A stretch of 64,000 bases of DNA from an uncultured Candidatus Saccharibacteria bacterium (GTDB lineage Bacteria > Patescibacteriota > Saccharimonadia > Saccharimonadales > CAYLGV01). The position numbers were made by a program, and so were the translations under genes. The notes beneath the pieces were generated by a model. That model worked only from the letters and a program-made list of their open reading frames with translations, was not told where the DNA came from and did not search any database. Of the stretch, positions 1-64,000 are shown one piece after another. The stretch covers positions 3,656 to 67,655 of the forward strand of contig CAYMZG010000001.1 in the NCBI GenBank assembly GCA_964394925.1, read 5' to 3'. Every line of letters begins with the position of its first letter. Position 1 is the first letter of the stretch.

Positions 1-1758
1 GGCCTCTAGAAGGCTTAGCCTGAATGCCTTGACCCTATCTTTATAATAACCGAATTCCTCTGTTATCTCTGGACCAGATGACCATGCCAACGTAGCGTAC
101 TCGCAAAACTGACTAATCATTTTTTGGGCATCTGGGTTCATACCTTCATGTTCAGCAAGTCGTTTATTCACGGGAATATCTGTCTCGACTCTATATATAT
201 CCAGATTCAGACAGGGCACTTCACCGTCTTGGCGTTGGTGGATGACATCTTTTAACACACGTAGAATTTCATCTGAGCCCTTACTGCCATATACCGCTAC
301 GTTGAATCGTACCGCCACTTTCCAGAGCCGCGCGTACAGCGGAGAATTCTCAATCCGCTCTATTTCACGAAGCACAGCTTCGTCGGTTCGTTCATCGGCC
401 AAAATGAAATGTTCAATGCTTCGTATGGCTTGTCGTAGCTGCTCGATTCCAGCCGAACCAGTTTCTGTAATGACGAGTGCCGTATGTTCGTTGGTGAGAT
501 TTCCATCCATAATCGCTTCGGCAAATAGAAATGAGTACTCATCAACGCCCGACTTGAATATTTCCATGCCGGCCAATCGCTCTTTTCGGTATGAGCAATA
601 GAGGTCCCACGCAACATCATTATGACCGGCAGCAAGAAGCCGTCTAGTGACGCCGCTGACGTCTACTATTTCATCAAGTTTAAAAGCTTTGGCAACGTCT
701 GCAAACTTTGGCACCCAGTCGTAATTTTCAAACAACTGTCCAGACTCATTTGGTTCAATATTCTCTACGATTTGTACAAATAATTCTGGGCTGAAAGGCG
801 GGAAGTAGCCCCGTCTTGATATAAGTGTGGCGAAATCTTCGGCTGAACGACACATGAACATTACATCTTCGTTCGTTAATGGCTGGGGCATCAATGCATG
901 ACGTCCTTTATCTTCTTGATCTTGGGCTTCTAGTTTGGGCCAAAAATTCGTTGCTAAACGCAAGACATATCGACCAGCCATACTACTCGACCTAAGTAGT
1001 GCGTAGCCTATTTCACTGTAATTCTGGACGAGCTGGAGCTTCTCTCCGTTAATACTGCACTCACCTGCAAGATCCATGCCCCGCAGCAATGATCTGTATG
1101 CGGTAATTACCATGCCGTCATCACCATACAGCTTTGATGTAGCAGCTTTTGCAAATTCTGCAGTGCTAAACCCGCCGAGACGTTCTGCCAAGATAATACC
1201 TGACGCTATAATTTCATCCAGTGGTCCGTGGCTATTACCAAGTTGAGCAAAATATGGCAGTCGTGTTTCCCCTTGATACGCAACATTGAATGCATCTCGC
1301 ATTTGTTCGGCAACCATGTTTTCAAGGATGTCTTTGGTATCTAACTCCGCCGTACGAATATTGAGATTGTCGGTATTGATACGCGTGAATTCCGTTGGTC
1401 TGGACCATAGATCATGTGTATTTCGCTCTTCCCATGACATCTCATCATATTTTGCCTGCAAACGATCGAGTTCGATTGCTTCTGCCCGCGACTTTGCCAG
1501 CAAATGAGCACTTCTACCAAAGTAAAGCGTCCCTAAGCGAACCATATTAGTGAGTCGGCGCTGGTCGGATTCTTGTTTTCTCGCTAACAGCGGAGTGTCG
1601 GCATATGATTCAACATCAATAGCAACCGAAGCGAGTGTTGTTAGTACTAGCTCCTTGTCTGGGTGATCAATAGCTTCATAGGCAGCTCGAAAATCATAAT
1701 GACTATCTAAAATTGCATCAATATCTATCGTCTCTAGAAGTGCCGCTTGTTCTGCCAT
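1..1758 (-). CDS. hypothetical protein, partial (>=586 aa); C-terminus lies beyond the left window edge. Absent from the supplied ORF track because it has no in-window stop
   Basis: Own minus-strand translation: ATG at 1758-1756 (MAEQAALLETIDIDAILDSHYDFRAAYEAI...) stays open in frame to position 1 (...YYKDRVKAFRLSLLEA). No family recognised. Confidence 0.6.
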   Translation of the reverse strand, partial: MAEQAALLETIDIDAILDSHYDFRAAYEAIDHPDKELVLTTLASVAIDVESYADTPLLARKQESDQRRLTNMVRLGTLYFGRSAHLLAKSRAEAIELDRLQAKYDEMSWEERNTHDLWSRPTEFTRINTDNLNIRTAELDTKDILENMVAEQMRDAFNVAYQGETRLPYFAQLGNSHGPLDEIIASGIILAERLGGFSTAEFAKAATSKLYGDDGMVITAYRSLLRGMDLAGECSINGEKLQLVQNYSEIGYALLRSSSMAGRYVLRLATNFWPKLEAQDQEDKGRHALMPQPLTNEDVMFMCRSAEDFATLISRRGYFPPFSPELFVQIVENIEPNESGQLFENYDWVPKFADVAKAFKLDEIVDVSGVTRRLLAAGHNDVAWDLYCSYRKERLAGMEIFKSGVDEYSFLFAEAIMDGNLTNEHTALVITETGSAGIEQLRQAIRSIEHFILADERTDEAVLREIERIENSPLYARLWKVAVRFNVAVYGSKGSDEILRVLKDVIHQRQDGEVPCLNLDIYRVETDIPVNKRLAEHEGMNPDAQKMISQFCEYATLAWSSGPEITEEFGYYKDRVKAFRLSLLEA

Positions 1759-1828
1759 AATTTCACACAATTAATCAATACATTATGCAACATTTTCATA
1801 ATAAAGTCCACTGTATTGTTTGGACTTA

Positions 1829-2653
1829 CTAGCTATTGCGTACTAATGTGTAAAATGCCTCTGTGCCAATGGGATTGTTGGGCCGAGGAAAAAGAATGCA
1901 ACCGTCGCTGTTTGCGACAATATCAACGCCATTTTCGGTACAAATAACTTCACCCTTTTTTATTGCATCGAAACTAGTGTAATCACGACTGAAGGTAATG
2001 TCTGGGCCTTCAACCAACTTTGTTGTATCTTTGACGAATATGCGTGGACTATGGATGCTTTTAGTGTTCGAATGTTTCGGTACCAGACCGAAGTGAGCAA
2101 GAAACGATAATACGCCTCCTTGTATAGTGTCCGAGTAGGCGTGCGGGCGATCAACACCACCTGTTTCAAAACACACTCCCACTTTCCCTTTCATGGCCAT
2201 GTAATCGTCGCTTCCACCTCCATACTCACCCTCTGGTATATTCACGATGTATTTTGCCGACAACACCATGGCCGCTTCATTGCTTGTAGGGCTACAAATA
2301 GCAAAAGGCCTATCCATGCTTTCGTTGTACATGTGTAGATCAAGAAGCGCATCGCAATCATCTAAGACCTTTTCTATGCTCCTTGCAATCGAATCTTCCG
2401 GATACTGGTTCTCATTTAGCCCAAATCTTCTATTCAAGTTTGTATTTACGAAACGTACGTTTCGATCACAGGCGGTAGGATTAGCAAAAATAAGATCAAC
2501 TGATCCGCTATGTATTTCAATACCCTTTAACCAGTCCCACTCAAATTGGGGCCCTTTTTCATTGCCATGGACACCAACCATAATTGCAATTCTTTTACCT
2601 GCTCGTTTGGATTCTATCCTGCTGAAGATGGCTGGTTTTAGTATTGTTGTCAT
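1829..2653 (-). CDS. succinylglutamate desuccinylase / aspartoacylase-family (M14-like) zinc hydrolase
   Basis: 274-aa ORF. RIAIMVGVHGNEKGP metal-ligand block and NPTACDRNVRFVNTNLNRRF block are typical of the AstE/AspA family. Confidence 0.7.
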   Translation of the reverse strand: MTTILKPAIFSRIESKRAGKRIAIMVGVHGNEKGPQFEWDWLKGIEIHSGSVDLIFANPTACDRNVRFVNTNLNRRFGLNENQYPEDSIARSIEKVLDDCDALLDLHMYNESMDRPFAICSPTSNEAAMVLSAKYIVNIPEGEYGGGSDDYMAMKGKVGVCFETGGVDRPHAYSDTIQGGVLSFLAHFGLVPKHSNTKSIHSPRIFVKDTTKLVEGPDITFSRDYTSFDAIKKGEVICTENGVDIVANSDGCILFPRPNNPIGTEAFYTLVRNS

Positions 2654-2770
2654 GTGTTAATTATTTCACTTGTACACTAGTTTGAATAGCACAAAAAGAC
2701 GCGAGCTCAGTATTGGTGGTGTAGCGGAGACTCAAGCATGAGGCAACTTAGGGCAGCAGATTACAGATGT

Positions 2771-2799
2771 TTGACTTGCAATACTATAAGTAGTAGAAT
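2771..2799 (+). promoter_or_regulatory. sigma70-like promoter (TTGACT - 17 nt - TAGAAT) directly in front of the 2809 ATG
   Basis: TTGACT at 2771-2776, 17-nt spacer, TAGAAT at 2794-2799. The first ATG of the downstream ORF is 9 nt after the -10 box and no SD is visible. Confidence 0.4.
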
Positions 2800-2808
2800 T
2801 TGCTGTCT

Positions 2809-3297
2809 ATGAGAGCAGAGGTTAATGAAATGTTGGCGGCATTTGCCGAAGATCTGGCGAGGGAGCCTGATCCAATATTGCTTGCTGATTTTGACTATGA
2901 TCCTGGGAGCTGGCCCGTATCGCGGGGCAACCCGGATGATTACAACCCCTATGTCTTCAAAAACGTATCGAATCCAGTGCTGAACGACGCAGCCCAAACG
3001 CCCGAATTGAGCAAACGAGAAGGTAGACACATCACGACCAGTTTTCCGTTGCGTAAGAAAATTCTACTTGGGGCTGTAATAACTGGTGTGACGACTATTA
3101 TTATGTTCGGCGCTGAAGTTATACCTGAGCCCGAGCAACCCAGACAACAGCCCACCTGCCACTACGCCAGGATCGAACCTATGCCAACAACGCCACGAGA
3201 TCCAGCAGACATATTTATGCAGGCAAAGGGTCAGCAGCTCGAGCAACAACTTCGGCAGCTACCTCGTTATGAGTGCCAGACCCCAACAACTCGCTAA
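2809..3297 (+). CDS. hypothetical single-pass membrane protein
   Basis: The track ORF 2800..3297 begins at TTG; the first ATG is 2809 (MRAEVNEML...). One hydrophobic segment (ILLGAVITGVTTIIMFGA). No family recognised. Confidence 0.4.
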   Translation: MRAEVNEMLAAFAEDLAREPDPILLADFDYDPGSWPVSRGNPDDYNPYVFKNVSNPVLNDAAQTPELSKREGRHITTSFPLRKKILLGAVITGVTTIIMFGAEVIPEPEQPRQQPTCHYARIEPMPTTPRDPADIFMQAKGQQLEQQLRQLPRYECQTPTTR

Positions 3298-3380
3298 CAA
3301 CCATAGGCATCACGGTCTTGATTAAAAGCGTATGCCCACCCGCAGCTCTGTGGTATGATCATTTTGGACACAGAAAAAAC

Positions 3381-4022
3381 ATGGCACAACAAACGATACA
3401 TAAACCTACTAACAACATTCTAATTGTGTCTTTAGCAGTATTGGTTGTGGTCATCACCCTTCTCGCGCTCGCTTTTTGGGCGTATCGCCAATATGCAACA
3501 CATAGGATGCAATATCCTGTCTCGACCACAAATGTGTCGGACCTCACTGCATCGTACTCAGTCACATTTCAAAACGCTACTATCAGCTTGCGAAATGTTC
3601 CCGGAGCAGAACTAACGTCTTACGACGACCAACAAAACACAAGCGCACGGAAGGACGATTCGTGCCCAGCCTACAATAAGGCTGATCTATTAAAAGATAA
3701 CGCTGTTCTGCTGCAACTTTACTTCTATGATCCAACCTGCTCAGAGCTAGAGACATCAAGCATCAACGGCAGCACAGCCATGCCACGCTCTAATAACGAT
3801 ACCAACGAAGATCGTTCGCTTGTCAAACGCTTTCGGACGAACATTGGTGAAGCCACGCTCTATATGCAAAAAGAGACCTACTGCACAAATCGGTGCACAT
3901 CCAGCATGGTTCCTTATGTATTCATCGACGTCAGCAAGTCTTCTGGCAAGACGCCCCGAGCTATACTGCTAACTGGAGACAGTGCTGAGGCTGTAGCTTC
4001 AACAATGAGCATCCAGAAATGA
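3381..4022 (+). CDS. hypothetical N-terminally anchored membrane protein
   Basis: In-frame ATG at 3381 (MAQQTIHKPTNNILIVSLAVLVVVITLLALAFWAY) inside track ORF 3273..4022. TM anchor followed by a Ser/Thr/Asn-rich domain. Confidence 0.45.
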   Translation: MAQQTIHKPTNNILIVSLAVLVVVITLLALAFWAYRQYATHRMQYPVSTTNVSDLTASYSVTFQNATISLRNVPGAELTSYDDQQNTSARKDDSCPAYNKADLLKDNAVLLQLYFYDPTCSELETSSINGSTAMPRSNNDTNEDRSLVKRFRTNIGEATLYMQKETYCTNRCTSSMVPYVFIDVSKSSGKTPRAILLTGDSAEAVASTMSIQK

Positions 4023-5032
4023 TGCCTGTACCCAATAATATTGTCATACTAGTCGTTGCAACAGTGTTAGTTATGATCTTGCTGTACCTATTGTATGGAA
4101 AGTACACAAGCAGACGAGCCAATCAGCAAGACGCAGCCGTTCCGATATTACTCGCCTATTACACCCGTGGAGCTATGTTAGTCCCCGCAAAGCAAGGATT
4201 GTTCGGTAATATGCAGTTTACGGCGTTTGTTACGGTAGACTTTGAGGAGCTGGTTACTGGTGGCAAAGCCGGTTTAATCTTTCGCGTTGAGTTACCCTTT
4301 CAATCCTCTGTTCATCTTATGGGGATACCTAAAACGGGTAATGAGATTCAGCTTGACCCGTCGCAGATTGACACTCCGATGGAACACGTTGAATTGGAGG
4401 GTGATTATGGGAAGTATTTTGAACTGTACTGCGGTAAGGGCATGCAGGTTGATTCGCGTTATGTATTAGACCCTAAGGCAATGCTATTTACTCTCGACTT
4501 CTGTCAATCACAAAGCTGGGAGCTGGTAGGCAATGAGCTATATTTTGTGCAAACCGGCGCTAATGCTGCGAACGACCCAACGCTGCTGAGCGATGATATC
4601 GTTCAGTTCGTACGTGAAATTAAGCCTGCCGTTGCGGTGCCATTGAGTGATACACAAAAAATACAACAGGCACCATATGGCAAGGATCGACGGACCGACT
4701 TACACTGTCCGATCTGCCATAAGAAGCTAGTAAATACCGGCCAATGTTTCGTTTGTCCAGGGGGTGACGGCGTCTTACTGACCGGCTCACTCCTTTCAAA
4801 GCTTACCAAAACAAGCTCAAGACTGCCAAAGAACACAACCTCTAAGAAGCAACGACCACATACTCTGGTTTGCCCATCCTGTCACCATAGCATGCAGCAA
4901 GTTCCATATAACGGTGGGTCTACCATTATCGATAGCTGTGGCAGCTGCGCATATCGCTGGCTCGATGCGGGTGAGTTAAACACACCAGTAGAGATGACCA
5001 CTACACCCCTTGCCACATCAGATAAGAACTAA
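4019..5032 (+). CDS. membrane-anchored protein with two C-terminal CxxC...CxxC zinc ribbons (second is zf-TFIIB/PF13453-like)
   Basis: ATGA overlap with the upstream ORF. N-terminal TM (IVILVVATVLVMILLYLLYG). CPICHKKLVNTGQCFVCPG and CPSCHHSMQQVPYNGGSTIIDSCGSCAYRWLDAGEL. Confidence 0.55.
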   Translation: MMPVPNNIVILVVATVLVMILLYLLYGKYTSRRANQQDAAVPILLAYYTRGAMLVPAKQGLFGNMQFTAFVTVDFEELVTGGKAGLIFRVELPFQSSVHLMGIPKTGNEIQLDPSQIDTPMEHVELEGDYGKYFELYCGKGMQVDSRYVLDPKAMLFTLDFCQSQSWELVGNELYFVQTGANAANDPTLLSDDIVQFVREIKPAVAVPLSDTQKIQQAPYGKDRRTDLHCPICHKKLVNTGQCFVCPGGDGVLLTGSLLSKLTKTSSRLPKNTTSKKQRPHTLVCPSCHHSMQQVPYNGGSTIIDSCGSCAYRWLDAGELNTPVEMTTTPLATSDKN

Positions 5033-5035
5033 GGT

Positions 5036-5581
5036 TTAGCAGTTAGCGACGTTAGCAGGATTCACATTAAAGAAATTCGGACGCTGCACTTCAGAAGAAT
5101 ACGAAACCATACCTCCGACTGTGTCACCCGCGGCAATTGAGGCATACACAGTTACTATCGTAACCTTGCCGCCCCACCATGAAGTGCTGTAACTACTATT
5201 TATTGTATGTCCGCTGCGATACGAAGCAGCATAAGCCCATGCACCGCTATTGACTGGATTAACATTTGAGAAGAGTACTTGTGTCTTGTAGACAGCGCCA
5301 AACGGTCCATCTACCCTCGTTTTGCACGCATAGGCATTGGTTGCATTGCGAGCACCGTAATAGGTACCAACGTACGACCAAGAGGCAGCCTTGGCCTTCA
5401 GGTTATGCTCGGTGTATTTTAAGTAACCTATGCAGCCGACAATAGTAAGTAAAAGAACGAGAGTGGCCGTAATCAGTAGCGACAGTGGGCTTATGAATTT
5501 CCGCGATTTAAGGTCACCCGCCTTGGCTACCTTAGGTGTTTTCCCGGCTTTTACCGTGTTAGATGTTTTCGTTTTTGCCAT
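5036..5581 (-). CDS. hypothetical membrane-anchored exported protein
   Basis: 181-aa ORF. Lys-rich N-terminus, one TM (ISPLSLLITATLVLLLTIVGCIGYL), then an aromatic/Ser-rich domain ending in Cys. Confidence 0.5.
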   Translation of the reverse strand: MAKTKTSNTVKAGKTPKVAKAGDLKSRKFISPLSLLITATLVLLLTIVGCIGYLKYTEHNLKAKAASWSYVGTYYGARNATNAYACKTRVDGPFGAVYKTQVLFSNVNPVNSGAWAYAASYRSGHTINSSYSTSWWGGKVTIVTVYASIAAGDTVGGMVSYSSEVQRPNFFNVNPANVANC

Positions 5582-5692
5582 TTTTTTAGTTTTTTGAACC
5601 TTTCTGACTATTATCTAAGCATAAGCTGATGTTAAACACAAACCATTGCTTGAGACCGGCAGGCCATGGGCTGCCATAGATTGTGACAGAAG

Positions 5693-7486
<1,794 letters not shown>

Positions 7487-7585
7487 GCATTTTAGCCATA
7501 ACTATATTCAAAACAACATTTAGCGGCACATCTATGATTGTGTTCATGCTTGTAATCAGCCATGGCAACCGTTAGAGTGTGAATC

Positions 7586-8029
7586 ATGAAGAAAAACTCC
7601 GAAACGCCCTGCTGGGACTGTCCAAGTCGAACTGGCTTATCTCGCATATTTGGCAAACTTGCCTTCAAGTACTGGAGTATTTATGACATATCCGGCAAGG
7701 AAATTGCTCGCCAACGCGGTGATTGCTCTGGCAAGGTACCCGCGAAGTTTATGTCGGATAGTTCCACTACGCTGACCGAACGTGAAGGCGTGTATGCCAA
7801 GGAGGTGACCTCCCATTATTATTACGAGAGTGCCTGCCCAAAGGTTTATACACCAGAGCATGAAATACCTGTGCATGTTAATAGGGCCATGCGCAACAAC
7901 AATCTTGACCTCTTCGTTGACGAGAGTACAGCCTACTCCGAGATTCCACGTGATGAGTACGAAGCAGATAAGGCAGAAATTCTTGCAAAATTTCACGAAA
8001 CGCGAGCACGTTTAAGCTTTGATTCATAA
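7586..8029 (+). CDS. hypothetical protein
   Basis: 147-aa ORF with balanced composition, preferred over the antisense ORF 7637..7996, which is Cys/Trp/His-rich. No family recognised. Confidence 0.4.
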   Translation: MKKNSETPCWDCPSRTGLSRIFGKLAFKYWSIYDISGKEIARQRGDCSGKVPAKFMSDSSTTLTEREGVYAKEVTSHYYYESACPKVYTPEHEIPVHVNRAMRNNNLDLFVDESTAYSEIPRDEYEADKAEILAKFHETRARLSFDS

Positions 8030-8039
8030 ATATTCACGG

Positions 8040-8096
8040 TTTGCATAATCCGGCGCGAGCACATAGTATTGAATCGCCGGTAACCTATTATGCAAA
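8040..8096 (+). terminator. long imperfect stem-loop just after the 7586..8029 stop (no clear U tract)
   Basis: TTTGCATAAT-CCGGCG (8040-8055) pairs with CGCCGG (8075-8080) and ATTATGCAAA (8087-8096), with a 6-nt bulge on the right arm. Confidence 0.3.
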
Positions 8097-8173
8097 TAAT
8101 TGGAATCTAGAAAAATTTATAGTGTTTTAAAACATGCTTGTAGTTTTTGTAACTATGTTGTAGAGTATTTTTA

Positions 8174-9271
8174 ATGAAGGAAGAAGTTTTAGGTGGTCGC
8201 ACAGAAGCTGTGGAAGCGTTAGCCTCGCCTTTTGCACGTGCCCTTTCACCCGAGATTGTCTCTGCAGGTGAAATAGAAGCAATGGCCCACCTGGCAGAAG
8301 AGATGCTAGAACTTGACGGAGAAGAATCGCTTGTAAATGGAATGCCAGCGTTAGTTACGCTGCACTATGCTAGGACTAAGATTGATGACACCACGTACTA
8401 TGTACGTGTTTTTCGCCCACTCGATACACCTGATGAGATGCCTGGTATTGTGTTTGATCTCACTGAGGATACCGTTGTTCATACACCCAACATGTATGCT
8501 GTGCGCTTTAAGGACCTTGCGTCTAGCATCGCTCTTGTTGTCGATGACGACCTCAACCCACATGTTAATGACCCGAAAGAGGTAGAACAAATAAAAGCTT
8601 TCTTGGGCGAGATATCCGAAAAAGTGGGCCAAGCTCAGATAGAACAACGACAACAAGCCAATGACCTTGAAGATCAAAAACGCCAGTCTCGACACAACCA
8701 CGTTCGTGACATTGCGCATAGAGTGGGCCGCTATTCTTTCAGAGTATTTGCTATTGCAGCTGCGCTTGGTCTTGTCTATGGCGCGACGCATATTGATTAT
8801 GAACCGGTCAAGAGAGTTTTTAGGAGTAACCGAGATAAGTTTGATGAAGTGGGTCACTCGCTCGATGATGGCCAGATTATCCCGCTAGGTGGTGAAGCGA
8901 GTCCGCAATTCTCGCTTCAGCTATATGATGATAAGTCACTTTCAGTATCAAATATGCCTCGTATGATGAGTAAAGACGCCAACCAAAACGATATGATGAT
9001 GGTCGATGACGGCCTACGTGAGGTTGTCATAACCAGCCCGGAGGGCCGCGATAGCTGCACTATAATCAAGGTTGAAAAAGCGGCTCATGATGCCGTTCTA
9101 AAAGCTTGGACCGATTTTGCTGGTGCAAATGGCGTAAGTAGGGCTGATGAATTAACGGTAACGTACAGCAGCGATGAAATCAAAGCATGCTGGCATGGAC
9201 AAGAACGAAACCCCAATGATGACCCGCGCATTGTCTACGATATATACCAGCCGACCCCCGGCACTCGCTAA
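8174..9271 (+). CDS. hypothetical protein with one central TM segment
   Basis: 365-aa ORF. Acidic N-half, TM FRVFAIAAALGLVYGATHI, C-terminal domain. No family recognised. Confidence 0.5.
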   Translation: MKEEVLGGRTEAVEALASPFARALSPEIVSAGEIEAMAHLAEEMLELDGEESLVNGMPALVTLHYARTKIDDTTYYVRVFRPLDTPDEMPGIVFDLTEDTVVHTPNMYAVRFKDLASSIALVVDDDLNPHVNDPKEVEQIKAFLGEISEKVGQAQIEQRQQANDLEDQKRQSRHNHVRDIAHRVGRYSFRVFAIAAALGLVYGATHIDYEPVKRVFRSNRDKFDEVGHSLDDGQIIPLGGEASPQFSLQLYDDKSLSVSNMPRMMSKDANQNDMMMVDDGLREVVITSPEGRDSCTIIKVEKAAHDAVLKAWTDFAGANGVSRADELTVTYSSDEIKACWHGQERNPNDDPRIVYDIYQPTPGTR

Positions 9272-9337
9272 CATTCGACCAAATTCTCTTCGGCAAGAAC
9301 TCGCCACCCTAAATATTATGGCAAGTCTTTGACTGCG

Positions 9338-9796
9338 TTAGGTTGTGGAGATTTCAACCGGAGACTCTGGCCAACTCGTGGCTACGCACTGAATTATGAA
9401 TTGTTTTAAATTCTCAGAAACAAATGGCAGATTCGACAGATCAGATAACTTTACCCAGGCAGGCTTGTATAGATTCTTGCCAAGTTTATTTATGGCCATC
9501 TCTTCGGAGTCTGGATGTAGCTGTGGCTCCCCACTGGCATAATCACAAAGGTATACAAATTGATCTCCGTACGGGTTGCCGGCGTGCTCTACTACCACCA
9601 GGCGGGGGTTGCTGAACTCAACCATTGTTTCTTCAAGCAACTCACGCACAAGGGCACGCTCGGGCGTCTCACCAATCTCAATATTGCCGCCAGGTAATGT
9701 GTCATACTCGGTACCAAACTTATTGCGGTGCATTACCAGCAATTGCTGGTCTTTAATGATAATAGCGCGTACAGCAGTTCTCATAACTGCTAACAT
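9338..9796 (-). CDS. NUDIX hydrolase
   Basis: Nudix box GGNIEIGETPERALVRELLEETMV (GX5EX7REUXEEXGU pattern). Confidence 0.8.
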   Translation of the reverse strand: MLAVMRTAVRAIIIKDQQLLVMHRNKFGTEYDTLPGGNIEIGETPERALVRELLEETMVEFSNPRLVVVEHAGNPYGDQFVYLCDYASGEPQLHPDSEEMAINKLGKNLYKPAWVKLSDLSNLPFVSENLKQFIIQCVATSWPESPVEISTT

Positions 9797-9918
9797 TATG
9801 CAGTTGCTTCGCTGTTAACGCAATGCAAAAAGCCAAGGCCTAAGCATTGCAATGCCTTCACGCTCATGCCTTAAAGGGATGCCCGTGGTTTAATACCTTT
9901 ATACAACAGGAGTGCAAT

Positions 9919-10398
9919 ATGAAGCTATTTAAACGTAAACAAAACCATGAAGCTACACCCGATACCAATATTTCAGATATGACTGGGGCCGAAATGGATC
10001 CTGCAGAACAACGAGCACCAGAGACCCTACCCGCCACATGTCTTGGCGAGAAGTGCCCAAATTACCAAGGTTCAGCCTGCCAAGATTCATATTTTGAGTG
10101 GGTAAGGGTCAAGCCAACAACAATGGAAAATCAGAATACGGAGCTCCCGCCGAAAGTTAGCGAAACAGTATTTGTGACCTATGGCCAGCTCTGCCTAAAA
10201 GGCAGCGGTACCGACGTGGTGGGGTATCAGATTCATGACTATGGCGTCGAACAGTTCCCAATGGAGAACACCGGTTTGATTCGGCATGGTGACAGTCGGT
10301 TTGGGGCCGGCATTGATGTTGACCTTATGGATGTTCGTTTCGACGAGTCTGGTAATATGGCTACAGAATTGCGTCGAACATATGACGGCTGGGGCTAG
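9919..10398 (+). CDS. hypothetical protein
   Basis: ATG at 9919 (MKLFKRKQNHE...) is preceded by ACAGGAG 6 nt upstream. It lies in frame within track ORF 9847..10398. Confidence 0.5.
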   Translation: MKLFKRKQNHEATPDTNISDMTGAEMDPAEQRAPETLPATCLGEKCPNYQGSACQDSYFEWVRVKPTTMENQNTELPPKVSETVFVTYGQLCLKGSGTDVVGYQIHDYGVEQFPMENTGLIRHGDSRFGAGIDVDLMDVRFDESGNMATELRRTYDGWG

Positions 10399-10432
10399 AT
10401 CACCCATCAACATTTAAACTTGAGTATGTATG

Positions 10433-10768
10433 CTAGGCAGAAGGTGGAAATGCCAGTGCCAACAAGTACGCCAGCAGCACGACGCCTAACTGCAACCCAA
10501 TGATTGCCGCTGCAATTCTATACTTGTCCAAAGCCTTGTCTTTGTTTCTGGCGACGAGCACGAGAATCACACTCATCACCAAAACACCCAGACCAGTAAT
10601 AATTGAGCCGAGCATGATTGGACGTAAATATGCCAGTTCATGATGTACGTTAACGCGCGCCGGATTGTAGTGCTTTAGGATTCGACCGATAAGTTGCCCT
10701 GAAAGAAACGTAAGTGGCAGGATGCTAGCACTACAATAAATTGCCAGACGACCTAGTTTATCATTCAT
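10433..10768 (-). CDS. small hypothetical membrane protein (3 TM)
   Basis: 111-aa ORF, strongly hydrophobic, with three helix-length segments. Confidence 0.45.
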   Translation of the reverse strand: MNDKLGRLAIYCSASILPLTFLSGQLIGRILKHYNPARVNVHHELAYLRPIMLGSIITGLGVLVMSVILVLVARNKDKALDKYRIAAAIIGLQLGVVLLAYLLALAFPPSA

Positions 10769-10866
10769 GTTTATTGCCCTGCCCTATGGTGTAATAGTCG
10801 CTAATCATCCTCTTACCATTGTAGCGCACTGTTTGATTGCTCTTGTGGGGCGTAAATCGAGGACGG

Positions 10867-11685
10867 CTATACTTGTTCTGTAAAGACAACGATGCGCTTG
10901 CTGAAATCATTAGTACCCTTGATGACTTCGCCGTAACAGCTTATGAGATTCAATCCCGGTTTCGTTGAGCTTATGGGTGCTAAGACCTGATCCATATCAA
11001 CCGCATCAGCAGCATAGACACGCGTTGTAACAACACGAAAGTTATAGGTTATCCCGTCGCCGCGTTCGACTTTGACCGTGTCACCAGCTTGCAAACTCTT
11101 AAGATCGTGGAAAACACCTTTTGTTGTCCAACTCGAGATGTGTCCATCAATCAGCATCACACCTGGCTGGCCAGGCAACGCCGAACGATTGTACCAAGCA
11201 GTATCAAACACATTGCTTGGGGTTGCGACTGCGCCCGTTTTATCGGTGCCAGCCGCAATGATACGTGCATCGACTCCAAGCTTTGGTATTGTAATGAACC
11301 GTGGCAGATTGGGTGCCACCACATAGCTACTATGCATATCTGCAGGTGGTTTGTTGGTGCTGGGTACGTCAGACGATGCCAAAACGCTCGCACCACCCGA
11401 ACTCTTAGCTTGTGCGTTAGCAGCGGCTACCTGCTTAGTGGCCGTGTCACGAGCCTGCGTGTTGGCAGCTTGTGTGCGCCAGCTAAAACCCAGCCCTACT
11501 ACCAGCAAACCTATCGAAATCGTAACGAGTGCGTTGCTGAGCGGAACGACAGTATATCTATATCGAGCCTGTAGCTGGACAAGGATGTCATTCATCTGCT
11601 GACGGATCAACAGCATGCTCGCATAGAGCGTTATTACCCACCAAGAAACATAGCGGTTAGTTGACTGGTTACTTGACTCAGTCAT
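10867..11685 (-). CDS. sortase (class F-like transpeptidase)
   Basis: N-terminal TM segments, then a sortase core: MLIDGHISSW (His), GLNLISCYGEV (TLxTC-type Cys), RIVVFTEQV (Arg). Confidence 0.8.
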   Translation of the reverse strand: MTESSNQSTNRYVSWWVITLYASMLLIRQQMNDILVQLQARYRYTVVPLSNALVTISIGLLVVGLGFSWRTQAANTQARDTATKQVAAANAQAKSSGGASVLASSDVPSTNKPPADMHSSYVVAPNLPRFITIPKLGVDARIIAAGTDKTGAVATPSNVFDTAWYNRSALPGQPGVMLIDGHISSWTTKGVFHDLKSLQAGDTVKVERGDGITYNFRVVTTRVYAADAVDMDQVLAPISSTKPGLNLISCYGEVIKGTNDFSKRIVVFTEQV

Positions 11686-11694
11686 GGCCGTTTC

Positions 11695-12453
11695 CTACTT
11701 CTGCTGGGCGGCTCGTCGGCGAATAACCAACGCTGCCGCTAGCACAACGGTGGCTACGGTTGCATATGCTGCAGCCACGGTCAGCGGATTCTTGGTAGTG
11801 ACACCAAAGCCGGTTTTTGGTGCGCTTACTTGTGGCGTTACTGGAGCTGGCGTTACAACTGGTACAGCAACAACGTTTACAAATGCATCACTACTGTTGT
11901 TTGTTGGATCAGCGTCGACGTACGGCGGATCAATGCACTCGCTTGGCTCAAAGCTGTCGCCACATGGATCGTAGTCGGTGAACTCGGCAGTGTTCTTGAC
12001 CAAGCCAAGATTATTAGCGGTGCTGTGTATTACGAGTGTAGCTGGCAGATTTTCATAAATCTGAAAAGTCCAGTCACCATTATTGAAGCTGCCAACCGAA
12101 ACCTCCACCGTGCCGGCTGCTACATTGTTTGGGCTAATATCTTGAACTGTAACACCACCGAAAGGAGAAAGCCCTTCGCTACTCTTATCAGTTACGGTAA
12201 TTTTCCAAGTAATACTGTCACCAAGATGTGCCTGGACGGCCTCACCACTCGTAGGAGTATCCACATATGGTGCGCCATTAACGCTTACTTGTTTGGTAAT
12301 TGCCAGGTCACAACCCTGGGTAGAAAAACCATCGCCATTTGTACAATACAACCTAGTAACACTGGCGGCATGTGCTTTGGAGACCGCAACAAACGGCAAA
12401 ACAACCGCCACAGCCAAAGCCACTAAAGCAAACTTAATATTCCTCAACACCAT
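11695..12453 (-). CDS. cell-surface protein with C-terminal sortase sorting signal (APKTG variant)
   Basis: Signal peptide ...AVSKAHA/ASV. C-terminus is SAPKTG + FGVTTKNPLTVAAAYATVATVVLAAALVI + RRRAAQQK (motif, hydrophobic stretch, basic tail). Lies 9 nt upstream of the sortase gene. Confidence 0.7.
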   Translation of the reverse strand: MVLRNIKFALVALAVAVVLPFVAVSKAHAASVTRLYCTNGDGFSTQGCDLAITKQVSVNGAPYVDTPTSGEAVQAHLGDSITWKITVTDKSSEGLSPFGGVTVQDISPNNVAAGTVEVSVGSFNNGDWTFQIYENLPATLVIHSTANNLGLVKNTAEFTDYDPCGDSFEPSECIDPPYVDADPTNNSSDAFVNVVAVPVVTPAPVTPQVSAPKTGFGVTTKNPLTVAAAYATVATVVLAAALVIRRRAAQQK

Positions 12454-12550
12454 GGTACATCCTCTCTACCTTACGTTTGAGTGGACTTTACTACTTATAT
12501 GACTTAGTGTCAATTTTAGTTTATTGTGTTTATGTTTATAGGCGTGGGGG

Positions 12551-13423
12551 CTATTTCATTAGTTTAGGTAACTCGCGCTTTTTGCGCTCGATCTCGGCAC
12601 CTTCAGCATCATATTGTGACAGGGCGTTAAATAGAGGCATAACGATCTCTTCGGGTAAGGCTCTCAGCTGGCCCTGACTCGTGGGGACCATCACCGAAAC
12701 CGACGAACCCAGTACGTCATTCACGTGATTTGCTTCTTTATAGCGTCGTATTACAGCAAGAACTGCATCGCTCAGCGTAGTGGCAGTCACTGTTTCCTCG
12801 AAGGGCTGCACACCTTCGCGCTCCCATGATGTCAAAATTTGAATAGTGAATGACTCGGAAACCTCGGCCTGCACAACCGCTCCCCGTTCTTGTTGTAGCC
12901 TTGCGAGTCTCACCTGTTGCTCCACAATCAGCTCATCGAGCGTGCGCTCCAAGTGTTTTTGAATGTCAAAGCCATTGGCACGGTTAAGGGCTGCCTGCTC
13001 ATACTGTTTTTTCATGGCATCAAGAACCGCCCGAACGCGTGTACGCGCAACGTCAGTCTCGATTGGATGATGCAACCCATCGGTAATTATCGCTTCGGGC
13101 CTACGAGATAAAACGATCCACTCGCGCACTTCATTAGATTCTGCATCTCGTTTATAAATAACTTTATGAAAACGATCAGCCCGCGTGTAGCCTGCAAATA
13201 CCGTAACGGGCTCATCTTCTCCGTCAATTGCCACAGTAATCTCAGGCGTACGATGAAAGCCAACATCGTCGGTGATTGTCTCGAAGCGCTCGATAAGCGT
13301 ATCAATTCCTCGCACCATAACGGCTGGATCAATGAGTATAGCGCGCTCAATGGCATCAAGCTCCGCCTGTTGACTTGGCTCATTACTATTTATGGGCTCA
13401 ATTTGTGTCTCAAAATTTGACAT
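12551..13423 (-). CDS. hypothetical cytoplasmic protein
   Basis: 290-aa ORF, acidic, predicted helical. No family recognised. Confidence 0.5.
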   Translation of the reverse strand: MSNFETQIEPINSNEPSQQAELDAIERAILIDPAVMVRGIDTLIERFETITDDVGFHRTPEITVAIDGEDEPVTVFAGYTRADRFHKVIYKRDAESNEVREWIVLSRRPEAIITDGLHHPIETDVARTRVRAVLDAMKKQYEQAALNRANGFDIQKHLERTLDELIVEQQVRLARLQQERGAVVQAEVSESFTIQILTSWEREGVQPFEETVTATTLSDAVLAVIRRYKEANHVNDVLGSSVSVMVPTSQGQLRALPEEIVMPLFNALSQYDAEGAEIERKKRELPKLMK

Positions 13424-13534
13424 CTATAATATAAAACTCCTGGCTTGCAAGTTTAATACTCCTTGGGCAAAACAACAAGCATGAGCGACTTGGTGCACGC
13501 AAACAGTCACGCGTCAATTCTTCAGTTCAAACGG

Positions 13535-14224
13535 CTACTCTGCTGAGACGGTGAACGTGCCAAACGTATCTGGATGATCATGGTCATGAAATTCAAATGT
13601 ACCAGCTTCGGTAAGGGTAATGGTGTAGTTTTTCTTTTTTGTGGTGAGGGGGAACTCGCTGACACCAGCATACGGGGTATGCGCCGGATGCACCCCAAAA
13701 GCCATCTCTCGCTCCACGCTATCTTGGTTTATGAATGTAAGACTGTCGCACTGCTTTGCTTCGGTGTGTATGGCGTTAACCTTGCCGTTGGTTATATACA
13801 CGATGTGATTCTTGCCAATTTCGTCGCATGCGCCCGTCTTAGTTCCACCAACTTCGGCAATGCCCTCGTCGGTAACCAATTTCTTAGTGGCGTCTTGAGG
13901 TTTCATATTGTAATGAAGGTTGTTCATGATCATGACTGAGCCACCAACCACTACACCAACAATGAATAGTGTGGCAATAAAGAAATACAAATTCCACCGC
14001 GGCTTTGGCCCACGGCCAAGGTGCAAAAAGAACACGACTTGTATAACAACCTGCACAAATGCAAAGGCAAGAATGGCTTTTAGAAGCAGTGATGATACGC
14101 CGATAGTTTTGTGCGTTACCAGATAGTACGGGATAATCGTACAGATCAATGACAGTATAAAACCGGCAATGTAAGACCCCAGTGTGCCCTTTTCTTGGTG
14201 CTCAGATGATGTATGTTCGCTCAT
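13535..14224 (-). CDS. cyoD: cytochrome o (bo3) ubiquinol oxidase subunit IV fused to a ~115-aa C-terminal cupredoxin-like domain
   Basis: The first ~110 aa align with CyoD/QoxD (GSYIAGFILSLICTIIPYYLV...VQVVFFLHLG...MIMNNLHYNM). The remainder (KNHIVYITNGK...DSLTFINQD...AGTFEFHDHDHPDTFGTFTV) resembles Cupredoxin_1. Confidence 0.8.
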   Translation of the reverse strand: MSEHTSSEHQEKGTLGSYIAGFILSLICTIIPYYLVTHKTIGVSSLLLKAILAFAFVQVVIQVVFFLHLGRGPKPRWNLYFFIATLFIVGVVVGGSVMIMNNLHYNMKPQDATKKLVTDEGIAEVGGTKTGACDEIGKNHIVYITNGKVNAIHTEAKQCDSLTFINQDSVEREMAFGVHPAHTPYAGVSEFPLTTKKKNYTITLTEAGTFEFHDHDHPDTFGTFTVSAE

Positions 14225-14835
14225 ACGAAAGCCCCCAGGTACACAATAGTAAAGATAAAAATCCAGACGATATCAAGAAAGTGCCAAAACAGACTGAGCA
14301 TACTTAACTTGCGTGTCATATTCGCTGTCAGACCTCGCTTAATGGTATACCCAAGTGTTACGGCCATCCAGAGCAAGCCAGAAATAATATGCAAACCATG
14401 CGTGCCCACCAACACAAAGAACGATGACATAAAGGCGTTACTACGTAAGGTATGGCCCTCATGAATGAGCGCCGAAAACTCGCGTAGTTCAAGGGTTAAG
14501 AATGCGAGACCGAGTATGAACGTCACCATGAACCAGCCGATGGCTTGGGCCTTGTTGCCCTTTCGCACCGCAATCATGGCAATACCGCAAGTAAAACTAC
14601 TCGTGAGTAGAATGATGGTTTCTGTTAACGCCAGTGGCAGGCTAAACAACTCGCGGCCCGACTCACCGCCCACTGTGTTATTGTGCAGTACCGCATAAAC
14701 CGCAAATAGAATGGCAAACATTAAGAGGTCAGTCATAAGATAGACCCAAAAACCAAACATCGCTCGATCGTTTGCTTCGGCTTCGTGATGGCTGAGCTTA
14801 GGCGTTGCTGCCATGCTTGGAGCCCTTCTTGCCAA
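14221..14835 (-). CDS. cyoC: cytochrome o ubiquinol oxidase subunit III
   Basis: 204 aa, 5 TM, heme-copper oxidase subunit III-like (FGFWVYLMTDLLMFA...HGLHIISGLLWM...FWHFLDIVWIFIFT). ATGA overlap with cyoD. Confidence 0.85.
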   Translation of the reverse strand: MARRAPSMAATPKLSHHEAEANDRAMFGFWVYLMTDLLMFAILFAVYAVLHNNTVGGESGRELFSLPLALTETIILLTSSFTCGIAMIAVRKGNKAQAIGWFMVTFILGLAFLTLELREFSALIHEGHTLRSNAFMSSFFVLVGTHGLHIISGLLWMAVTLGYTIKRGLTANMTRKLSMLSLFWHFLDIVWIFIFTIVYLGAFV

Positions 14836-16909
14836 GACTGAATACCCAGTCCAGACACACTTTGATTAGTTCGCGGAGCCCCATGTCTGAATCGGTGTCA
14901 TAAAACGCGTGGCCATTCGTGGCTGGAGCTGGCTTGGCTGGCGTTGGTACATTATGCTCTTTCTCATAGGCCTCAACCTCAGCAGCCGAAAGGGTGTATT
15001 CTGAATCTTCGCGGAAGCCACGGACGATAAAGGTAATAATGATCGCGACGATCGAAACAACCACCAACCAAGTGATTTCCCATACAAAACCAAAGCCGAG
15101 CATAAAGGCGAAAATTGATAGGTAAATGCCAACGGCTGTGCGTTTGGGCATGTGTATATCCTCGTATTTTGGTGGCTTGTCGCCTTCGGCCTTGATGTCG
15201 AGGAACGCATCACGCGAACGGACCTTAGGAATAGCACGGAAGTTATAAAACGGTGGTGGTGAAGTAGTAGACCATTCTAGCGTTCTGCCCTGCCATGGAT
15301 CGCCCGTGCGATCACGTAAACGCTTGCGATCAATGATGCTGGCGAGGATCTGCGCAAGCTGTAAAACTACACCGAGCATGATAACCAGCCCACCAATAAG
15401 CATGAGTATAAAGAATGGTTGCCAGCCCGTCGAGGCCTCATAGTGATCCATGCGGCGAGTAGCCCCCATGATACCGAGAATATACATTGGTACGAATGAC
15501 AAACAAAAGCCCACAATCCAGCACCAAAACGCGTAACGACCAATGCGTTCGTTCAGCCTAAAGCCGGTGAACTTAGGGAACCAATACGCTATGCCGGCGA
15601 AAATACCGAATAGCACACCACCGATGACCGTGGAGTGGAAGTGCGCTACCAAGAACAGACTATTATGTAGCTGGAAGTCGACCGGCGGGATCGCCAGCAA
15701 GATTCCCGACAAGCCACCAATTGCGAAGATCGCCACAAAGCCCATGAACCACAACATAGGTGTATCGAAGCGGATCTTACCCTTATACATAGTCGCAAAC
15801 CAGTTCAGTACTAATGCTGAGGTTGGAATAGCAATAAACATGGTCATGAGGCCAAAGAAGGCATTTACGTCGGCACTGGCGCCCATAGTAAAGAAGTGGT
15901 GTAACCACACCGAAAGCGCCAACACCGACACGCCTATCAAGCCAAGCACGTTCGACTTATAGCTGGCAATTGACTTACGACTAAAGGTAGCCACAATTTC
16001 CGAGAACACACCAAAACAAGGCAGCACCAGAATATAAACTTCGGGGTGGCCCCACATCCAAATAAGATTGGTATACATCATCGGGTCACCGCCCCCAAGC
16101 ACGGTGAAGAAGTGCGTGCCGAGGTAGCGATCAAAGAACATCAAGAACAGTGTGGCGGTAAGCAGTGGGAAGACTGTTACGGCCATCATCATGCTGCACA
16201 GTGAGCCCCAGGTAAACAGCGGCATGCGCATGAGGCTCATACCAGGAGCGCGCATTTTAAGAATTGTCATAATAAAGTTAATCGCACCAAGCGTGGTACC
16301 AATACCCGAAATCTGCAGACTCCAAATAAGGTAATCCACTCCCACTCCCGGACTAAAGGCCTTGCCAGAGAGTGGCGCTACCGCCAACCAGCCCGTGGCA
16401 GCATACTGACCACCCAAGAAAAAGAACATGTTAACCATGACCACTCCGGCAATAAATAGCCAGAAACCAAGTGTGTTCATAAGTGGTGAAGCCAGATCGC
16501 GGGCACCAATCTGGAGCGGCACGATATAATTAATCAATCCGAACACAAAAGCCATCGCCACAAAGAAGACCATGATGTTACCGTGTGCCGTAAATATCTG
16601 CTGGAAGTGATCAGACGACAGATAACCGTGCGAACTACCAGAGGCCAGTGCCTGCTGCAGCCAAATCATAATGGCGTCGAGTCCACCGCGCAGCAACATG
16701 GCGCCACCAGCGATGAAATACATAATACCGATCTTTTTAGGGTCAACGGTGGTAAGCCACTCTTTCCAAAGCCACTTCCAACGTTTCTTGTAGGTAATCA
16801 GCGCTACAAAGAACAGTGCAATACCTATGAAAGCTACAGAACCACCAATGGTGAACCACTCATGTGGCAATGCTTCAGCATTTAATTTACCAAGGAGTAG
16901 CTGTCTCAT
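14798..16909 (-). CDS. cyoB: cytochrome o ubiquinol oxidase subunit I
   Basis: 703 aa. WMWGHPEVYILVLPCFG (CuB His / cross-linked Tyr) and WLHHFFTMG (His-His) signatures of heme-copper oxidase subunit I. Confidence 0.95.
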   Translation of the reverse strand: MRQLLLGKLNAEALPHEWFTIGGSVAFIGIALFFVALITYKKRWKWLWKEWLTTVDPKKIGIMYFIAGGAMLLRGGLDAIMIWLQQALASGSSHGYLSSDHFQQIFTAHGNIMVFFVAMAFVFGLINYIVPLQIGARDLASPLMNTLGFWLFIAGVVMVNMFFFLGGQYAATGWLAVAPLSGKAFSPGVGVDYLIWSLQISGIGTTLGAINFIMTILKMRAPGMSLMRMPLFTWGSLCSMMMAVTVFPLLTATLFLMFFDRYLGTHFFTVLGGGDPMMYTNLIWMWGHPEVYILVLPCFGVFSEIVATFSRKSIASYKSNVLGLIGVSVLALSVWLHHFFTMGASADVNAFFGLMTMFIAIPTSALVLNWFATMYKGKIRFDTPMLWFMGFVAIFAIGGLSGILLAIPPVDFQLHNSLFLVAHFHSTVIGGVLFGIFAGIAYWFPKFTGFRLNERIGRYAFWCWIVGFCLSFVPMYILGIMGATRRMDHYEASTGWQPFFILMLIGGLVIMLGVVLQLAQILASIIDRKRLRDRTGDPWQGRTLEWSTTSPPPFYNFRAIPKVRSRDAFLDIKAEGDKPPKYEDIHMPKRTAVGIYLSIFAFMLGFGFVWEITWLVVVSIVAIIITFIVRGFREDSEYTLSAAEVEAYEKEHNVPTPAKPAPATNGHAFYDTDSDMGLRELIKVCLDWVFSLGKKGSKHGSNA

Positions 16910-17811
16910 TCGTGTGTATGCCCACCATTATATTTATGAACAATCGTATCATACAGATTCGGGTCGGTCAGTGAATAAAAAGCGGGTGGATTGTTCTCGC
17001 TTGGCTTGAGTAATTCTTCATAGGTTGCAGCGTCAAGTTTATTGGGCGAATTTTGCACCGTACGAACCCATTGATCAAATGTCTGTTTGGTGGTTGCATG
17101 AGCAACAAATTGCATGCCCGAGAACCCCGCCCCGTTAATCTCGGCGGACTTACCGGGATAGTCTCCGAGCTTATCGGCCTGCAAGTTTAATCGATTAACA
17201 TGACCGGTCATGGCATACAGTTGGCCACCAAAGTTCGGCATCCAAAATGAGCTCATCGGTGTCTCGTCGGCGGTTAGATCAAATTCAATTGGTGTGTTAA
17301 TTGGCATTTGTACGTAATTTACGGTGGCAATCTTTTGTTCTGGATAAATAAATAGCCATTTCCACCGCAAAGCTACCACCTGCACCGTAATTGGCGGTTT
17401 ATCACTTGCCAGGGCCTTCCTTGGTTCTAAAGTGTGTGTAGCCGGCACCATCATAAATGCCAGAAGCAGAATGAACGAGGTTGGCACCAACCAAAAACAC
17501 GCGGTAACAAATTTGCCATGATGAGTTTCAGGCTCATGTACTGGTTTCTTATTGGTATCGCGATATTTCCAGGCCGTGAAATAAATAAGGCAGATCGTTG
17601 GTACCGCCAGTATCAACATGACTAAAATCGAATAGAATAACAGGTTATGCTGCTGCTGTGCAATCGCGCCTTTGGGGTTGATGATTGCCAGGTTTTTGCC
17701 ACGTAACATGACGGCGATGAGCACAGCGTACGCCAATGGTAAAACAATAAACGGCCAACGCCTGCGACGTGACTTGACCTTTGAGCTGGCAGTATGTTTT
17801 GTCTTAGACAT
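16906..17811 (-). CDS. cyoA: cytochrome o ubiquinol oxidase subunit II (quinol-type, no CuA Cys motif seen)
   Basis: 301 aa. SAEINGAGFSGMQFVAHATTKQTFDQWV closely parallels the E. coli CyoA GPGFSGMKFKAIA region. ATGA overlap with cyoB. Confidence 0.9.
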   Translation of the reverse strand: MSKTKHTASSKVKSRRRRWPFIVLPLAYAVLIAVMLRGKNLAIINPKGAIAQQQHNLLFYSILVMLILAVPTICLIYFTAWKYRDTNKKPVHEPETHHGKFVTACFWLVPTSFILLLAFMMVPATHTLEPRKALASDKPPITVQVVALRWKWLFIYPEQKIATVNYVQMPINTPIEFDLTADETPMSSFWMPNFGGQLYAMTGHVNRLNLQADKLGDYPGKSAEINGAGFSGMQFVAHATTKQTFDQWVRTVQNSPNKLDAATYEELLKPSENNPPAFYSLTDPNLYDTIVHKYNGGHTHE

Positions 17812-17828
17812 TAATAACCCGACCCCAC

Positions 17829-17872
17829 CATAACCATCTTCATGGCTAAACTATAGCACGAAGATGGTTATG
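17829..17872 (-). promoter_or_regulatory. perfect 13-bp inverted repeat (CATAACCATCTTC / GAAGATGGTTATG, 18-nt spacer) 17 nt upstream of cyoA
   Basis: Arms at 17829-17841 and 17860-17872. The spacer read on the minus strand contains TATAGT. Either an RNA stem-loop or a dyad operator. Confidence 0.4.
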
Positions 17873-17926
17873 CTTACTATGTCAATCTGCGGACAAAATA
17901 CAGGCAAGTCCGCGTTACCTGGTCAA

Positions 17927-18496
17927 CTATTTGCTCGTTGTTGGTTTTTTGGCTGGCGTTTTTGGCTTTGCAGCAGCTTTGCCCAAAAATGCACTACGAA
18001 TCTGGAACAAGAAGTACAAGCCAATGGCGGTGCTAATAGCATAGCCAATAAAGCCGCTAATTCCAGAGTATGAGCCGACATTAATAAACAGTGCCAAGAA
18101 GCCGTACACGATATTTACAAGCAATGCGAGAAACAGTAGATCCCAACCGGCCTTCTTCTTTTGACGCACGCCAGGAAAAGCGGCAACCCATAGTACGCCC
18201 TCGATTGCCAAGACGATAACGCCGAGCCAAACCATAGCACCAACATGTGTAGCTTCGACAGAAACCTTCCCACCATACGCCTGTGAGACATCATTTGCCC
18301 AGCCGACCCACTTATCAACAACATGAGCGGCCTGGTACAACCAGTAGGCCGACAACAACGTGAGGATACCAAATATGAGATTTATCCACGGCAAGATGTC
18401 GACAATGACTTTCTTGGCATTCTCAGGCAACTGATACGGTGCCTTCTTTACAAAAACTTCGTTTAGTTTGTCTTCTAGTTGTTCTCGTGCCCCCAT
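17927..18496 (-). CDS. hypothetical membrane protein (4-5 TM) with Lys/Pro-rich C-terminal tail
   Basis: 189-aa ORF with hydrophobic helices, ending AAAKPKTPAKKPTTSK. Confidence 0.5.
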   Translation of the reverse strand: MGAREQLEDKLNEVFVKKAPYQLPENAKKVIVDILPWINLIFGILTLLSAYWLYQAAHVVDKWVGWANDVSQAYGGKVSVEATHVGAMVWLGVIVLAIEGVLWVAAFPGVRQKKKAGWDLLFLALLVNIVYGFLALFINVGSYSGISGFIGYAISTAIGLYFLFQIRSAFLGKAAAKPKTPAKKPTTSK

Positions 18497-18583
18497 GGCA
18501 ATTCTCCCATTGATTATATGCCTTTAGCATAACGCTTAAACCACGCTTTGAGCAAGCTTATGGTTGTTATCTTTGGTAATTTA

Positions 18584-19126
18584 CTACTTTGAGCAGGTAA
18601 TGGCGTCGGCCTCAGCGGCAGGCACCACATACATAATGAGCCGAATCGGAACTTCTTGAGCCTGCGCAGCGGTTCCGCCCTTGAGCTCACCAATGCTCGT
18701 GGTGAAATGATCCACCTGGTAATTTTTTGTAAGTGGGATAATCGTTTCGGACAAGCGATTTGGATTTATGAATATATCGCCAGCCTTGTAATTGTATTCC
18801 ACAGCGATAACCTTGCTGTTTTTGACATTATAGATGGGGCCGTTCGGGATATCTTTTGGTAGCACATACTGCTTGCCAAGCCCTGGCACACAATCTGTTA
18901 CTACAATGGCTTGTGGCGGGAGTGTAATGGGCGGCGGTGATGGTGGCCGAATAACTACCCGTTCACCGTGTTTACCATAGAAATATGCTCCCACGATAGC
19001 ACCAATGATTAAGGCAATTATTGCAGCGCATTCTAGTAGTTTTAAAATCTTATGATTACGTTTCTTGGGCGGCGCAACAGCAGTTGGCTTTATTGCTTCG
19101 GGCGGTGTTGGTGTAGTCGGCGGCAT
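18584..19126 (-). CDS. hypothetical N-terminally anchored exported protein
   Basis: The track ORF runs to 19231. The internal ATG at 19126 gives MPPTTPTPPEAIKP..., a TM (LLECAAIIALIIGAIVGAYFY), a Pro-rich linker and a C-terminal domain. Confidence 0.45.
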   Translation of the reverse strand: MPPTTPTPPEAIKPTAVAPPKKRNHKILKLLECAAIIALIIGAIVGAYFYGKHGERVVIRPPSPPPITLPPQAIVVTDCVPGLGKQYVLPKDIPNGPIYNVKNSKVIAVEYNYKAGDIFINPNRLSETIIPLTKNYQVDHFTTSIGELKGGTAAQAQEVPIRLIMYVVPAAEADAITCSK

Positions 19127-19260
19127 GGTCAGTCTGCCTTTGTTAACGACATAATTAGCCTTTGGCGTGGATAAGAGTTGTTTTCTGAGGTCATTAGCAT
19201 TAGCATAATAAGTAACACATACCCAAGTCAAGAAAGTGTCGTTGGTCAGTTTTGAAGAGA

Positions 19261-21537
19261 ATGAAAATTCCTAAGTTAAAAATATCGTCAAAAGCATTGC
19301 TTTTCTTCTTGGTCGTTTCACTATTCCCACTTGTAATCGTTAGTTATGTCCAAGTTAGTTCGGCCCACAACCAGTTAACTGACGCAGCGAGTGCCAAGCA
19401 GCAAACTATTGCGGCGAGCCTTTCCGATAAAGTGGATAATTACTTAACGAGTAAAATTAATCAGTTGCAATTGCTGGCACAGATTTCGTCTGATACCAAC
19501 AACCAGGCGGTCACGGGTCAGGATGTGGCTGCTCTTCTTAAGCAAGACTCTGCAATCACTAGTGTTTACGTTTTGAGCAGTAATGGCCTGGTGCAAAATG
19601 CCTACAACCGTCAGGGGCAAATAGCAAATGTTGAGGAGCCCGATCAATCAGGTAGCGACGCCTATAAAGCAGCCTATTTCCTGCTAGGCAAGCCCTACAT
19701 CAGTACCGTGAGCTACGACAGCAAAAACGTTCCGTTCATTACGATAGCTGTTCCATTCGGCACAAACTCGACTGGCACCAAAAAGACCAATAGCAAAACG
19801 GAGCGCTTCGGTCAGCCTAGTGATATTAAGGGAGTAATTGTTGCGAATTATGAAATTGACGACCTGTGGCAGTCGGTGCTTTCCACGCGCATTGGCAATG
19901 GTGGCTATGCTTACGTGGTAGATGAACTGGGTAACCTGGTAGCTCATCCAGATCGTCAATACTTTGCCGCCCACCCAAAACTGTCAAACGTAAAGGCGGT
20001 GAGTAACTATCGGAATGGTATTTTGGCGACTTCACCAACACGATCAGAGAGTGGAGTGGATGTTATCAGCACGCCACGCCCGCTCAATAGAGTTGGCTGG
20101 GCTGTAATTGTTGAAGAGCCTGTGGCAAGCATTTATGCCAATGTAAACTCCTATATCCGCTTGTCGACAACCATTGGCCTGGCCGTGATTGCCTTTGCTA
20201 TCTTGATTGCTATCTACTTTAGCCGGCAATTAACGGAGCCCATTAAGAAGCTGTCTTTGAGTGCACGTAAACTCGGCTCGGGCGAACTCGACCAAGTAGT
20301 CGACATAAAAACAAACGACGAGCTCGAAGACCTCGCCAACACATTTAATAGCATGAGCCGCAATATCCAACACCTGGTCAGTGACATGCGCAATAAAAAT
20401 CAAAGCCTGACTACCGAACGAACCAAGTTGAGTCGTATCATCGATAGTGTTAATGACGGCATTATGGCTCTCAACGCCCAGGGTGAGATTGTTTCTATTA
20501 ATCCTCCAGCAGCTACGCTTATTGGCCACAAACCCGCCGAGCTGCTTGGCAAGACCATCTCTGACCTGTTCCATTGGGAGCAAGAGAATAAAACGTTTAC
20601 GCCTGATATTGCTACTGAAGGCCTGCGTACCTATGCCGACCTCACGTTAACGTCAGGTAAAAATGTGGCCTACATAGATTTGATGGTGTACGTTTTAGAA
20701 CAGCGCGATAGTGATGTCGCTACCATCATTACCATTCATGACCTGACACAAAGTCGAGAACTTAACTTTATGAAGCTGGATTTTGTGGCTATTGCAGCAC
20801 ACGAGTTACGCACCCCACTCACCGTAGTGCGCGGCTACCTTGATATGTTGAGCACCGAAGCCGTCAAGCAAATGTCGATCTTTAACATTGAAAGCTTGCA
20901 AAAAGCCATTGTCGGTACCGACCAACTCCGAAACCTTATCAATAAGCTACTAAACATTGCCCGTATCGAACGTGGTGAAATGGAAATCTTTATTGAAAAA
21001 ATGAATCTGGTGAATATGGTGACCGAGAACGTTCACCAGCACCAAACACCGGCCGCACAACGCCTGCAAAAGCTCACGTGCAACATCGAAACAGACCGAC
21101 CAGTGTACGTTCCGGCTGATCCCTCATCAATCCTGGAAGTACTAAATAATCTCATTGGAAATGCTATCAAATACACCCCTGAAAAAGGTGAGATCAAGGT
21201 TCGTTTGAGCGTCGACGACGACGTGGTGCGGGTAGAAGTATCCGACAACGGGCCTGGCATACCAGAAGATTTACGCAAGCGCTTGTTCACAAAATTTTAT
21301 CGTGCCGAACGAAGTCTTATCGCCGGTACGCGTGGCACTGGGCTGGGTTTGTTTATTTCCAAGACAATTATCGAACTCCAGGGAGGTAAAATTGGCCTTG
21401 AACCAGATGAAGGTAAAGGCTCGACGTTCTACTTTACGCTCCCTGTCTACAAGGCCGAAAAGCATGATGCGTTAATTGCTAAAGATAAACAATTAGGAGG
21501 TGTCCGTGGCTGGTTTAAAAAACGTCCTCATAGTTGA
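19261..21537 (+). CDS. sensor histidine kinase (TM - Cache-like - TM - HAMP - PAS - HisKA - HATPase_c)
   Basis: GGYAYVVDELGNLVAHPD (Cache), HAMP (DELEDLANTFNSM), PAS (IIDSVNDGIMALNAQGEIVSINP), H-box FVAIAAHELRTPLT, G-box GTGLGLFISK. The track start is TTG 19252; the first ATG is 19261. Confidence 0.9.
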   Translation: MKIPKLKISSKALLFFLVVSLFPLVIVSYVQVSSAHNQLTDAASAKQQTIAASLSDKVDNYLTSKINQLQLLAQISSDTNNQAVTGQDVAALLKQDSAITSVYVLSSNGLVQNAYNRQGQIANVEEPDQSGSDAYKAAYFLLGKPYISTVSYDSKNVPFITIAVPFGTNSTGTKKTNSKTERFGQPSDIKGVIVANYEIDDLWQSVLSTRIGNGGYAYVVDELGNLVAHPDRQYFAAHPKLSNVKAVSNYRNGILATSPTRSESGVDVISTPRPLNRVGWAVIVEEPVASIYANVNSYIRLSTTIGLAVIAFAILIAIYFSRQLTEPIKKLSLSARKLGSGELDQVVDIKTNDELEDLANTFNSMSRNIQHLVSDMRNKNQSLTTERTKLSRIIDSVNDGIMALNAQGEIVSINPPAATLIGHKPAELLGKTISDLFHWEQENKTFTPDIATEGLRTYADLTLTSGKNVAYIDLMVYVLEQRDSDVATIITIHDLTQSRELNFMKLDFVAIAAHELRTPLTVVRGYLDMLSTEAVKQMSIFNIESLQKAIVGTDQLRNLINKLLNIARIERGEMEIFIEKMNLVNMVTENVHQHQTPAAQRLQKLTCNIETDRPVYVPADPSSILEVLNNLIGNAIKYTPEKGEIKVRLSVDDDVVRVEVSDNGPGIPEDLRKRLFTKFYRAERSLIAGTRGTGLGLFISKTIIELQGGKIGLEPDEGKGSTFYFTLPVYKAEKHDALIAKDKQLGGVRGWFKKRPHS

Positions 21538-21889
21538 AGATGATGTGATGATTCGCGATCTGTATCGTATCGCCCTCGTCGAGGCAGACTATGTTGTTGA
21601 GGTGGCCGGTAATGTCGAGGAAGTGTATCAGAAGCTTGATGTTTTTCGCCCTGACTGTGTGTTACTCGATATTATGCTACCTGGCACGTCTGGCCTGGAG
21701 ATATTGCAAGAGCTCAAAACCAATGAAGCACGTGGCTGCACAAACGCCAAGATAATCATGATCACTAACCTTGCCCAGCGCAGTACGGTTGATAATGCCC
21801 TCCAAGCCGGTGCCGAGGGTTATATCATTAAAGCCGACATCTTACCTAAAGATCTGCCGAAGGTGATTGCCTCACTCGAGGAGGAGTAG
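21506..21889 (+). CDS. stand-alone receiver (CheY-like) response regulator with no output domain
   Basis: LIVEDDVMIRDLY...VLLDIMLPGTSGLEIL...MITNLAQ...KADI. AGGAGG at 21495-21500 favours the GTG at 21506. Overlaps the end of the kinase gene. Confidence 0.85.
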   Translation: MAGLKNVLIVEDDVMIRDLYRIALVEADYVVEVAGNVEEVYQKLDVFRPDCVLLDIMLPGTSGLEILQELKTNEARGCTNAKIIMITNLAQRSTVDNALQAGAEGYIIKADILPKDLPKVIASLEEE

Positions 21890-21936
21890 TCGACAAAAAC
21901 ACACCCTGCTATACTTATTACTGTAACGCTTAAAAT

Positions 21937-23271
21937 ATGAAACAAAAACTATCGCTAATACTGGTTATAGCAGCCTGCCTGATGGCTCTTTTTAGTGTAA
22001 GCGCCTCGAATAAAGCCGCTGCAGCAGTATTTTCCACGAAAGCAGAGTGCGCCGGTAATGTACTGACCGTAACGTCTAACGCTCCGAGCAGTGTCACTGC
22101 CAACACATCATTCAGTATTACTGGTGTGTCATCAACCAGTACCGCCCCAAACGGCATAACAATAACGAAGATCTTCTCAACATCGAGTGTGAGCAACGGC
22201 TCACCATCTACCATGGTCGGTACCTGGACGGGTAGCGGATCAGGCACTTTTACGGCACACCTTCCTGATGCATCCGTGAAGGCCACTGGGGCTGTAGGTA
22301 GCCAAGTTCGAGTAATTCTCAGCAGTATTGATCTATATATTAACGGCGGCTCTTCGCCGATTACGTGTAGCCAAGGAAACGGCCAGCTGACAGCAAATAA
22401 GCCCGGCGAGTCGTTAACGGTGCTCAGTGTTGGGATTACTGCACCGGCGGCAACCCAAACCCCAACACCAACGAGCGCCACAACCACCCCAACAACACCT
22501 AAAACAAATAGTCCAGCCTCCACTAGTAACACCACCCCTACTCAAAGCAACACACAGCCCACCTCTCAAAATCAAACCTCGAATAATTCCCCTAGTACAT
22601 CGAATGCCCCAACGACATCAAGTAGTCCTTCATCTACTACGCAAGGTCAGACCGTAACAATCACGGTTGTTGACAGCTCTGGTAAACCAGCAAGCAATGT
22701 TGCGGTCGTAATTGATGACGGGCCCGAGGTGGCTACGAATGATCGGGGGGTTGTGATTGTAAGCAGTCTGAGTGCTGGCGATCACAAAGTCGCCGTGCTG
22801 GGCAAGCAAACCAAGATTACGCGTACCATTAAGGTAGCGTCGAGCGGTGAACCCATACAGCTCACTATTCAGCTCAAGCACCAATTAATTTCTCCGCTGA
22901 TTATTGCCATGGCCGGTATTCCTCTACTCTTGATTATCGCCGTTACCACGATGTTATTTATCAGGCATCGTCGCAAGCAGCAGCTTGCTTCGCATTTTGT
23001 CGCGCCGCAGTTTGCAGAGGGAACATCTCCCATCGTTTCATCAATGGCCGTTTCACAACCCAACCCCGCGCCCACAGCAACACCTGCCGCAAACACTAGT
23101 TCAGTTCAAATTCCTACGGCACAGCCCGTACCGACACCAATTGAGCCAACACCAGCTACACAGGCGCCGATAGGCCCATCAGCCCAGAATGAGTCCTTGC
23201 CCGGACAGGTCTTTACCCCGCAGCCCACCCCACAAGCGCCTACAAATATTTCAATTCAGCCGCACGCCTAA
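21937..23271 (+). CDS. surface protein: signal peptide, Ser/Thr-rich domain, T/P/S/N low-complexity linker, CarboxypepD_reg-like beta domain, TM, Pro-rich cytoplasmic tail
   Basis: 444 aa. VTITVVDSSGKPASNVAVVIDDGPEVATNDRGVVIVSSLSAGDHKV. TM LISPLIIAMAGIPLLLIIAVTTMLFI followed by RHRRKQQ. Confidence 0.65.
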   Translation: MKQKLSLILVIAACLMALFSVSASNKAAAAVFSTKAECAGNVLTVTSNAPSSVTANTSFSITGVSSTSTAPNGITITKIFSTSSVSNGSPSTMVGTWTGSGSGTFTAHLPDASVKATGAVGSQVRVILSSIDLYINGGSSPITCSQGNGQLTANKPGESLTVLSVGITAPAATQTPTPTSATTTPTTPKTNSPASTSNTTPTQSNTQPTSQNQTSNNSPSTSNAPTTSSSPSSTTQGQTVTITVVDSSGKPASNVAVVIDDGPEVATNDRGVVIVSSLSAGDHKVAVLGKQTKITRTIKVASSGEPIQLTIQLKHQLISPLIIAMAGIPLLLIIAVTTMLFIRHRRKQQLASHFVAPQFAEGTSPIVSSMAVSQPNPAPTATPAANTSSVQIPTAQPVPTPIEPTPATQAPIGPSAQNESLPGQVFTPQPTPQAPTNISIQPHA

Positions 23272-23299
23272 AGCCTGTTAGGCAAAATAGTGCAGTTCA

Positions 23300-23827
23300 T
23301 TAATACGTTAAGGCTTCGGGAATCAGCCAGCTACTCAGTTGATGAATGGCAATATCTAGATGGCTACGATGCGAACCGTCAGAAAATGCCGGGTACTCAG
23401 CAGCGGCAATGCATTCTTCGGTTGTGGGTATCCGAAGCCCCTCTATTTGTATCACACCAAAGCACCACTTCTGATTGACAGATATCACGTTTTGAAACGG
23501 GCTAACGGCCAATACCGGCACTTCATCCATACTCAGCGGATCGCCGTGCCAAACATACACCTGTTGGTCATCAAAATTCAAAGCCTTGCGGCCAACAAAT
23601 GGTTCACGCATGCCCCAAGCCCGCAGTATTGAACGCTCATACCTTCCAAGGTTTAAATTGCCGAGTTTTGCTCCAGCCTCTAATGTTGTAGTTCTACTCA
23701 TAAAAAGCCTCAGTAAGCCTCGAATATACAACCGAACCACGAGATATGCAAGCATGGAGTAAACGAACAATAGGATCAATTTCCCCCAGGAGGGTGTATT
23801 ATAGAGATAGCATTCAAAAATAGACAA
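23300..23827 (-). CDS. hypothetical protein (start uncertain)
   Basis: 175-aa ORF whose track start is a TTG. Internal Met candidates exist. No family recognised. Confidence 0.35.
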   Translation of the reverse strand: MSIFECYLYNTPSWGKLILLFVYSMLAYLVVRLYIRGLLRLFMSRTTTLEAGAKLGNLNLGRYERSILRAWGMREPFVGRKALNFDDQQVYVWHGDPLSMDEVPVLAVSPFQNVISVNQKWCFGVIQIEGLRIPTTEECIAAAEYPAFSDGSHRSHLDIAIHQLSSWLIPEALTY

Positions 23828-24552
23828 TGGCTAACAAACAAAAATACTTAAAACTAAACGTTCGCGGGCATCGCATCAATTTGCTACTTGATAAGGTGCT
23901 GTTATTCAAGTATTTGCAGAAGTTGCATGGCCGGTTTTGGGGCATTGCCGCTTTGGCCGGTTTTGGCGTTGGCTTAACCCTCTGTTTTATGATCGAACCA
24001 AACTTACGTCACGTTTCAACGGCTTTTAGTGATTTTGGTAACGATATTCGGACCGCCCCCTATTTTGCAGGCGCACTATTTTTTGCCTCGTATGGCTTGT
24101 GGCGTTGGCGCAACTACATTGACCGGACCGTCAATCACCGCTGGTTACTCAGTCTGATGCTCACCTTGACCATCCTAAGCCTGTACGCGATCGCCTTAAT
24201 GCCGACAGGCTGGTATACCTGGCCGCATCGCATACATATTACAGGCGTAGTGCTACTGGGTTTGAGTGCCGCCTGCACGGTTATCTTCGATACATTGCTT
24301 GTAAAAACTAAAGCAGGGCGCAATGTTCGTGCCTGGCGCTTGCTGCGTTTCGTGTCATTTTGGCTCATCGTAATTGGTGGCGCTATCACATTAGGTTCTC
24401 TTCGTCAGGTTGGCTTCTTTAGACTCTCGGGTCTGGGTGAACTACTAATGCTTGGTGGCTACGGTCTCTGGGTTGTCGAAAAAACCTATCACGGCGACGG
24501 TGGCCGAACTACTCTGTCGAAGTTCTTACGTGATTTTGTAACTATTAACTAA
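23827..24552 (+). CDS. hypothetical polytopic membrane protein (about 6 TM)
   Basis: 241-aa ORF starting at an ATG, with repeated helix-length hydrophobic stretches. Confidence 0.5.
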   Translation: MANKQKYLKLNVRGHRINLLLDKVLLFKYLQKLHGRFWGIAALAGFGVGLTLCFMIEPNLRHVSTAFSDFGNDIRTAPYFAGALFFASYGLWRWRNYIDRTVNHRWLLSLMLTLTILSLYAIALMPTGWYTWPHRIHITGVVLLGLSAACTVIFDTLLVKTKAGRNVRAWRLLRFVSFWLIVIGGAITLGSLRQVGFFRLSGLGELLMLGGYGLWVVEKTYHGDGGRTTLSKFLRDFVTIN

Positions 24553-24671
24553 CCTTTCTGCAAGGAGTTGTTGAATGGGTTCTCATATAGTTTCATGTGA
24601 CGAAACAACATGCACTGCATATTGCATGAACTGCTGGCATCCCTCCGGGCAACATCGTATAATCGGCTCTA

Positions 24672-25142
24672 GTGAACGGCAGCATAATAAAGATCGCAAT
24701 ACTTTGTATCATTGTTGGTGGTGCATCTATTCCGTTTGCCTTTGGCATTAGCAACTCGCCAACTGTGGTGTGGCTGGGCAATGCCTTAGGCTCGCTCATC
24801 TCTGCTTTCGTGGTGATTTATGTAGCAGAACGAATTAGCGACACCAAATTTAGAAAGCGGGTACAACGTTATCACATTGGCAACAAAGTTATAACCGTCA
24901 TGGATAGTGGTGACAAGAATAAGAAAGTCGTGAAGGCACGCAGTTTCATTAACAAGCATGGCTTGAAGTTTTTTGCTCTGGTATGCCCAATCTTCCCAGG
25001 TGCCCTCGTCTCAACCATTACGGTCTACACACTCGGACTCGACAAACGAACTTATAAGTTGTGGCTTATCCCTGGAATCTTTTTGGTTAGTGGCCTTTAC
25101 GTTTTTGGCTATTGGTACACCATTGGCAACAAGCTACCTTAG
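24672..25142 (+). CDS. hypothetical 4-TM membrane protein
   Basis: 156-aa ORF with a GTG start. TATAAT at 24658-24663 lies 8 nt upstream and no SD is visible. Confidence 0.45.
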   Translation: MNGSIIKIAILCIIVGGASIPFAFGISNSPTVVWLGNALGSLISAFVVIYVAERISDTKFRKRVQRYHIGNKVITVMDSGDKNKKVVKARSFINKHGLKFFALVCPIFPGALVSTITVYTLGLDKRTYKLWLIPGIFLVSGLYVFGYWYTIGNKLP

Positions 25143-25206
25143 TTTTTGGTATTATTGTGCTTCGGTTATTGGTACACTACTAACAGAAAACTAAGGAGAC
25201 GATCGT

Positions 25207-25941
25207 ATGGATAAAAGCGGGAATCCTGCCCTAAAACGCTCTGCCCTCAATCGTATTGCAGCGCTTGAAAAAACAGATACGGCAACGGTGGGCGGCACCA
25301 TCACAAAAATTATTGTGCTACTCGCACTAGTACTCGTTGGTGCATTTACGGGCTGGCGCATTGCTGCGAGCATGACTGGCGGTGGCGCCATGATTCTACT
25401 GGGGTCAATGGTTGGTGCCCTCGTCTTTGCCTTAATTACAATTTTCTCCCCAAAGGCATCGCCATTCACTGCACCGGCTTACGCATTACTTGAAGGCGTG
25501 TTGCTAGGTGCAATATCACAAGTCTTTAACACGGCATACAATGGCATTGCCCTGCAGGCTATCTTGCTCACATTAACAGTCTTTCTCAGTACATTAGTAC
25601 TCTATACATCGGGTATGGTACGTGTAACGCAAAAAATGCGAGCCATCATAATTATTGGCACCGTAGCAATCGGGTTGTATTATCTGATCGCAATTGTAGT
25701 TGGTCTATTTGGCGGCAATGTCCCACTCATTTATTCAAGTGGGCCGTGGGGCATAGCCTTTAGCGTGTTAGTGGTTTTTATCGCGGCTATGAATCTATTG
25801 CTCGACTTTGACTTTATAGAGCGAACCGCCAATTCAAAAATGCCAAAAGTTTTTGAATGGTACGGTGCATTTGGCCTGATGGTAACGCTTATTTGGCTAT
25901 ACCTGGAAATTCTTCGTTTGCTCTCTAAGATTCGAAACTAA
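25207..25941 (+). CDS. Bax inhibitor-1/YccA-like (COG4760-type) membrane protein
   Basis: AAGGAG SD. N-terminal SGNPALKRSA motif followed by 7 predicted TM helices, as in the actinobacterial-type family (recalled from memory, not searched). Confidence 0.55.
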   Translation: MDKSGNPALKRSALNRIAALEKTDTATVGGTITKIIVLLALVLVGAFTGWRIAASMTGGGAMILLGSMVGALVFALITIFSPKASPFTAPAYALLEGVLLGAISQVFNTAYNGIALQAILLTLTVFLSTLVLYTSGMVRVTQKMRAIIIIGTVAIGLYYLIAIVVGLFGGNVPLIYSSGPWGIAFSVLVVFIAAMNLLLDFDFIERTANSKMPKVFEWYGAFGLMVTLIWLYLEILRLLSKIRN

Positions 25942-25946
25942 TTAGT

Positions 25947-26204
25947 CTATAGCTGATTTTCGGCCATATAAGCCTGGTTAATACCGTTCGTAACATTAGT
26001 AAAGCCGCGCTGCCTCAAGATCTGCATTGCCACACCAGAACGGTTGCCGCTGCGGCAGTATACAATCACTTCAGCATTTTTAGGCACGCTACCTAACTGC
26101 GCTGCCCCTTGCGCAATGTCATTAAGAGGAATGTTAATCGCTCCCTTGGCATGACCAGCCGCAAACTCGTCTGGTTCACGTACGTCGATAAGTATATGTC
26201 CCAT
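25947..26204 (-). CDS. single-domain rhodanese-like sulfurtransferase
   Basis: LIDVREPDEFAAGHAKGAINIP and active-site loop VIVYCRSGNRSG. Confidence 0.75.
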   Translation of the reverse strand: MGHILIDVREPDEFAAGHAKGAINIPLNDIAQGAAQLGSVPKNAEVIVYCRSGNRSGVAMQILRQRGFTNVTNGINQAYMAENQL

Positions 26205-26215
26205 TCTTTACCAAC

Positions 26216-26938
26216 CTATGATGCACGCACCGGCCGCTTGGCTCGCTTGATAGCCCTTTCTTCAAGTACACCGTCTTTCATATAGAAGACGCGGTCACAG
26301 TAGTCAATCAGACGTTCATCGTGTGTGACCATAATGGTGGCTTTGTTGCGTGATTTAGTTTCATTTGAAAGCAACTGCACAACATCAAAGGCTCGAGATG
26401 TGTCGAGGCTGGCCGTTGGCTCATCGGCCAGAATCAATTTGGGATCGGGATAGATGGCGCGCGCAATCGCCACTCGTTGCAACTCACCGCCAGAGAGGTC
26501 GGCGGGAAATTTCTTGGTCAAATACTCAACGTTCAACTCCTTGAGCAATTGGTCGAGTCGACTTTGCTGAAATTTTCTGCCAATAACCGTATCGACAAAC
26601 CGGAACTGATCCTCGACCGTGAGAAACGGTATGAGATTGGACGCCTGTAAGACAAAACCTATTTTACGCAAACGCAACTCAACACGCTGCTTCTCTTTTT
26701 TACTGCCAAACACTTCTCCATCGAGAATGATTTCGCCCCTGGTAGGTGTTTGTAGGCCTCCCATTAATGTGAGTAGGGTTGACTTACCAGAGCCACTTGG
26801 GCCAATGATAGCCACGAGCTCACCGGCATGTATTGCTAATGAAGTTGGCTTAAGTGCTTCTATGGTACCTTCGCTGCCCGCTTTAAAGCTACGACTCACT
26901 CCTTTTAGCTCAATTATCGTTTGCTTGCTACGACTCAT
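26216..26938 (-). CDS. ABC transporter ATP-binding protein (MacB/LolD/FtsE-like)
   Basis: Walker A GPSGSGKST, signature LSGGELQRVAIARA, Walker B LILADEPTASLD. Confidence 0.9.
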   Translation of the reverse strand: MSRSKQTIIELKGVSRSFKAGSEGTIEALKPTSLAIHAGELVAIIGPSGSGKSTLLTLMGGLQTPTRGEIILDGEVFGSKKEKQRVELRLRKIGFVLQASNLIPFLTVEDQFRFVDTVIGRKFQQSRLDQLLKELNVEYLTKKFPADLSGGELQRVAIARAIYPDPKLILADEPTASLDTSRAFDVVQLLSNETKSRNKATIMVTHDERLIDYCDRVFYMKDGVLEERAIKRAKRPVRAS

Positions 26939-28032
26939 TTCAATGCCTCCAGTGGATCGATCTTGCTCACACTGCGTACCGAGAACAGTGCTCCGGTAAG
27001 AGACATTACAATAAGCAGGCTACCGATAGCACCAAAAAAACCAGGTGAGTTTACGTATGGCACCTTGCTTGGCAGACTTAGGCTGGTTAGCACTGTAAAT
27101 ACCAGCCCCGCCAGTACACCGGCCAGAGCCAGTATGGCTGTTTGGAATAGCACCGAGCGGCTGATAACTTTTGATGAGATGCCTTGGGCTTTCATGATGC
27201 CAAAAACTTGCTTCTTTTGAAGTGTCAGCACATACATAAAAATGCATATTACGACAGCAGCGATTAACACGAGCATGCTGATCATCAGCCCAAAGGTCAG
27301 GATTTGCGGTTGATAGCCAGGAATGTTACTTATGAAATCTGTCGTGGTCACGTATTGCAGGTCGCTTGGCAGCTGATCATTATTAGTGATGCCTCGTACC
27401 ACAATTGCGCTTAAGATATCTGGGACGTTTTGGTTGATCTCTCGGTACTTCAACTGCTCGGCGTTTTTGAGCGAGGTGAATATGACTGGTGATGTATTGA
27501 ATTGATTTTTCGATGTAAAACCGACGATTTTATATTGCTCACCATTAGAAATAACTTGGATCGTATCACCTATTGCAAGACCATAGACTTTTTGAACGGA
27601 AATATCAGCCACGACTTCGTTCGGCTTACTCGCAGCAACACCCTCGATAACACGCGGCGCTATAAAGCTGTCCTGATTGATCCCAAAGAATACCGTATCG
27701 ATCTTTTTATCGCTGGGCTCGCCCACCTTCTTCACGACAGTCGCCATGGCCACCAACGGTGCCTTATCGGCAGCCTCTACTTTACTGTATGAACCCGCCT
27801 GCAAGGAGGAGGCCATTAAGTTCTTATTAGCAGAAGATGACAACACAATTCCATCAGCATGCCAGGAGTCCACGCTGGTACGATTAGCAATCGCCAGTCC
27901 ATATGCAAGGCCAGCCAAAAAGAAAACGAGGTACGTGATCAGAAAAATCACGCCAGCGATCAACACATATCGGCCTTTGGTATAAAGAATTTCTTTGATT
28001 GCCAGAAACACCGACACCCCCTTAATATGCAA
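26935..28032 (-). CDS. ABC transporter permease, FtsX/MacB-type (4 TM with extracytoplasmic domain)
   Basis: 365 aa. TM1, ~220-aa external domain, C-terminal FtsX-like 3-TM bundle (FGIMKAQGISSKVI...). ATGA overlap with the ATPase gene. Confidence 0.8.
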   Translation of the reverse strand: MHIKGVSVFLAIKEILYTKGRYVLIAGVIFLITYLVFFLAGLAYGLAIANRTSVDSWHADGIVLSSSANKNLMASSLQAGSYSKVEAADKAPLVAMATVVKKVGEPSDKKIDTVFFGINQDSFIAPRVIEGVAASKPNEVVADISVQKVYGLAIGDTIQVISNGEQYKIVGFTSKNQFNTSPVIFTSLKNAEQLKYREINQNVPDILSAIVVRGITNNDQLPSDLQYVTTTDFISNIPGYQPQILTFGLMISMLVLIAAVVICIFMYVLTLQKKQVFGIMKAQGISSKVISRSVLFQTAILALAGVLAGLVFTVLTSLSLPSKVPYVNSPGFFGAIGSLLIVMSLTGALFSVRSVSKIDPLEALK

Positions 28033-28078
28033 TGCTAAGTATAGCAGAAGATGGCCACAGCTTACGCCAAATTATCCG

Positions 28079-28660
28079 CTACAAAATACTGATCTCAACT
28101 GTGGGCTTGAGTGTATCCGGGTTAATGATGTAGGCCACATAAAACTGCAAGTTGCTATTTATGAGCTGCATGAGGCGTTTTGGTTTGATGATGATAAGGT
28201 TCTTCTCAAAGCCAATCTCGTCAATCTTACCCTCAATAGCTCGTTTCTTGAAGGTGCTCGTCCGGTAGCCAGATCTTTGATCAAACCAGATCGCATCAAA
28301 TGGCTGGAAGCTCGTTTCAAGTGCCGTTATTCGCACACGCTTCCCCCGGTAAGCTAATTGATCCTCTAGGATCAACTGACTCACCTGCGCATCGGTCATG
28401 GACTGTAGTTGCTCGGCTTGCACCTTCTTGATATGCGCATCAAGACTTGCTTTCACGACATATTCGCTACCCATTGCTTGTAGGTTGCTCGGGTTTAGTA
28501 AGGATCCTCGACTTGCTTCACTCAGTTGTTGCATGAGTTGCGTCTCACTACGCTCAGCCTCAAAAAGAGCTGCTTCGGCAGTAGCGCGCGACAGCAAAAC
28601 TGACTGAAAATCAGCCACCAGCTGCTGACCACTGACCGGAATATCGGGCGAATGCTTCAC
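28079..28660 (-). CDS. hypothetical protein (coiled-coil N-half, beta-rich C-half) upstream of the ABC pair
   Basis: 193-aa ORF with no TM or signal sequence seen. No family recognised. Confidence 0.45.
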   Translation of the reverse strand: MKHSPDIPVSGQQLVADFQSVLLSRATAEAALFEAERSETQLMQQLSEASRGSLLNPSNLQAMGSEYVVKASLDAHIKKVQAEQLQSMTDAQVSQLILEDQLAYRGKRVRITALETSFQPFDAIWFDQRSGYRTSTFKKRAIEGKIDEIGFEKNLIIIKPKRLMQLINSNLQFYVAYIINPDTLKPTVEISIL

Positions 28661-28693
28661 CTGTTTATACTAGCATTAAACAACAGGCCTAGG

Positions 28694-28933
28694 CTAAATC
28701 ATGCCAGTTTCGCGCTCAATGTCTTCTTCGGCTGCCTTGTCAGCTGCAGCAACGCGCGGGTCTTTGTCTTTTAGAACTGCCGCAATGATAAGCGCTAATA
28801 GGAACGAAACGAAAACGCCCAGAATAAAGAACAGGATGAAACTATAGCCTTTTCGCTTGGCCATAAAAGCCGGCCAGAGAGCTAGTGCTACCCAGGCAAC
28901 AATTCCTAGTACGGCAAAAAATGAATGTGGCAT
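28694..28933 (-). CDS. small hypothetical 2-TM membrane protein
   Basis: 79-aa ORF with two hydrophobic helices flanking AKRKGYS and an acidic tail. Confidence 0.4.
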   Translation of the reverse strand: MPHSFFAVLGIVAWVALALWPAFMAKRKGYSFILFFILGVFVSFLLALIIAAVLKDKDPRVAAADKAAEEDIERETGMI

Positions 28934-28961
28934 ATAAAACTCCTCGTTATATTATTTGTGA

Positions 28962-30251
28962 CTACTCAACTTGCAGCCGCTGCGTTAATACATAACTTAT
29001 CACGACTGCAACAATCACCAACGGCATGGCATTAATACCTGATTTACCAACAAAAATAGTTGTGAGCATAACTGCTGTTAACGGCAATCTAAGCATGCCT
29101 GCGGTCATAGCACCAATCCCGATGGCAATTGTTGCCACCAGATTAACGCCAAAAATGTGCGAGACCAATACTCCAAGAACCGCCCCAATGAACATAGCTG
29201 GGAATGTTGGACCACCGCGAAATGCCACGAGCGATAGGGCGTAGCCGAGACCTTTCAAAGCAATAATCAACAGAAGTGTTGCTACCGAGAATCCCGCAGC
29301 ACCGCCCACCAGCAGCGACAACTGGTTCTGTCCCGAGAACAACACTAAACTGCTTGTTTGATTGGTCAATATTGTGAACACCACTGCCAAGGTACCAACA
29401 AGAGCACCGGCAAGCACTGTCATTAGAACTACGTTCTTACGAATGTATTTACCAGAAAAACGGGCCGTACGACGAATTATATACACCAACAGTGGCGCAA
29501 TAAGCCCAATCACAATCGCCCAGAAAAACTCTTTGCCCGTTGGATTGCTAAAGGCTGGGAGGTTAGGAATGGTAAGCGAGAATAAACCAAAGCCAGTCAA
29601 TGAATCGAGGCCAACGAAGATCAGATAGCCGATTCCTGCTGCGAGTAGACCTGGTAATAATGCGATCTCGAGCGCCATACCCCCCAACCCCGATGCTTCC
29701 ATAAGTAAGAAGGCGGCTGTTAGTGGTGAGCCAAGGAGCGTGCTGATTGCCGCAAAGCTACCGCTCGCACCAACTAGTTTGCTGGCTTGTTCATTTAAAT
29801 CCTTTTTGCGCAGCTTGAGCATGGCATAGGCGAGGCCTCCACCGAGAGCTACCAGGGGCGCCTCGGGACCAACGACTGCCCCCAGACCAATGCTGGCGAT
29901 TGCCGCTAGGGCGATACCAGCCAGAAACTCAGGCTTAACGGGTCCGCCGCCAGCAGAAAAACCCTCTATTGGCTCTTCGCCACCCTTACCGGGAAAATGT
30001 TTCACTATCAAGCCAACGAGCAAGCCACTGACTGCGAGCGGCACAACTGGCCACCAGCGTGACCAAGAAAGCGTCGAAAGATAGTCGGTGGGAATAGTGA
30101 CATACACAAAATGCTGAATTTGGTCGATCAGGTACAAGAAGAAATATGCGAAAACAGCAATCGGCACACCAAAAATGGCTGCTACTACTAACAGCGCAAT
30201 ATACTGTTTACTCTTAAATACTGCCTTCGGATCAATTTTTGCTTCTGCCAT
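28962..30251 (-). CDS. ClC-family voltage-gated chloride channel / anion-proton antiporter
   Basis: 429 aa, polytopic. ClC-like motifs GKGGEEPIEG, VVGPEAPLV and RGGPTFPAMFIG (GxFxP). Confidence 0.8.
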   Translation of the reverse strand: MAEAKIDPKAVFKSKQYIALLVVAAIFGVPIAVFAYFFLYLIDQIQHFVYVTIPTDYLSTLSWSRWWPVVPLAVSGLLVGLIVKHFPGKGGEEPIEGFSAGGGPVKPEFLAGIALAAIASIGLGAVVGPEAPLVALGGGLAYAMLKLRKKDLNEQASKLVGASGSFAAISTLLGSPLTAAFLLMEASGLGGMALEIALLPGLLAAGIGYLIFVGLDSLTGFGLFSLTIPNLPAFSNPTGKEFFWAIVIGLIAPLLVYIIRRTARFSGKYIRKNVVLMTVLAGALVGTLAVVFTILTNQTSSLVLFSGQNQLSLLVGGAAGFSVATLLLIIALKGLGYALSLVAFRGGPTFPAMFIGAVLGVLVSHIFGVNLVATIAIGIGAMTAGMLRLPLTAVMLTTIFVGKSGINAMPLVIVAVVISYVLTQRLQVE

Positions 30252-30394
30252 ACAGTCACTCAGTTAGCTTTACGTTACGTATATAGTAACGTCAGTTGCC
30301 CGCGCGGTCTAGAGCAACCCGCGCCGACGCTCTCGGCGTCGTACACCAGCTACTGATAATGGAGTTAGTGGTCGTCCAATCATGATTTGTCTCC

Positions 30395-30826
30395 TTATTT
30401 ACCTTCGTTTTCAATTTCTTCAAGCGCTGCAGCAACATTGTCGGGGTGAATACGGCCCTCTGCTATCAACGTGCCCTCAGCATCAATGAGCGCTTTCTTA
30501 ATGCCCTTCGCCCAGACCTGCTCAATCACCAATACACCAGCGGCCGTGCCTGGCTTCATGTCTTTGGCAATCTTATCAATATCACTCTCGGCAAACAGTG
30601 GTATTTGGTTGTCTATGCCAAGTTTGGCGAGCGCTCCCTTTATTTCTTCGCTCTGATCTTCAAACTCACCAGCAGCATAGGTGCCATCTTCGTCTTTGAC
30701 AATGAATACAAGATCAATAACTCGAATAATACCGCTTTCGACTGCCTTACCGAGCTCATTCAAAATGCTTCCATCAAAATGATTGCCCTCAAATCCAACG
30801 GCAATATAATCAATTGGTCCCAGCAT
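30395..30826 (-). CDS. DUF6325-like protein, paralog A
   Basis: AGGAGG is 5 nt before the ATG at 30826 (the track GTG at 30832 overlaps the SD). MLGPIDYIAVGFEGNHFDGSIL...LVIEQVWAKGIKKALIDAEGTLIAEGRIHP. Paralog of 32417..32824. Confidence 0.55.
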   Translation of the reverse strand: MLGPIDYIAVGFEGNHFDGSILNELGKAVESGIIRVIDLVFIVKDEDGTYAAGEFEDQSEEIKGALAKLGIDNQIPLFAESDIDKIAKDMKPGTAAGVLVIEQVWAKGIKKALIDAEGTLIAEGRIHPDNVAAALEEIENEGK

Positions 30827-30982
30827 CCGCACCTCCTTTTTTTAGCGCCCATGAACAATACACAAGCAGTTTTACCTATTGATGATACCTCTTTTTATAC
30901 CGAAAATTTTGTGAATTTTATCACATTGACAACCGTCTTAGTGCAAGAGTAATCTTTCAGTATCAATTAAGGGAGGTGTGCC

Positions 30983-31390
30983 ATGGCACAGAAGAATGAA
31001 GAAGTAACTGGCTGGGTTGGCTGGATTGCCTTCGCAAGTTTGTTACTATACATTTCAGGTTTCTTTAGTATTTTCACAGGCTTTATTGCCCTGTTTAAGC
31101 ACACGGTGTTTTATCACGCCGCAAGTGATTCATTCTACGTACTGAACTACAGTCAATGGGGCTGGGTGCACATCGGCGTCGGTTTGTTGGCGCTTATTGC
31201 TGCCGCTTCGCTGGCAAAGGGTAACTACTTTGGCCGTACTGTGGCTGTCGTATTGGCCATTTTGAGCCTTATGGCGAACATGGCATTTGTGCCTATTTAC
31301 CCGCTGTGGTCAATTATCATCATGATTGTTGACGTACTGGTAATCTTTGCCGTAACGGTTCACGGCAAAGAAGTTAAGAAGCTTCAGTAG
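30983..31390 (+). CDS. small 4-TM membrane protein (DUF7144-like, assignment from memory)
   Basis: 135-aa ORF. GWVGWIAFASLLLYISGFFSIFTGFIALF... GGGAGG SD upstream. Confidence 0.5.
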   Translation: MAQKNEEVTGWVGWIAFASLLLYISGFFSIFTGFIALFKHTVFYHAASDSFYVLNYSQWGWVHIGVGLLALIAAASLAKGNYFGRTVAVVLAILSLMANMAFVPIYPLWSIIIMIVDVLVIFAVTVHGKEVKKLQ

Positions 31391-31407
31391 TCATAGTTAG
31401 ACACTCG

Positions 31408-31444
31408 AAAAAACCGACTGGTCCGCCAGCCGGTTTTTTTGTTT
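31408..31444. terminator. bidirectional rho-independent terminator between convergent genes
   Basis: AAAAAA-CCGACTGG-tccg-CCAGCCGG-TTTTTTTGTTT (7 of 8 stem pairs), flanked by an A-run and a T-run. Confidence 0.75.
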
Positions 31445-31455
31445 CTGCCCGAAGC

Positions 31456-31848
31456 TTAATTATTCTCGCGTACTTTTTGGAGCGTTTTTCGGAACAAGAT
31501 GAGTGGCAAAATGATGTTCCCTAGTACAACGAAGATCCACACCATGAGCGTCGCCAAGATCCACGTAGATAGACCTTGTATACTAATGCCATCAGAAAAA
31601 ATATTCGTTAAGATCAACCCGACAAGTGTGGTGACCAACGCAATGCCGCCCATTAAATAGCTAGCATGACGCAGGGCAAGCTTGGCAATGAATGGGCCCA
31701 GCAGTGTAGTGCTAAGTGCAAAAATAACCACGGCCATTAAAAATGCCACTCCGTTAATCGAGAAACCATCGAGAATCACCGCCGCGGCAGCCAGACCAAC
31801 TGCGTCGGCCAGTAAGCTAATGATGAGTCGAGCTAATAAACGTATCAT
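31456..31848 (-). CDS. 4-TM membrane protein of the phage-holin-4-like (YvlD/PF04020-type) family
   Basis: MIRLLARLIISLLADAVGLAAAAVILDGFSINGVAFLMAVVIFAL...NIILPLILFRK matches the family pattern as recalled. Confidence 0.5.
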   Translation of the reverse strand: MIRLLARLIISLLADAVGLAAAAVILDGFSINGVAFLMAVVIFALSTTLLGPFIAKLALRHASYLMGGIALVTTLVGLILTNIFSDGISIQGLSTWILATLMVWIFVVLGNIILPLILFRKTLQKVRENN

Positions 31849-31935
31849 AAGCCTATTGTACTAAACATTGCGCCGACACACCTAGCTTTATAATTGACAC
31901 TGGCAGAATGGCACGACAAGCGTTACAGTAACAGT

Positions 31936-32337
31936 ATGAAATTACATGGCAAGCACCTTGCAGGTATCGTGGTCGCTACGGCATGGATCGGCGCCTCTGA
32001 ATTCCTGCGTAATCAGATTGTCTTTAACTCTTATTGGACAGATCACTACCGTAAACTTGGTCTTACTTTTCCGAGCGCGCCCATACATGGTGCAGTTTGG
32101 GGTGTGTGGTCATTGGCTTTAGCTGTGATTCTGTATGTACTTACACAGAAATTTTCATTTTGGCAAACGGTCTTCCTCGGGTGGGTTAACGGGTTTGTGC
32201 TCATGTGGCTGGTAATTGGTAATTTGGGCGTACTACCCTTTTCGCTGCTTTGGTTTGCAGTTCCTTGGAGCTTATTAGAGGTTACTGGTGCGGTCTGGTT
32301 GTTATCTCGCTTTAAACCTGCCCCAAAAACTACATAG
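31936..32337 (+). CDS. hypothetical 4-TM membrane protein
   Basis: The track ORF starts at TTG 31894; the first ATG at 31936 gives MKLHGKHLAGIVVATAWIGA... Confidence 0.45.
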   Translation: MKLHGKHLAGIVVATAWIGASEFLRNQIVFNSYWTDHYRKLGLTFPSAPIHGAVWGVWSLALAVILYVLTQKFSFWQTVFLGWVNGFVLMWLVIGNLGVLPFSLLWFAVPWSLLEVTGAVWLLSRFKPAPKTT

Positions 32338-32416
32338 CCGATTAGCAGGTCATTGATGACATCTCCGACCTGTATCAGCTATACTGATAACTACATAATT
32401 AACACATGGAGGATTC

Positions 32417-32824
32417 ATGCGCGGACCAATTGACTATATCGTTGTCGGCTTCGAAGGCAACAAGTTTGACGGCAGCATACTAAAAGCCCTGACAGACGCC
32501 ATTGACAAGGGCGTGATTGCCCTGGTGGCTTTATCGATGATTGTAAAAGACGCAGACGGCAACGTTTCAACCCTTGATATAGCCGAGGCCGGCGATGCCT
32601 ACATTACAGAGTTTACGCAGCAATATGCAGCTAACGCTAAACCGGTTGAACAAGACGACATCGATGAAGTAGCTGATCTTATTGAGAATAACTGTAGCGC
32701 CGGTTTGCTGGTTGTTGAACAGCTATGGGCAAAACCACTTAAAGAAGCTCTTATTAATGCGAATGGCGTTCTGCTAGCCGAGGGTCGTATTCACCCAGAA
32801 GCTGCTCAGGAATTAGAAGGATAA
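32417..32824 (+). CDS. DUF6325-like protein, paralog B
   Basis: GGAGG SD. MRGPIDYIVVGFEGNKFDGSIL...LVVEQLWAKPLKEALINANGVLLAEGRIHP. Roughly half the residues are identical to paralog A by eye. Confidence 0.55.
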   Translation: MRGPIDYIVVGFEGNKFDGSILKALTDAIDKGVIALVALSMIVKDADGNVSTLDIAEAGDAYITEFTQQYAANAKPVEQDDIDEVADLIENNCSAGLLVVEQLWAKPLKEALINANGVLLAEGRIHPEAAQELEG

Positions 32825-32833
32825 GGAGGAAAT

Positions 32834-33112
32834 ATGCCAGGATTATTACGAGGTGTTGCACGAACGGCAGTTATCGCCGGAACTGCAACCGCTGTTTCAA
32901 ACAATGTAAGTCGTCGCCAGGCTAACCGCTGGTCACAGCAAGCTGAAGCCCAGCAATACGAACAAGAGCAGATGCAACCTCAAGAAGCACCAGCTCCCGC
33001 TCCAGCGGCCGACCCTTACGCTGAGCTCGAGAAACTCGGCCAGCTAAAGACTGACGGACTCATAACACAAGAAGAGTTTGATGCGAAGAAGCGACAGCTC
33101 CTCGGACTGTAA
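32834..33112 (+). CDS. SHOCT-domain protein
   Basis: AGGAGG SD. The C-terminus ELEKLGQLKTDGLITQEEFDAKKRQLLGL is a SHOCT (PF09851) motif. Confidence 0.7.
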   Translation: MPGLLRGVARTAVIAGTATAVSNNVSRRQANRWSQQAEAQQYEQEQMQPQEAPAPAPAADPYAELEKLGQLKTDGLITQEEFDAKKRQLLGL

Positions 33113-33133
33113 ACAACTTTCTCAACCTTGACC

Positions 33134-33163
33134 AAAAAACCACACCTAAGCGTGTGGTTTTTT
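33134..33163. terminator. bidirectional rho-independent terminator
   Basis: AAAAAA-CCACAC-ctaagc-GTGTGG-TTTTTT, a perfect stem. It overlaps the last codons of the convergent gene 33146..33985. Confidence 0.8.
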
Positions 33164-33985
33164 AATGTGTACGAATGGCATACCTCCGTCGGTTTCAATA
33201 AGGTCGCCACCACCGTTTCTATCATGATAGGCCGATGAGAAGTTCTCTCTCATGTCGACCCGTTCTACATAGCCAGTGGGACGTAACGTACGTATAACGT
33301 GATCGCGTTCTTTGTCGATATCGGCTTCGATCTTGTGCGTGATCTGAAACGTAAAGGCCGAGAAGCCAACACGACGATCATAGGTGGCAGCCGCTAACCA
33401 GTCAGCCTTAAAGCCACCCGGCAGGTACCAGCCTCTTGGCGATTTCCAAAACCGAATGTGGTGCCGTTTTGAAGTTGTATTACCAACTTCCTGCTGAAAG
33501 GCAAACGCCTGCTTATCGCCAAACAAGAATAACGAGCTGACGGGCGCATGAGGATAACTCTTACGAGATAGTGAGCGAGTGATCATTTTAAAGGTAGATT
33601 TCCAATTGAGATCATCAGCCCGCATCCAGCCGGCGGACTGCATAGCCTGCAAAACATCTCGTTTGGTCCCATAAAATGCCAGGTTTACTGGGTCGCCAAG
33701 CAGACCATCGCCTGTTCGCGTACGGCCAATGTAATAGTCTGGCAAATATAGTTTGGTCAGTCGGCGATGGATTCTTGGAATGGTAAAGTATGACAATACA
33801 AACCAGATGCCCGCGACCCCCCAGATAATGCCATGATGGCGCCCAAACGTGAGGCCGTAAATGATCGTAATCAAGAGGAGTGTAACGTAGATAAGCAAAA
33901 TAATCATGAAGGCCCCCTTGGCAACGGCAAAGGTATGGCGAAGTTTTGACACAGATCGACGCCGCTTGGCCACGGGGCGCATCAT
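33146..33985 (-). CDS. LssY C-terminal domain-containing membrane protein
   Basis: Two N-terminal TM helices, then DPVNLAFYGTKRDVLQAMQSAGWMRAD...PVSSLFLFGDKQAFAFQQEV...KRHHIRFW...AATYDRRVGF...QITHKIEADIDKERD, matching LssY_C (PF14067) as recalled. Confidence 0.6.
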   Translation of the reverse strand: MMRPVAKRRRSVSKLRHTFAVAKGAFMIILLIYVTLLLITIIYGLTFGRHHGIIWGVAGIWFVLSYFTIPRIHRRLTKLYLPDYYIGRTRTGDGLLGDPVNLAFYGTKRDVLQAMQSAGWMRADDLNWKSTFKMITRSLSRKSYPHAPVSSLFLFGDKQAFAFQQEVGNTTSKRHHIRFWKSPRGWYLPGGFKADWLAAATYDRRVGFSAFTFQITHKIEADIDKERDHVIRTLRPTGYVERVDMRENFSSAYHDRNGGGDLIETDGGMPFVHIKKPHA

Positions 33986-34737
33986 GCTCGCCCACCAAAC
34001 GACAATATCGCCACCCCTACCACAGCAGCAAACGTAGCAAGGTACAATGCTAGAATCATCAATGCTTCCCAGGGTTGTTGCTTGCGCTCAGACTTGTTTA
34101 GTTTGCCGCCTTGAGCCATCAAACTCAGGTCAAATAAAGCGTGAAGCGCGATTGGTAACCACAGCGTTCCAGAAACGATCAGTGCGATGTAAAATACCAA
34201 ACCCATGATGCTCGTGAGCAGCACTTGTAGCCGTGTGGTTTTGCCGTCCTGACCGTTGAAGTAATTTATGCTGTGTAAAAGACCGAAGACAACCGACGAT
34301 ACCAGCATAATAATCAGGCTCGAAGCACCAGTGCGCTGTACAAAATAAACCAGCACACCCCGAGTCAGCAATTCCTCTGAGAAACCCACCAACAGCGCAC
34401 TTACAATCAGATACACGATACTCCTCACGCTGAACGCTGACCAACGCGCGAACCAGAAGCGGGCTACACTCGACACCGCCACTATAATTGGTACGATCCA
34501 CATCCATCCGTAGTGTGCTGTTTGACTTGGATGAAAAACGTTTGGCAGCCAGCCACCAAGTACTGTCACAAGCAGAAGGATTGATGCCATAAAGCCGACC
34601 GGCGCCAACAAACCACGCTTGATATTGTCTTCGCTCTCGAGAATATCGGTATATTTCACACCAAGATGATGAGAAAGCGCAAATAGACCAGCAGCATATA
34701 TAAAGCAGATTGCAATACCAACTAACGCGAACATCAT
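33982..34737 (-). CDS. CPBP-family intramembrane glutamic endopeptidase (CAAX protease/Abi)
   Basis: Motifs FSEELLTRGVL, FGLLHSIN and HALFDL in a polytopic protein. ATGA overlap with the downstream gene. Confidence 0.8.
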   Translation of the reverse strand: MMFALVGIAICFIYAAGLFALSHHLGVKYTDILESEDNIKRGLLAPVGFMASILLLVTVLGGWLPNVFHPSQTAHYGWMWIVPIIVAVSSVARFWFARWSAFSVRSIVYLIVSALLVGFSEELLTRGVLVYFVQRTGASSLIIMLVSSVVFGLLHSINYFNGQDGKTTRLQVLLTSIMGLVFYIALIVSGTLWLPIALHALFDLSLMAQGGKLNKSERKQQPWEALMILALYLATFAAVVGVAILSFGGRA

Positions 34738-34739
34738 AG

Positions 34740-37130
34740 TTATATGTATTCCTTCTTAGTAGCAAACTGGAACGCTATGAAACCAGGTAGGATGGGCAAC
34801 CAATAGGTTAGGAATCGATACAGTAACGCCACCGAGATGGCTTTTTCGGGGGTTAAGCCCGCACCAGTTAGGGCGGCCGCCAAACCTGCTTCAGCCCCAC
34901 CAATGCCACCCGGGGTTGGGGTGACTGATGCGGCCGCTACCCCAACGGTAAATACGACTATGGTTTGTAGTGGGGTTATGTGTTGGCCTAAAGCGAGAGC
35001 GCTCAAATAGAGTGCCCCGGCATACGACAGCGTGGTCAGAATGGATGCCGTATATGAACCGAGCAAACGGAACGGATACTGGCGGTAGTCGAATAACGTC
35101 GTACGAATTCCCTTAAGTATGCGTACCGCTTGGCGGCGGAATTTGTGTTTAGTGGTCATAAAAACAAACAGGGCAATCAGAACAAGCCCCACAACTGGCC
35201 AGACCCAAATCGGTATATGCAGCTTAAAATTAAATGCCTCTCGTATAGTAGTGCCACCGAATAGCACCAAAGCCAATAGAATGCTCATGTGCCCGACCAG
35301 TCCCATTAAGTTATTAATCCCCGCAATCGAGCCAGCTTGCGTGAGGCTATGGTGATTCTTCGTTAAAAAGCGTGTATTAACCGCCAGTCCACCAGCTCCG
35401 GCTGGTGCCAACTTACTGGCAAAGCTACTACCAAACTCTACAAGCAGCATGCGTGAATAAGCGATCGGATACAGTGCGAGCGAGCGGTACGACAAGGCCG
35501 CCATTACATAGGTCAGGAATGAACAGAACGTAGCCAGGGCTATGTAATGTGGTTTACCTTCAAGGATTGTTTTAAATGAAGTACTGAGGTCGTTACGCTG
35601 CCGCATGATAAAGATGAGCCCCAGTGTCACGGCCAGAATCATGAGCAGACTCCGCAAACTAATGCGCAAAATATTGATCGGTTTCTCTTTCTTGAGCTTA
35701 GCTTCCGTGATAATCGTGTTACGCAGCTCGCCTAATAATCCTTTCTGTTTCTTCAGCGCTTTACTGCTAGCAGAAGATAATACCGCGTAGCTCAGGTAGC
35801 GACTGGTCATTTCCAGTTCTTCCTTGGTCAAGACCTTCATGGCCGCACGCACGGCGCGCCGACAGCCCACTAAAGTTGCAGATGATGCGATCAGCTCAGC
35901 TCGGTCACGGTTTTTGGCCTCCTCGGATAATCCAGCTTCGGAGAATCCAAAGTCAATCAGCCACGGCTTGCTGTCTTGATCGAGAAAGACATTGGCGCAG
36001 CGCAGATCGCGATGCACAATGTGCGCTTGGTGCAGTAGTGCCACCTGCTTCCAGACCTCCACGAGAACCTGGTCTGTAACCTGGCTGGGCTCGACCCGAT
36101 CAAGTGATTTGCCAGGAATCATATCCTGGGCATGCGCCCACTCATTTGGTGCAACCTCAACAATGCCCCGAACTTTTGGTGTGCGTACACCGGCATCATA
36201 TGCCAAATACGAGATATATGCCTCATGCTCCAGCTGCCGTTTTGGTGTTAAGAATGGTGTTTCGTCTTCGAGACGACGATAGACTACCTTACGCCAGGCC
36301 TTAAAAAGCCAGTCAGCAATATTGTTATCACGGCCAACAACCTTAACAAATACCTTATTGTCGTTATCGAGTGTTACAAAATACGGTACCGAACCACGGG
36401 CATCCACACTCGCCAGCTTCACCGATCGTGCAGGTATGCCAATGCTGCGTAGTTTTTTGCGTATCTTGGTCACCGGTATGGCAGCGTTCTTTTTGCTACC
36501 AAACACAAAGTTGAATAAACCACCATAAAACAGACCAATCGCAAATCCGCCAACCAGATCCATTGGCAAATGTACACCCAAATACAGACGCGAGACACAA
36601 ACCATAATGGCAAGGAGCGTTATAAATTTATGCCAGCGCTTGGGGAGATAGATATAGGCCATCATGGCCAGTACTGTTGCCACTGCGGCATGACCTGATG
36701 GAAACCCATAGGTTCCAATAGAATTATTCTCGCGGACCTGCACATTTTGCAGGAACACATATGGCCGAGCACGAATGTCTAATAGCTTTAAGCCGTAGGC
36801 TGTGTAATATGAAGCAAGGCTTGCCAGGGCAATTTTTAACGCAGTTGCGTAATGTCTTCGTACAGCAACAACAACAGATATGATCAATGCAAAACCGATG
36901 GTACCAAAGATGCTGAACAAGCCAAATAGCACCAAGAAATGGCTGCTCAGTGCATTGATGGTACGAAAAATATTCTGCTCCAATATGCTCGTTCCACTGC
37001 CAGCAATTGCCATAGATACCAAAAAGATTGGCACAGCAATGATGGAATACAGCAGATATATTGGGTTACGGTAGGCCTTGTAGCGCTCTTTCAAGCCACG
37101 TTGTACACTTCGCTCCATATTACTGTTCAT
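34740..37130 (-). CDS. triple-fusion membrane protein: PAP2 phosphatase + protein-kinase-like domain + flippase-like (LPG_synthase_TM/UPF0104) domain
   Basis: PAP2 motifs KLLDIRARP, FPSGH, SRLYLGVHLPMD. Kinase motifs FVKVV, HRDLRCANVFL, LIDFGFSE. C-terminal multi-TM region with TPTPGGIGGAEAGL...LLYRFLTYWLP. Confidence 0.7.
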   Translation of the reverse strand: MNSNMERSVQRGLKERYKAYRNPIYLLYSIIAVPIFLVSMAIAGSGTSILEQNIFRTINALSSHFLVLFGLFSIFGTIGFALIISVVVAVRRHYATALKIALASLASYYTAYGLKLLDIRARPYVFLQNVQVRENNSIGTYGFPSGHAAVATVLAMMAYIYLPKRWHKFITLLAIMVCVSRLYLGVHLPMDLVGGFAIGLFYGGLFNFVFGSKKNAAIPVTKIRKKLRSIGIPARSVKLASVDARGSVPYFVTLDNDNKVFVKVVGRDNNIADWLFKAWRKVVYRRLEDETPFLTPKRQLEHEAYISYLAYDAGVRTPKVRGIVEVAPNEWAHAQDMIPGKSLDRVEPSQVTDQVLVEVWKQVALLHQAHIVHRDLRCANVFLDQDSKPWLIDFGFSEAGLSEEAKNRDRAELIASSATLVGCRRAVRAAMKVLTKEELEMTSRYLSYAVLSSASSKALKKQKGLLGELRNTIITEAKLKKEKPINILRISLRSLLMILAVTLGLIFIMRQRNDLSTSFKTILEGKPHYIALATFCSFLTYVMAALSYRSLALYPIAYSRMLLVEFGSSFASKLAPAGAGGLAVNTRFLTKNHHSLTQAGSIAGINNLMGLVGHMSILLALVLFGGTTIREAFNFKLHIPIWVWPVVGLVLIALFVFMTTKHKFRRQAVRILKGIRTTLFDYRQYPFRLLGSYTASILTTLSYAGALYLSALALGQHITPLQTIVVFTVGVAAASVTPTPGGIGGAEAGLAAALTGAGLTPEKAISVALLYRFLTYWLPILPGFIAFQFATKKEYI

Positions 37131-37178
37131 TTTACAGATTACGTACAGATACGCAATTAAAGCAGTGTGTGAAACTTT

Positions 37179-38579
37179 TCACTTCTGGGGTAGCCATTGC
37201 TGCATGTACATGTCTATGTCAAATTTTCGCCGTAGTCCTGCTTCGTTCATATAGCGTATTTTTCCAAAGATTGGGCGCTCGAACCATGGTCGATCATGCA
37301 AACCGGCAATCGACCACAGTATGCCCACGTAGCCGTTTGGGTCACCACCGTCGAGCGAATACCTGTCATTGAGCTCTATGGCGATACCCAGTGCATCCTC
37401 AGGTGTTTGCGACCATTCAAGTATCTTCTTCGCCCAGTACATTCGCATATAGCCATGCATCTTGCCGGTTTTGGTCAGTTGCAGTTGTGCAGCGTTCCAT
37501 GCCTCATCATGTGTCTGAGCATGCTCTAGTTGTTCTTTTGTGTAGTAAAACTCCCGCGGATCTGTGGCGTGATCGGCCAGGGTTTGTACTGCCCAGTTCG
37601 GGGCATCGGCGAGCGTCGTATAGCCTGGGCCGTAATAACAAAAATTATCTGCGAGTTCCTTTCGAACAATCAATTCTTCAAATAGTGCGTACATACCCGC
37701 CTGAACGCTAGGGGTTTCTTTGGCAATCGGCATACGCGCTTCTTCAAACAAGAGCGGTAATGTCCCGACAGCTTTTTGTATTTCCAGGGCAACACGCAAG
37801 CTCGACAGCTGGCCAAAATGAAGATATGGGCTGAGATCACTTTGCATATCAACGGTAGGGTTGTTGCGCTGGTGGGCGTAGTACGGCAAGCGTTTCGTAA
37901 TAAAGTTCGAGAGCTGCCTACTGGCAGCCGTCTCACCAGCCGTAAATCCATGCTGTATGCCACTGGCTGCTATGCCATGAAGGGCTGAACGTGCTTCCGC
38001 TACATCGATACCATAAACAGGCAGATTAGGTTTTTCTTGTAGCACGGGCGCCTCAGGAGAAACCATAAACTTCTCGAGTTTAGTGTGCAACTTATGTCGA
38101 ATGGTGTGAGCGGCAAACTCTTGTTTATCAGAGGTTTCCCAAACCGGCACGATATTATGTGTATCAACAATGAAAACCTGCGGCATGGTTTGGGCAATAA
38201 CTGATGGTAACGATCGTGGTCCAGAAAGCGGCGAAAAGTCGAAGTACAAGCGAGCTGGCTGTAAGGCACGGCACACATTAAGCAGTTCTTGTCGAGCATT
38301 GCCGTGTGTAATTACAAAGGGTATGCGCAGCCGTGATAGCGATACCGACACCTCAGCAAAGCCATCGAGCATGAATGTAAAATGTTCACGGCTACGCCAG
38401 CCAGAGCGCTCAAGCATATTAAAGTGAACAACCAGCGGAACATTGAGCTGGCGCGCATGCGCTTGTGCTGCTAATAACGCATGATTATCGTGAACTCGTT
38501 GATCGCGGCTCATAACATATATGACGCATCTACCCGTGGCCACATCATTGCGAATCACCCGCACTCGTCGTTGGTCCAT
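37179..38579 (-). CDS. phr: deoxyribodipyrimidine photolyase, class II CPD type
   Basis: VIYVMSRDQRVHDNHALL N-terminus and GKMHGYMRMYWAKKILEW...LNDRYSLDGGDPNGYVGILWSIAGLHDRPWFERPIFGKIRYMN, as in class II photolyases. Confidence 0.85.
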   Translation of the reverse strand: MDQRRVRVIRNDVATGRCVIYVMSRDQRVHDNHALLAAQAHARQLNVPLVVHFNMLERSGWRSREHFTFMLDGFAEVSVSLSRLRIPFVITHGNARQELLNVCRALQPARLYFDFSPLSGPRSLPSVIAQTMPQVFIVDTHNIVPVWETSDKQEFAAHTIRHKLHTKLEKFMVSPEAPVLQEKPNLPVYGIDVAEARSALHGIAASGIQHGFTAGETAASRQLSNFITKRLPYYAHQRNNPTVDMQSDLSPYLHFGQLSSLRVALEIQKAVGTLPLLFEEARMPIAKETPSVQAGMYALFEELIVRKELADNFCYYGPGYTTLADAPNWAVQTLADHATDPREFYYTKEQLEHAQTHDEAWNAAQLQLTKTGKMHGYMRMYWAKKILEWSQTPEDALGIAIELNDRYSLDGGDPNGYVGILWSIAGLHDRPWFERPIFGKIRYMNEAGLRRKFDIDMYMQQWLPQK

Positions 38580-38646
38580 GGCTTCATGGTACCATGGCGC
38601 TTAAAAAGCATGAGCAGTTTGACCACAGCTATGATAGAGTGAAATC

Positions 38647-39198
38647 ATGAAGAAACAAGCCTCACTGCTCCAGATTAGGCTCTTGGGTGTAGCGCGCGCT
38701 CACTTTTGGTATATCGGCTTCATTGCCATTTCGATTGTGGCTTTCGACAGTACACACTTAATTACTCGGGACAGTGTGCAAAAGCGCTGGACAAGCGCCG
38801 TATTGTTATTAGTCGCCACCACTCTGGTGTGGTATTTTGTGCGGCGAACAACTAAAACCGAGTCATATTATCGGATGCTCACCTACGCCCTGATTGTTGC
38901 CGACATCTTGTTTGCTGCCTATTTTGTATATCTTGACCGTGGTATGGCCAGCCGGAATGTATTACTTTTCGGCGTGCCGCTGGTGGTGGCCTCACTCCTT
39001 AATAGTCGTGCCGCTCTCTTTGCTACCGCCGCGCTATGTACGGCCGCCTACGTGTTTGCCGCCACTAAGTATTTCTATGACTATTTCAATGAAGGCTACA
39101 AAGCCGAACTGTATGGCGTTCTCTTCCTGTACTCGGCCTGTTTTTTTGTGTTTGCTGCCGTGCTTTGGGCGGTTATTCGTTACCAAAAATTATCCTAA
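38647..39198 (+). CDS. hypothetical polytopic membrane protein (5 TM)
   Basis: 183-aa hydrophobic ORF, divergent from phr. Confidence 0.5.
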   Translation: MKKQASLLQIRLLGVARAHFWYIGFIAISIVAFDSTHLITRDSVQKRWTSAVLLLVATTLVWYFVRRTTKTESYYRMLTYALIVADILFAAYFVYLDRGMASRNVLLFGVPLVVASLLNSRAALFATAALCTAAYVFAATKYFYDYFNEGYKAELYGVLFLYSACFFVFAAVLWAVIRYQKLS

Positions 39199-39261
39199 CC
39201 GCACGTTTCTTATGCACACTCAGCCTTCCCTCAGCTATGGTTCGGTATTATACTAAGTACT

Positions 39262-39942
39262 ATGAGAATATTAGTTGTTGAGGACGAACATAAAATTGCC
39301 AACGCTATTAAGCGTGGCTTAGAACAAGAAGCGTATGCCGTAGACGTATCGTACGACGGCGATGATGGTCGCGGCATGGCCACCACAGAACCATATGATT
39401 TGGTTATTTTGGATCGTATGCTGCCTGGTAATTACGACGGTATTACAATTCTGCAAGAAATGCGTAGTGAAGGCATTCATACGCCCGTGCTACTATTAAC
39501 CGCCAAGGACAGCGTGCGTGACCGCGTACAGGGCCTGGATAGTGGCGCTGATGATTATCTCGTTAAGCCCTTTGCCTTTGAAGAGTTATTGGCACGTGTC
39601 CGTGCTCTGTTGCGCCGACCACAGGACCAGACCGAAACGATTCTAAAGCATGGTGACCTCGAACTTGATCCAGCAAACTTTAGTGTAAAACGCGGCAATA
39701 CGCCTATCATGTTGACCCACAAAGAGTTTGGGCTACTCGAGTACTTTATGCGCAATCCTGGTCGTTTACTTACCAAAGACATGATCACACAACACGTTTG
39801 GGACTACGATGCCGATATTTTGCCTAATACTGTCGAGGTGTACGTTGGCTACTTGCGCAATAAAGTTGAAAAACCATTTAAAGGCAAACCGCTCATCAAA
39901 ACCCGTCGCGGCTTTGGTTATATGTTTGGCGAACCCGCCTGA
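39262..39942 (+). CDS. OmpR/PhoB-family response regulator
   Basis: Receiver (ILVVEDE...LVILDRMLPG...LLLTAKD) plus winged helix (LTHKEFGLLEYFMRNPGRLLTKD...VEVYVGYLRNKV). Confidence 0.9.
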   Translation: MRILVVEDEHKIANAIKRGLEQEAYAVDVSYDGDDGRGMATTEPYDLVILDRMLPGNYDGITILQEMRSEGIHTPVLLLTAKDSVRDRVQGLDSGADDYLVKPFAFEELLARVRALLRRPQDQTETILKHGDLELDPANFSVKRGNTPIMLTHKEFGLLEYFMRNPGRLLTKDMITQHVWDYDADILPNTVEVYVGYLRNKVEKPFKGKPLIKTRRGFGYMFGEPA

Positions 39943-39954
39943 GATTAAGGCCAC

Positions 39955-40971
39955 ATGTTTCGATCTGCCCTTCTCAAACTGACCGGTGTATACCTGTTTA
40001 TTTTAATGGCAGTGAGTATTGCATTTAGTTTTAACCTATACCGCGTTTCCACGGGCGAAGTCGGCAACCGGCTGCGTCGTCAGGCTGACTTCTTCACGCG
40101 CGACTCTGACTTTGCATATAACCTCCCTGATCTATCGCCTTACGAACGTGAGAGGATTGCCGAGCTGCAGGCCAGCCGACGCCATGTTATAGCAGAACTC
40201 GTCTACGCTAATATCTTCATTCTGCTTGTTGGCGGACTTGGTAGCTATGCACTAGCCCGTATCACCCTACGACCAATTGAAGAAGCCCACGCTGCTCAAG
40301 CCCGTTTCACAGCTGATGCCAGTCATGAGCTGCGGACTCCACTGGCTGCCATGCGCGCCGAAACTGAAGTAGCCTTACGTGACCCAAACTTGAGCCTTGA
40401 GGAAGCACGCGAACTTATGTCAAGTAACCTTGAGGAATTGTCACGCCTGAGTGATCTCAGCGAGGGGCTACTACAGCTCGCCCGTGGCGATGTTGATGAT
40501 GCGGTTCGTGAGCCCGTCGCCGTGACTGACCTAGTGCAGTTGGCTGTAGAGCACGTTAATAGCACTGCTTCGCAGAAGAAAATCACCGTCAAAACTGGTA
40601 AGTTAGCAACTGTCGATGTGCTTGGTGATGGTCGCCAGCTTAAGCAAGCGGTTGTCATATTGCTCGACAATGCCATAAAATACAGTACCCCAAAGACAAC
40701 CATTACCGTCAAAGCAAACAAAAAAGATAACAATGTTTGTATTAGTGTTTCTGATCAGGGGCAAGGCATTAATGCCGAAGACCTGCCTTATGTGTTTGAT
40801 CGCTTCTACCGCGCCGACACCGCGCGTAGCCAGGCTAATGTCGGCGGCCACGGCCTCGGCCTGGCCATTGCCAAGCAGGTAGTTGCTCAACACAATGGTA
40901 CAATCGGTGTCAACAGCCAGCCAAGCAAAGGCTCAACCTTTACGATTACTTTGCCTATTTATTCCGCTTAA
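39955..40971 (+). CDS. sensor histidine kinase (2 TM, HisKA, HATPase_c)
   Basis: H-box FTADASHELRTPLAAM, N-box LLDNAIKYS, G-boxes DQGQGI and GGHGLGLAIAK. Confidence 0.9.
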   Translation: MFRSALLKLTGVYLFILMAVSIAFSFNLYRVSTGEVGNRLRRQADFFTRDSDFAYNLPDLSPYERERIAELQASRRHVIAELVYANIFILLVGGLGSYALARITLRPIEEAHAAQARFTADASHELRTPLAAMRAETEVALRDPNLSLEEARELMSSNLEELSRLSDLSEGLLQLARGDVDDAVREPVAVTDLVQLAVEHVNSTASQKKITVKTGKLATVDVLGDGRQLKQAVVILLDNAIKYSTPKTTITVKANKKDNNVCISVSDQGQGINAEDLPYVFDRFYRADTARSQANVGGHGLGLAIAKQVVAQHNGTIGVNSQPSKGSTFTITLPIYSA

Positions 40972-41005
40972 GCATATTTTTGCTACACTGTAGGCATAGG
41001 TAGCT

Positions 41006-42007
41006 ATGGCAAAGGAACCGTCCGAAACACTTATTACTGAGGCACCGCTCACGACTGACGCCCGTGAGGCATTGCTGCGCGAGCAATTTAGCGCTGACTT
41101 TCCTCACGACGGCAAACTCCTAGTGCCTGACGACACATTCTATACAATCGCCAATCCAATCAAGCAAGCCAAGAACATGCAGCAGCAACTCTGTGACTGG
41201 CTTGGCATAGAACCTAAGCGCATTGGTCTGGTTTTCGAAGGTCAGCGACTTGACCCAAACGACAGCTCACATTATCGAATCTTTGTCGAAAAAGAGGCCA
41301 TGCATAACGAGTTTGTGCTCGGCGCAAGCCTGGCGCACGCCTTAGTTCGTTACCTCATTGAAGATCGTAAACAAATCAGGCTAGCAGCTCGTGATCAACA
41401 GGATGCCCTGATTGCTACTGCCAGCATATTATTTGGACTGGGGCTTGTTATTAGTAATGGGCTACTACCTCGTTACCCATGGCTTGAGGCGGTTGGTATT
41501 CATAAAAGAGTCGGTCATCAGCTGCTCGGGCATGTTCAGCCTGGTCAATTTCATCAGCAGTTACGGGCTTATCTTAAACGCTACCGAATAACAGAGGTCC
41601 ATTACGCTGGCTGCTGCACGCCCTGGACAGCCCAGCGCATTGGCATAAGACTTCCCGAGAAACAATCTCATGCCGTCCACGTAGCAAAGCACAACGTGCA
41701 TATTACGCGGCTAAAACTATTTGGTACAGCCTGGCTCATGGTCATGATCGCTGGCCTCACATCTGTCGTGATCTTCCATCGAGCCATGCCGGTTGATCGC
41801 CGCGTACAAGCCGCTCAAGACCGTGCAAACTTCCTAAAACAACTCGCCCAAACTTGCCACGATAAAGTCAGTTACAACAAACAATACACCGACACCTCTG
41901 ATGTCATGGGCCAGCAGTCACTAGATGCTCAACTTGCTCGGTGCACAAGCCTCGACAACGAGTATCGAAGCGCGCAGGCTGATTATGACAGCCTGCTAAC
42001 AAACTAA
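41006..42007 (+). CDS. hypothetical protein with one C-proximal TM
   Basis: 333-aa ORF with TM LFGTAWLMVMIAGLTSVVIF. No family recognised. Confidence 0.5.
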   Translation: MAKEPSETLITEAPLTTDAREALLREQFSADFPHDGKLLVPDDTFYTIANPIKQAKNMQQQLCDWLGIEPKRIGLVFEGQRLDPNDSSHYRIFVEKEAMHNEFVLGASLAHALVRYLIEDRKQIRLAARDQQDALIATASILFGLGLVISNGLLPRYPWLEAVGIHKRVGHQLLGHVQPGQFHQQLRAYLKRYRITEVHYAGCCTPWTAQRIGIRLPEKQSHAVHVAKHNVHITRLKLFGTAWLMVMIAGLTSVVIFHRAMPVDRRVQAAQDRANFLKQLAQTCHDKVSYNKQYTDTSDVMGQQSLDAQLARCTSLDNEYRSAQADYDSLLTN

Positions 42008-42025
42008 GTGGAGTATACTGGCTAT

Positions 42026-42166
42026 ATGCGCGCGAAAACAGAAAAGTTATGGCATGTTGAATGTGCGGTTATTGTTGCCATTATCATGCTCATGGGCTTA
42101 CAGGCTTTTGTATCGCTTGCCACGATTGGTCTGGTAGCTGCCCGTGCAATTAATATCCTCTGGTAG
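42026..42166 (+). CDS. possible 46-aa membrane micro-protein upstream of cyoE
   Basis: Own translation: MRAKTEKLWHVECAVIVAIIMLMGLQAFVSLATIGLVAARAINILW*. Below the size cutoff of the ORF track. No other support. Confidence 0.25.
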   Translation: MRAKTEKLWHVECAVIVAIIMLMGLQAFVSLATIGLVAARAINILW

Positions 42167-42197
42167 GCCATTCATAGACTATGGAGTCCCTAAAACA

Positions 42198-43052
42198 ATG
42201 CTAAAAAATTACTACCGACTCACCAAGCCCGGAATCATCTATGGCAATGCCATACACACCCTGGCGGGCTACATGCTGGCCTGCCGCGGTCACATTGTTC
42301 TCACCAGCTTACTCTCGGTGATGATTGGCGGGTCGCTGATTATTGCAAGTGGATGTGTCGTTAATAACTACCTTGACAGAAAGATTGACAAAAAGATGAC
42401 GCGCACACGAGAGCGTGCGTTGGTCGTCGGTACTATTCCGGCGCGTTCGGCACTTACTTTTGCAGCCATACTTGGTGTGCTGGGTACGGCCATACTAGCA
42501 ATAGGAACCAATCAAACGACCGTTGTTGTCGGCTTGGTTGGCCTAGTGTCATACGTCATTATTTATGGTTGGGCCAAGCGGAATACCGTGTATGGCACCC
42601 TCGTTGGAACCATTTCGGGGGCCATGCCACCCGTAGCTGGCTATACCGCCGTGACTGGTAAATTCGACTTTGGTGCGTGCTTACTATTCTTGATACTGGT
42701 TTGCTGGCAAATCCCTCACTTTTACGCCGTTGCCATCTATCGGCTTAAGGAATATAAACGTGCCGGCATCCCAGTCTGGCCCGCCGTTAAGGGCATTACG
42801 AGTACCAAAATCCAAATTGCCATCTTTACCTTCTTGTATGCAGTCATGTGCACTATGCTTATGGTTTTTGGTTTCACGGGTTATTTGTATTTTGTAGCAA
42901 TGGGGATCTTGAGTTTGATCTGGTTCTACAAGGCTATGCAAGGCTTTGGCCGGCGCGACAATGGCGCTTGGGCACGCGGGATCTTCGGATTTTCGCTGGT
43001 GCTGTCATTAGCAATGCTCGTACTGTTCACGCTTGGCCCGCTTTTACCATAA
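42198..43052 (+). CDS. cyoE: protoheme IX farnesyltransferase (heme O synthase)
   Basis: ATG at 42198 (MLKNYYRLTKPGIIYGN...) and NNYLDRKIDKKMTRTRERAL UbiA-type motif. The track ORF starts further upstream at GTG 42144. Confidence 0.85.
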   Translation: MLKNYYRLTKPGIIYGNAIHTLAGYMLACRGHIVLTSLLSVMIGGSLIIASGCVVNNYLDRKIDKKMTRTRERALVVGTIPARSALTFAAILGVLGTAILAIGTNQTTVVVGLVGLVSYVIIYGWAKRNTVYGTLVGTISGAMPPVAGYTAVTGKFDFGACLLFLILVCWQIPHFYAVAIYRLKEYKRAGIPVWPAVKGITSTKIQIAIFTFLYAVMCTMLMVFGFTGYLYFVAMGILSLIWFYKAMQGFGRRDNGAWARGIFGFSLVLSLAMLVLFTLGPLLP

Positions 43053-43069
43053 GTGCTATACTGGCTCAC

Positions 43070-43324
43070 ATGCTTATACTACACATTTCAATTGCACTAT
43101 TCGGCCTTGTTTGGACGGCCGTAACCTGGCTTAAGCCGTCACAGACCAAAGTCCAAGCCGCCTATGGTTTAACCGCGGTAACGCTAATTAGTGGCACCTA
43201 TCTGGTGGTCACTACCCACCAGGCACTTATGCACGCCTGTCTCAGTGGCTTATTGTATCTTGGCGTCAGTCTCTGTGGCATTATTGCCGGGCAGCATAAG
43301 CTCGCTCAACAAACAACGAAATAA
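43070..43324 (+). CDS. hypothetical 84-aa 3-TM membrane protein downstream of cyoE
   Basis: In-frame ATG at 43070 within track ORF 42848..43324 (MLILHISIALFGLVWTAVTWL...). The upstream part of that ORF overlaps cyoE and is discounted. Confidence 0.4.
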   Translation: MLILHISIALFGLVWTAVTWLKPSQTKVQAAYGLTAVTLISGTYLVVTTHQALMHACLSGLLYLGVSLCGIIAGQHKLAQQTTK

Positions 43325-43331
43325 TACGACG

Positions 43332-45005
43332 CTAGAAGTGCTCGCGAAGATGCTTCATGGAATATTCCCATGAGGCATCTGTTTTCTTGTGCGGGTTAAA
43401 AATGTTCTGGGGATCAAACAGCTGTTTTACTTGCTTGAAATAGTCCATAATTTCTGGTGAGTACATCTGGTGTAGCCACGGTCCACGCGTCATGCCGTCA
43501 TTATGCTCACCGCTCAGCGAACCCTTATAACTCAATACTAATTCGTTGACCTCTTTCATACATGGTGTAAGTTTATCGCGCTCCGATTGTTCTTCAATCT
43601 TCATAAGCGGGATAACGTGAAAGTTACCATCACCCATGTGGCCCGCCACCGTAGCAAGCATCTTGTACTTGTTTACAATAGCACGCAACTCAGGCAGGAA
43701 CTGTGGTAGGTGTTCGGGTGGCACGACTAGGTCATCAATGAACGGAGCAGTGTGCTTGTCGTGGACTCTTTTGCGAAGTAGGTTGAAGCTTTCCCGTCGC
43801 ATGATCCAAAACTTGCGTGCCTTAGCCTCTGTCTCATCTTCTTCAAACAGTGCTTCGTGACCAAACGGCCGTAAAGCCTCACGCATTGCATGTACTTTCT
43901 GGGCAACAGCTTCTGGTGTTTCACCGTTGAACTCAACAAGTAGCACCATTTTTGGTATGCCGCGCGCTAGTTTAAATAGTTCGGGCAGCAGTTGGAGTCC
44001 GAGCTTAATCATGCCAAACCAGCCGAGATTCTGGTGGAAATAATAGAACAGCTTAAAGCTGAGCATTAGGGTATAATTGTCAAAGCCCTCAAAGGTGGCC
44101 GGGTTAAACTCTAGTACTTTATTAATAAGATCGCCGAGATCATCGGTGTGGCGCAGAAAAACCACCAACGTACCTGAGTGCTGTGGTGCTGGTACCAGGC
44201 GGAATTTGATATCAGTAACAATACCGAGCGTACCCTGCGAACCAATGATAAGTTGATTGAGATCAAAAATGTCTTTTTCGCGATCCCAAACGTTCCACAA
44301 GTGATACCCTGTTGAGTCTTTGCTCACATGCGGCTGAGCGGCCTTAATTTCGTCGTAATGTGTATCGACAAGCTCAAACACCTCTCGGTAAAGCTTACCT
44401 TCGAAATCATCCTGATCCATTTTGGCCTGGAGTTGTTTGCGATTGAGGGGCTTAACGGTGTATTCTTTGCCGTCGGCAAAAATAACTTTCAGCTCCGTTA
44501 CAAATCGTTCTGTCTTGCCAAACTGCAAAGACTTCTCGCCACCAGAATTGTTAGCTACCATGCCGCCGACCGTACACAGATCGCGCGAAGCAGGATACGG
44601 CGGTAGTAACGCACCGTGCTTCAGTGTTTCGGGCTCAAAATCTCTATAGTGTAGGCCTGGCTGTACATGGGCGCTCTCTGAATCAACCGCAAGAACCTTG
44701 TTCATATGCGCAGCCATATCAATGATGATCGAATCATTAATTGCCCCACCCGTCATATCAGTACCAGCACTCCGCGCCGTTAGGGACAACGATCCATTGC
44801 TAGCCTTATGTTCTTTGACATATGTAACGACAGCTTGAATATCCTTGCTGGTTTTAGGCGCAACCACTGCCTGTGGCATCAGCTCAAACATACTAGCATC
44901 GTGACTAAATAACTCACGCGTAGGTGTTGAAACATCGATGTCACCACTAAATTTTGCTTGCTTCAGGCTGGCTTGCAGGTCTTCCATACCGCTTAAGGGT
45001 ACCAT
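43332..45005 (-). CDS. FAD-linked oxidase / dehydrogenase (GlcD / D-lactate dehydrogenase-like)
   Basis: FAD_binding_4-type segment (LTARSAGTDMTGGAINDSIIIDM) and C-terminal FAD-oxidase_C-like part (GEHNDGMTRGPW). Start taken at 45005 (or 44987), because the track start 45086 overlaps the divergent ndh. Confidence 0.8.
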   Translation of the reverse strand: MVPLSGMEDLQASLKQAKFSGDIDVSTPTRELFSHDASMFELMPQAVVAPKTSKDIQAVVTYVKEHKASNGSLSLTARSAGTDMTGGAINDSIIIDMAAHMNKVLAVDSESAHVQPGLHYRDFEPETLKHGALLPPYPASRDLCTVGGMVANNSGGEKSLQFGKTERFVTELKVIFADGKEYTVKPLNRKQLQAKMDQDDFEGKLYREVFELVDTHYDEIKAAQPHVSKDSTGYHLWNVWDREKDIFDLNQLIIGSQGTLGIVTDIKFRLVPAPQHSGTLVVFLRHTDDLGDLINKVLEFNPATFEGFDNYTLMLSFKLFYYFHQNLGWFGMIKLGLQLLPELFKLARGIPKMVLLVEFNGETPEAVAQKVHAMREALRPFGHEALFEEDETEAKARKFWIMRRESFNLLRKRVHDKHTAPFIDDLVVPPEHLPQFLPELRAIVNKYKMLATVAGHMGDGNFHVIPLMKIEEQSERDKLTPCMKEVNELVLSYKGSLSGEHNDGMTRGPWLHQMYSPEIMDYFKQVKQLFDPQNIFNPHKKTDASWEYSMKHLREHF

Positions 45006-45074
45006 TAGCAGTAAATCATAAGCAATATGGTAAAATCTAAACAGTATTAAATAACTCAAGATAACAGATAGAGC

Positions 45075-46268
45075 ATGGCAAAACATCGGGTGGTAATCGT
45101 TGGCGGTGGCTTTGGCGGCGTAAAGACTGCCCTGGAACTATCGGACGACGCACGGTTTCATATAACCCTCATAACTGATCAGACCGACTTTCGCTACTTT
45201 CCAACACTGTATCGAACGGCAACTGGCGGCAGCAAGCGTATCTCATCAATCCCATTGAGTGAGATCTTTGCCGGTAAGCGAGTACATTTACTACATGACG
45301 CAGTAACTGGCATCGACCGCCAGGCTCGCACCGTTACCACCAAGATTGGTCACACTGTAGGCTATGAAGCACTAGTGATTGGTTTGGGCGTTCGTACAAA
45401 TTATTTTCATATCGAAGGTTTGCCTGAACTGTCGTACGGCATTAAAACCATCGATGACGCCGTTGCGCTCAAGTCACATCTGCATGAACAGTTAGTAGCC
45501 GATCACCGACCGGACCTGAATTATGTAGTAATTGGTGGCGGGCCGACTGGTATTGAGCTCGCTGGCGAGTTGCCAGCTTACCTGAAATACATCGCCAAAC
45601 AGCACGGCATGGCGCGCCGGGCGATCCACGTAGACCTTATCGAGGCAGCACCACGTTTATTGCCTCGTCTACCAAAAGACCTCTCTAGACGAATTGCTCG
45701 ACGCCTGCGCAAACTTGGCGTTAAGCTGTACCTTGGCACTACCGTTCAAGCCCAGACAGCCGATGCGCTGATGGTAGGCGGTAAACCAATCCGCAGCCAT
45801 ACCGTGATATGGACCGCAGGTGTTGCTAACCATCCCTTCTTTGCAGAGCACGATTTTCAGCTCGCCAAGAATGGCAAAGTACGTGTTGATCAATATTTGC
45901 AGTCAGAAACTGGCGTATACGTCATTGGTGATAACGCCGACACGCCGTTTAGCGGCATGGCTCAAACTGCACTACACGATGGACGCTTTGTGGCTCAAAA
46001 CCTCAAGCGTCTGGCGAGCAAGCAGGATGCTAAGCCCTACGTTGCCAAGAAACCGGTGTATGTTTTTCCAGCTGGGCCACATTGGGCAGCCGTTTTATGG
46101 GGTCGTGTTCGTTTATACGGACGCTTAGGCTGGATTATGCGATCTTTAGCTGATCTTATTGCCTACCATGACTACGAGCCATGGCAACTTGCTTCAAAGC
46201 TTTGGGTAGCAGCGGGTGATAGTGAAGAAACCTGCCCAATCTGTAATCAACCTCGGCCGAGCGCCTAG
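45075..46268 (+). CDS. ndh: type II NADH dehydrogenase (NDH-2) / pyridine nucleotide-disulfide oxidoreductase
   Basis: Two Rossmann motifs, VVIVGGGFGGVKTA and VVIGGGPTGIELAGEL. Overall NDH-2 layout, 397 aa. Confidence 0.8.
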   Translation: MAKHRVVIVGGGFGGVKTALELSDDARFHITLITDQTDFRYFPTLYRTATGGSKRISSIPLSEIFAGKRVHLLHDAVTGIDRQARTVTTKIGHTVGYEALVIGLGVRTNYFHIEGLPELSYGIKTIDDAVALKSHLHEQLVADHRPDLNYVVIGGGPTGIELAGELPAYLKYIAKQHGMARRAIHVDLIEAAPRLLPRLPKDLSRRIARRLRKLGVKLYLGTTVQAQTADALMVGGKPIRSHTVIWTAGVANHPFFAEHDFQLAKNGKVRVDQYLQSETGVYVIGDNADTPFSGMAQTALHDGRFVAQNLKRLASKQDAKPYVAKKPVYVFPAGPHWAAVLWGRVRLYGRLGWIMRSLADLIAYHDYEPWQLASKLWVAAGDSEETCPICNQPRPSA

Positions 46269-46579
46269 CCTTCGCGTGGGCTCGTTCGAGGCCAAACAAT
46301 TACCGCTTTAATGAGGTTTTTTGGTAGCCATCCAAAATGACGACTATCCGTACTGGCCAGCGGATGATCGCCAAGCACGAAAACTTTATCGTCTTCTATC
46401 TTTTCTACCCGCTTAATCTTTTCAATGCCATCATGTTCGAGCACAACCACTTGTCCAGGTTTTATTCTCTGAAAATATGACCAACCAAACACCAGTGTCC
46501 GTGGTGGCAGAATCGGCATCATACTGTGCCCGGTAACGCGCCGTAACAAGAGTGGTCGTAACTGTTTTGCTTTTCTCAC
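46265..46579 (-). CDS. sodX: S26-type peptidase, likely Ni-SOD maturation protease
   Basis: GHSMMPILPP (GDSMxP-like Ser) and VLGDHPLASTDSRHFGWLP. Lies immediately downstream of sodN. Confidence 0.65.
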   Translation of the reverse strand: MRKAKQLRPLLLRRVTGHSMMPILPPRTLVFGWSYFQRIKPGQVVVLEHDGIEKIKRVEKIEDDKVFVLGDHPLASTDSRHFGWLPKNLIKAVIVWPRTSPREG

Positions 46580-46661
46580 TAATACACTTCCCTCATATAC
46601 AATATAGACCCTTAGTTATGTGGTCTGTTAGATAAACCACTAACGTCTCGTGAGTAGCGCC

Positions 46662-47039
46662 CTAGGCCTTCTTGGTTGCCCAAAAGATGTCGGCAATCTC
46701 ATCAATCATAGCTAACAGCTTTTTGCCCTCTTCGGGCTCACTGTGATGTTTGCACTCACCAGCCTGTTTAGTGGCTTTCCAGAACTTATCGTGCAAATCT
46801 GGATACTTCTGTAGGTGCTCAGGCTTAAAGTAGTCGGTCCAAAGTACCCACAGGTGATGCTTCACTAACTCAGCACGTTGTTCTTTAATAATCAGGGCGC
46901 GCATTTTACCCTCGTCATCAAATGACTGATATTTCTCCTGAATAGCAAGCACACTTTGCGCCTCAATCCGTGCCTGTGCCGGGTCATAGACTCCACAAGG
47001 CAGGTCACAATGTGCATAAACTGGTTTAATCAAACTCAT
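46662..47039 (-). CDS. sodN: nickel-containing superoxide dismutase precursor
   Basis: MSLIKPVYA propeptide followed by the Ni-hook HCDLPCGVYDPAQARIEA. The rest (IKEQRAELVKHHLWVLWTDYFKP...IFWATKKA) tracks Streptomyces SodN closely. Confidence 0.9.
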   Translation of the reverse strand: MSLIKPVYAHCDLPCGVYDPAQARIEAQSVLAIQEKYQSFDDEGKMRALIIKEQRAELVKHHLWVLWTDYFKPEHLQKYPDLHDKFWKATKQAGECKHHSEPEEGKKLLAMIDEIADIFWATKKA

Positions 47040-47069
47040 GGTCCCTCGTTACTAGTATTTACAAGTTTA

Positions 47070-47846
47070 TTATAACGCTTGTTGTTCACCTGGGCACATA
47101 GGAAAACTTAGTGCATACGAAAGAAGTGGCGCAGCATCTTCATATAGCTCATATGCGCTGCCCTGGTCAAGAATTGCCATATAGGTGCGAAGGTCAAGTC
47201 TTCGTGCCAATTCCTGTTCATTTAGTCTGAACACAAAACTTTTGGGAACCTCAATTTGTACATCATGCACGTCAGATAAGTAATCTAGACTCGCACCAAT
47301 AGCAAATCTCAGAGTATTAACTAGTGATACTTGATCATCATTTAGTTTCTCTACGCTAGGGCGTAAGTCAGTTTTATGTTCGGTGTCGTAAGCATCTACC
47401 AGCTCCCACAGGCCCTTCTTATCACAAATCCTATCCTGAATTTGTTCCTTTTCTTCTTGGGTAACATCATCTCCGACTATTGGCAATAACTTCCATGCCA
47501 ATATTGATCTTGCCACACCAGCCCCAACGAGTAGCCGCACAATATCAGCCTCCGAAAAATCACTTGTTTCAGCTTCCTCTACGAATTTCTCAGCGAATTC
47601 AAGTATTGATCCCTGCTCAACAATAAGTAACAGTTTTCTTTGCATAAAATCACAGCTCACAACTGGGACTACATCTCCCTTATCTGAGCCTTCACAGTAG
47701 ATTACCTCAACATCCTGTCGAAGACTTTCTGCTTCATCACCTAAGAATTGTAGCGGTAGCTTGTCTAACGCTAATTCGGCATACTCCCTAAACTGGGATT
47801 GAATGAATTTTGCTTCACTGCTAGATGGATCCTGTTCAAAGCTCAT
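47070..47846 (-). CDS. hypothetical acidic cytoplasmic protein, translationally coupled to trmD
   Basis: 258-aa ORF with an ATGA overlap on the trmD stop. Visibly AT-richer than its neighbours. No family recognised. Confidence 0.5.
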   Translation of the reverse strand: MSFEQDPSSSEAKFIQSQFREYAELALDKLPLQFLGDEAESLRQDVEVIYCEGSDKGDVVPVVSCDFMQRKLLLIVEQGSILEFAEKFVEEAETSDFSEADIVRLLVGAGVARSILAWKLLPIVGDDVTQEEKEQIQDRICDKKGLWELVDAYDTEHKTDLRPSVEKLNDDQVSLVNTLRFAIGASLDYLSDVHDVQIEVPKSFVFRLNEQELARRLDLRTYMAILDQGSAYELYEDAAPLLSYALSFPMCPGEQQAL

Positions 47847-48499
47847 TTGCTGCCTTCCTTCCCGTTAGCCTTACGCCACTTCTCAATCTCGGCGTGGTGA
47901 CCGCTTAGCAGCACGTTCGGCACGGCCATGTCACGAAACACTTCAGGCCTCGTATACTGTGGATGCTCGATTGACACATCATCGTCTTGGAATGACTCTT
48001 TCTCCGCCGACGTTTCACCACCAAGCACGCCAGGTAACAAACGTACAATGCTATCGATCATGGTCATTGCAGGCAATTCCCCACCAGTCAAAACGTAATT
48101 TCCTACGCAAAACTGATGATCAACGAGCTGTGTTATGCGCTCGTCGTAACCCTCGTAACGTGGGCAGAAGAAGATCAGGTCTCGTGCTTCGGCGGCAAAT
48201 GCTTTGGCATGTGATTGCTTATAGACAACACCTCGAGGTGTGGGTAGCAGCACTAAAGCATCTGGCGATAGCTTTTTAGCGTGCTCAATCGCTGCCGTGG
48301 CTGGTTCGACCATTAACACCATCCCATCACCACCGCCGTACGGCGTGTCATCAACCTGCTGCCTCGGTCCAAGACCAAAATCACGCAGGTTGATATAGTT
48401 GAACTCAACGGCACCAATCTCCTGCGCTTTCCAAAGCATGCTCGTCTCGAGCACGGGCTTGATCATCTCTGGGAACAGGCTTATCATATGAATCTTCAT
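47843..48499 (-). CDS. trmD: tRNA (guanine37-N1)-methyltransferase
   Basis: MKIHMISLFPEMI..., YGGGDGMVLMVEP, RYEGYDERI, GNYVLTGGELPAM. The 40 codons upstream in the track ORF are not TrmD-like. Confidence 0.9.
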   Translation of the reverse strand: MKIHMISLFPEMIKPVLETSMLWKAQEIGAVEFNYINLRDFGLGPRQQVDDTPYGGGDGMVLMVEPATAAIEHAKKLSPDALVLLPTPRGVVYKQSHAKAFAAEARDLIFFCPRYEGYDERITQLVDHQFCVGNYVLTGGELPAMTMIDSIVRLLPGVLGGETSAEKESFQDDDVSIEHPQYTRPEVFRDMAVPNVLLSGHHAEIEKWRKANGKEGSK

Positions 48500-48611
48500 A
48501 ATTTTATATACTATATCACATTTTGTGCTATTTATGAATGGCCTCCGGGTTGCCTCCGGGCTGTAGATACAAAATAACCCCGTATCACTACAGGGTTCTT
48601 CTGTCACATAA

Positions 48612-48667
48612 GGCTCCAATCCCGAGGGATCGCTCGCATGAGCCTATTTGTTTTTTTGTTTTTTTCG
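48612..48667 (+). terminator. orphan intrinsic-terminator-like element oriented antisense to the rpsP-trmD operon
   Basis: GGCTC (48612-16) pairs with GAGCC (48640-44) around a nested CCC..GGG hairpin, followed by CTATTTGTTTTTTTGTTTTTTT. No plus-strand gene lies upstream. Confidence 0.4.
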
Positions 48668-48769
48668 CTGAATGGTTCCAGCCGAATGGGTATTAATATA
48701 CCGAAGGTGTTGCATTAGTGCAAGCACTACGCGTGCAAACACTAACTTTTACAACACTAGTGTGCTGCT

Positions 48770-49207
48770 TTACACGTCAAGATCATCAAGATCTTCAAGT
48801 TCCGCACGCGTGCGGCTAATGCGGTCACTTGTTGCTTCTTCTTCGCTACTGCCGTTCTCAACACTAGTATCTGTGGTATCGTCGGCGGCTTCTGATGATG
48901 CTGCGTCATCATCAGTCGCATCACTTGCTGGACTTGAGCTTCTTGGAATTGGCGCTTCGCCGTTATCGACGATCTTTAGGTTGTAACGTGCGTCATTCTT
49001 GGTGCCAAGTGCCCGCAGCAACGTACGCAAGCTCTGTGCGGTTGCACCACGCTTGCCAATCACACGCCCCAGATCCTCTGGGTCAACGGTCAACTCAAGC
49101 AAGACGCCCTTTTCATCAATAGTCCGCTCTACTTCAACGGCATCTGGATTATTTACAAGTGATTTTACGACGAATTCGATAAATTGTTGGTCAATACTGT
49201 TACTCAC
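48770..49207 (-). CDS. KH-domain RNA-binding protein (YlqC/UPF0109-like) with acidic Ser/Asp/Glu-rich C-terminal extension
   Basis: VVKSLVNNPDAVEVERTIDEKGVLLELTVDPEDLGRVIGKRGATAQSLRTLL, plus a ~65-aa acidic tail. Confidence 0.8.
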   Translation of the reverse strand: MSNSIDQQFIEFVVKSLVNNPDAVEVERTIDEKGVLLELTVDPEDLGRVIGKRGATAQSLRTLLRALGTKNDARYNLKIVDNGEAPIPRSSSPASDATDDDAASSEAADDTTDTSVENGSSEEEATSDRISRTRAELEDLDDLDV

Positions 49208-49294
49208 GTGGTTCTCCTCCGATTAGACTGTTCGCGTATATCTAGTATAGCATCAGCGGTCAACACAACTGTGAAGAATTTCACTATCTCGCCA

Positions 49295-49777
49295 CTATTC
49301 GGCAGGTGTTTCTTCGGCTGGTGCTGACGACTCTTCAGGTGTCTCAGCTGGAGCTTCAGCAGGCGCTACTGCCGCCGTTTCAGCTGCAGGCGCTTCGGTT
49401 GTAGCCTCAGCTACGGTATCCTCAGCAACTTCGGCTTTAGGTTCAACCTCGGCCTCTGGTTCCGCTGGGCGATTCTTGCGCAGCTTGTCGCTGTTACGAA
49501 TGGTTCGTTGTTTTTCAGCAGGTAGCTTCACCCATGAAGGCAGCTTCACGCCCTCACTCTTAAGCAAACGAGTTGCACGATCAGATGGCTGGGCACCATG
49601 ATCAAGATAGAACTGAGCCTTCTCTTTGTCGATTTTGGCTTCTTTAGTATGTGGATTAAAGCTGCCGATCAAAGCAACAACCTTACCACTAGTTGGGGTC
49701 CGACGTGAGTCTTGAACGACGACGCGGAATTGAGCGTGGCCTTTGCGACCAGTACGCTGCATGCGAATGACTAACAT
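49295..49777 (-). CDS. rpsP: 30S ribosomal protein S16 with Ala/Glu/Pro-rich C-terminal extension
   Basis: MLVIRMQRTGRKGHAQFRVVVQDSRRTPTSGKVVALIGSFNPHTKE...YLDHGAQPSD. Confidence 0.9.
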   Translation of the reverse strand: MLVIRMQRTGRKGHAQFRVVVQDSRRTPTSGKVVALIGSFNPHTKEAKIDKEKAQFYLDHGAQPSDRATRLLKSEGVKLPSWVKLPAEKQRTIRNSDKLRKNRPAEPEAEVEPKAEVAEDTVAEATTEAPAAETAAVAPAEAPAETPEESSAPAEETPAE

Positions 49778-49825
49778 TCAGTGTCCTTCCCGTTAAGGTT
49801 CTAATATAACTCGCTTATTTTACAG

Positions 49826-49854
49826 ATAAGCACCCCTGTTGTCAATAGTGCTCA
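49826..49854 (-). promoter_or_regulatory. sigma70-like promoter of the rpsP operon (TTGACA - 17 nt - TAAAAT)
   Basis: Minus strand: TTGACA (49854-49849), 17-nt spacer, TAAAAT (49831-49826). GGAAGGA SD precedes the rpsP ATG. Confidence 0.5.
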
Positions 49855-50060
49855 CTTTGCTTCGTTCATGGGGCCAGTACATACATGTTTTGGGAGGGTA
49901 CGAAAAAATGTGCACGCCGTTATCACGCTGTGGTAACACGGTGGTAACGGCGTTATAACAAATCGACCGTGGCCGAAAAAAGATCCATCAACGTTATTGC
50001 CAAACGGTGATAATCACTGAACGTTGGCAAGTCAAACTTACGCCATCACCATGCAATCAA

Positions 50061-50627
50061 TTAGCTATACACTTTGCCATCAAGGTGGAACTCACCGTGA
50101 TGCCACAGGGTTTCATTCTGTTGAGCAGCCTGGTCAAGACTAATTTGACCAATGTGTGCTTTCAAGTCCGCTATTGTACGTAGGTCACCCTGCTCGCCAA
50201 GTGTTTCCTGATCAAATGCAAGCCATCCGTAATGTTGGGGGTGCATAAGCCCGACTACTGGCACATTGGCATCGTGATTTGTCACCCTACCTGCGTATAT
50301 TCGGTCTGCAGGCATAAAAACTCCACCTTGCCCGCGTTGCCAATAGTCGGTTGTGTGATAAACATCTTTGATTTCATCTACCGTTACCGTAAGTCCTTGA
50401 ACCCAGCGTGGCAATGTTGACACATGCCATTGGTAGTCTAATTCAGCATTTGGATCAACGTACTGTGCAATATTCACATTAACTGAGTCACCGGCCTCAA
50501 GCTCACTGGCTTTACGAACGGGGGCTAGCCCAAACACATTAATATTTGGATGTACTCCTTTTGGCTTTCGGTGCCCTCTGTAGCTAGTGGGGCTATCGGG
50601 CTTTGGGAGTTTAGTAGTTGTTTTCAA
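50061..50627 (-). CDS. hypothetical protein
   Basis: 188-aa ORF with a basic N-terminus, His/Trp-rich. No family recognised. Confidence 0.5.
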   Translation of the reverse strand: MKTTTKLPKPDSPTSYRGHRKPKGVHPNINVFGLAPVRKASELEAGDSVNVNIAQYVDPNAELDYQWHVSTLPRWVQGLTVTVDEIKDVYHTTDYWQRGQGGVFMPADRIYAGRVTNHDANVPVVGLMHPQHYGWLAFDQETLGEQGDLRTIADLKAHIGQISLDQAAQQNETLWHHGEFHLDGKVYS

Positions 50628-50814
50628 TATCTCTAGTCCTTGTCACTGTGATTATACAAAACTATCTCGCGCTTTATATGCTAGAAAGCATACCTCTATT
50701 AGCAAGCTTGGTTAACTATTATACTATTTTATTTATCTTTCTGCAACATCGTGCTCATCAATGCGTTGTTAAAGAAACGCTGCGTCAAAGAGCGTAAAAA
50801 GCTATACTAAAAAC

Positions 50815-51057
50815 ATGACTAAATCTGACCGCTATACCCACATCTTGCTCGGAGAAATCCGTGACCAAAACCGTGCCCTGCTCGAGGGCCAGCGGCAAAT
50901 GCTTGGCGTACCAGCAAAGGTAGACAAAATCGAAGAAGATGTTGCTGAGCTAAAAATTGACATGAAGGCCGTTAAGGCGGCAGTTCGTGCCACCAATGTA
51001 GACCTCCAAGACCACGAACGACGTATTACGAGGCTCGAAGCAACTGCCCAGGCATAA
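50815..51057 (+). CDS. hypothetical 80-aa coiled-coil protein, probably leaderless
   Basis: TATACT at 50803-50808 is 6 nt from the ATG and no SD is visible. Heptad-like sequence (VDKIEEDVAELKIDMKAVKAAV). Confidence 0.4.
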   Translation: MTKSDRYTHILLGEIRDQNRALLEGQRQMLGVPAKVDKIEEDVAELKIDMKAVKAAVRATNVDLQDHERRITRLEATAQA

Positions 51058-51119
51058 GACGACTTACTTATAAGCGCGTACTTAAAAAAGGCTCGTAAAA
51101 CTCTAGTAGCAGAGAAAAA

Positions 51120-51815
51120 CTAGTTGAGGTAACTCTTTAGCGCTTCTTGGGCGGCTGCTACTTGGCCGTTTTGTTTGCTCGGGCCGGTGCCCTTACCCTT
51201 TAATGAACCGTTCACATACACACCAACGGTAAACACTTTATCGTGATCAGGACCTTCTTCGCTGATCACTTTGTAAACAGGGGTGTGTCCTTCGGTACTC
51301 TGTACTAATTCTTGCAAACGACTCTTTGGATCTTGCCATGAGCCAGTTTTAAGAATTTCATCAAAAGTTATCAATAATGTTTCGGTGATAAATGCAGCGG
51401 CAGCGTCATAACCTTGGTCAAGATAAAGCGCCCCAATCACAGCCTCGTAGGCATTGGCCAAAATCTGCAAACGCGCTCGCTCGGTGCCCCGCTTTTCACC
51501 GCGACTCAAACGTAGCAACGGCTCGAATTCACAGCGCTGAGCAGCCGCACCGATACTTTCGGTACGCACCAAGGCACTTCGCCAGTTAGTGAGAACACCT
51601 TCGGGATCCGAGAAATTATCAAACAGATAGGCAGTTGCTACCAGTTCAAGCACGGCGTCACCAAGAAACTCCAAGCGCTCGTTGTGCTCCGAAACGGTCG
51701 ACTTATGCTCGTTTACATACGAACGGTGCGTGAACGCCGTTACCAGCAACGAAACGTCGTTAAACGGACCACCGAGGCGGTCTTGGGCGAATTGTTGGTA
51801 TCGTGCCGTGTCCAT
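51120..51815 (-). CDS. rnc: ribonuclease III
   Basis: Signature ERLEFLGDAVLEL and a C-terminal dsRBD (PKSRLQELVQ...GPSKQNGQVAAAQEAL). Confidence 0.9.
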   Translation of the reverse strand: MDTARYQQFAQDRLGGPFNDVSLLVTAFTHRSYVNEHKSTVSEHNERLEFLGDAVLELVATAYLFDNFSDPEGVLTNWRSALVRTESIGAAAQRCEFEPLLRLSRGEKRGTERARLQILANAYEAVIGALYLDQGYDAAAAFITETLLITFDEILKTGSWQDPKSRLQELVQSTEGHTPVYKVISEEGPDHDKVFTVGVYVNGSLKGKGTGPSKQNGQVAAAQEALKSYLN

Positions 51816-51817
51816 AG

Positions 51818-52318
51818 TTAGTTCTTTGGTAGTTCTCTGATCTTCTTCATAGCGAGCAATATAAGTTTGCCAATGTCGTCATATTCAATTTTATCAAGCG
51901 CGTCATTTGCCGGGAACCATTTGATACCGTTCATCCAGTCTTCTGGCTTAAGCTTGTCGGTATCACCCTTGGCGGCCACCAAAAAAATGTCAGTCGTCAT
52001 GAGCACCAAGCTGCTCATACGACGGTAGCGAAAGTGGATTTTACCAAGCCAATTTAAGACCTTCATCTCTTGCAAACCGGTCTCTTCACGAATCTCACGC
52101 TCGGCGGTTTGCTTGGCAGTTTCACCTTCTTCAATATGTCCTTTTGGAATCGTCCAGCGGTTCTTAGCGTCTTGAATGAGCAGGATTTCAACTTCCTGCT
52201 TTTTGTTATAGCGAAAGATGATGCCGCCGGCGGTTGGCTCACGAACTACTTCACTAATGGTGGGCTTTCGCTTGGTAACGAATTGCTTGATGCCCTGGAT
52301 TGGCTTCGGCCGCTTCAT
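51818..52318 (-). CDS. NUDIX hydrolase
   Basis: Nudix box GHIEEGETAKQTAEREIREETGL. Confidence 0.8.
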   Translation of the reverse strand: MKRPKPIQGIKQFVTKRKPTISEVVREPTAGGIIFRYNKKQEVEILLIQDAKNRWTIPKGHIEEGETAKQTAEREIREETGLQEMKVLNWLGKIHFRYRRMSSLVLMTTDIFLVAAKGDTDKLKPEDWMNGIKWFPANDALDKIEYDDIGKLILLAMKKIRELPKN

Positions 52319-52324
52319 TAAAAC

Positions 52325-52798
52325 CTATGTGGCTTTCCTTTTTGGCGCGGGCTTCTCCTTTACTTCTTTGGTCGCTTCAAGTTGCTTGAGTAGAGAGCCG
52401 AGGACGCCGTTGATAAATTTAGAGGAATTCTCACCACCGAACGCTTTTGCCAGTTCCACAGCCTCATTGATAACTACCTTCGGCGGTATATCATCGCCAT
52501 GCTGCAGTTCATAGGCTCCCATGCGCAGGACAATGCGGTCCATGCGAGCAATCTGACTTATTGGCCACTCGGGCGCTAGTGGCTGCAGTTGTTCGTCGAG
52601 TTGCTCGATGTGCTCACTGACACCCACAACCAGTCGCTGAATGAATTCACGGTCATCTACCGTCTCATGGTAGCGTCGAATATTTCGCTGCGTGACATCA
52701 TCGAGGTCAAAATCAGCATCACCGCACTCACGTCGAAACTCCTGCTCATACAGCGTCTGCAGGGCAATGATTCGACCGAGATGGCGGTTTGCGCTCAT
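52325..52798 (-). CDS. nusB: transcription antitermination factor NusB
   Basis: [13 protein letters not shown]...LRMGAYEL...[25 protein letters not shown]. Confidence 0.85.
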
Positions 52799-52848
52799 GT
52801 TGTTAATTCCTTCCCTCTAAGTATACGCTTGTTAAGCGTAGAAAATGC

Positions 52849-53031
52849 TTAGACTTTTGCCGTTTTCTTGGCTGGCTTTACGACAGCTGACAATGCCTTA
52901 CCAGACTCCTTGCGAGTCGTGAAAGCCTTGACGGGGCTCTTAGCATTTACGCTGCGTGCAAGTTCAAGCACGAGGTGACTACGACGAGCGCCAGTACGAC
53001 GGGCAGAAGTTCGTTTCTTAGGTTTTCCCAT
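52849..53031 (-). CDS. rpmF: 50S ribosomal protein L32 (no zinc-ribbon Cys)
   Basis: MGKPKKRTSARRTGARRSHL matches the L32 N-terminal signature. Start at the ATG at 53031, preceded by GAAGGAGA. Confidence 0.7.
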   Translation of the reverse strand: MGKPKKRTSARRTGARRSHLVLELARSVNAKSPVKAFTTRKESGKALSAVVKPAKKTAKV

Positions 53032-53136
53032 AAAAAAACACGTCTCCTTCAAAAATTACGGTAATAATACTTAGCTATAGCGTAGCGCATAAGAGGTAAA
53101 AACTCAAGCGGTCTGGTCGGTTTGACGGCAAGCGCG

Positions 53137-55605
53137 TTACACGACGAAACTAATGAGCTTGCCAGGAACAAAAATGACTTTCTTGATCGTTTGCCCGTCT
53201 AGGTACGCTTGCACGCGTTCGTTAGCCTTAGCTAGCTCTGTTACTTTCGCTTCATCGGCATCGGCAGTAACTTCGAGTTGAGCTCGTACCTTTCCATTAA
53301 CCTGAACCACAATGGTAACCGTATCGCGCACCAGTAGCTTTTCTTCCCAGAGTGGCCACTCGCTAGTGTGGATTGAGCCTTTGTTGCCAAGTTCATGCCA
53401 TAATTCTTCGCTCATATGCGGTGCAAATGGTGCCAACAACTGTAAGAATGTACTTAGAACCACCCGCCATTGCTCGCTGCCAAGTGGCACCGTGGCCTTC
53501 AGTTTGTACAATTCATTCACCAGCTCCATTTGAGCGGCAATTGCAGTATTAAAGCTCATACTGTGCAGATCATCACTCACGCGTTTGATGGTCTTGTGCA
53601 AGGCAACATTCAGATTTTTGCTTTCAGGACCGTCTAATGGGCCGGTTTTGCTTGCTTCAAGCTGTTCTTGTACAAGTGTCCATAAACGCTGCAGGAAGCG
53701 GTGTGTACCGGCGACACCCTCAGGGCTCCAGGGTGTCGTCTGGTCGTATGGTGCCAAGAAGGCAATCGTCAGGCGCATGGCATCCGCCCCATAGCCCGCC
53801 TCAATAACTTCGGTCGGGTTAACAACGTTGCCCTTACTCTTACTCATCTTTGAGCCATCGGTGGCCAAAATAATCCCCTGTCCGCGCCGTGCATGATACG
53901 GTTCGGGTGTTGGCACTAAACCTTGATCGTAGAAGAATTGGTGCCAAAAACGAGAGTACAACAAATGCAACGTGGTGTGCTCCATGCCACCTAGATACAT
54001 GTCAACTTCACCCCAGTATTTGAGCTTGTCGTAATCAGCAAAGGCTTTCTTGTTATGTGCATCGTAGTAACGGAGGTAATACCATGAGGAACCAGCCCAG
54101 TTTGGCATGGTGTCAGTCTCGCGCTTTGCAGGGCCACCACACTCAGGACAGGTTGTATTCACCCAACTGTCGATAGCCGCCAGCGGGCTTTCGCCGGTAT
54201 CCGTTGGCTCGTAATGTTCAACATCTGGCAACGTTACCGGTAGCTGATCGTCTGGCACCGCCACCGCACCATGCTTCTCGCAGTGAACAATCGGGATCGG
54301 CTCACCCCAGTAATGTTGTCGGCTGAAGATCCAGTCGCGTAGCTTAAAGTTTACTTTTTCTTTACCCAAACCCTTTTTTGCTAGGTCAGCCACAATCTTG
54401 TCGCGCGCCCCAGCCGATGGCAGACCGTTGTATGCACCTGAATTAACCATGACACCTTCGCCGTGATAGCACGCTTCGTTATCATGAGATTCGTCGCCTT
54501 GGGGTTCGCCAAATACTGGCTCAACCACCACCTTAATTGGTAGATCATACTTTTTGGCAAAAGCATGATCCCGTTCATCGTGTGCCGGGACGGCCATGAT
54601 AGCCCCGGTGCCATAACCTGTTAATACATAATCGGCAATCCAGATAGGTATTTTTTCACCGTTGACCGGATTGATGGCATGGGCTCCGGTAAATACACCA
54701 GTTTTCTCACGACCGGCATCCTGGCGTTCAATGTCAGATTTAGCCTGTGCCGCTTTAATGTAACTATTTACATGCTCGCGCTGTTTATCGGTCGTAATCT
54801 GCTTCACCAGTGGGTGTTCAGGAGCTAGCACCATAAAGGTTGCTCCAAATAGCGTGTCGGGTCGGGTGGTAAACACCGTCACACTCTCGTCGAAATCATC
54901 AATTACGAAATCGACTTCGGCGCCCTTGCTACGACCGATCCAGTTGATTTGCTGGTCGGCAATACGACTCGGGTAGTCGACGCTTTGCAAGCCATCAATT
55001 AAACGATCGGCATAATCGGTAATACGCAGCATCCACTGCGTCAGCGTTTTCTTTTCAACCAAGGTATCACAGCGCTCGTGGCGTCCGTTAATTACTTCCT
55101 CATTAGCAAGGCCGGTCTTGCAGAAGGGGCACCAATTTATGTCAATCTCAGCCTGATAGGCCATACCATTCTTGTAAAACTGCAAAAATAACCACTGCGT
55201 CCATTTGTAGTAGTTCGGGTCAGTGGTGTTGATACTGCGCGACCAATCAACGCTCAAGCCCATTGCATCGAACTGCTTCTGGAAATTAGCAACGTTTCGC
55301 TCAGTGGCAACTTGAGGAGCAATCTTATTCTTAATGGCGTAGTTTTCGGTTGGCAAGCCAAAAGCGTCATAGCCCATGGGGTAGAGTACATTGTGGCCAT
55401 TCATGCGCTTGTAGCGAGCAATGATGTCACCAAGTGAGTATTCACGCACGTGGCCCATGTGCAGACCGTCACCCGACGGATACGGAAACTCAGTCAGCAT
55501 CACAAACTTCGGGCGCTCGTCAAAGTCCTTTGCTTCATACAGCTTACTGGCCGCCCAGTCTGCTTGCCACTTCTGTTCAATCTCTTTTGGAATGTATCGT
55601 CTCAT
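53137..55605 (-). CDS. leuS: leucine--tRNA ligase
   Basis: 822 aa. HIGH-type HMGHVREY, KMSKSKGN, and a CP1 editing region. Confidence 0.95.
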   Translation of the reverse strand: MRRYIPKEIEQKWQADWAASKLYEAKDFDERPKFVMLTEFPYPSGDGLHMGHVREYSLGDIIARYKRMNGHNVLYPMGYDAFGLPTENYAIKNKIAPQVATERNVANFQKQFDAMGLSVDWSRSINTTDPNYYKWTQWLFLQFYKNGMAYQAEIDINWCPFCKTGLANEEVINGRHERCDTLVEKKTLTQWMLRITDYADRLIDGLQSVDYPSRIADQQINWIGRSKGAEVDFVIDDFDESVTVFTTRPDTLFGATFMVLAPEHPLVKQITTDKQREHVNSYIKAAQAKSDIERQDAGREKTGVFTGAHAINPVNGEKIPIWIADYVLTGYGTGAIMAVPAHDERDHAFAKKYDLPIKVVVEPVFGEPQGDESHDNEACYHGEGVMVNSGAYNGLPSAGARDKIVADLAKKGLGKEKVNFKLRDWIFSRQHYWGEPIPIVHCEKHGAVAVPDDQLPVTLPDVEHYEPTDTGESPLAAIDSWVNTTCPECGGPAKRETDTMPNWAGSSWYYLRYYDAHNKKAFADYDKLKYWGEVDMYLGGMEHTTLHLLYSRFWHQFFYDQGLVPTPEPYHARRGQGIILATDGSKMSKSKGNVVNPTEVIEAGYGADAMRLTIAFLAPYDQTTPWSPEGVAGTHRFLQRLWTLVQEQLEASKTGPLDGPESKNLNVALHKTIKRVSDDLHSMSFNTAIAAQMELVNELYKLKATVPLGSEQWRVVLSTFLQLLAPFAPHMSEELWHELGNKGSIHTSEWPLWEEKLLVRDTVTIVVQVNGKVRAQLEVTADADEAKVTELAKANERVQAYLDGQTIKKVIFVPGKLISFVV

Positions 55606-55690
55606 ATGCCTTACACCTTAGCATAACAGGGGTGGTATTGTCACCTCTTTCGATTCACGCTACACTTAAGGGGCAAAAAGCGAGGGTACT

Positions 55691-56617
55691 ATGTCTTTAT
55701 TTACGTCGACCGAGATCGCACCAGATCTTGTTATGTTTCCTGACGCAGCGCGCGCCTATTATCAACTAGAAACCCGCGATGCCTCACATGCCTCCACGGA
55801 GCTAGAGGCATCCCTCATTGCTCGTTCGGTGGGCCGCGTAGCCATGCCCATCACTCATGGGGATTTCAAACGAGTTATCGCCTCCTTTGAGGCCTGTATC
55901 GAAGAAGTTCCGGATTTATTGGCAGCAACGACCGGTATTGTAGATTACCGAAGAGGTTCCGACGTTGGTTACGTACGGAAGGAACTGAAGATAGAAGATG
56001 GCAAGCAGACTGCCGATCCCAAGAGTTTGTTCCATTTCAATGAGTTAGCTCGAGCGCAGTGGCGAGATGTATTTGCACACGCCCCTGCAGTAATGCGCAC
56101 GTTCCTAAGAGAAGGCGAAGAGCTCCATGATGAATTGACCGAGATTAGCCGCGAGGCGATTGGTGAACTTGAATCGACGCACCCAAACATTGTGGCAGGT
56201 CATTTCCCGTCAGGAGAGATCGAACACCAGTCATTCTCTTTCCTGCGCATCATCTCATATGATGGCTATATTGCCACCGAAGACATGCCTGATGTTGCCA
56301 AGGCACACAACGATATCTCACATTTTACTATTCAAGCCTACGCTGATGCCGCTGGTTTCTGGGGGGCTCGCTCAAAGGATGATGAGCGCATACCGTACGA
56401 TACATTACCAGGTGAGTCATATATGTTCGCTGGCCAGGGCTATCGGAATCTGTATGGTGGCGACAGTCCGATTCAACAGCTCTACCACGGCGTTGCGCGG
56501 CAACACGTACCAGCAGGTACGTTCGTACCACCGCGTCACGCTGTTATTTTGTTCACCGATGCGCCGTACATCGACGCAGATGTTAAAGAGGCCCAGACTC
56601 TGCCCGAACTGTCCTAG
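55691..56617 (+). CDS. hypothetical protein, possibly a 2OG-Fe(II) oxygenase-superfamily member
   Basis: Spacing resembles an HxD...H...R facial triad: AHNDISHFTIQ ... LYHGVAR ... RHAVILF. Weak, by-eye assignment. Confidence 0.45.
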   Translation: MSLFTSTEIAPDLVMFPDAARAYYQLETRDASHASTELEASLIARSVGRVAMPITHGDFKRVIASFEACIEEVPDLLAATTGIVDYRRGSDVGYVRKELKIEDGKQTADPKSLFHFNELARAQWRDVFAHAPAVMRTFLREGEELHDELTEISREAIGELESTHPNIVAGHFPSGEIEHQSFSFLRIISYDGYIATEDMPDVAKAHNDISHFTIQAYADAAGFWGARSKDDERIPYDTLPGESYMFAGQGYRNLYGGDSPIQQLYHGVARQHVPAGTFVPPRHAVILFTDAPYIDADVKEAQTLPELS

Positions 56618-57549
56618 CCGACTTGCAGGCGCCAATCTGAGTGGCGAGCGTCTGCTCCCGTTTGAACATTCTTATACAAAGTAGTGAGTTGGGCGGTAAT
56701 CGGCCCAATCTGTCCGTTGCCAACTGGACGCTTATCCACAGAGAGGATTGGCGTAATCAAAGCGCTACTGCCGCACATAAAGGCTTCATCGGCAGTGTAT
56801 AGTTCACTCCGATCAACCGCTCGCTGATCACACACCAAGCCCTGCTCTTTCGCGAGGGCAATGATACTATCTCGCGTAATGCCCTCCAGCATATCGGTCG
56901 CCGTATCGGGTGTGATCAGGGCACCATTTTTAACCAGAAAGACGTTGGCCACCGTGCCCTCAGTAATGTGACCATGTTCATCGAGTGCAATTGCTTCATC
57001 ATAACCGTTTAAGAGTGCTTCATTTTTCATGAGACTGGCATTCACGTAGCTACCATTTATCTTGGCACGAGATGGTACCGCGTTATCGGCTGTTCGCTGC
57101 CACGACGATACACAAACGTTGATGCCACTACGCGCTAAAATCTCACCCATAGGATACACGTAGGCACTCACGGCGTTCTTGAGCCCGTGAATACGCGTAC
57201 CCGCGACCAATTCGTCTATAAAGACCGTGACGCGTACCAGTACATCTTCTTCGATTTGGTTTCGCTGCAAAAGCTCGAGCATGGTCTCTTCAAACTTCTC
57301 GTACGTCCAGGTTTCGGTGAACTCATGGAAGTCCAAAATCTTGGCGGAATTAATGAGTCGCTGGTAGTGATCTTTTAAGCGAAAGATGGTTAGCTTTTTA
57401 GCATCGGCGTTCCAAGTAACCCCAAACACCGAGTAGATGCTTAGACCATATAAGACCGGCGAACTCGCAATGCTCACATTGGCATCTGCAAAGGGCACGA
57501 AATTACCACGAAAATACGTGGTGCTCTGATTCATATCAAATTGTGTCAT
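56614..57549 (-). CDS. ilvE: branched-chain amino acid aminotransferase (class IV PLP enzyme)
   Basis: VSSWQRTADNAVPSRAKINGSYVNASL...EGTVANVFLVKNGALITP...LEGITRDSII parallels E. coli IlvE. Confidence 0.8.
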   Translation of the reverse strand: MTQFDMNQSTTYFRGNFVPFADANVSIASSPVLYGLSIYSVFGVTWNADAKKLTIFRLKDHYQRLINSAKILDFHEFTETWTYEKFEETMLELLQRNQIEEDVLVRVTVFIDELVAGTRIHGLKNAVSAYVYPMGEILARSGINVCVSSWQRTADNAVPSRAKINGSYVNASLMKNEALLNGYDEAIALDEHGHITEGTVANVFLVKNGALITPDTATDMLEGITRDSIIALAKEQGLVCDQRAVDRSELYTADEAFMCGSSALITPILSVDKRPVGNGQIGPITAQLTTLYKNVQTGADARHSDWRLQVG

Positions 57550-57557
57550 ATCAATTA

Positions 57558-58523
57558 TTATACGGCACGCTGAGCTAATGTTGCCGTAACAATATATTCC
57601 AGCATTTGCGTAAAACTGATGTCAGCGTGAGCAAGCTGCTTGGGCAAAATGCTCGCCTCCGACAAACCTGGTAGCGTGTTAGTCTCTATAAGGTAAATAC
57701 CATTTTCGGCAACAATCATATCCGTCCTCGAATAACCGCGGCAGCCCAGTGCGGCGTGGGCACGTACAGCATAGGCTTGAATCGTCTTAATATGATCAGA
57801 AGCCACATGTTTCGGTGGCGTTAATTCCTCTGCGCCACCTTCACTGTATTTTGACTCATAGTCAAAGAATTCACCCTTCTTGGCAATCAACTCAGTCGGC
57901 ATCAGGGCGGTAGCAACACCATCGATTTCTATAACGCCACAAGATACTTCAACGCCAGCTATAAAAGCCTGGGCCAACACTTTAGTATCGTGTAGTAATG
58001 CCAGGTCATACGCAGGCTGTAACTGTTCGGGCTGTTTTACAATTGAGACACCAACACTTGAGCCTTGCCGAGCGGGTTTTATGACCAATGGTAGCTTCAG
58101 GTCTTTCAGCTCCTCGATTGAACTTACCACTATTGTTTCGGGTTGGGGTAATAACGCAATATCGTAAACCGCCGCCGTCATAGCTTTGTCGAAGGCTAAA
58201 ATACTAGCCGCCGCCGAAGCGCCCGTATGCGGAATATTATTTGTTTCGAGTAAGGCCTGTAGTGTGCCATCTTCACCGAATGTGCCATGCACACCTAAAA
58301 TAGCAATGTCACATAGCGAAGCAAGCTTTGGCAGAGCCTTATCGAGTGGCAACGAAAGGTCAAGCGTCTTAAAATGCCATATATTAGATGTGCTAATCTC
58401 GACCGGCAACACTTCGTAATGAGCCGGCATGTTAGCTAGAATAGCCGCACCGCTTCTGAGTGAGACTTCGTGCTCCGATGACGGTCCACCATACAGAACT
58501 GCAACTTTTAGCTTAGCCTTCAT
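57558..58523 (-). CDS. ddl: D-alanine--D-alanine ligase
   Basis: MKAKLKVAVLYGGPSSEHEVSLRSG, HGTFGEDGTLQ, ATP-grasp core. Start at 58523, overlapping the end of murF; the track start 58595 adds non-homologous residues. Confidence 0.9.
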   Translation of the reverse strand: MKAKLKVAVLYGGPSSEHEVSLRSGAAILANMPAHYEVLPVEISTSNIWHFKTLDLSLPLDKALPKLASLCDIAILGVHGTFGEDGTLQALLETNNIPHTGASAAASILAFDKAMTAAVYDIALLPQPETIVVSSIEELKDLKLPLVIKPARQGSSVGVSIVKQPEQLQPAYDLALLHDTKVLAQAFIAGVEVSCGVIEIDGVATALMPTELIAKKGEFFDYESKYSEGGAEELTPPKHVASDHIKTIQAYAVRAHAALGCRGYSRTDMIVAENGIYLIETNTLPGLSEASILPKQLAHADISFTQMLEYIVTATLAQRAV

Positions 58524-59787
58524 AATCAGCAAATTGTGCTTTCTTCTTGGCAAGCCAGGCAGTGCTTTGGCGGACCAATTTTGATCTATCGGCATTGTTG
58601 GCTAGCAAGAACTTGAGAGACTCTTCAGCAAATACACCATTTTGAGAGCCCTTCACGAGCACCACGGCATTGTTATGTAGCTGTTCGGCAATAAAACGGC
58701 CGGCCGCATAAGGCGAGTCGAAGGTTTTTACCATGCAGCCCTTTTTGGAGGCTGCGGGCGCAGTGTAGGCATTGGCATCTGGACCAAGCGTGAGCACCAG
58801 ATCAAGTTTTTTTGGGTCACAGTGTTCGCCAACTTGCGTGTGCGCAGCAGCTGAATGATCACCTAGTTCATTCATATTGCCAAGCAGGGCAATTCTCTGT
58901 GGGCACTCAATGGAATACAGCGCATCGAGAGCCGCCAATACTGCCTCGGGGCTCGCATTATAGCTGTCATCAAGCAGCAGAGTATCCTCTATGCCACGCA
59001 GCGGCTGCATGCGACCGGGCGCCGGCTTAACAGCTTCGATTCCCTTCTGGATAGCAGATACTTCTAGTCCAAGATGGTCGGCGCAAGCGATTGCCGCGAG
59101 CACTGAGTATAAGATTGATTCAGCGTAGCCATCAACAACAGCTTTTAGTAAGGCACGCCCCTCTTTGGTGACAGTACCCGAAAAATGATCACCACCAAAA
59201 CTCCTACGGATTATCTGATAGTTGGCTTCGTTAAAGCCATACGTCGTAACATTGTCGAGCTTGTCTATATACTGTGCTGTCAGGTCGAGGTTAGCAATCA
59301 CTGCATTTGCAAAGCTAGCAACACTCAGCTCCTCGGTGGCGACCGCTTCAAGGGTGCCAAAATACTCCATGTGCTCAGGAGCAATTGCCGTCAGAACCGC
59401 TATATCAAGGTGTAGATACTTCTGAAAATCGGCGAGCTGTCCGGGCCCGTCAGTACCCAGCTCAACCACAACAACGTCGTACGGAAAACTGCCCCGAATC
59501 GTCCGCTCATTAGCCAAGAAGATTCGTAGCCAAGCTAACGGGTTCAGTAGGTTCGGCGGGTTTTGGTGCCCAAAAAAGACCAGTGGCACCGTGACGATAT
59601 CGTTATAATTGCCTTCTTGCGAACGAACACGAAATGAGGCGCCAAGCAGCTGGGTAATGGCAAACTTGGTGCTCGTTTTGCCAATGCTACCCGCCACACC
59701 AATTACCGTCACCGACTGTTTAGCGAGCAGCCGTCGAACCTGTGAGCCAAGTAGCCATACAATTATGGCCTTGGGGATTCGTTTCAT
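58513..59787 (-). CDS. murF: UDP-N-acetylmuramoyl-tripeptide--D-alanyl-D-alanine ligase
   Basis: Mur-ligase P-loop GVAGSIGKTSTK, DDSYNASPEA, and synteny with ddl. Confidence 0.85.
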   Translation of the reverse strand: MKRIPKAIIVWLLGSQVRRLLAKQSVTVIGVAGSIGKTSTKFAITQLLGASFRVRSQEGNYNDIVTVPLVFFGHQNPPNLLNPLAWLRIFLANERTIRGSFPYDVVVVELGTDGPGQLADFQKYLHLDIAVLTAIAPEHMEYFGTLEAVATEELSVASFANAVIANLDLTAQYIDKLDNVTTYGFNEANYQIIRRSFGGDHFSGTVTKEGRALLKAVVDGYAESILYSVLAAIACADHLGLEVSAIQKGIEAVKPAPGRMQPLRGIEDTLLLDDSYNASPEAVLAALDALYSIECPQRIALLGNMNELGDHSAAAHTQVGEHCDPKKLDLVLTLGPDANAYTAPAASKKGCMVKTFDSPYAAGRFIAEQLHNNAVVLVKGSQNGVFAEESLKFLLANNADRSKLVRQSTAWLAKKKAQFADYEG

Positions 59788-59808
59788 ATATTTAAGTATA
59801 CGATATCG

Positions 59809-60711
59809 CTAGTTGACTTGTCGCAAACGATCTTGCAGTTCGGTGATAGGTAACGCGTTCTTCGGTGTATTAACAACTGGACGATAGCCGTACGCGCTAA
59901 ATACGTCGGAGCGATCGGCATCGGTGTACTTGACCGACGTCATCTGGCCCGAAATCACATCAACATCGACCGTAAAGGCGATTGGCGCACTATCTTTGTA
60001 CTGTTCAGGGTTGACATTTTCAAGCTGGCGCAAGCCCATGTTGCGTGCGAATACACGAAGCATAGAAACGTATGGTACCGGCTTTACACTCCCCTGGTAG
60101 GTGTAGACAAGACGGTTGTTCTTCCAGGTCTTTACAACTCTGTTGGTATCGACTCCAAAAACATTGTTCTTTTGAATATATTCTGCAATTTGCTTGCGCT
60201 GGTTGGGCCTGACGCTACCAACAGGTACAATGCCCAAAACTGTTTGACTAAATAGTTGTGGCCCGCCGCTTTCGGCATCCTCTTGAGTTGTTTTACCCCA
60301 TATGCCAAGCACTTTATCGAAGTTATAGTCCTTGCCACTGCTCGACTTCTGGGTAGTACTGATTGTGAGGTAGCGTGTGTATTCTTCGGTTGGGAAAGCG
60401 AGTGTTTCGGTAACTACCTTGGTCGCATCACTACCTTCTCCTTGTGTGAGCGTTGACTGTGATGCCACATACTGCTTTGGTGTAGTTACGAGAATACTCG
60501 TTTGTTCGAGCGACTGCCCCTGTGAATCCTGATTCGAGATCTTAGTTACACTCGGCGTTGCTAGGTTATTCGCAACCATGCGGTTAAAGACCTTGCTTGG
60601 GTTAGTGTAGCTATACTGCCACCAGGCATATACGCCTGCTCCCGCCAGTATGACAAGTGCTGCCACGATAAGGTTTGTAGGAGTAATGCGGGATTTCGAT
60701 TGTGTAGCCAT
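59809..60711 (-). CDS. hypothetical N-terminally anchored exported protein
   Basis: 300-aa ORF with TM LIVAALVILAGAGVYAWW. No family recognised. Confidence 0.5.
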   Translation of the reverse strand: MATQSKSRITPTNLIVAALVILAGAGVYAWWQYSYTNPSKVFNRMVANNLATPSVTKISNQDSQGQSLEQTSILVTTPKQYVASQSTLTQGEGSDATKVVTETLAFPTEEYTRYLTISTTQKSSSGKDYNFDKVLGIWGKTTQEDAESGGPQLFSQTVLGIVPVGSVRPNQRKQIAEYIQKNNVFGVDTNRVVKTWKNNRLVYTYQGSVKPVPYVSMLRVFARNMGLRQLENVNPEQYKDSAPIAFTVDVDVISGQMTSVKYTDADRSDVFSAYGYRPVVNTPKNALPITELQDRLRQVN

Positions 60712-60890
60712 TCATCTATTGTAACAGACATCTGTTTGACCGAAGGCTATAAGTGTTGTGTTCTCTACGTTCCCTATTATTAAGGGTTTTTGCCCTTCCT
60801 ACTTCGACAAAAGAACAAAAGGTGTACCAACAAAAAAGAAGGATTACAGGGGTGTTTGTACAATCTTCTGCCCTGGTACGATTTTCCAAC

Positions 60891-60918
60891 TTGAACTTGA
60901 ACAAATCGCTGGTATTAT
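60891..60918 (+). promoter_or_regulatory. candidate tRNA-Ala promoter (TTGAAC - 16 nt - TATTAT)
   Basis: Tandem TTGAAC TTGAAC at 60891-60902. TATTAT at 60913-60918, 14 nt before the mature tRNA 5' end. Confidence 0.4.
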
Positions 60919-60932
60919 TAGTGATGCGTTAG

Positions 60933-61009
60933 GGGGCTATGGCGCAGTTGGCTAGCGCGCCTCGATGGCATCGAGGAGGTCGTCGGTTCGAACCCGACTA
61001 GCTCCACCA
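60933..61009 (+). tRNA. tRNA-Ala (anticodon GGC), CCA encoded
   Basis: Manual cloverleaf: acceptor GGGGCTA/TAGCTCC with G3:U70; D arm GCGC-AGTTGGCTA-GCGC; anticodon arm CCTCG-ATGGCAT-CGAGG; variable AGGTC; T arm GTCGG-TTCGAAC-CCGAC; discriminator A; CCA. Confidence 0.9.
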
Positions 61010-61060
61010 CTAAAAAAGACCAATCCGTGGATCGGTCTTTTTTATATCGTGCGCGCCCAC
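61002..61060 (+). repeat. direct repeat copy 1 (59 bp): last 5 nt of the acceptor stem + ACCA + terminator + TATATCGTGCGCGCCCAC
   Basis: 53 of 59 positions are identical to 61604..61662. All 6 differences fall in the hairpin loop (5) or stem (1). Confidence 0.85.
61012..61043. terminator. rho-independent terminator after tRNA-Ala (symmetric A/T runs)
   Basis: AAAAAA-GACCAATC-cgtg-GATCGGTC-TTTTTT (one A/C mismatch). Confidence 0.75.
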
Positions 61061-61080
61061 TATTTAGATGTAGGTCGGGG

Positions 61081-61497
61081 TTATTCATTTGGAACTGACC
61101 TCAACTGCACCGGGTGGAAAAATCGCCAGGTTTGAAGCTCATCAGCCGGAATTAGTATGTGCTCCGAAACAGTTCCGCCGCCAAGTAGTACGTTATCTAG
61201 TAAATTTTCGCAAACCTCTGTTGAATCTTCCGCTGCTTCTTCAAATGATTCTCCCTTAGCCGTGTATGAAAGGGCAACACCTTCATGCGATATATTAATT
61301 GCACATGGCCTGCCAAGCTCTTCGCGTACACGATCAAGCAGTCTCGGGTGTCGCACAACTCCAGGATGAAGATCGATGGTCAACCGGGCAAGCCATGGAA
61401 CCGTCTCGTGTGATGGTAGTGATTCGCCTGGTGTACGCTCAGTCATGCAATACCCCTGTTCAATGAACTGTGCTGTATAAGATAGTACTGTTTCCAT
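61081..61497 (-). CDS. hypothetical protein inside the repeat-bracketed insert
   Basis: 138-aa ORF (METVLSYTAQFIEQGYCMTERTPGE...). No family recognised. Confidence 0.4.
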   Translation of the reverse strand: METVLSYTAQFIEQGYCMTERTPGESLPSHETVPWLARLTIDLHPGVVRHPRLLDRVREELGRPCAINISHEGVALSYTAKGESFEEAAEDSTEVCENLLDNVLLGGGTVSEHILIPADELQTWRFFHPVQLRSVPNE

Positions 61498-61603
61498 TAG
61501 AGCAAATTAGCGTTTGTAGGTCAAACCCAAGACTGTCATGATTGACTGCAATATGATGTTAGCGATTGCAACAAACGGTGTTGATGGGAAAGCCTGCATG
61601 TGC

Positions 61604-61662
61604 CTCCACCACTAAAAAAGACCGATCAACCAATCGGTCTTTTTTATATCGTGCGCGCCCAC
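61604..61662 (+). repeat. direct repeat copy 2 (59 bp), includes a perfect terminator hairpin
   Basis: CTCCACCACT-AAAAAA-GACCGAT-caacca-ATCGGTC-TTTTTT-ATATCGTGCGCGCCCAC. No tRNA body lies upstream of it. Could terminate ligA on the minus strand. Confidence 0.85.
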
Positions 61663-61794
61663 CCTGCGGCGGTGCCCATCATTGTTTGTATTTCACGTGT
61701 TTGTTAGATGCCGATACACGCCGCGTATTGTTGCGCACGAGTTACTTTATAAGCATAACCATGCTGGCCAAAATGTCAATCTCGCGCCAAAAGC

Positions 61795-64000
<2,206 letters not shown>

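Follow-up and report, generated by a model that had tools for sequence, protein, structure and literature searches.

The stretch of DNA analysed here (64,000 nucleotides; hereafter the window) comes from an uncultured Candidatus Saccharibacteria bacterium and carries, entirely on the minus strand, a cyoA-cyoB-cyoC-cyoD operon, the final gene of which encodes a subunit IV (CyoD) fused to a domain of cupredoxin fold. This gene is read from an ATG at 14224 to a stop codon at 13535-13537, and its start overlaps the stop of cyoC by four nucleotides (ATGA). The features discussed below are collected in Table 1. The best-scoring subunit II model for cyoA is of the quinol-oxidase type, and the alignment of CyoB to its E. 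coli counterpart shows that R71, D75, H98, Q101, H106, H284, Y288, H333, H334, H419 and H421 are all conserved. Scans for promoters and terminators at the operon boundaries returned nothing above the shuffled background. A distal respiratory cluster is also present in the window; in related loci, homologues of its UbiA/CyoE-like, FAD-linked oxidase and NDH-2-like genes flank the cyo operon.

Table 1. Features of the cyo locus and of the distal respiratory cluster (positions are those of the window)
Feature	Position	Strand	Basis
cyoD::cupredoxin fusion gene	13535..14224	-	uninterrupted ORF, 229 aa plus stop codon; family matches; same-length homologues
CyoD module, residues 1-107	13904..14224	-	TIGR02847, COX4_pro, PDB 6wti_D
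Conserved linker, residues 108-132	13829..13903	-	helix 109-120, then DEGI-x-Q-x-GG-x-KTGA
Extracytoplasmic cupredoxin-fold domain, residues 133-229	13538..13828	-	AlphaFold2, Foldseek, HMMER
Cys133 codon, proposed disulfide partner 1	13826..13828	-	119/119 fused, 137/141 stand-alone (other 4 are gaps)
Cys159 codon, proposed disulfide partner 2	13748..13750	-	119/119 fused, 139/141 stand-alone
Arg172 codon, where type-1 copper proteins have their first His ligand	13709..13711	-	aligned with amicyanin His53 and with the His of a Saccharibacterial type-1 cupredoxin
H179-P-A-H182, first half of the four-His unit	13679..13690	-	each His 115/119
H213-D214-H215-D216-H217	13574..13588	-	H213/H215 complete the four-His unit; D214 at the type-1 Cys position
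cyoC (subunit III)	14221..14835	-	TIGR02842, 239 bits, above its cutoff
cyoB (subunit I)	14798..16909	-	CuB, haem and quinol-site residues intact relative to E. coli 1fft_A
cyoA (subunit II, quinol-oxidase type)	16906..17811	-	NF007816, E = 1.6e-81, below cutoff; Pfam COX2, COX_ARM
Distal respiratory cluster	42144..46268	mixed	Pfam matches
UbiA/CyoE-like gene	42144-43052	+	Pfam match
FAD-linked oxidase resembling D-lactate dehydrogenase	43332-45086	-	Pfam match
NDH-2-like gene	45075-46268	+	Pfam match

The N-terminal part of the fusion protein is a member of the CyoD/QoxD family, which provides subunit IV of the bo3 and aa3-600 quinol oxidases. Residues 1-107 score 91.0 bits against TIGR02847 (cutoff 81.45), the Pfam family COX4_pro (PF03626) is matched with 53.7 bits (cutoff 28.9; E = 2.7e-14), and E. 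coli CyoD (6wti_D) aligns end to end with residues 5-108 (E = 6e-19). Three transmembrane helices are predicted in the AlphaFold2 model, at residues 13-37, 44-69 and 75-103. While E. coli CyoD stops at about residue 109, the protein encoded here goes on for about 120 residues, made up of a linker and a folded domain. The first-pass annotation had recognised CyoD followed by some 115 extra residues, and both the family assignment and the single reading frame bear this out; all the peptides it quoted are present in the extension. The linker is itself conserved: E120 is invariant, and I122, Q124, G127, T130, G131 and A132 are each at least 90% conserved. The DEG(I) element of the linker is also found at the C-terminal end of several unfused CyoD proteins in related operons. 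The data fit an arrangement in which a structured linker, followed by the cupredoxin domain, extends CyoD outward from its C-terminus. The predicted position of the domain on the outer face is supported by the known topology of E. coli CyoD, by a loop that follows the positive-inside rule (R71, K74 and R76) and by the membrane anchor that stand-alone homologues carry at their N-terminus.

The extension had been suspected to be cupredoxin-like, and this is supported by both sequence and structure prediction. With an alignment of 119 sequences, AlphaFold2 gives the domain a pLDDT of 92-97, and the Foldseek matches, with E-values from 2.5e-8 to 3e-6 and target TM-scores of 0.68-0.78, are to amicyanin, plastocyanin and 5fc9, a purple cupredoxin. 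Amicyanin (PDB 1aac) is also matched by HMMER (E = 1.3e-5), and the amicyanin model TIGR02657 is matched at E = 2.4e-4 with 21.5 bits, which is below its equivalog cutoff of 110.2. The match to Pfam Cupredoxin_1 (PF13473) is weak (15.0 bits, E = 0.026; gathering threshold 27 bits); for many of the close homologues, a match to PF13473 has already been computed. With high confidence, residues from about 133 to 229 are thus predicted to adopt the Greek-key beta-sandwich fold of cupredoxins, with amicyanin and plastocyanin as the nearest relatives. The same fold is found in the type-1 cupredoxins, including the membrane-anchored ones of Saccharibacteria encoded at loci L121 and L161, and the domain probably descends from amicyanin-like blue-copper proteins of this same lineage.

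In contrast to amicyanin and plastocyanin, the fused domain has had its type-1 ligands replaced and has acquired new conserved histidines at positions 179, 182 and 215. The HMMER alignment to amicyanin runs without gaps from G208 to G222, so that the ligand loop has the same length and the region of D214 is gapless relative to H91-C92-T93-P94-H95; it places R172 on His53, D214 on Cys92, H217 on His95 and T220 on Met98. The canonical set His...Cys...His...Met(/Gln) is therefore absent, in line with the earlier reading that Asp, His and Thr stand where blue-copper proteins have Cys, His and Met. Across the family, the four positions are occupied by Arg (107 of 119 homologues), by Asp, by a mixture of Gln, His and Asp, and by Thr, Val or Ile. 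As the first ligand has also been lost (His to Arg172), the blue-copper site is abolished, not modified. In the former copper pocket, R172 probably forms a pair with D214.

Two elements of the extension are under strong constraint. One is the pair of cysteines, thought at first sight to be capable of forming a disulfide, and their near-universal retention (Table 1) is consistent with both such a bond and an outward location; a C133-C159 disulfide probably staples the cupredoxin domain. The other is a set of four histidines. The first-pass annotation had drawn attention to an HDHDH run, of which H213-D214-H215 is conserved (115, 118 and 113 of 119 sequences, respectively), while the third histidine, H217, is found in only 38. 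Judged by conservation, the element is thus HDH together with H179-x-x-H182, the latter lying partly inside an insertion relative to amicyanin. Each of the four histidines is at least 95% conserved in the fused set and at least 92% in the stand-alone set, and the two pairs are lost together: both are intact in 238 sequences, one or the other is broken in 5 and 6, and both are broken in 16 (Fisher p = 8e-17). The copies with a degenerate histidine cluster still keep C133, C159, D160, D214 and Y185. From the cupredoxin topology and the co-loss, we infer that the four histidines lie close together in space, and H179, H182, H213 and H215 most likely constitute a unit, a putative metal site that would replace the type-1 site. 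The H-x-H element stands in the same frame as H499-C500-H501 of the multicopper oxidase CueO. Compared with multicopper oxidases and the nitrite reductase NirK, however, the present protein has a single domain, its central Cys is Asp, and H179 and H182 lie off the canonical positions, the equivalents of CueO H446 and H448 being Ala175 and Gly177. Descent from multicopper oxidases by way of the HDH/HCH resemblance was considered and rejected: a search of E. coli CueO with a profile of the domain gives -1.6 bits and does not align the HCH motif, and the likeness is a positional analogy only.

The fusion is widespread. There are 894 homologues in the protein database, and almost all of the top 120 have lengths of 212-247 aa; among the best 80 genome loci, of which 59 are labelled Saccharibacteria, the fusion follows cyoABC in every case. 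Metagenome proteins with the same architecture number in the hundreds, their identities ranging from 45 to 78%, and some homologues already carry precomputed matches to both PF03626 and PF13473. In environmental Saccharibacteria, CyoD is as a rule present in this fused form. The domain also occurs on its own, in proteins of about 135 aa that are tethered to the membrane by an N-terminal anchor and annotated as either 'hypothetical protein' or 'plastocyanin'. In a scan with a profile built from a subset of 40 sequences, the stand-alone gene immediately precedes cyoA in the same orientation in 16 of the 54 informative metagenome loci (with a gap of 37-132 bp in 15), is divergent from cyoA in 9 and adjoins cyo otherwise in 3; in the operons that adjoin it, CyoD is unfused, with no cupredoxin domain after it. 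In the other 26 informative loci the gene does not adjoin cyo, which counts against the role proposed below. The stand-alone copies have all four histidines in 92 of 94 cases, whereas the cluster is degenerate in 28 of 82 fused copies. An intact stand-alone copy is present in the same locus for 6 of these 28 and for only 1 of the 54 intact fused copies (p = 0.006). The existence of a fused form, of an operon-linked stand-alone form and of this apparent compensation points to the domain being a dedicated partner of the oxidase, whether fused or separate. The remaining 22 degenerate copies have no replacement within about 6 kb, which again counts against the proposed role, and their replacement may be encoded elsewhere in the genome. 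That the fold outlasts the decay of the histidine cluster suggests an additional role for the domain which does not depend on metal.

Canonical type-1 cupredoxin genes adjoin the stand-alone copies at loci L112, L121 and L161. When the neighbours of those copies that do not adjoin cyo are clustered, the recurrent ones are a membrane protein of 208-223 aa, a multi-His membrane protein of 212 aa, a DUF3817 protein and an RnfD-like/FAD/NAD reductase with ApbE; searches of these recurrent neighbours gave no informative family match. The multi-His protein falls just below the DUF2127 cutoff and matches Ferric_reduct only at E = 1.7, and the idea that it might be a cupric reductase was dropped, as the family matches did not support it.

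Several known systems resemble the fusion in part. AcoP of Acidithiobacillus ferrooxidans is likewise a membrane-anchored, single-domain cupredoxin tied to an oxidase; it associates tightly with a haem-copper oxidase, its gene belongs to oxidase gene clusters, and optimal oxidase activity requires it (PMC4059628). It differs, however, in possessing a complete green Cys/His/His/Met site, in serving an aa3 cytochrome c oxidase and in not being fused to subunit IV. The stand-alone form recalls Cox11/CtaG, an N-terminally anchored periplasmic protein with a beta-domain (PMC6696091), in combining an N-terminal anchor with an extracytoplasmic beta-sandwich and, as proposed here, in serving the copper of subunit I. 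Cox11, on the other hand, has an immunoglobulin-like fold, binds Cu(I) via Cys thiolates and is a dimer, with no similarity in sequence or ligands. The extension contains only two Cys, 26 residues apart, and thus no Cox11 Cys motif (CxC; PMC6696091), and Pfam and NCBIfam scans of the fusion protein gave no Cox11-type match. CopC and YcnI belong to copper-uptake systems, in which they bind Cu(II) through His ligands on the extracytoplasmic side; their fold resembles that of cupredoxins, and in monoderm bacteria they are tethered to the membrane or fused with membrane proteins (PMC12362106). The domain studied here shares with them the fold, the fusion or tethering to a membrane protein and a putative His-based site devoid of Cys. 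Their N-terminal histidine brace, however, is impossible for an internal domain such as residues 133-229, which has no free N-terminal His, and their partner is the importer CopD rather than an oxidase; the Pfam scan found no CopC or DUF1775 match.

The reading we favour, although we hold it at slightly less than even confidence, is that the outward cupredoxin domain is an extracytoplasmic copper-binding module for the assembly or upkeep of the CuB centre. The oxidase would receive the domain in one of two forms, joined to CyoD or as an independent protein that has its own membrane anchor and is encoded alongside the operon. Beside the enzyme, at the outer face of the membrane, the four histidines would bind a metal, most probably Cu(II), and the captured copper would be passed to the CuB centre of subunit I, or would help to maintain it. 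As an integral part of the oxidase, the domain may thus be the functional counterpart of Cox11 or CopC/YcnI in a bacterium whose genome is minimal. The analysis shows the fusion, the fold, the loss of the type-1 ligands, the conserved and jointly lost histidines and the genetic link to cyo; that a metal is bound, which metal it is and that CuB is supplied are inferred. In support, CyoB keeps all the CuB ligands, scanning of 47 proteins of the window found no Sco, Cox11, CopC/CopD or copper ATPase, and the type-1 cupredoxins encoded next to stand-alone copies are copper proteins as well. Saiki et al. reportedly concluded in 1996 (J Biol Chem) that E. coli subunit IV assists the binding of CuB to subunit I. 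Against a role in CuB supply, the known chaperones of oxidase copper sites (Cox11, Sco and PCuAC) handle Cu(I) by means of Cys or Met residues and do not have a site made up of histidines alone. An assembly factor permanently fused to a structural subunit would also be unusual, and a standing function fits such a fusion at least as well.

Such a standing function could take the form of outer-face chemistry, if the four histidines held a redox-active, type-2-like copper engaged, for example, in superoxide dismutation, the handling of NO or nitrite, or a cupric or ferric redox relay; the domain would then be a permanent subunit and not an assembly aid. We regard this as unlikely. In multicopper oxidases, the histidines of the H-C-H motif are type-3 copper ligands, and in NirK the catalytic type-2 copper is ligated by the His of the H-C pair. 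With H213 and H215 on either side of the lost Cys, the domain keeps the frame of the H-C-H motif and also matches the H-C pair, and the type-1 cupredoxin genes in tandem with stand-alone copies could provide electron donors. Furthermore, the conserved multi-His membrane protein is a divergent neighbour in about 7 loci, and in these organisms the oxidase has been discussed in terms of adaptation to oxic habitats (PMC8407418). Yet a type-1 centre that could feed in electrons is absent from the domain, the profile search detects no sequence similarity to CueO, the multi-His neighbour matches no haem or reductase family, and one third of the fused copies are without the histidine cluster. These same degenerate copies bear on another possibility, to which we assign a similarly low likelihood, namely that the domain is a metal-free structural module that stabilises or oligomerises the oxidase, docks it to a membrane protein or the cell wall, or mediates contact with the host, with the histidines being structural or pH-sensing. 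Fold, both Cys, D214, Y185 and linker are all retained where the cluster is lost, the probable Arg-Asp pair occupies the former metal pocket, and CyoA is itself a cupredoxin that has lost its copper. In the dimer of E. coli bo3, moreover, subunit IV touches subunit II of the other monomer (PMC10037687). What a purely structural role leaves unaccounted for is the 92-97% conservation and joint loss of the four histidines, and the preferential occurrence of intact stand-alone copies beside degenerate fused ones.

Two other explanations carry far less weight. A blue-copper carrier of the plastocyanin or amicyanin type, feeding electrons to the oxidase, is suggested by the fold and the amicyanin-like length of the ligand loop, by the name 'plastocyanin' that JGI gives to the homologue P0007, and by the reading of single-domain cupredoxins of Patescibacteria as plastocyanins (PMC12931201). 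It is nevertheless very improbable here, because replacement of the first His by Arg, of Cys by Asp (118 of 119) and of Met by Thr, together with the new histidines 179, 182 and 215, does not permit a blue-copper site; in addition, CyoA has no CuA entry site and CyoB has a full quinol site. That a frameshift or assembly error joined cyoD to a downstream gene is hinted at by nothing other than the unusual length, and can practically be dismissed in view of the uninterrupted reading frame, the conserved linker and the recurrence of the fusion in at least 80 independent genome assemblies.

With the copper-supply reading in mind, a bolder version may be formulated, which we consider possible, though on balance rather doubtful: a cupredoxin devoid of its type-1 site would bear an undescribed mononuclear four-His (type-2-like) copper centre, form an obligatory extracellular part of the only respiratory oxidase of Saccharibacteria, whether joined to subunit IV or encoded with the operon, and represent the first dedicated copper-delivery or copper-maintenance factor known for bo3-type quinol oxidases. 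The first-pass annotation knew of no description of the fusion, and the literature searched likewise yielded no paper describing a cupredoxin-fused CyoD; the architecture is implicit in databases, where its only name is 'subunit IV'. The oxidase is the main evidence for the use of oxygen by environmental Saccharibacteria, which are ultra-small episymbionts (PMC8407418, PMC11659515). Their subunit IV has until now been treated as an ordinary CyoD, and the extra domain alters the reading of this respiratory module. The family also constitutes a natural experiment in which a blue-copper pocket was filled by Arg-Asp, and a new four-His cluster arose around the old Cys position. How copper reaches the CuB centre of bo3-type quinol oxidases is described as unknown (PMC10588857), and the domain on subunit IV, being rich in His, conserved, linked to the operon and extracytoplasmic by prediction, offers a concrete and testable candidate.

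The fused gene is the last of a minus-strand cyoA-cyoB-cyoC-cyoD operon, and its ATG overlaps the stop codon of the preceding gene by 4 nt. The N-terminal part of its product, taken as CyoD in the first-pass annotation, passes TIGR02847 (91.0 vs 81.45 bits), and residues 5-108 align with the full length of E. coli CyoD (6wti_D, E = 6e-19), in agreement with that assignment. Whereas E. coli CyoD stops at the aligned end, the fused protein continues for ~120 residues more, and all the peptides quoted in the annotation are present in this extension. CyoB has 703 aa, and since it aligns with its E. coli counterpart no further than residue 652, a tail of ~50 residues is left unmatched; the start called for cyoC (TTG at 14835) gives a 38-nt overlap with cyoB and is possibly misplaced. 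The genes flanking the operon are kept beside cyo in just 2-3 of 80 related loci, and thus probably lie outside the oxidase system.

Features of the window and of related loci, with positions in each sequence
Feature	Sequence	Position	Strand	Remark
cyoD::cupredoxin	window	13535-14224	-	single uninterrupted ORF, 229 codons
cyoC	window	14221-14835	-	passes NCBIfam equivalog cutoff (239 vs 224 bits)
cyoB	window	14798-16909	-	best match its family model, 943 bits, E = 8e-284, below cutoff
cyoA	window	16906-17811	-	best match its family model, 253 bits, below cutoff
Upstream operon flank	window	17927-19231	-	189-aa and 215-aa membrane/anchored proteins without family match
Downstream operon flank	window	12551-13423	-	290-aa protein without family match
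Sortase and DUF11-repeat surface protein	window	10867-12453	-	adjacent genes
796-aa three-part protein	window	34740-37130	-	
UbiA/CyoE-like (candidate haem O synthase); FAD-linked oxidase resembling D-lactate dehydrogenase; NDH-2-like flavoprotein	window	42144-46268	+; -; +	
P-type ATPase, 613 aa	L087	1626-3467	-	also in L096
Type-1 cupredoxin genes	L121	~6061-6303; second near 7205 (strand is that of the second)	-	
Type-1 cupredoxin gene	L161	upstream of 1206		
Type-1 cupredoxin gene	L112	upstream of 2052		

The extension had been described as cupredoxin-like, and both profile comparison and structure prediction bear this out. The domain alone matches amicyanin (PDB 1aac, E = 1.3e-5), and the extension matches the amicyanin model TIGR02657 (E = 2.4e-4) as well as, under threshold, Pfam Cupredoxin_1 (E = 0.026). 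AlphaFold2, run on an alignment of 119 fused homologues, gave a model with mean pLDDT 85, in which the chain passes from three transmembrane helices through a helix at 109-120 into a C-terminal all-beta domain at pLDDT 92-97. Foldseek matches to the PDB are amicyanin, plastocyanin, pseudoazurin and the purple cupredoxin 5fc9, with E-values to 2.5e-8 and target TM-scores of 0.68-0.78. The absence of a beta-sandwich, named in the annotation as a refuting outcome, is thus contradicted. The domain is predicted to face outward, based on the topology of E. coli CyoD, the positive second loop, the Cys pairs, which are invariant, and the signal-anchor that free forms carry.

The blue-copper (type-1) site of this fold has been lost. 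The copper ligands of amicyanin, His53, Cys92, His95 and Met98, fall in a HMMER alignment to the wild-type protein on Arg172, Asp214, residue 217 and Thr220, respectively, without gaps between G208 and G222. The annotation's reading of Asp, His and Thr at the Cys, His and Met positions is thus matched by D214, H217 and T220, and with its ligands replaced the site is abolished. The positions of Arg172 and Asp214 suggest that a salt bridge between them may fill the old copper pocket. In the same 119 sequences C133 and C159, proposed earlier as disulfide partners, are invariant; conservation reaches 95% or more at each of H140, H179, H182, H213, D214 and H215, and is strong also at R172, D160, N166, D168, Y185 and E190. 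The HDHDH motif of the annotation holds in its H213-D214-H215 part, but H217 is His in only 38 of 119, and the conserved motif is F-H-D-H.

Four of these histidines behave as a unit. All of H179, H182, H213 and H215 are kept in 238 of 267 domain sequences, fused and stand-alone. Among 265 scorable sequences, both pairs are intact in 238 and both broken in 16, while only 213/215 is broken in five and only 179/182 in six; this joint loss points to co-evolution (Fisher p = 8e-17, a value that overstates independence, as the sequences are related). Sequences with a decayed cluster are dispersed across many 50%-identity clusters, and retain C133, C159, D160, D214 and Y185. H213 and H215 flank the type-1 Cys position, a frame that reads H499-C500-H501 in E. 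coli CueO. The His of this H-C-H frame ligate the trinuclear copper cluster in multicopper oxidases, and in NirK the His preceding the Cys ligates the catalytic copper. In cupredoxin topology the loop after strand 4 runs beside the residue preceding the Cys, where plastocyanin has the acidic patch surrounding Tyr83. H179 presumably lies in this loop, which makes it plausible that all four His build one site; compared with amicyanin, the segment bearing H179-P-A-H182 is in part inserted.

Homologues of the fused protein number 894 in the protein database, and the best 120 are nearly all of 212-247 aa with at least 92% query coverage, the exception being one 180-aa fragment; many of these 120 have precomputed PF03626 and PF13473 matches. 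A scan of one genome per species yielded 230 loci, and the fusion is present in every one of the best 80 (45-70% identity), invariably after cyoA-B-C; 59 of the 80 are labelled Saccharibacteria, Saccharimonadales, Saccharimonadia or Saccharimonas, and the rest mostly 'Patescibacteria' or 'bacterium'. An environmental Saccharibacterium is therefore the very probable source of the window. This recurrence rules out that the fusion is an artefact of frameshift or assembly, an eventuality raised in the annotation. In a neighbour-joining tree one clade holds 43 of 45 sampled fused domains, its sole 'free' member being a fragment, so the fusion arose essentially once.

When the domain alone was used in an exhaustive search without a profile, 491 relatives came up, 147 of them at E <= 1e-10; most have ~130-145 aa, carry a hydrophobic anchor at the N-terminus and share the conserved residues of the fused form. 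The gene context of such stand-alone copies was inspected in eight cases and then in 80 metagenome loci. The gene lies directly upstream of cyoA on the same strand in 16 of these 80 (gap 37-132 bp in 15), divergent from cyoA at 194-511 bp in nine, and otherwise beside cyo in three; in 26 loci cyo is absent from flanks of 1.2 kb or more on either side, and 26 have a short, uninformative flank. A cupredoxin domain after CyoD was looked for in the operons with a free copy adjoining cyoA and none was seen; unfused CyoD products, as called, have 117 aa (locus L081) and 128 aa (L085), and several end in DEG(I), the motif that starts the linker of the fused proteins. This Rosetta-stone pattern argues that the domain works with the oxidase, fused or free. 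Of the 82 fused-gene loci, 54 (the window protein included) retain all four His, and in 28 the cluster is degenerate. The locus also holds a free copy, intact or nearly so, in 6 of the 28 vs 1 of the 54 (Fisher p = 0.006), a pattern of compensation, and free copies are HHHH in 92 of 94. Each oxidase system thus seems to call for about one intact four-His site, and retention of the fused fold even without that site points to a structural role besides.

Other genes recur near stand-alone copies. Two genes from a four-His copy lies the P-type ATPase, with a transmembrane TPCP motif (heavy-metal P1B-like). Away from cyo, a conserved ~212-aa membrane protein, encoded by a divergent gene, recurs beside free copies (L121, L142, L144, L156, L157, L165, L168); its hydrophobic segments (MWSHY, LHPG, FYHxLRLG) contain invariant His, and no convincing Pfam or PDB match was found for it (DUF2127 just under cutoff, Ferric_reduct E = 1.7). 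An ApbE-like flavin transferase and/or an RnfD-like/FAD/NAD-binding membrane reductase (508 aa) occurs near some copies (L113, L120, L137, L138, L142, L144), a hint that these genomes have a flavin-based module for extracytoplasmic electron transfer. Canonical membrane-anchored type-1 cupredoxins, copper proteins as is the oxidase, adjoin free four-His copies in three loci and carry amicyanin-type ligand loops such as F-H-C-Q-P-H-P-Y-M and YICTIHPDM. One aligns with the window domain by BLASTP (27% identity, E = 9e-7), with its His on R172 and its Cys on D214, so that duplication of such a blue-copper protein in this lineage probably gave rise to the four-His family. These neighbours may be what others named 'plastocyanin', as a single-domain Patescibacterial cupredoxin was read (PMC12931201).

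In CyoB of the window the E. coli residues of the high-affinity quinol site (R71, D75, H98, Q101) are conserved, as are the ligands of CuB with the cross-linked Tyr (H284, Y288, H333, H334) and those of haem (H106, H419, H421), which makes it an intact, copper-requiring quinol oxidase. The UbiA/CyoE-like, FAD-oxidase and NDH-2-like genes lie ~28 kb from the operon, and homologues occur within 6 kb of cyo in 49 (cyoE), 21 (FAD oxidase) and 11 (NDH-2) of the best 80 loci; combined with cyoABCD, the three genes would make up a minimal chain from lactate/NADH via quinone to O2. The 47 window proteins scanned include no Sco, Cox11, CopC/CopD, HMA-domain protein or copper ATPase, which is weak evidence, as the window spans part of the genome. 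The DUF11-repeat protein has a hydrophobic, positively charged C-terminal tail; together with the neighbouring sortase gene, this agrees with a monoderm cell envelope whose surface proteins are anchored by sortase. The 796-aa protein joins a PAP2 phosphatase, a protein-kinase-like domain and a lysyl-phosphatidylglycerol-synthase transmembrane region, an unusual architecture.

The data establish a cupredoxin fold, read as facing outward, that has shed the type-1 site, a conserved and co-evolving four-His unit, and an obligatory genetic tie to the bo3-type oxidase. We tentatively propose, at a little short of even confidence, that the four His bind copper, probably as Cu(II), on the outside of the membrane, and that the domain would thereby serve CuB, whether by capturing the metal, handing it on or maintaining the centre. 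Subunit IV of the E. coli oxidase was reportedly implicated in CuB binding by Saiki et al. in 1996, which favours such a role. It is also supported by the anchor-plus-beta-domain design shared with Cox11 (PMC6696091), by CopC and YcnI, membrane-tethered, cupredoxin-like, His-based Cu(II) binders (PMC12362106), by AcoP, an oxidase-bound cupredoxin required for oxidase activity (PMC4059628), and by the unknown route of copper to CuB in bo3 oxidases (PMC10588857). The same four His could instead hold a standing redox or catalytic type-2 copper, handling for instance superoxide or NO, which we consider unlikely. A structural or docking module without metal, a reading to be set beside both the fold kept in degenerate fusions and the His conserved elsewhere, is likewise improbable. 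A blue-copper electron carrier, for all its shared fold, is contradicted by the ligand set and hardly credible.

The operon of Saccharibacteria has been treated as a standard cyoABCD(E) (PMC8407418, PMC11659515), and in the papers found by full-text searches on Saccharibacteria/Patescibacteria cupredoxin, cyoD and quinol oxidase neither the fusion nor the His cluster is mentioned. At NCBI the fused protein goes under 'cytochrome o ubiquinol oxidase subunit IV', and free copies under 'hypothetical protein'. The architecture is implicit in domain databases, yet appears undescribed. Cupredoxin accessory modules of haem-copper oxidases are a known kind; what is new here is the ligand arrangement and the point of attachment.

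Follow-up and report, generated by a model that had tools for sequence, protein, structure and literature searches.

A One-Gene Insert between Two Copies of a Terminator Repeat at a tRNA-Ala Gene of a Saccharibacterium

Introduction

In Campbell-type integration, a single exchange within a shared segment duplicates that segment, leaving it as direct repeats around the insert. Suicide plasmids that carry a chromosomal fragment are an example. The crossover can occur anywhere in the homology, and the repeats are afterwards free to recombine with or convert one another, or to release the insert.

Another kind of integrated DNA is the tDNA island. Its Islander signature is an intact tRNA or tmRNA gene and a cognate 3' fragment in the same orientation, which together bound the island (Hudson, Lau & Williams 2015, PMC4383910). 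In tDNA islands, the attP is about 250 bp long and contains arm-binding sites for the integrase (PMC4383910). Cis-mobilizable elements (CIMEs) are decayed ICEs or IMEs that have kept attL and attR (PMC5704250).

The locus described here lies in a 64-kb stretch of Saccharibacteria DNA (64,000 nucleotides, referred to as the window). Like a tDNA island, it has an intact tRNA gene, a displaced copy of its last 8 nt on the far side that points the same way, foreign DNA between the two, and relatives in which the site is empty. The repeat copy next to the tRNA is also the non-native variant, as in such islands. Unlike them, the insert holds only one 138-aa ORF and no tyrosine integrase, is 0.54 kb long rather than kilobases, and has exchange points that vary. 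Moreover, only 8 nt of the tRNA are repeated, the rest of the repeat being mostly a terminator and the end of a second RNA gene. The integrase was looked for and is lacking; thus the locus falls outside the integrase-defined island class. As to a fixed crossover, the repeats of two strains, four copies in all, are mosaic and require exchanges at different positions, although later gene conversion could overwrite a fixed crossover.

The likeness to a CIME is one of structure only, namely att-like direct repeats at the bounds without genes for integration or transfer. There is no sign of descent from an ICE or IME, no integrase-bearing relative at the site (129 loci, viral contigs, and the window), and one intact gene under selection in place of decayed modules. 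With a plasmid integrated in Campbell fashion, the locus shares a duplicated segment and repeats that still exchange sequence, but the homology is only 59 bp long and is interrupted by a heterologous loop.

A single small ORF beside an imperfect palindrome of about 60 bp, with conserved stems and a variable loop, also recalls, in its size too, an integron cassette with its attC or “59-base element”. In contrast to attC, neither strand of the 59-mer has GTTRRRY or RYYYAAC core sites, its hairpin is a terminator of the ordinary A-tract/T-tract kind, and its ends reach into two RNA genes; no IntI was found in the window. An element of the IS200/IS605 type, with a Y1 HUH transposase, was considered and rejected. 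PF01797 matches 0 of 53 members of the insert's protein family, which has one conserved His and no conserved Tyr, and the structure of ISDra2 TnpA is matched at rank 26 only (TM 0.35). Such elements make no target duplication; here the relatives keep one full 59-mer, hence a duplication has taken place.

By analogy, the locus would have the geometry of a tDNA island or CIME and the behaviour of a plasmid integrated by homologous recombination. What is new is a very small, one-gene insert without an integrase, whose “att” is a shared terminator together with the 3' ends of two convergent RNA genes, and whose repeats show directly that they have gone on exchanging sequence.

Organization of the Locus

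Relatives of the LigA protein identify the window as belonging to a Saccharibacterium (TM7, CPR). The nearest genome in the species collection, L015, has 89% LigA identity. On the + strand, the order is the gene for a 300-aa membrane-anchored protein (- strand), tRNA-Ala (+), repeat copy 1, orf138 (-), and repeat copy 2, followed by a short conserved non-coding stretch and then ligA (-). Coordinates are given in Table 1. The region is identical end to end in an independent Logan assembly (L001, SRR13287419), and no base-composition anomaly was found at the locus.

Table 1. Features of the locus, in window coordinates.
Feature	Position	Strand	Basis and remarks
Promoter-like site of the tRNA gene, TTGAAC-16-TATTAT	60891..60918	+	Consensus scan; region conserved upstream of the tRNA in L015, L033, and L034
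tRNA-Ala(GGC), intact	60933..61009	+	ARAGORN; Rfam RF00005, 62.4 bits
Last 8 nt of the tRNA, CTCCACCA	61002-61009	+	Start of copy 1; same 8 nt at 61604-61611, direct orientation
Repeat copy 1 (attL-like, tRNA side)	61002..61060		tRNA 3' end, terminator 1, and displaced 18-nt small-RNA 3' end (TATATCGTGCGCGCCCAC)
Bidirectional terminator 1	61011-61044		Loop CCGTGG; A.C mismatch in + strand stem; folds at -13.8 and -18.6 kcal/mol
Insert, 543 bp	61061..61603		Missing from empty-site relatives; same boundaries in L166
orf138	61081..61497	-	Likely true start Met18 at 61446, giving a 121-aa product
Candidate orf138 promoter, TTGACC-17-TCTAAT, within the insert	61496..61524	-	Putative; found by eye, absent from the consensus-scan list
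Hypervariable patch: displaced tRNA 3' fragment of copy 2 and adjoining 28 nt	61576..61613		11 of 38 positions differ from L166; sliding identity 80%
Repeat copy 2 (attR-like, small-RNA side)	61604..61662		Displaced 8-nt tRNA 3' fragment, terminator 2, and functional small-RNA 3' end
Bidirectional terminator 2	61613-61646		Loop CAACCA; perfect stem
Small-RNA-like gene, conserved, convergent with the tRNA and ending in terminator 2	61613..61746	-	Alignments, covariation
Small-RNA promoter, TTGACA-16-TATGCT	61752..61779	-	Consensus scan; conserved in 9 relatives
ligA, NAD-dependent DNA ligase	61795..63825	-	Pfam; conserved flank used for finding relatives

The insert is bracketed by a 59-nt direct repeat. 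The first-pass annotation had described its copies as 53/59 identical, with the differences in the hairpin loop and one stem position, and a repeat search of the 64-kb window agrees on this point (90% identity). Five of the six differing sites are in the six-base loop, and one is in the stem, of a 34-bp palindrome. The repeat begins at C69 of tRNA-Ala(GGC) and takes in CTCC, which is four acceptor-stem bases and not the five counted earlier, and then the ACCA tail, as had been noted. These 8 nt are followed by 1 spacer base, the 34-bp bidirectional terminator, and the final 16-18 nt of the small RNA. The earlier picture of an att site in a tRNA 3' end therefore holds for 8 of the 59 nt; the rest consists of the bidirectional terminator and of the end of the small-RNA gene that converges on the tRNA. 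The hairpins of both copies are predicted to be stable on both strands (-13.8 to -18.6 kcal/mol), and a U run follows each.

With up to 3 mismatches allowed, the 64 kb contain exactly two matches to the repeat's left 20-mer and exactly two to its right 27-mer, where shuffled sequences lead one to expect 0. Within the window, the 59-mer is thus not dispersed, a point the annotation had marked for checking. Neither ARAGORN nor Rfam (E≤10) finds a tRNA body upstream of copy 2, in line with what had been claimed, and no pseudo-tRNA occurs at that place in the window or in the second occupied strain, L166.

The difference between the two loops could be due to decay in place. However, the 27 nt that have no function in one or the other copy are identical between the two window copies, and both loops recur in L166. 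The loops are therefore two alleles. The stem base G of copy 2 agrees with all four close relatives examined.

The second RNA gene at the junction is a candidate small RNA whose terminating hairpin also serves the tRNA, from the opposite side. Its predicted structure has an outer helix P1 (CGUGCGC/GCGCACG), a more tentative helix P2 (GCGGCG/CGCCGC), and an A/C-rich central loop. Across 9 sequences, all 14 of the tested pairs are paired in every sequence, with 3 compensatory double changes, a result that shuffles and slid registers never equalled. The search pattern used on metagenomes left one P1 pair free, and among 97 distinct variants this pair is C:G in 76, U:A in 13, U:G in 7, A:G in 1, and C:A in 0. 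These counts, without any C:A, fit an RNA transcribed from the ligA strand. RNAalifold with 27 sequences confirms the outer helix and favours a local hairpin over the long-range second helix. No Rfam family matches the small RNA. It appears to be a candidate gene that is unannotated so far and widespread in Saccharibacteria. As judged from the arrangement of the hairpins, after the insertion terminator 1 would serve both the tRNA and orf138, and terminator 2 would serve the small RNA.

Empty Sites in Relatives

The annotation had proposed looking for an empty site in related genomes, and such sites exist. In at least 17 related Saccharibacteria loci, tRNA-Ala(GGC) is followed by a single terminator and then at once by the sequence that stands after copy 2 in the window. 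In L015, L033, L034, and L002, the 18-mer or its equivalent leads directly into CCTGCGGCGG; after the terminator these loci read (TATAT)CGTGCGCGCCCAC and then CCTGCGGCGGTGCCC..., which is the window sequence past copy 2. The tRNA of L033 is 99% identical to that of the window. All these relatives have only one copy of the 59-mer, at the orthologous place.

A metagenome scan with a conserved motif of the small-RNA stretch yielded more than 120 loci. The unoccupied arrangement, in which a convergent tRNA-Ala(GGC) lies 33-50 nt past the small-RNA motif, is found at 13 loci overall. Unoccupied sites are recorded for the four relatives just mentioned and for 9 further metagenomic loci. Because relatives have the unoccupied site, the window carries a 602-bp insertion, made up of the 543 bp and one 59-mer. 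Searched by blastn against the first 44 loci, the insert matched nothing except the window and L001. The 0.54-kb insert is genuinely acquired DNA. A local duplication, which had also been suggested, does not account for it, since the empty-site relatives lack the 543 bp, which are foreign to them.

The same loci were searched for other elements. No second element, integrase-bearing element, or repeat was found at the junction among 129 related loci, and of 14 loci that have genes between the small RNA and a convergent tRNA-Ala, only the window has a flanking repeat. Weak flanking similarities in L151 and L081 (score 11) are unconvincing, and orf234 of L034, which was considered as a LAGLIDADG endonuclease, has no Pfam support. 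A metagenome scan with a 23-mer of the repeat gave no match, and neither did pattern scans and a protein-based scan of viral contigs. The annotation had reported no integrase in the bracketed segment. This was borne out: neither the insert nor any 200-470-aa ORF in the 64-kb window was found to encode a recombinase or integrase.

The Inserted Gene

The only gene in the insert is orf138. The start at Met18 is favoured because a promoter-like -10 box overlaps the upstream ATG and AGGGG precedes Met18, as far as can be judged from the sequence. The product in the NCBI record likewise begins at Met18 and has 121 aa (P0079 is this 121-aa version). The window and L166 show 97% conservation over positions 61508-61575.

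A word-indexed protein search retrieved only the orf138 protein itself, which gave the false impression of an orphan also found in the first-pass annotation. An exhaustive HMMER search corrected this and revealed 58 homologues of 90-170 aa. The family shares the motif W..L....P.G..RHPRLLD.V...LGR.CAID...GV.VSF and a C-terminal L.LV tail. It has no match in Pfam, PHROGs, PADLOC, NCBIfam, or PDB sequences, and tblastn with orf138 found none in phage and plasmid collections. The AlphaFold (AF2) model of orf138, built with the alignment of these homologues, is confident (pLDDT 81.8) and has a beta-alpha-beta-beta-alpha-beta, ferredoxin-like order. It matches only generic ferredoxin-like proteins and one unnamed phage protein of 95 aa (E 4e-4, TM 0.76). 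On the basis of this model, the family would be one of uncharacterised small proteins with a ferredoxin-like fold.

The family is sporadic, and elsewhere its members occupy other locations. No flanking repeats were found around the homologues in L037 and L040. One homologue is located on a different contig, also Saccharibacteria-like, where its neighbours are genes for type I restriction and SMODS/S_4TM and the LemA-M48-ligA block is 4 kb away.

Between the window and L166, orf138 has 14 synonymous and 7 non-synonymous differences. The resulting dN/dS of 0.15 is evidence of purifying selection, and thus of a working gene.

A Second Occupied Strain

A second occupied site was reached via the cluster member P0080. 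In this strain, L166 (Logan SRR12404964), ligA and the small RNA are followed by the same insert with the same boundaries, and then by a tRNA. Its LigA differs from that of the window at 25 of 677 residues, and the ligA genes have 90.3% nucleotide identity. The type of its tRNA body is not that of the window but that of L015 and L103, and homology between the two strains ends exactly at the outer edge of the 59-mer. The displaced, non-functional pieces, which are intact in the window, have diverged in L166, to GGCGGTGAAG for the tRNA fragment and to GTAGGC for the small-RNA fragment. Neither the LigA nor the 300-aa protein of the window led to another strain of this species when looked up.

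The two hairpin-loop alleles occupy opposite copies in the two strains. Read on the small-RNA strand, the copy next to the small RNA is GACCGAT-TGGTTG-ATCGGTC in the window and GACCAAT-CCACGG-ATTGGTC in L166. The copy next to the tRNA is GACCGAT-CCACGG-ATTGGTC in the window and GACCGAT-TGGTTG-ATCGGTC in L166. Each L166 copy is closer to the window copy in the opposite position, with cross matches of 56/59 and 53/59.

The site before the A tract behaves differently from the loop, since it is ATAT in both window copies and AATT in both L166 copies. All four combinations of ATAT or AATT with the loop alleles thus exist, which requires at least one exchange inside the repeat. In addition, copy 1 of the window is chimeric, combining one allele's stem G with the loop and opposite stem base of the other. 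The exchange point within the repeat differs from the one implied by this loop/stem chimera. The repeats have exchanged sequence at more than one position.

Two other explanations for the swap were considered. A double inversion of the loop through the hairpin arms is rejected, as the L166 loops are not reverse-complemented. An assembly artefact is unlikely, given that the longest stretch common to the L166 copies is 24 nt, below k-1 (k=31), and that the window arrangement is reproduced in L001.

Synonymous divergence between the window and L166 is 0.15 in orf138, 0.29 in the 3' third of ligA, and 0.61 in the 5' part of ligA, and orf138 differs from the ligA 5' part with p=1e-7. This divergence, four-fold lower in the insert than in ligA, shows that the insert and its near flank were exchanged between lineages after the backbones had diverged.

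Mechanism of Insertion

The best reading of the locus, to which a probability of about 0.5 may be given, is a Campbell-type insertion through the 59-bp homology, carried out by host recombination without an element-encoded integrase, and with repeats that still exchange. In this model, a small DNA bearing orf138, probably with its own promoter, and a slightly different version of the 59-bp junction would have met the chromosomal junction. The two would then have been joined by the single exchange of a circle, or by an equivalent “ends-in” exchange of a linear piece. Such an exchange would have duplicated the 59 bp, leaving the tRNA, the small RNA, and orf138 each with a complete bidirectional terminator, and both RNA genes would have retained their 3' ends. 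The sequence homology itself would have driven the exchange. Since the insertion, the repeats have kept exchanging sequence and the insert has moved between diverged strains; it would have been retained because orf138 is functional. The circular intermediate, the host machinery, and the direction of these events are presumed.

Because its stem G recurs in all four close relatives, copy 2 is apparently native and copy 1 imported. If so, the original crossover would have fallen within a stretch of 20 bp that takes in the 3' end of the tRNA.

A homology-driven exchange is favoured because no recombinase was found, the site is not used by other elements, the exchange points vary, and the two copies evolve in concert. 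The reading of the repeats as attL and attR of a site-specific integration, made in the first-pass annotation, is supported as to geometry, which is that of a circle integrated at a shared segment, but the exchange at more than one position seen with L166 argues against a single fixed site-specific crossover. Two observations stand against the homology-driven exchange. The 20-bp block of identity on the left is short for a RecA-type exchange, and an intact tRNA beside the variant copy, with the displaced 3' fragment at the far end, is exactly the geometry produced by a tyrosine integrase. An integrase encoded in the genome beyond the 64-kb window may possibly have acted in trans. Nor can the history of the swapped loops be uniquely reconstructed from two strains, as conversion after an integrase event would look alike.

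The chief rival is the remnant of an integrative element, an explanation that is possible though doubtful. A tyrosine integrase, since lost or located elsewhere, would have joined attB to an attP that imitated the 3' end of tRNA-Ala and the sequence beyond it. An internal deletion would then have reduced the element to attL, attR, and one cargo gene, a stub resembling a CIME. The CIME class has been described (PMC5704250), and the intact tRNA with its displaced fragment in direct orientation, next to relatives that are empty, is the tDNA signature. The tRNA-side copy has the non-native stem base and the far copy is native, as in tDNA islands (PMC4383910). In L166, the insert-derived ends of the repeats have diverged (A3; GGCGGTGAAG), which resembles attP homology fading at its edges. 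However, the insert and the window lack an integrase, the 129 related loci have no integrase-bearing or repeat-bounded element at the site, and viral contigs gave no match. The exchange points vary by copy and by strain, whereas site-specific recombination uses one fixed point. The inserted 602 bp, of which 126 bp within the insert are non-coding, could hardly accommodate an attP of the ~250 bp given in PMC4383910. Nor does the element look decayed, as had been suggested: its cargo is intact and conserved, with a dN/dS of about 0.15 and a confident model.

Other explanations have less to recommend them. An unlikely one is a minimal gene cassette of CPR bacteria, free of any integrase, in which one gene, flanked by bidirectional terminators that are also its recombination sites, would repeatedly loop out of and re-enter the chromosome, and move between strains, by way of the 59-bp segment. 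If this were true, the swapped loop alleles would be the footprint of cycles of excision and re-integration. It is improbable that the arrangement arose by template switching at the palindromic terminator, in a break-induced or fork-stalling event that copied the junction, jumped to foreign DNA, and returned 59 bp upstream. The near-perfect 34-bp palindrome is a plausible obstacle to a fork, and a single event among 129 loci would fit, but copies made in this way should start out identical, while two loop alleles persist in two strains. The X allele would need a separate source, and the junctions are clean, with functional precision for all three transcription units. Still more improbable is that the two-repeat arrangement is ancestral, for instance as the remains of a second tRNA-Ala and terminator, and that the empty relatives lost the segment by recombination between repeats. 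Direct repeats do permit precise deletion, and some Saccharibacteria (L004, L005) have two tRNA-Ala genes about 0.5 kb apart. Yet the repeats in those genomes are whole tRNA paralogues in another arrangement, no tRNA remnant was found upstream of copy 2, and the orf138 family is sporadic and otherwise resides at other locations. At least 17 diverse empty loci against two occupied sister strains also make this explanation unparsimonious. Finally, the 59-mer contains a generic-looking intrinsic terminator and might be a dispersed terminator or REP-like repeat, paired here by coincidence. This is scarcely credible, given its two copies in 64 kb at 3 mismatches, its single copy at the orthologous place in relatives, and hairpin flanks that are the ends of specific genes.

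Significance

The genomes of Saccharibacteria and other members of the CPR are tiny and show few recognisable mobile elements, few of these bacteria have been cultured, and their ways of gaining genes are poorly documented. The locus described here is a cleanly resolved gain of a single gene, for which there are empty sites, a second occupied strain, and flanking repeats that are recombinationally active.

A bidirectional terminator shared by two RNA genes can act as an entry point for new DNA without a visible integrase. Likewise, the signature of a tRNA gene plus a displaced fragment does not on its own prove integrase-mediated integration. Two uncharacterised by-products of the analysis, the small RNA of Saccharibacteria and the family of small ferredoxin-fold proteins, may be of more lasting use.

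A conserved small RNA-like gene

A conserved small RNA-like gene with its own promoter lies on the minus strand between ligA and tRNA-Ala. The terminator that it shares with the tRNA forms its 3' end. It is represented by 97 distinct variants from soil, rhizosphere and freshwater metagenomes. Its outer helix shows strong covariation, and it has an A- and C-rich central loop of the AAACAAACA type. No family in Rfam matches it.

Features at the tRNA-Ala locus, in related contigs and elsewhere in the window
Feature	Location	Strand	Remarks
tRNA-Ala(GGC) body	window 60933-61001		
tRNA-Ala(GGC) body	L166 3965-4035		second strain with the same insert
Small RNA-like gene	window 61613-61779	-	
38-nt patch	window 61576-61613		displaced tRNA fragment and the next 28 nt
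orf152	L015 8054-8512	+	between ligA and the small-RNA promoter; lineage-specific
orf234	L034 4137-4841	-	flanked by the 300-aa gene and by the tRNA promoter; also in L036; lineage-specific
245-aa LPXTG-like ORF	L032 160-897	-	lineage-specific; L032 has no tRNA here
169-aa orf138 homologue	L037/L038 8001-8510		Saccharibacteria-like contig; 33% identity
P0022, orf138 homologue	L044 433-894		54% identity
Cytochrome oxidase genes	window 12551-17811		

Strain differences around the tRNA

The window and L166, whose ligA genes are 90% identical, have very different tRNA-Ala(GGC) bodies. The window tRNA has a D-arm of the GGCGCAGTTGGCTAGCGCGC type, as do L033 and L002, two relatives with an unoccupied site. 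The L166 tRNA is of the AGCTCAGTTGATTAGAGCGC type, which is also found in L015, another such relative, and in the related locus L103. The 59-mer is the direct repeat that flanks the insert, and homology between the window and L166 ends precisely where its outer edge lies. This break suggests that the tRNA-Ala gene was replaced through recombination.

A 38-nt patch that overlaps the second copy of the repeat carries 11 differences between the window and L166, and identity is 97% over the 70 nt next to it. The patch may be a relaxed spacer, or it may be the trace of a recombination junction.

Six short-read contigs (first 140-300 nt of L028-L031, L035 and L045), which belong to relatives or to the same species as the window, end 90-300 nt upstream of the gene for the 300-aa membrane-anchored protein, at or near the tRNA. 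These end points fit a repeat or strain variation near the tRNA that breaks assemblies.

Accessory genes

Accessory genes have a hot spot in the interval that separates the small RNA from the convergent tRNA-Ala. In other Saccharibacteria (L077, L114, L088, L053, L081, L142 and L075) this interval holds different cargo, without flanking repeats. A family of approximately 125 residues (MAKxFDFSGxWxS...GDWxxTR) recurs there, at times in two copies, and has no Pfam match. A beta-lactamase-like gene (PF13354) is also among the cargo. Three more lineage-specific ORFs lie around this tRNA site, namely orf152, orf234 and the 245-aa ORF, and no clear Pfam family was found for any of them.

Homologues of orf138

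The L037/L038 homologue of orf138, the cargo gene of the insert, adjoins type I restriction-modification genes. A double-HTH protein and two SMODS nucleotidyltransferases, together with their S_4TM effector, are also encoded next to it, and the LemA-M48-ligA block is 4 kb away. This setting looks like a defence island.

The gene for P0022, the nearest homologue outside the species, is visibly GC-rich and has flanks of lower GC on its short contig. Arg, Ala and Pro are abundant in many members of the family. High-GC bacteria, such as the actinobacterial hosts of Saccharibacteria, may share this family.

Lifestyle

The window also carries a cytochrome oxidase gene set, consisting of COX2, COX3, subunit IV and a 703-aa ORF, with a sortase and a UbiA prenyltransferase nearby. 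COX2 contains the aromatic-rich motif. The presence of this gene set suggests that the Saccharibacterium belongs to an aerobic, environmental lineage.
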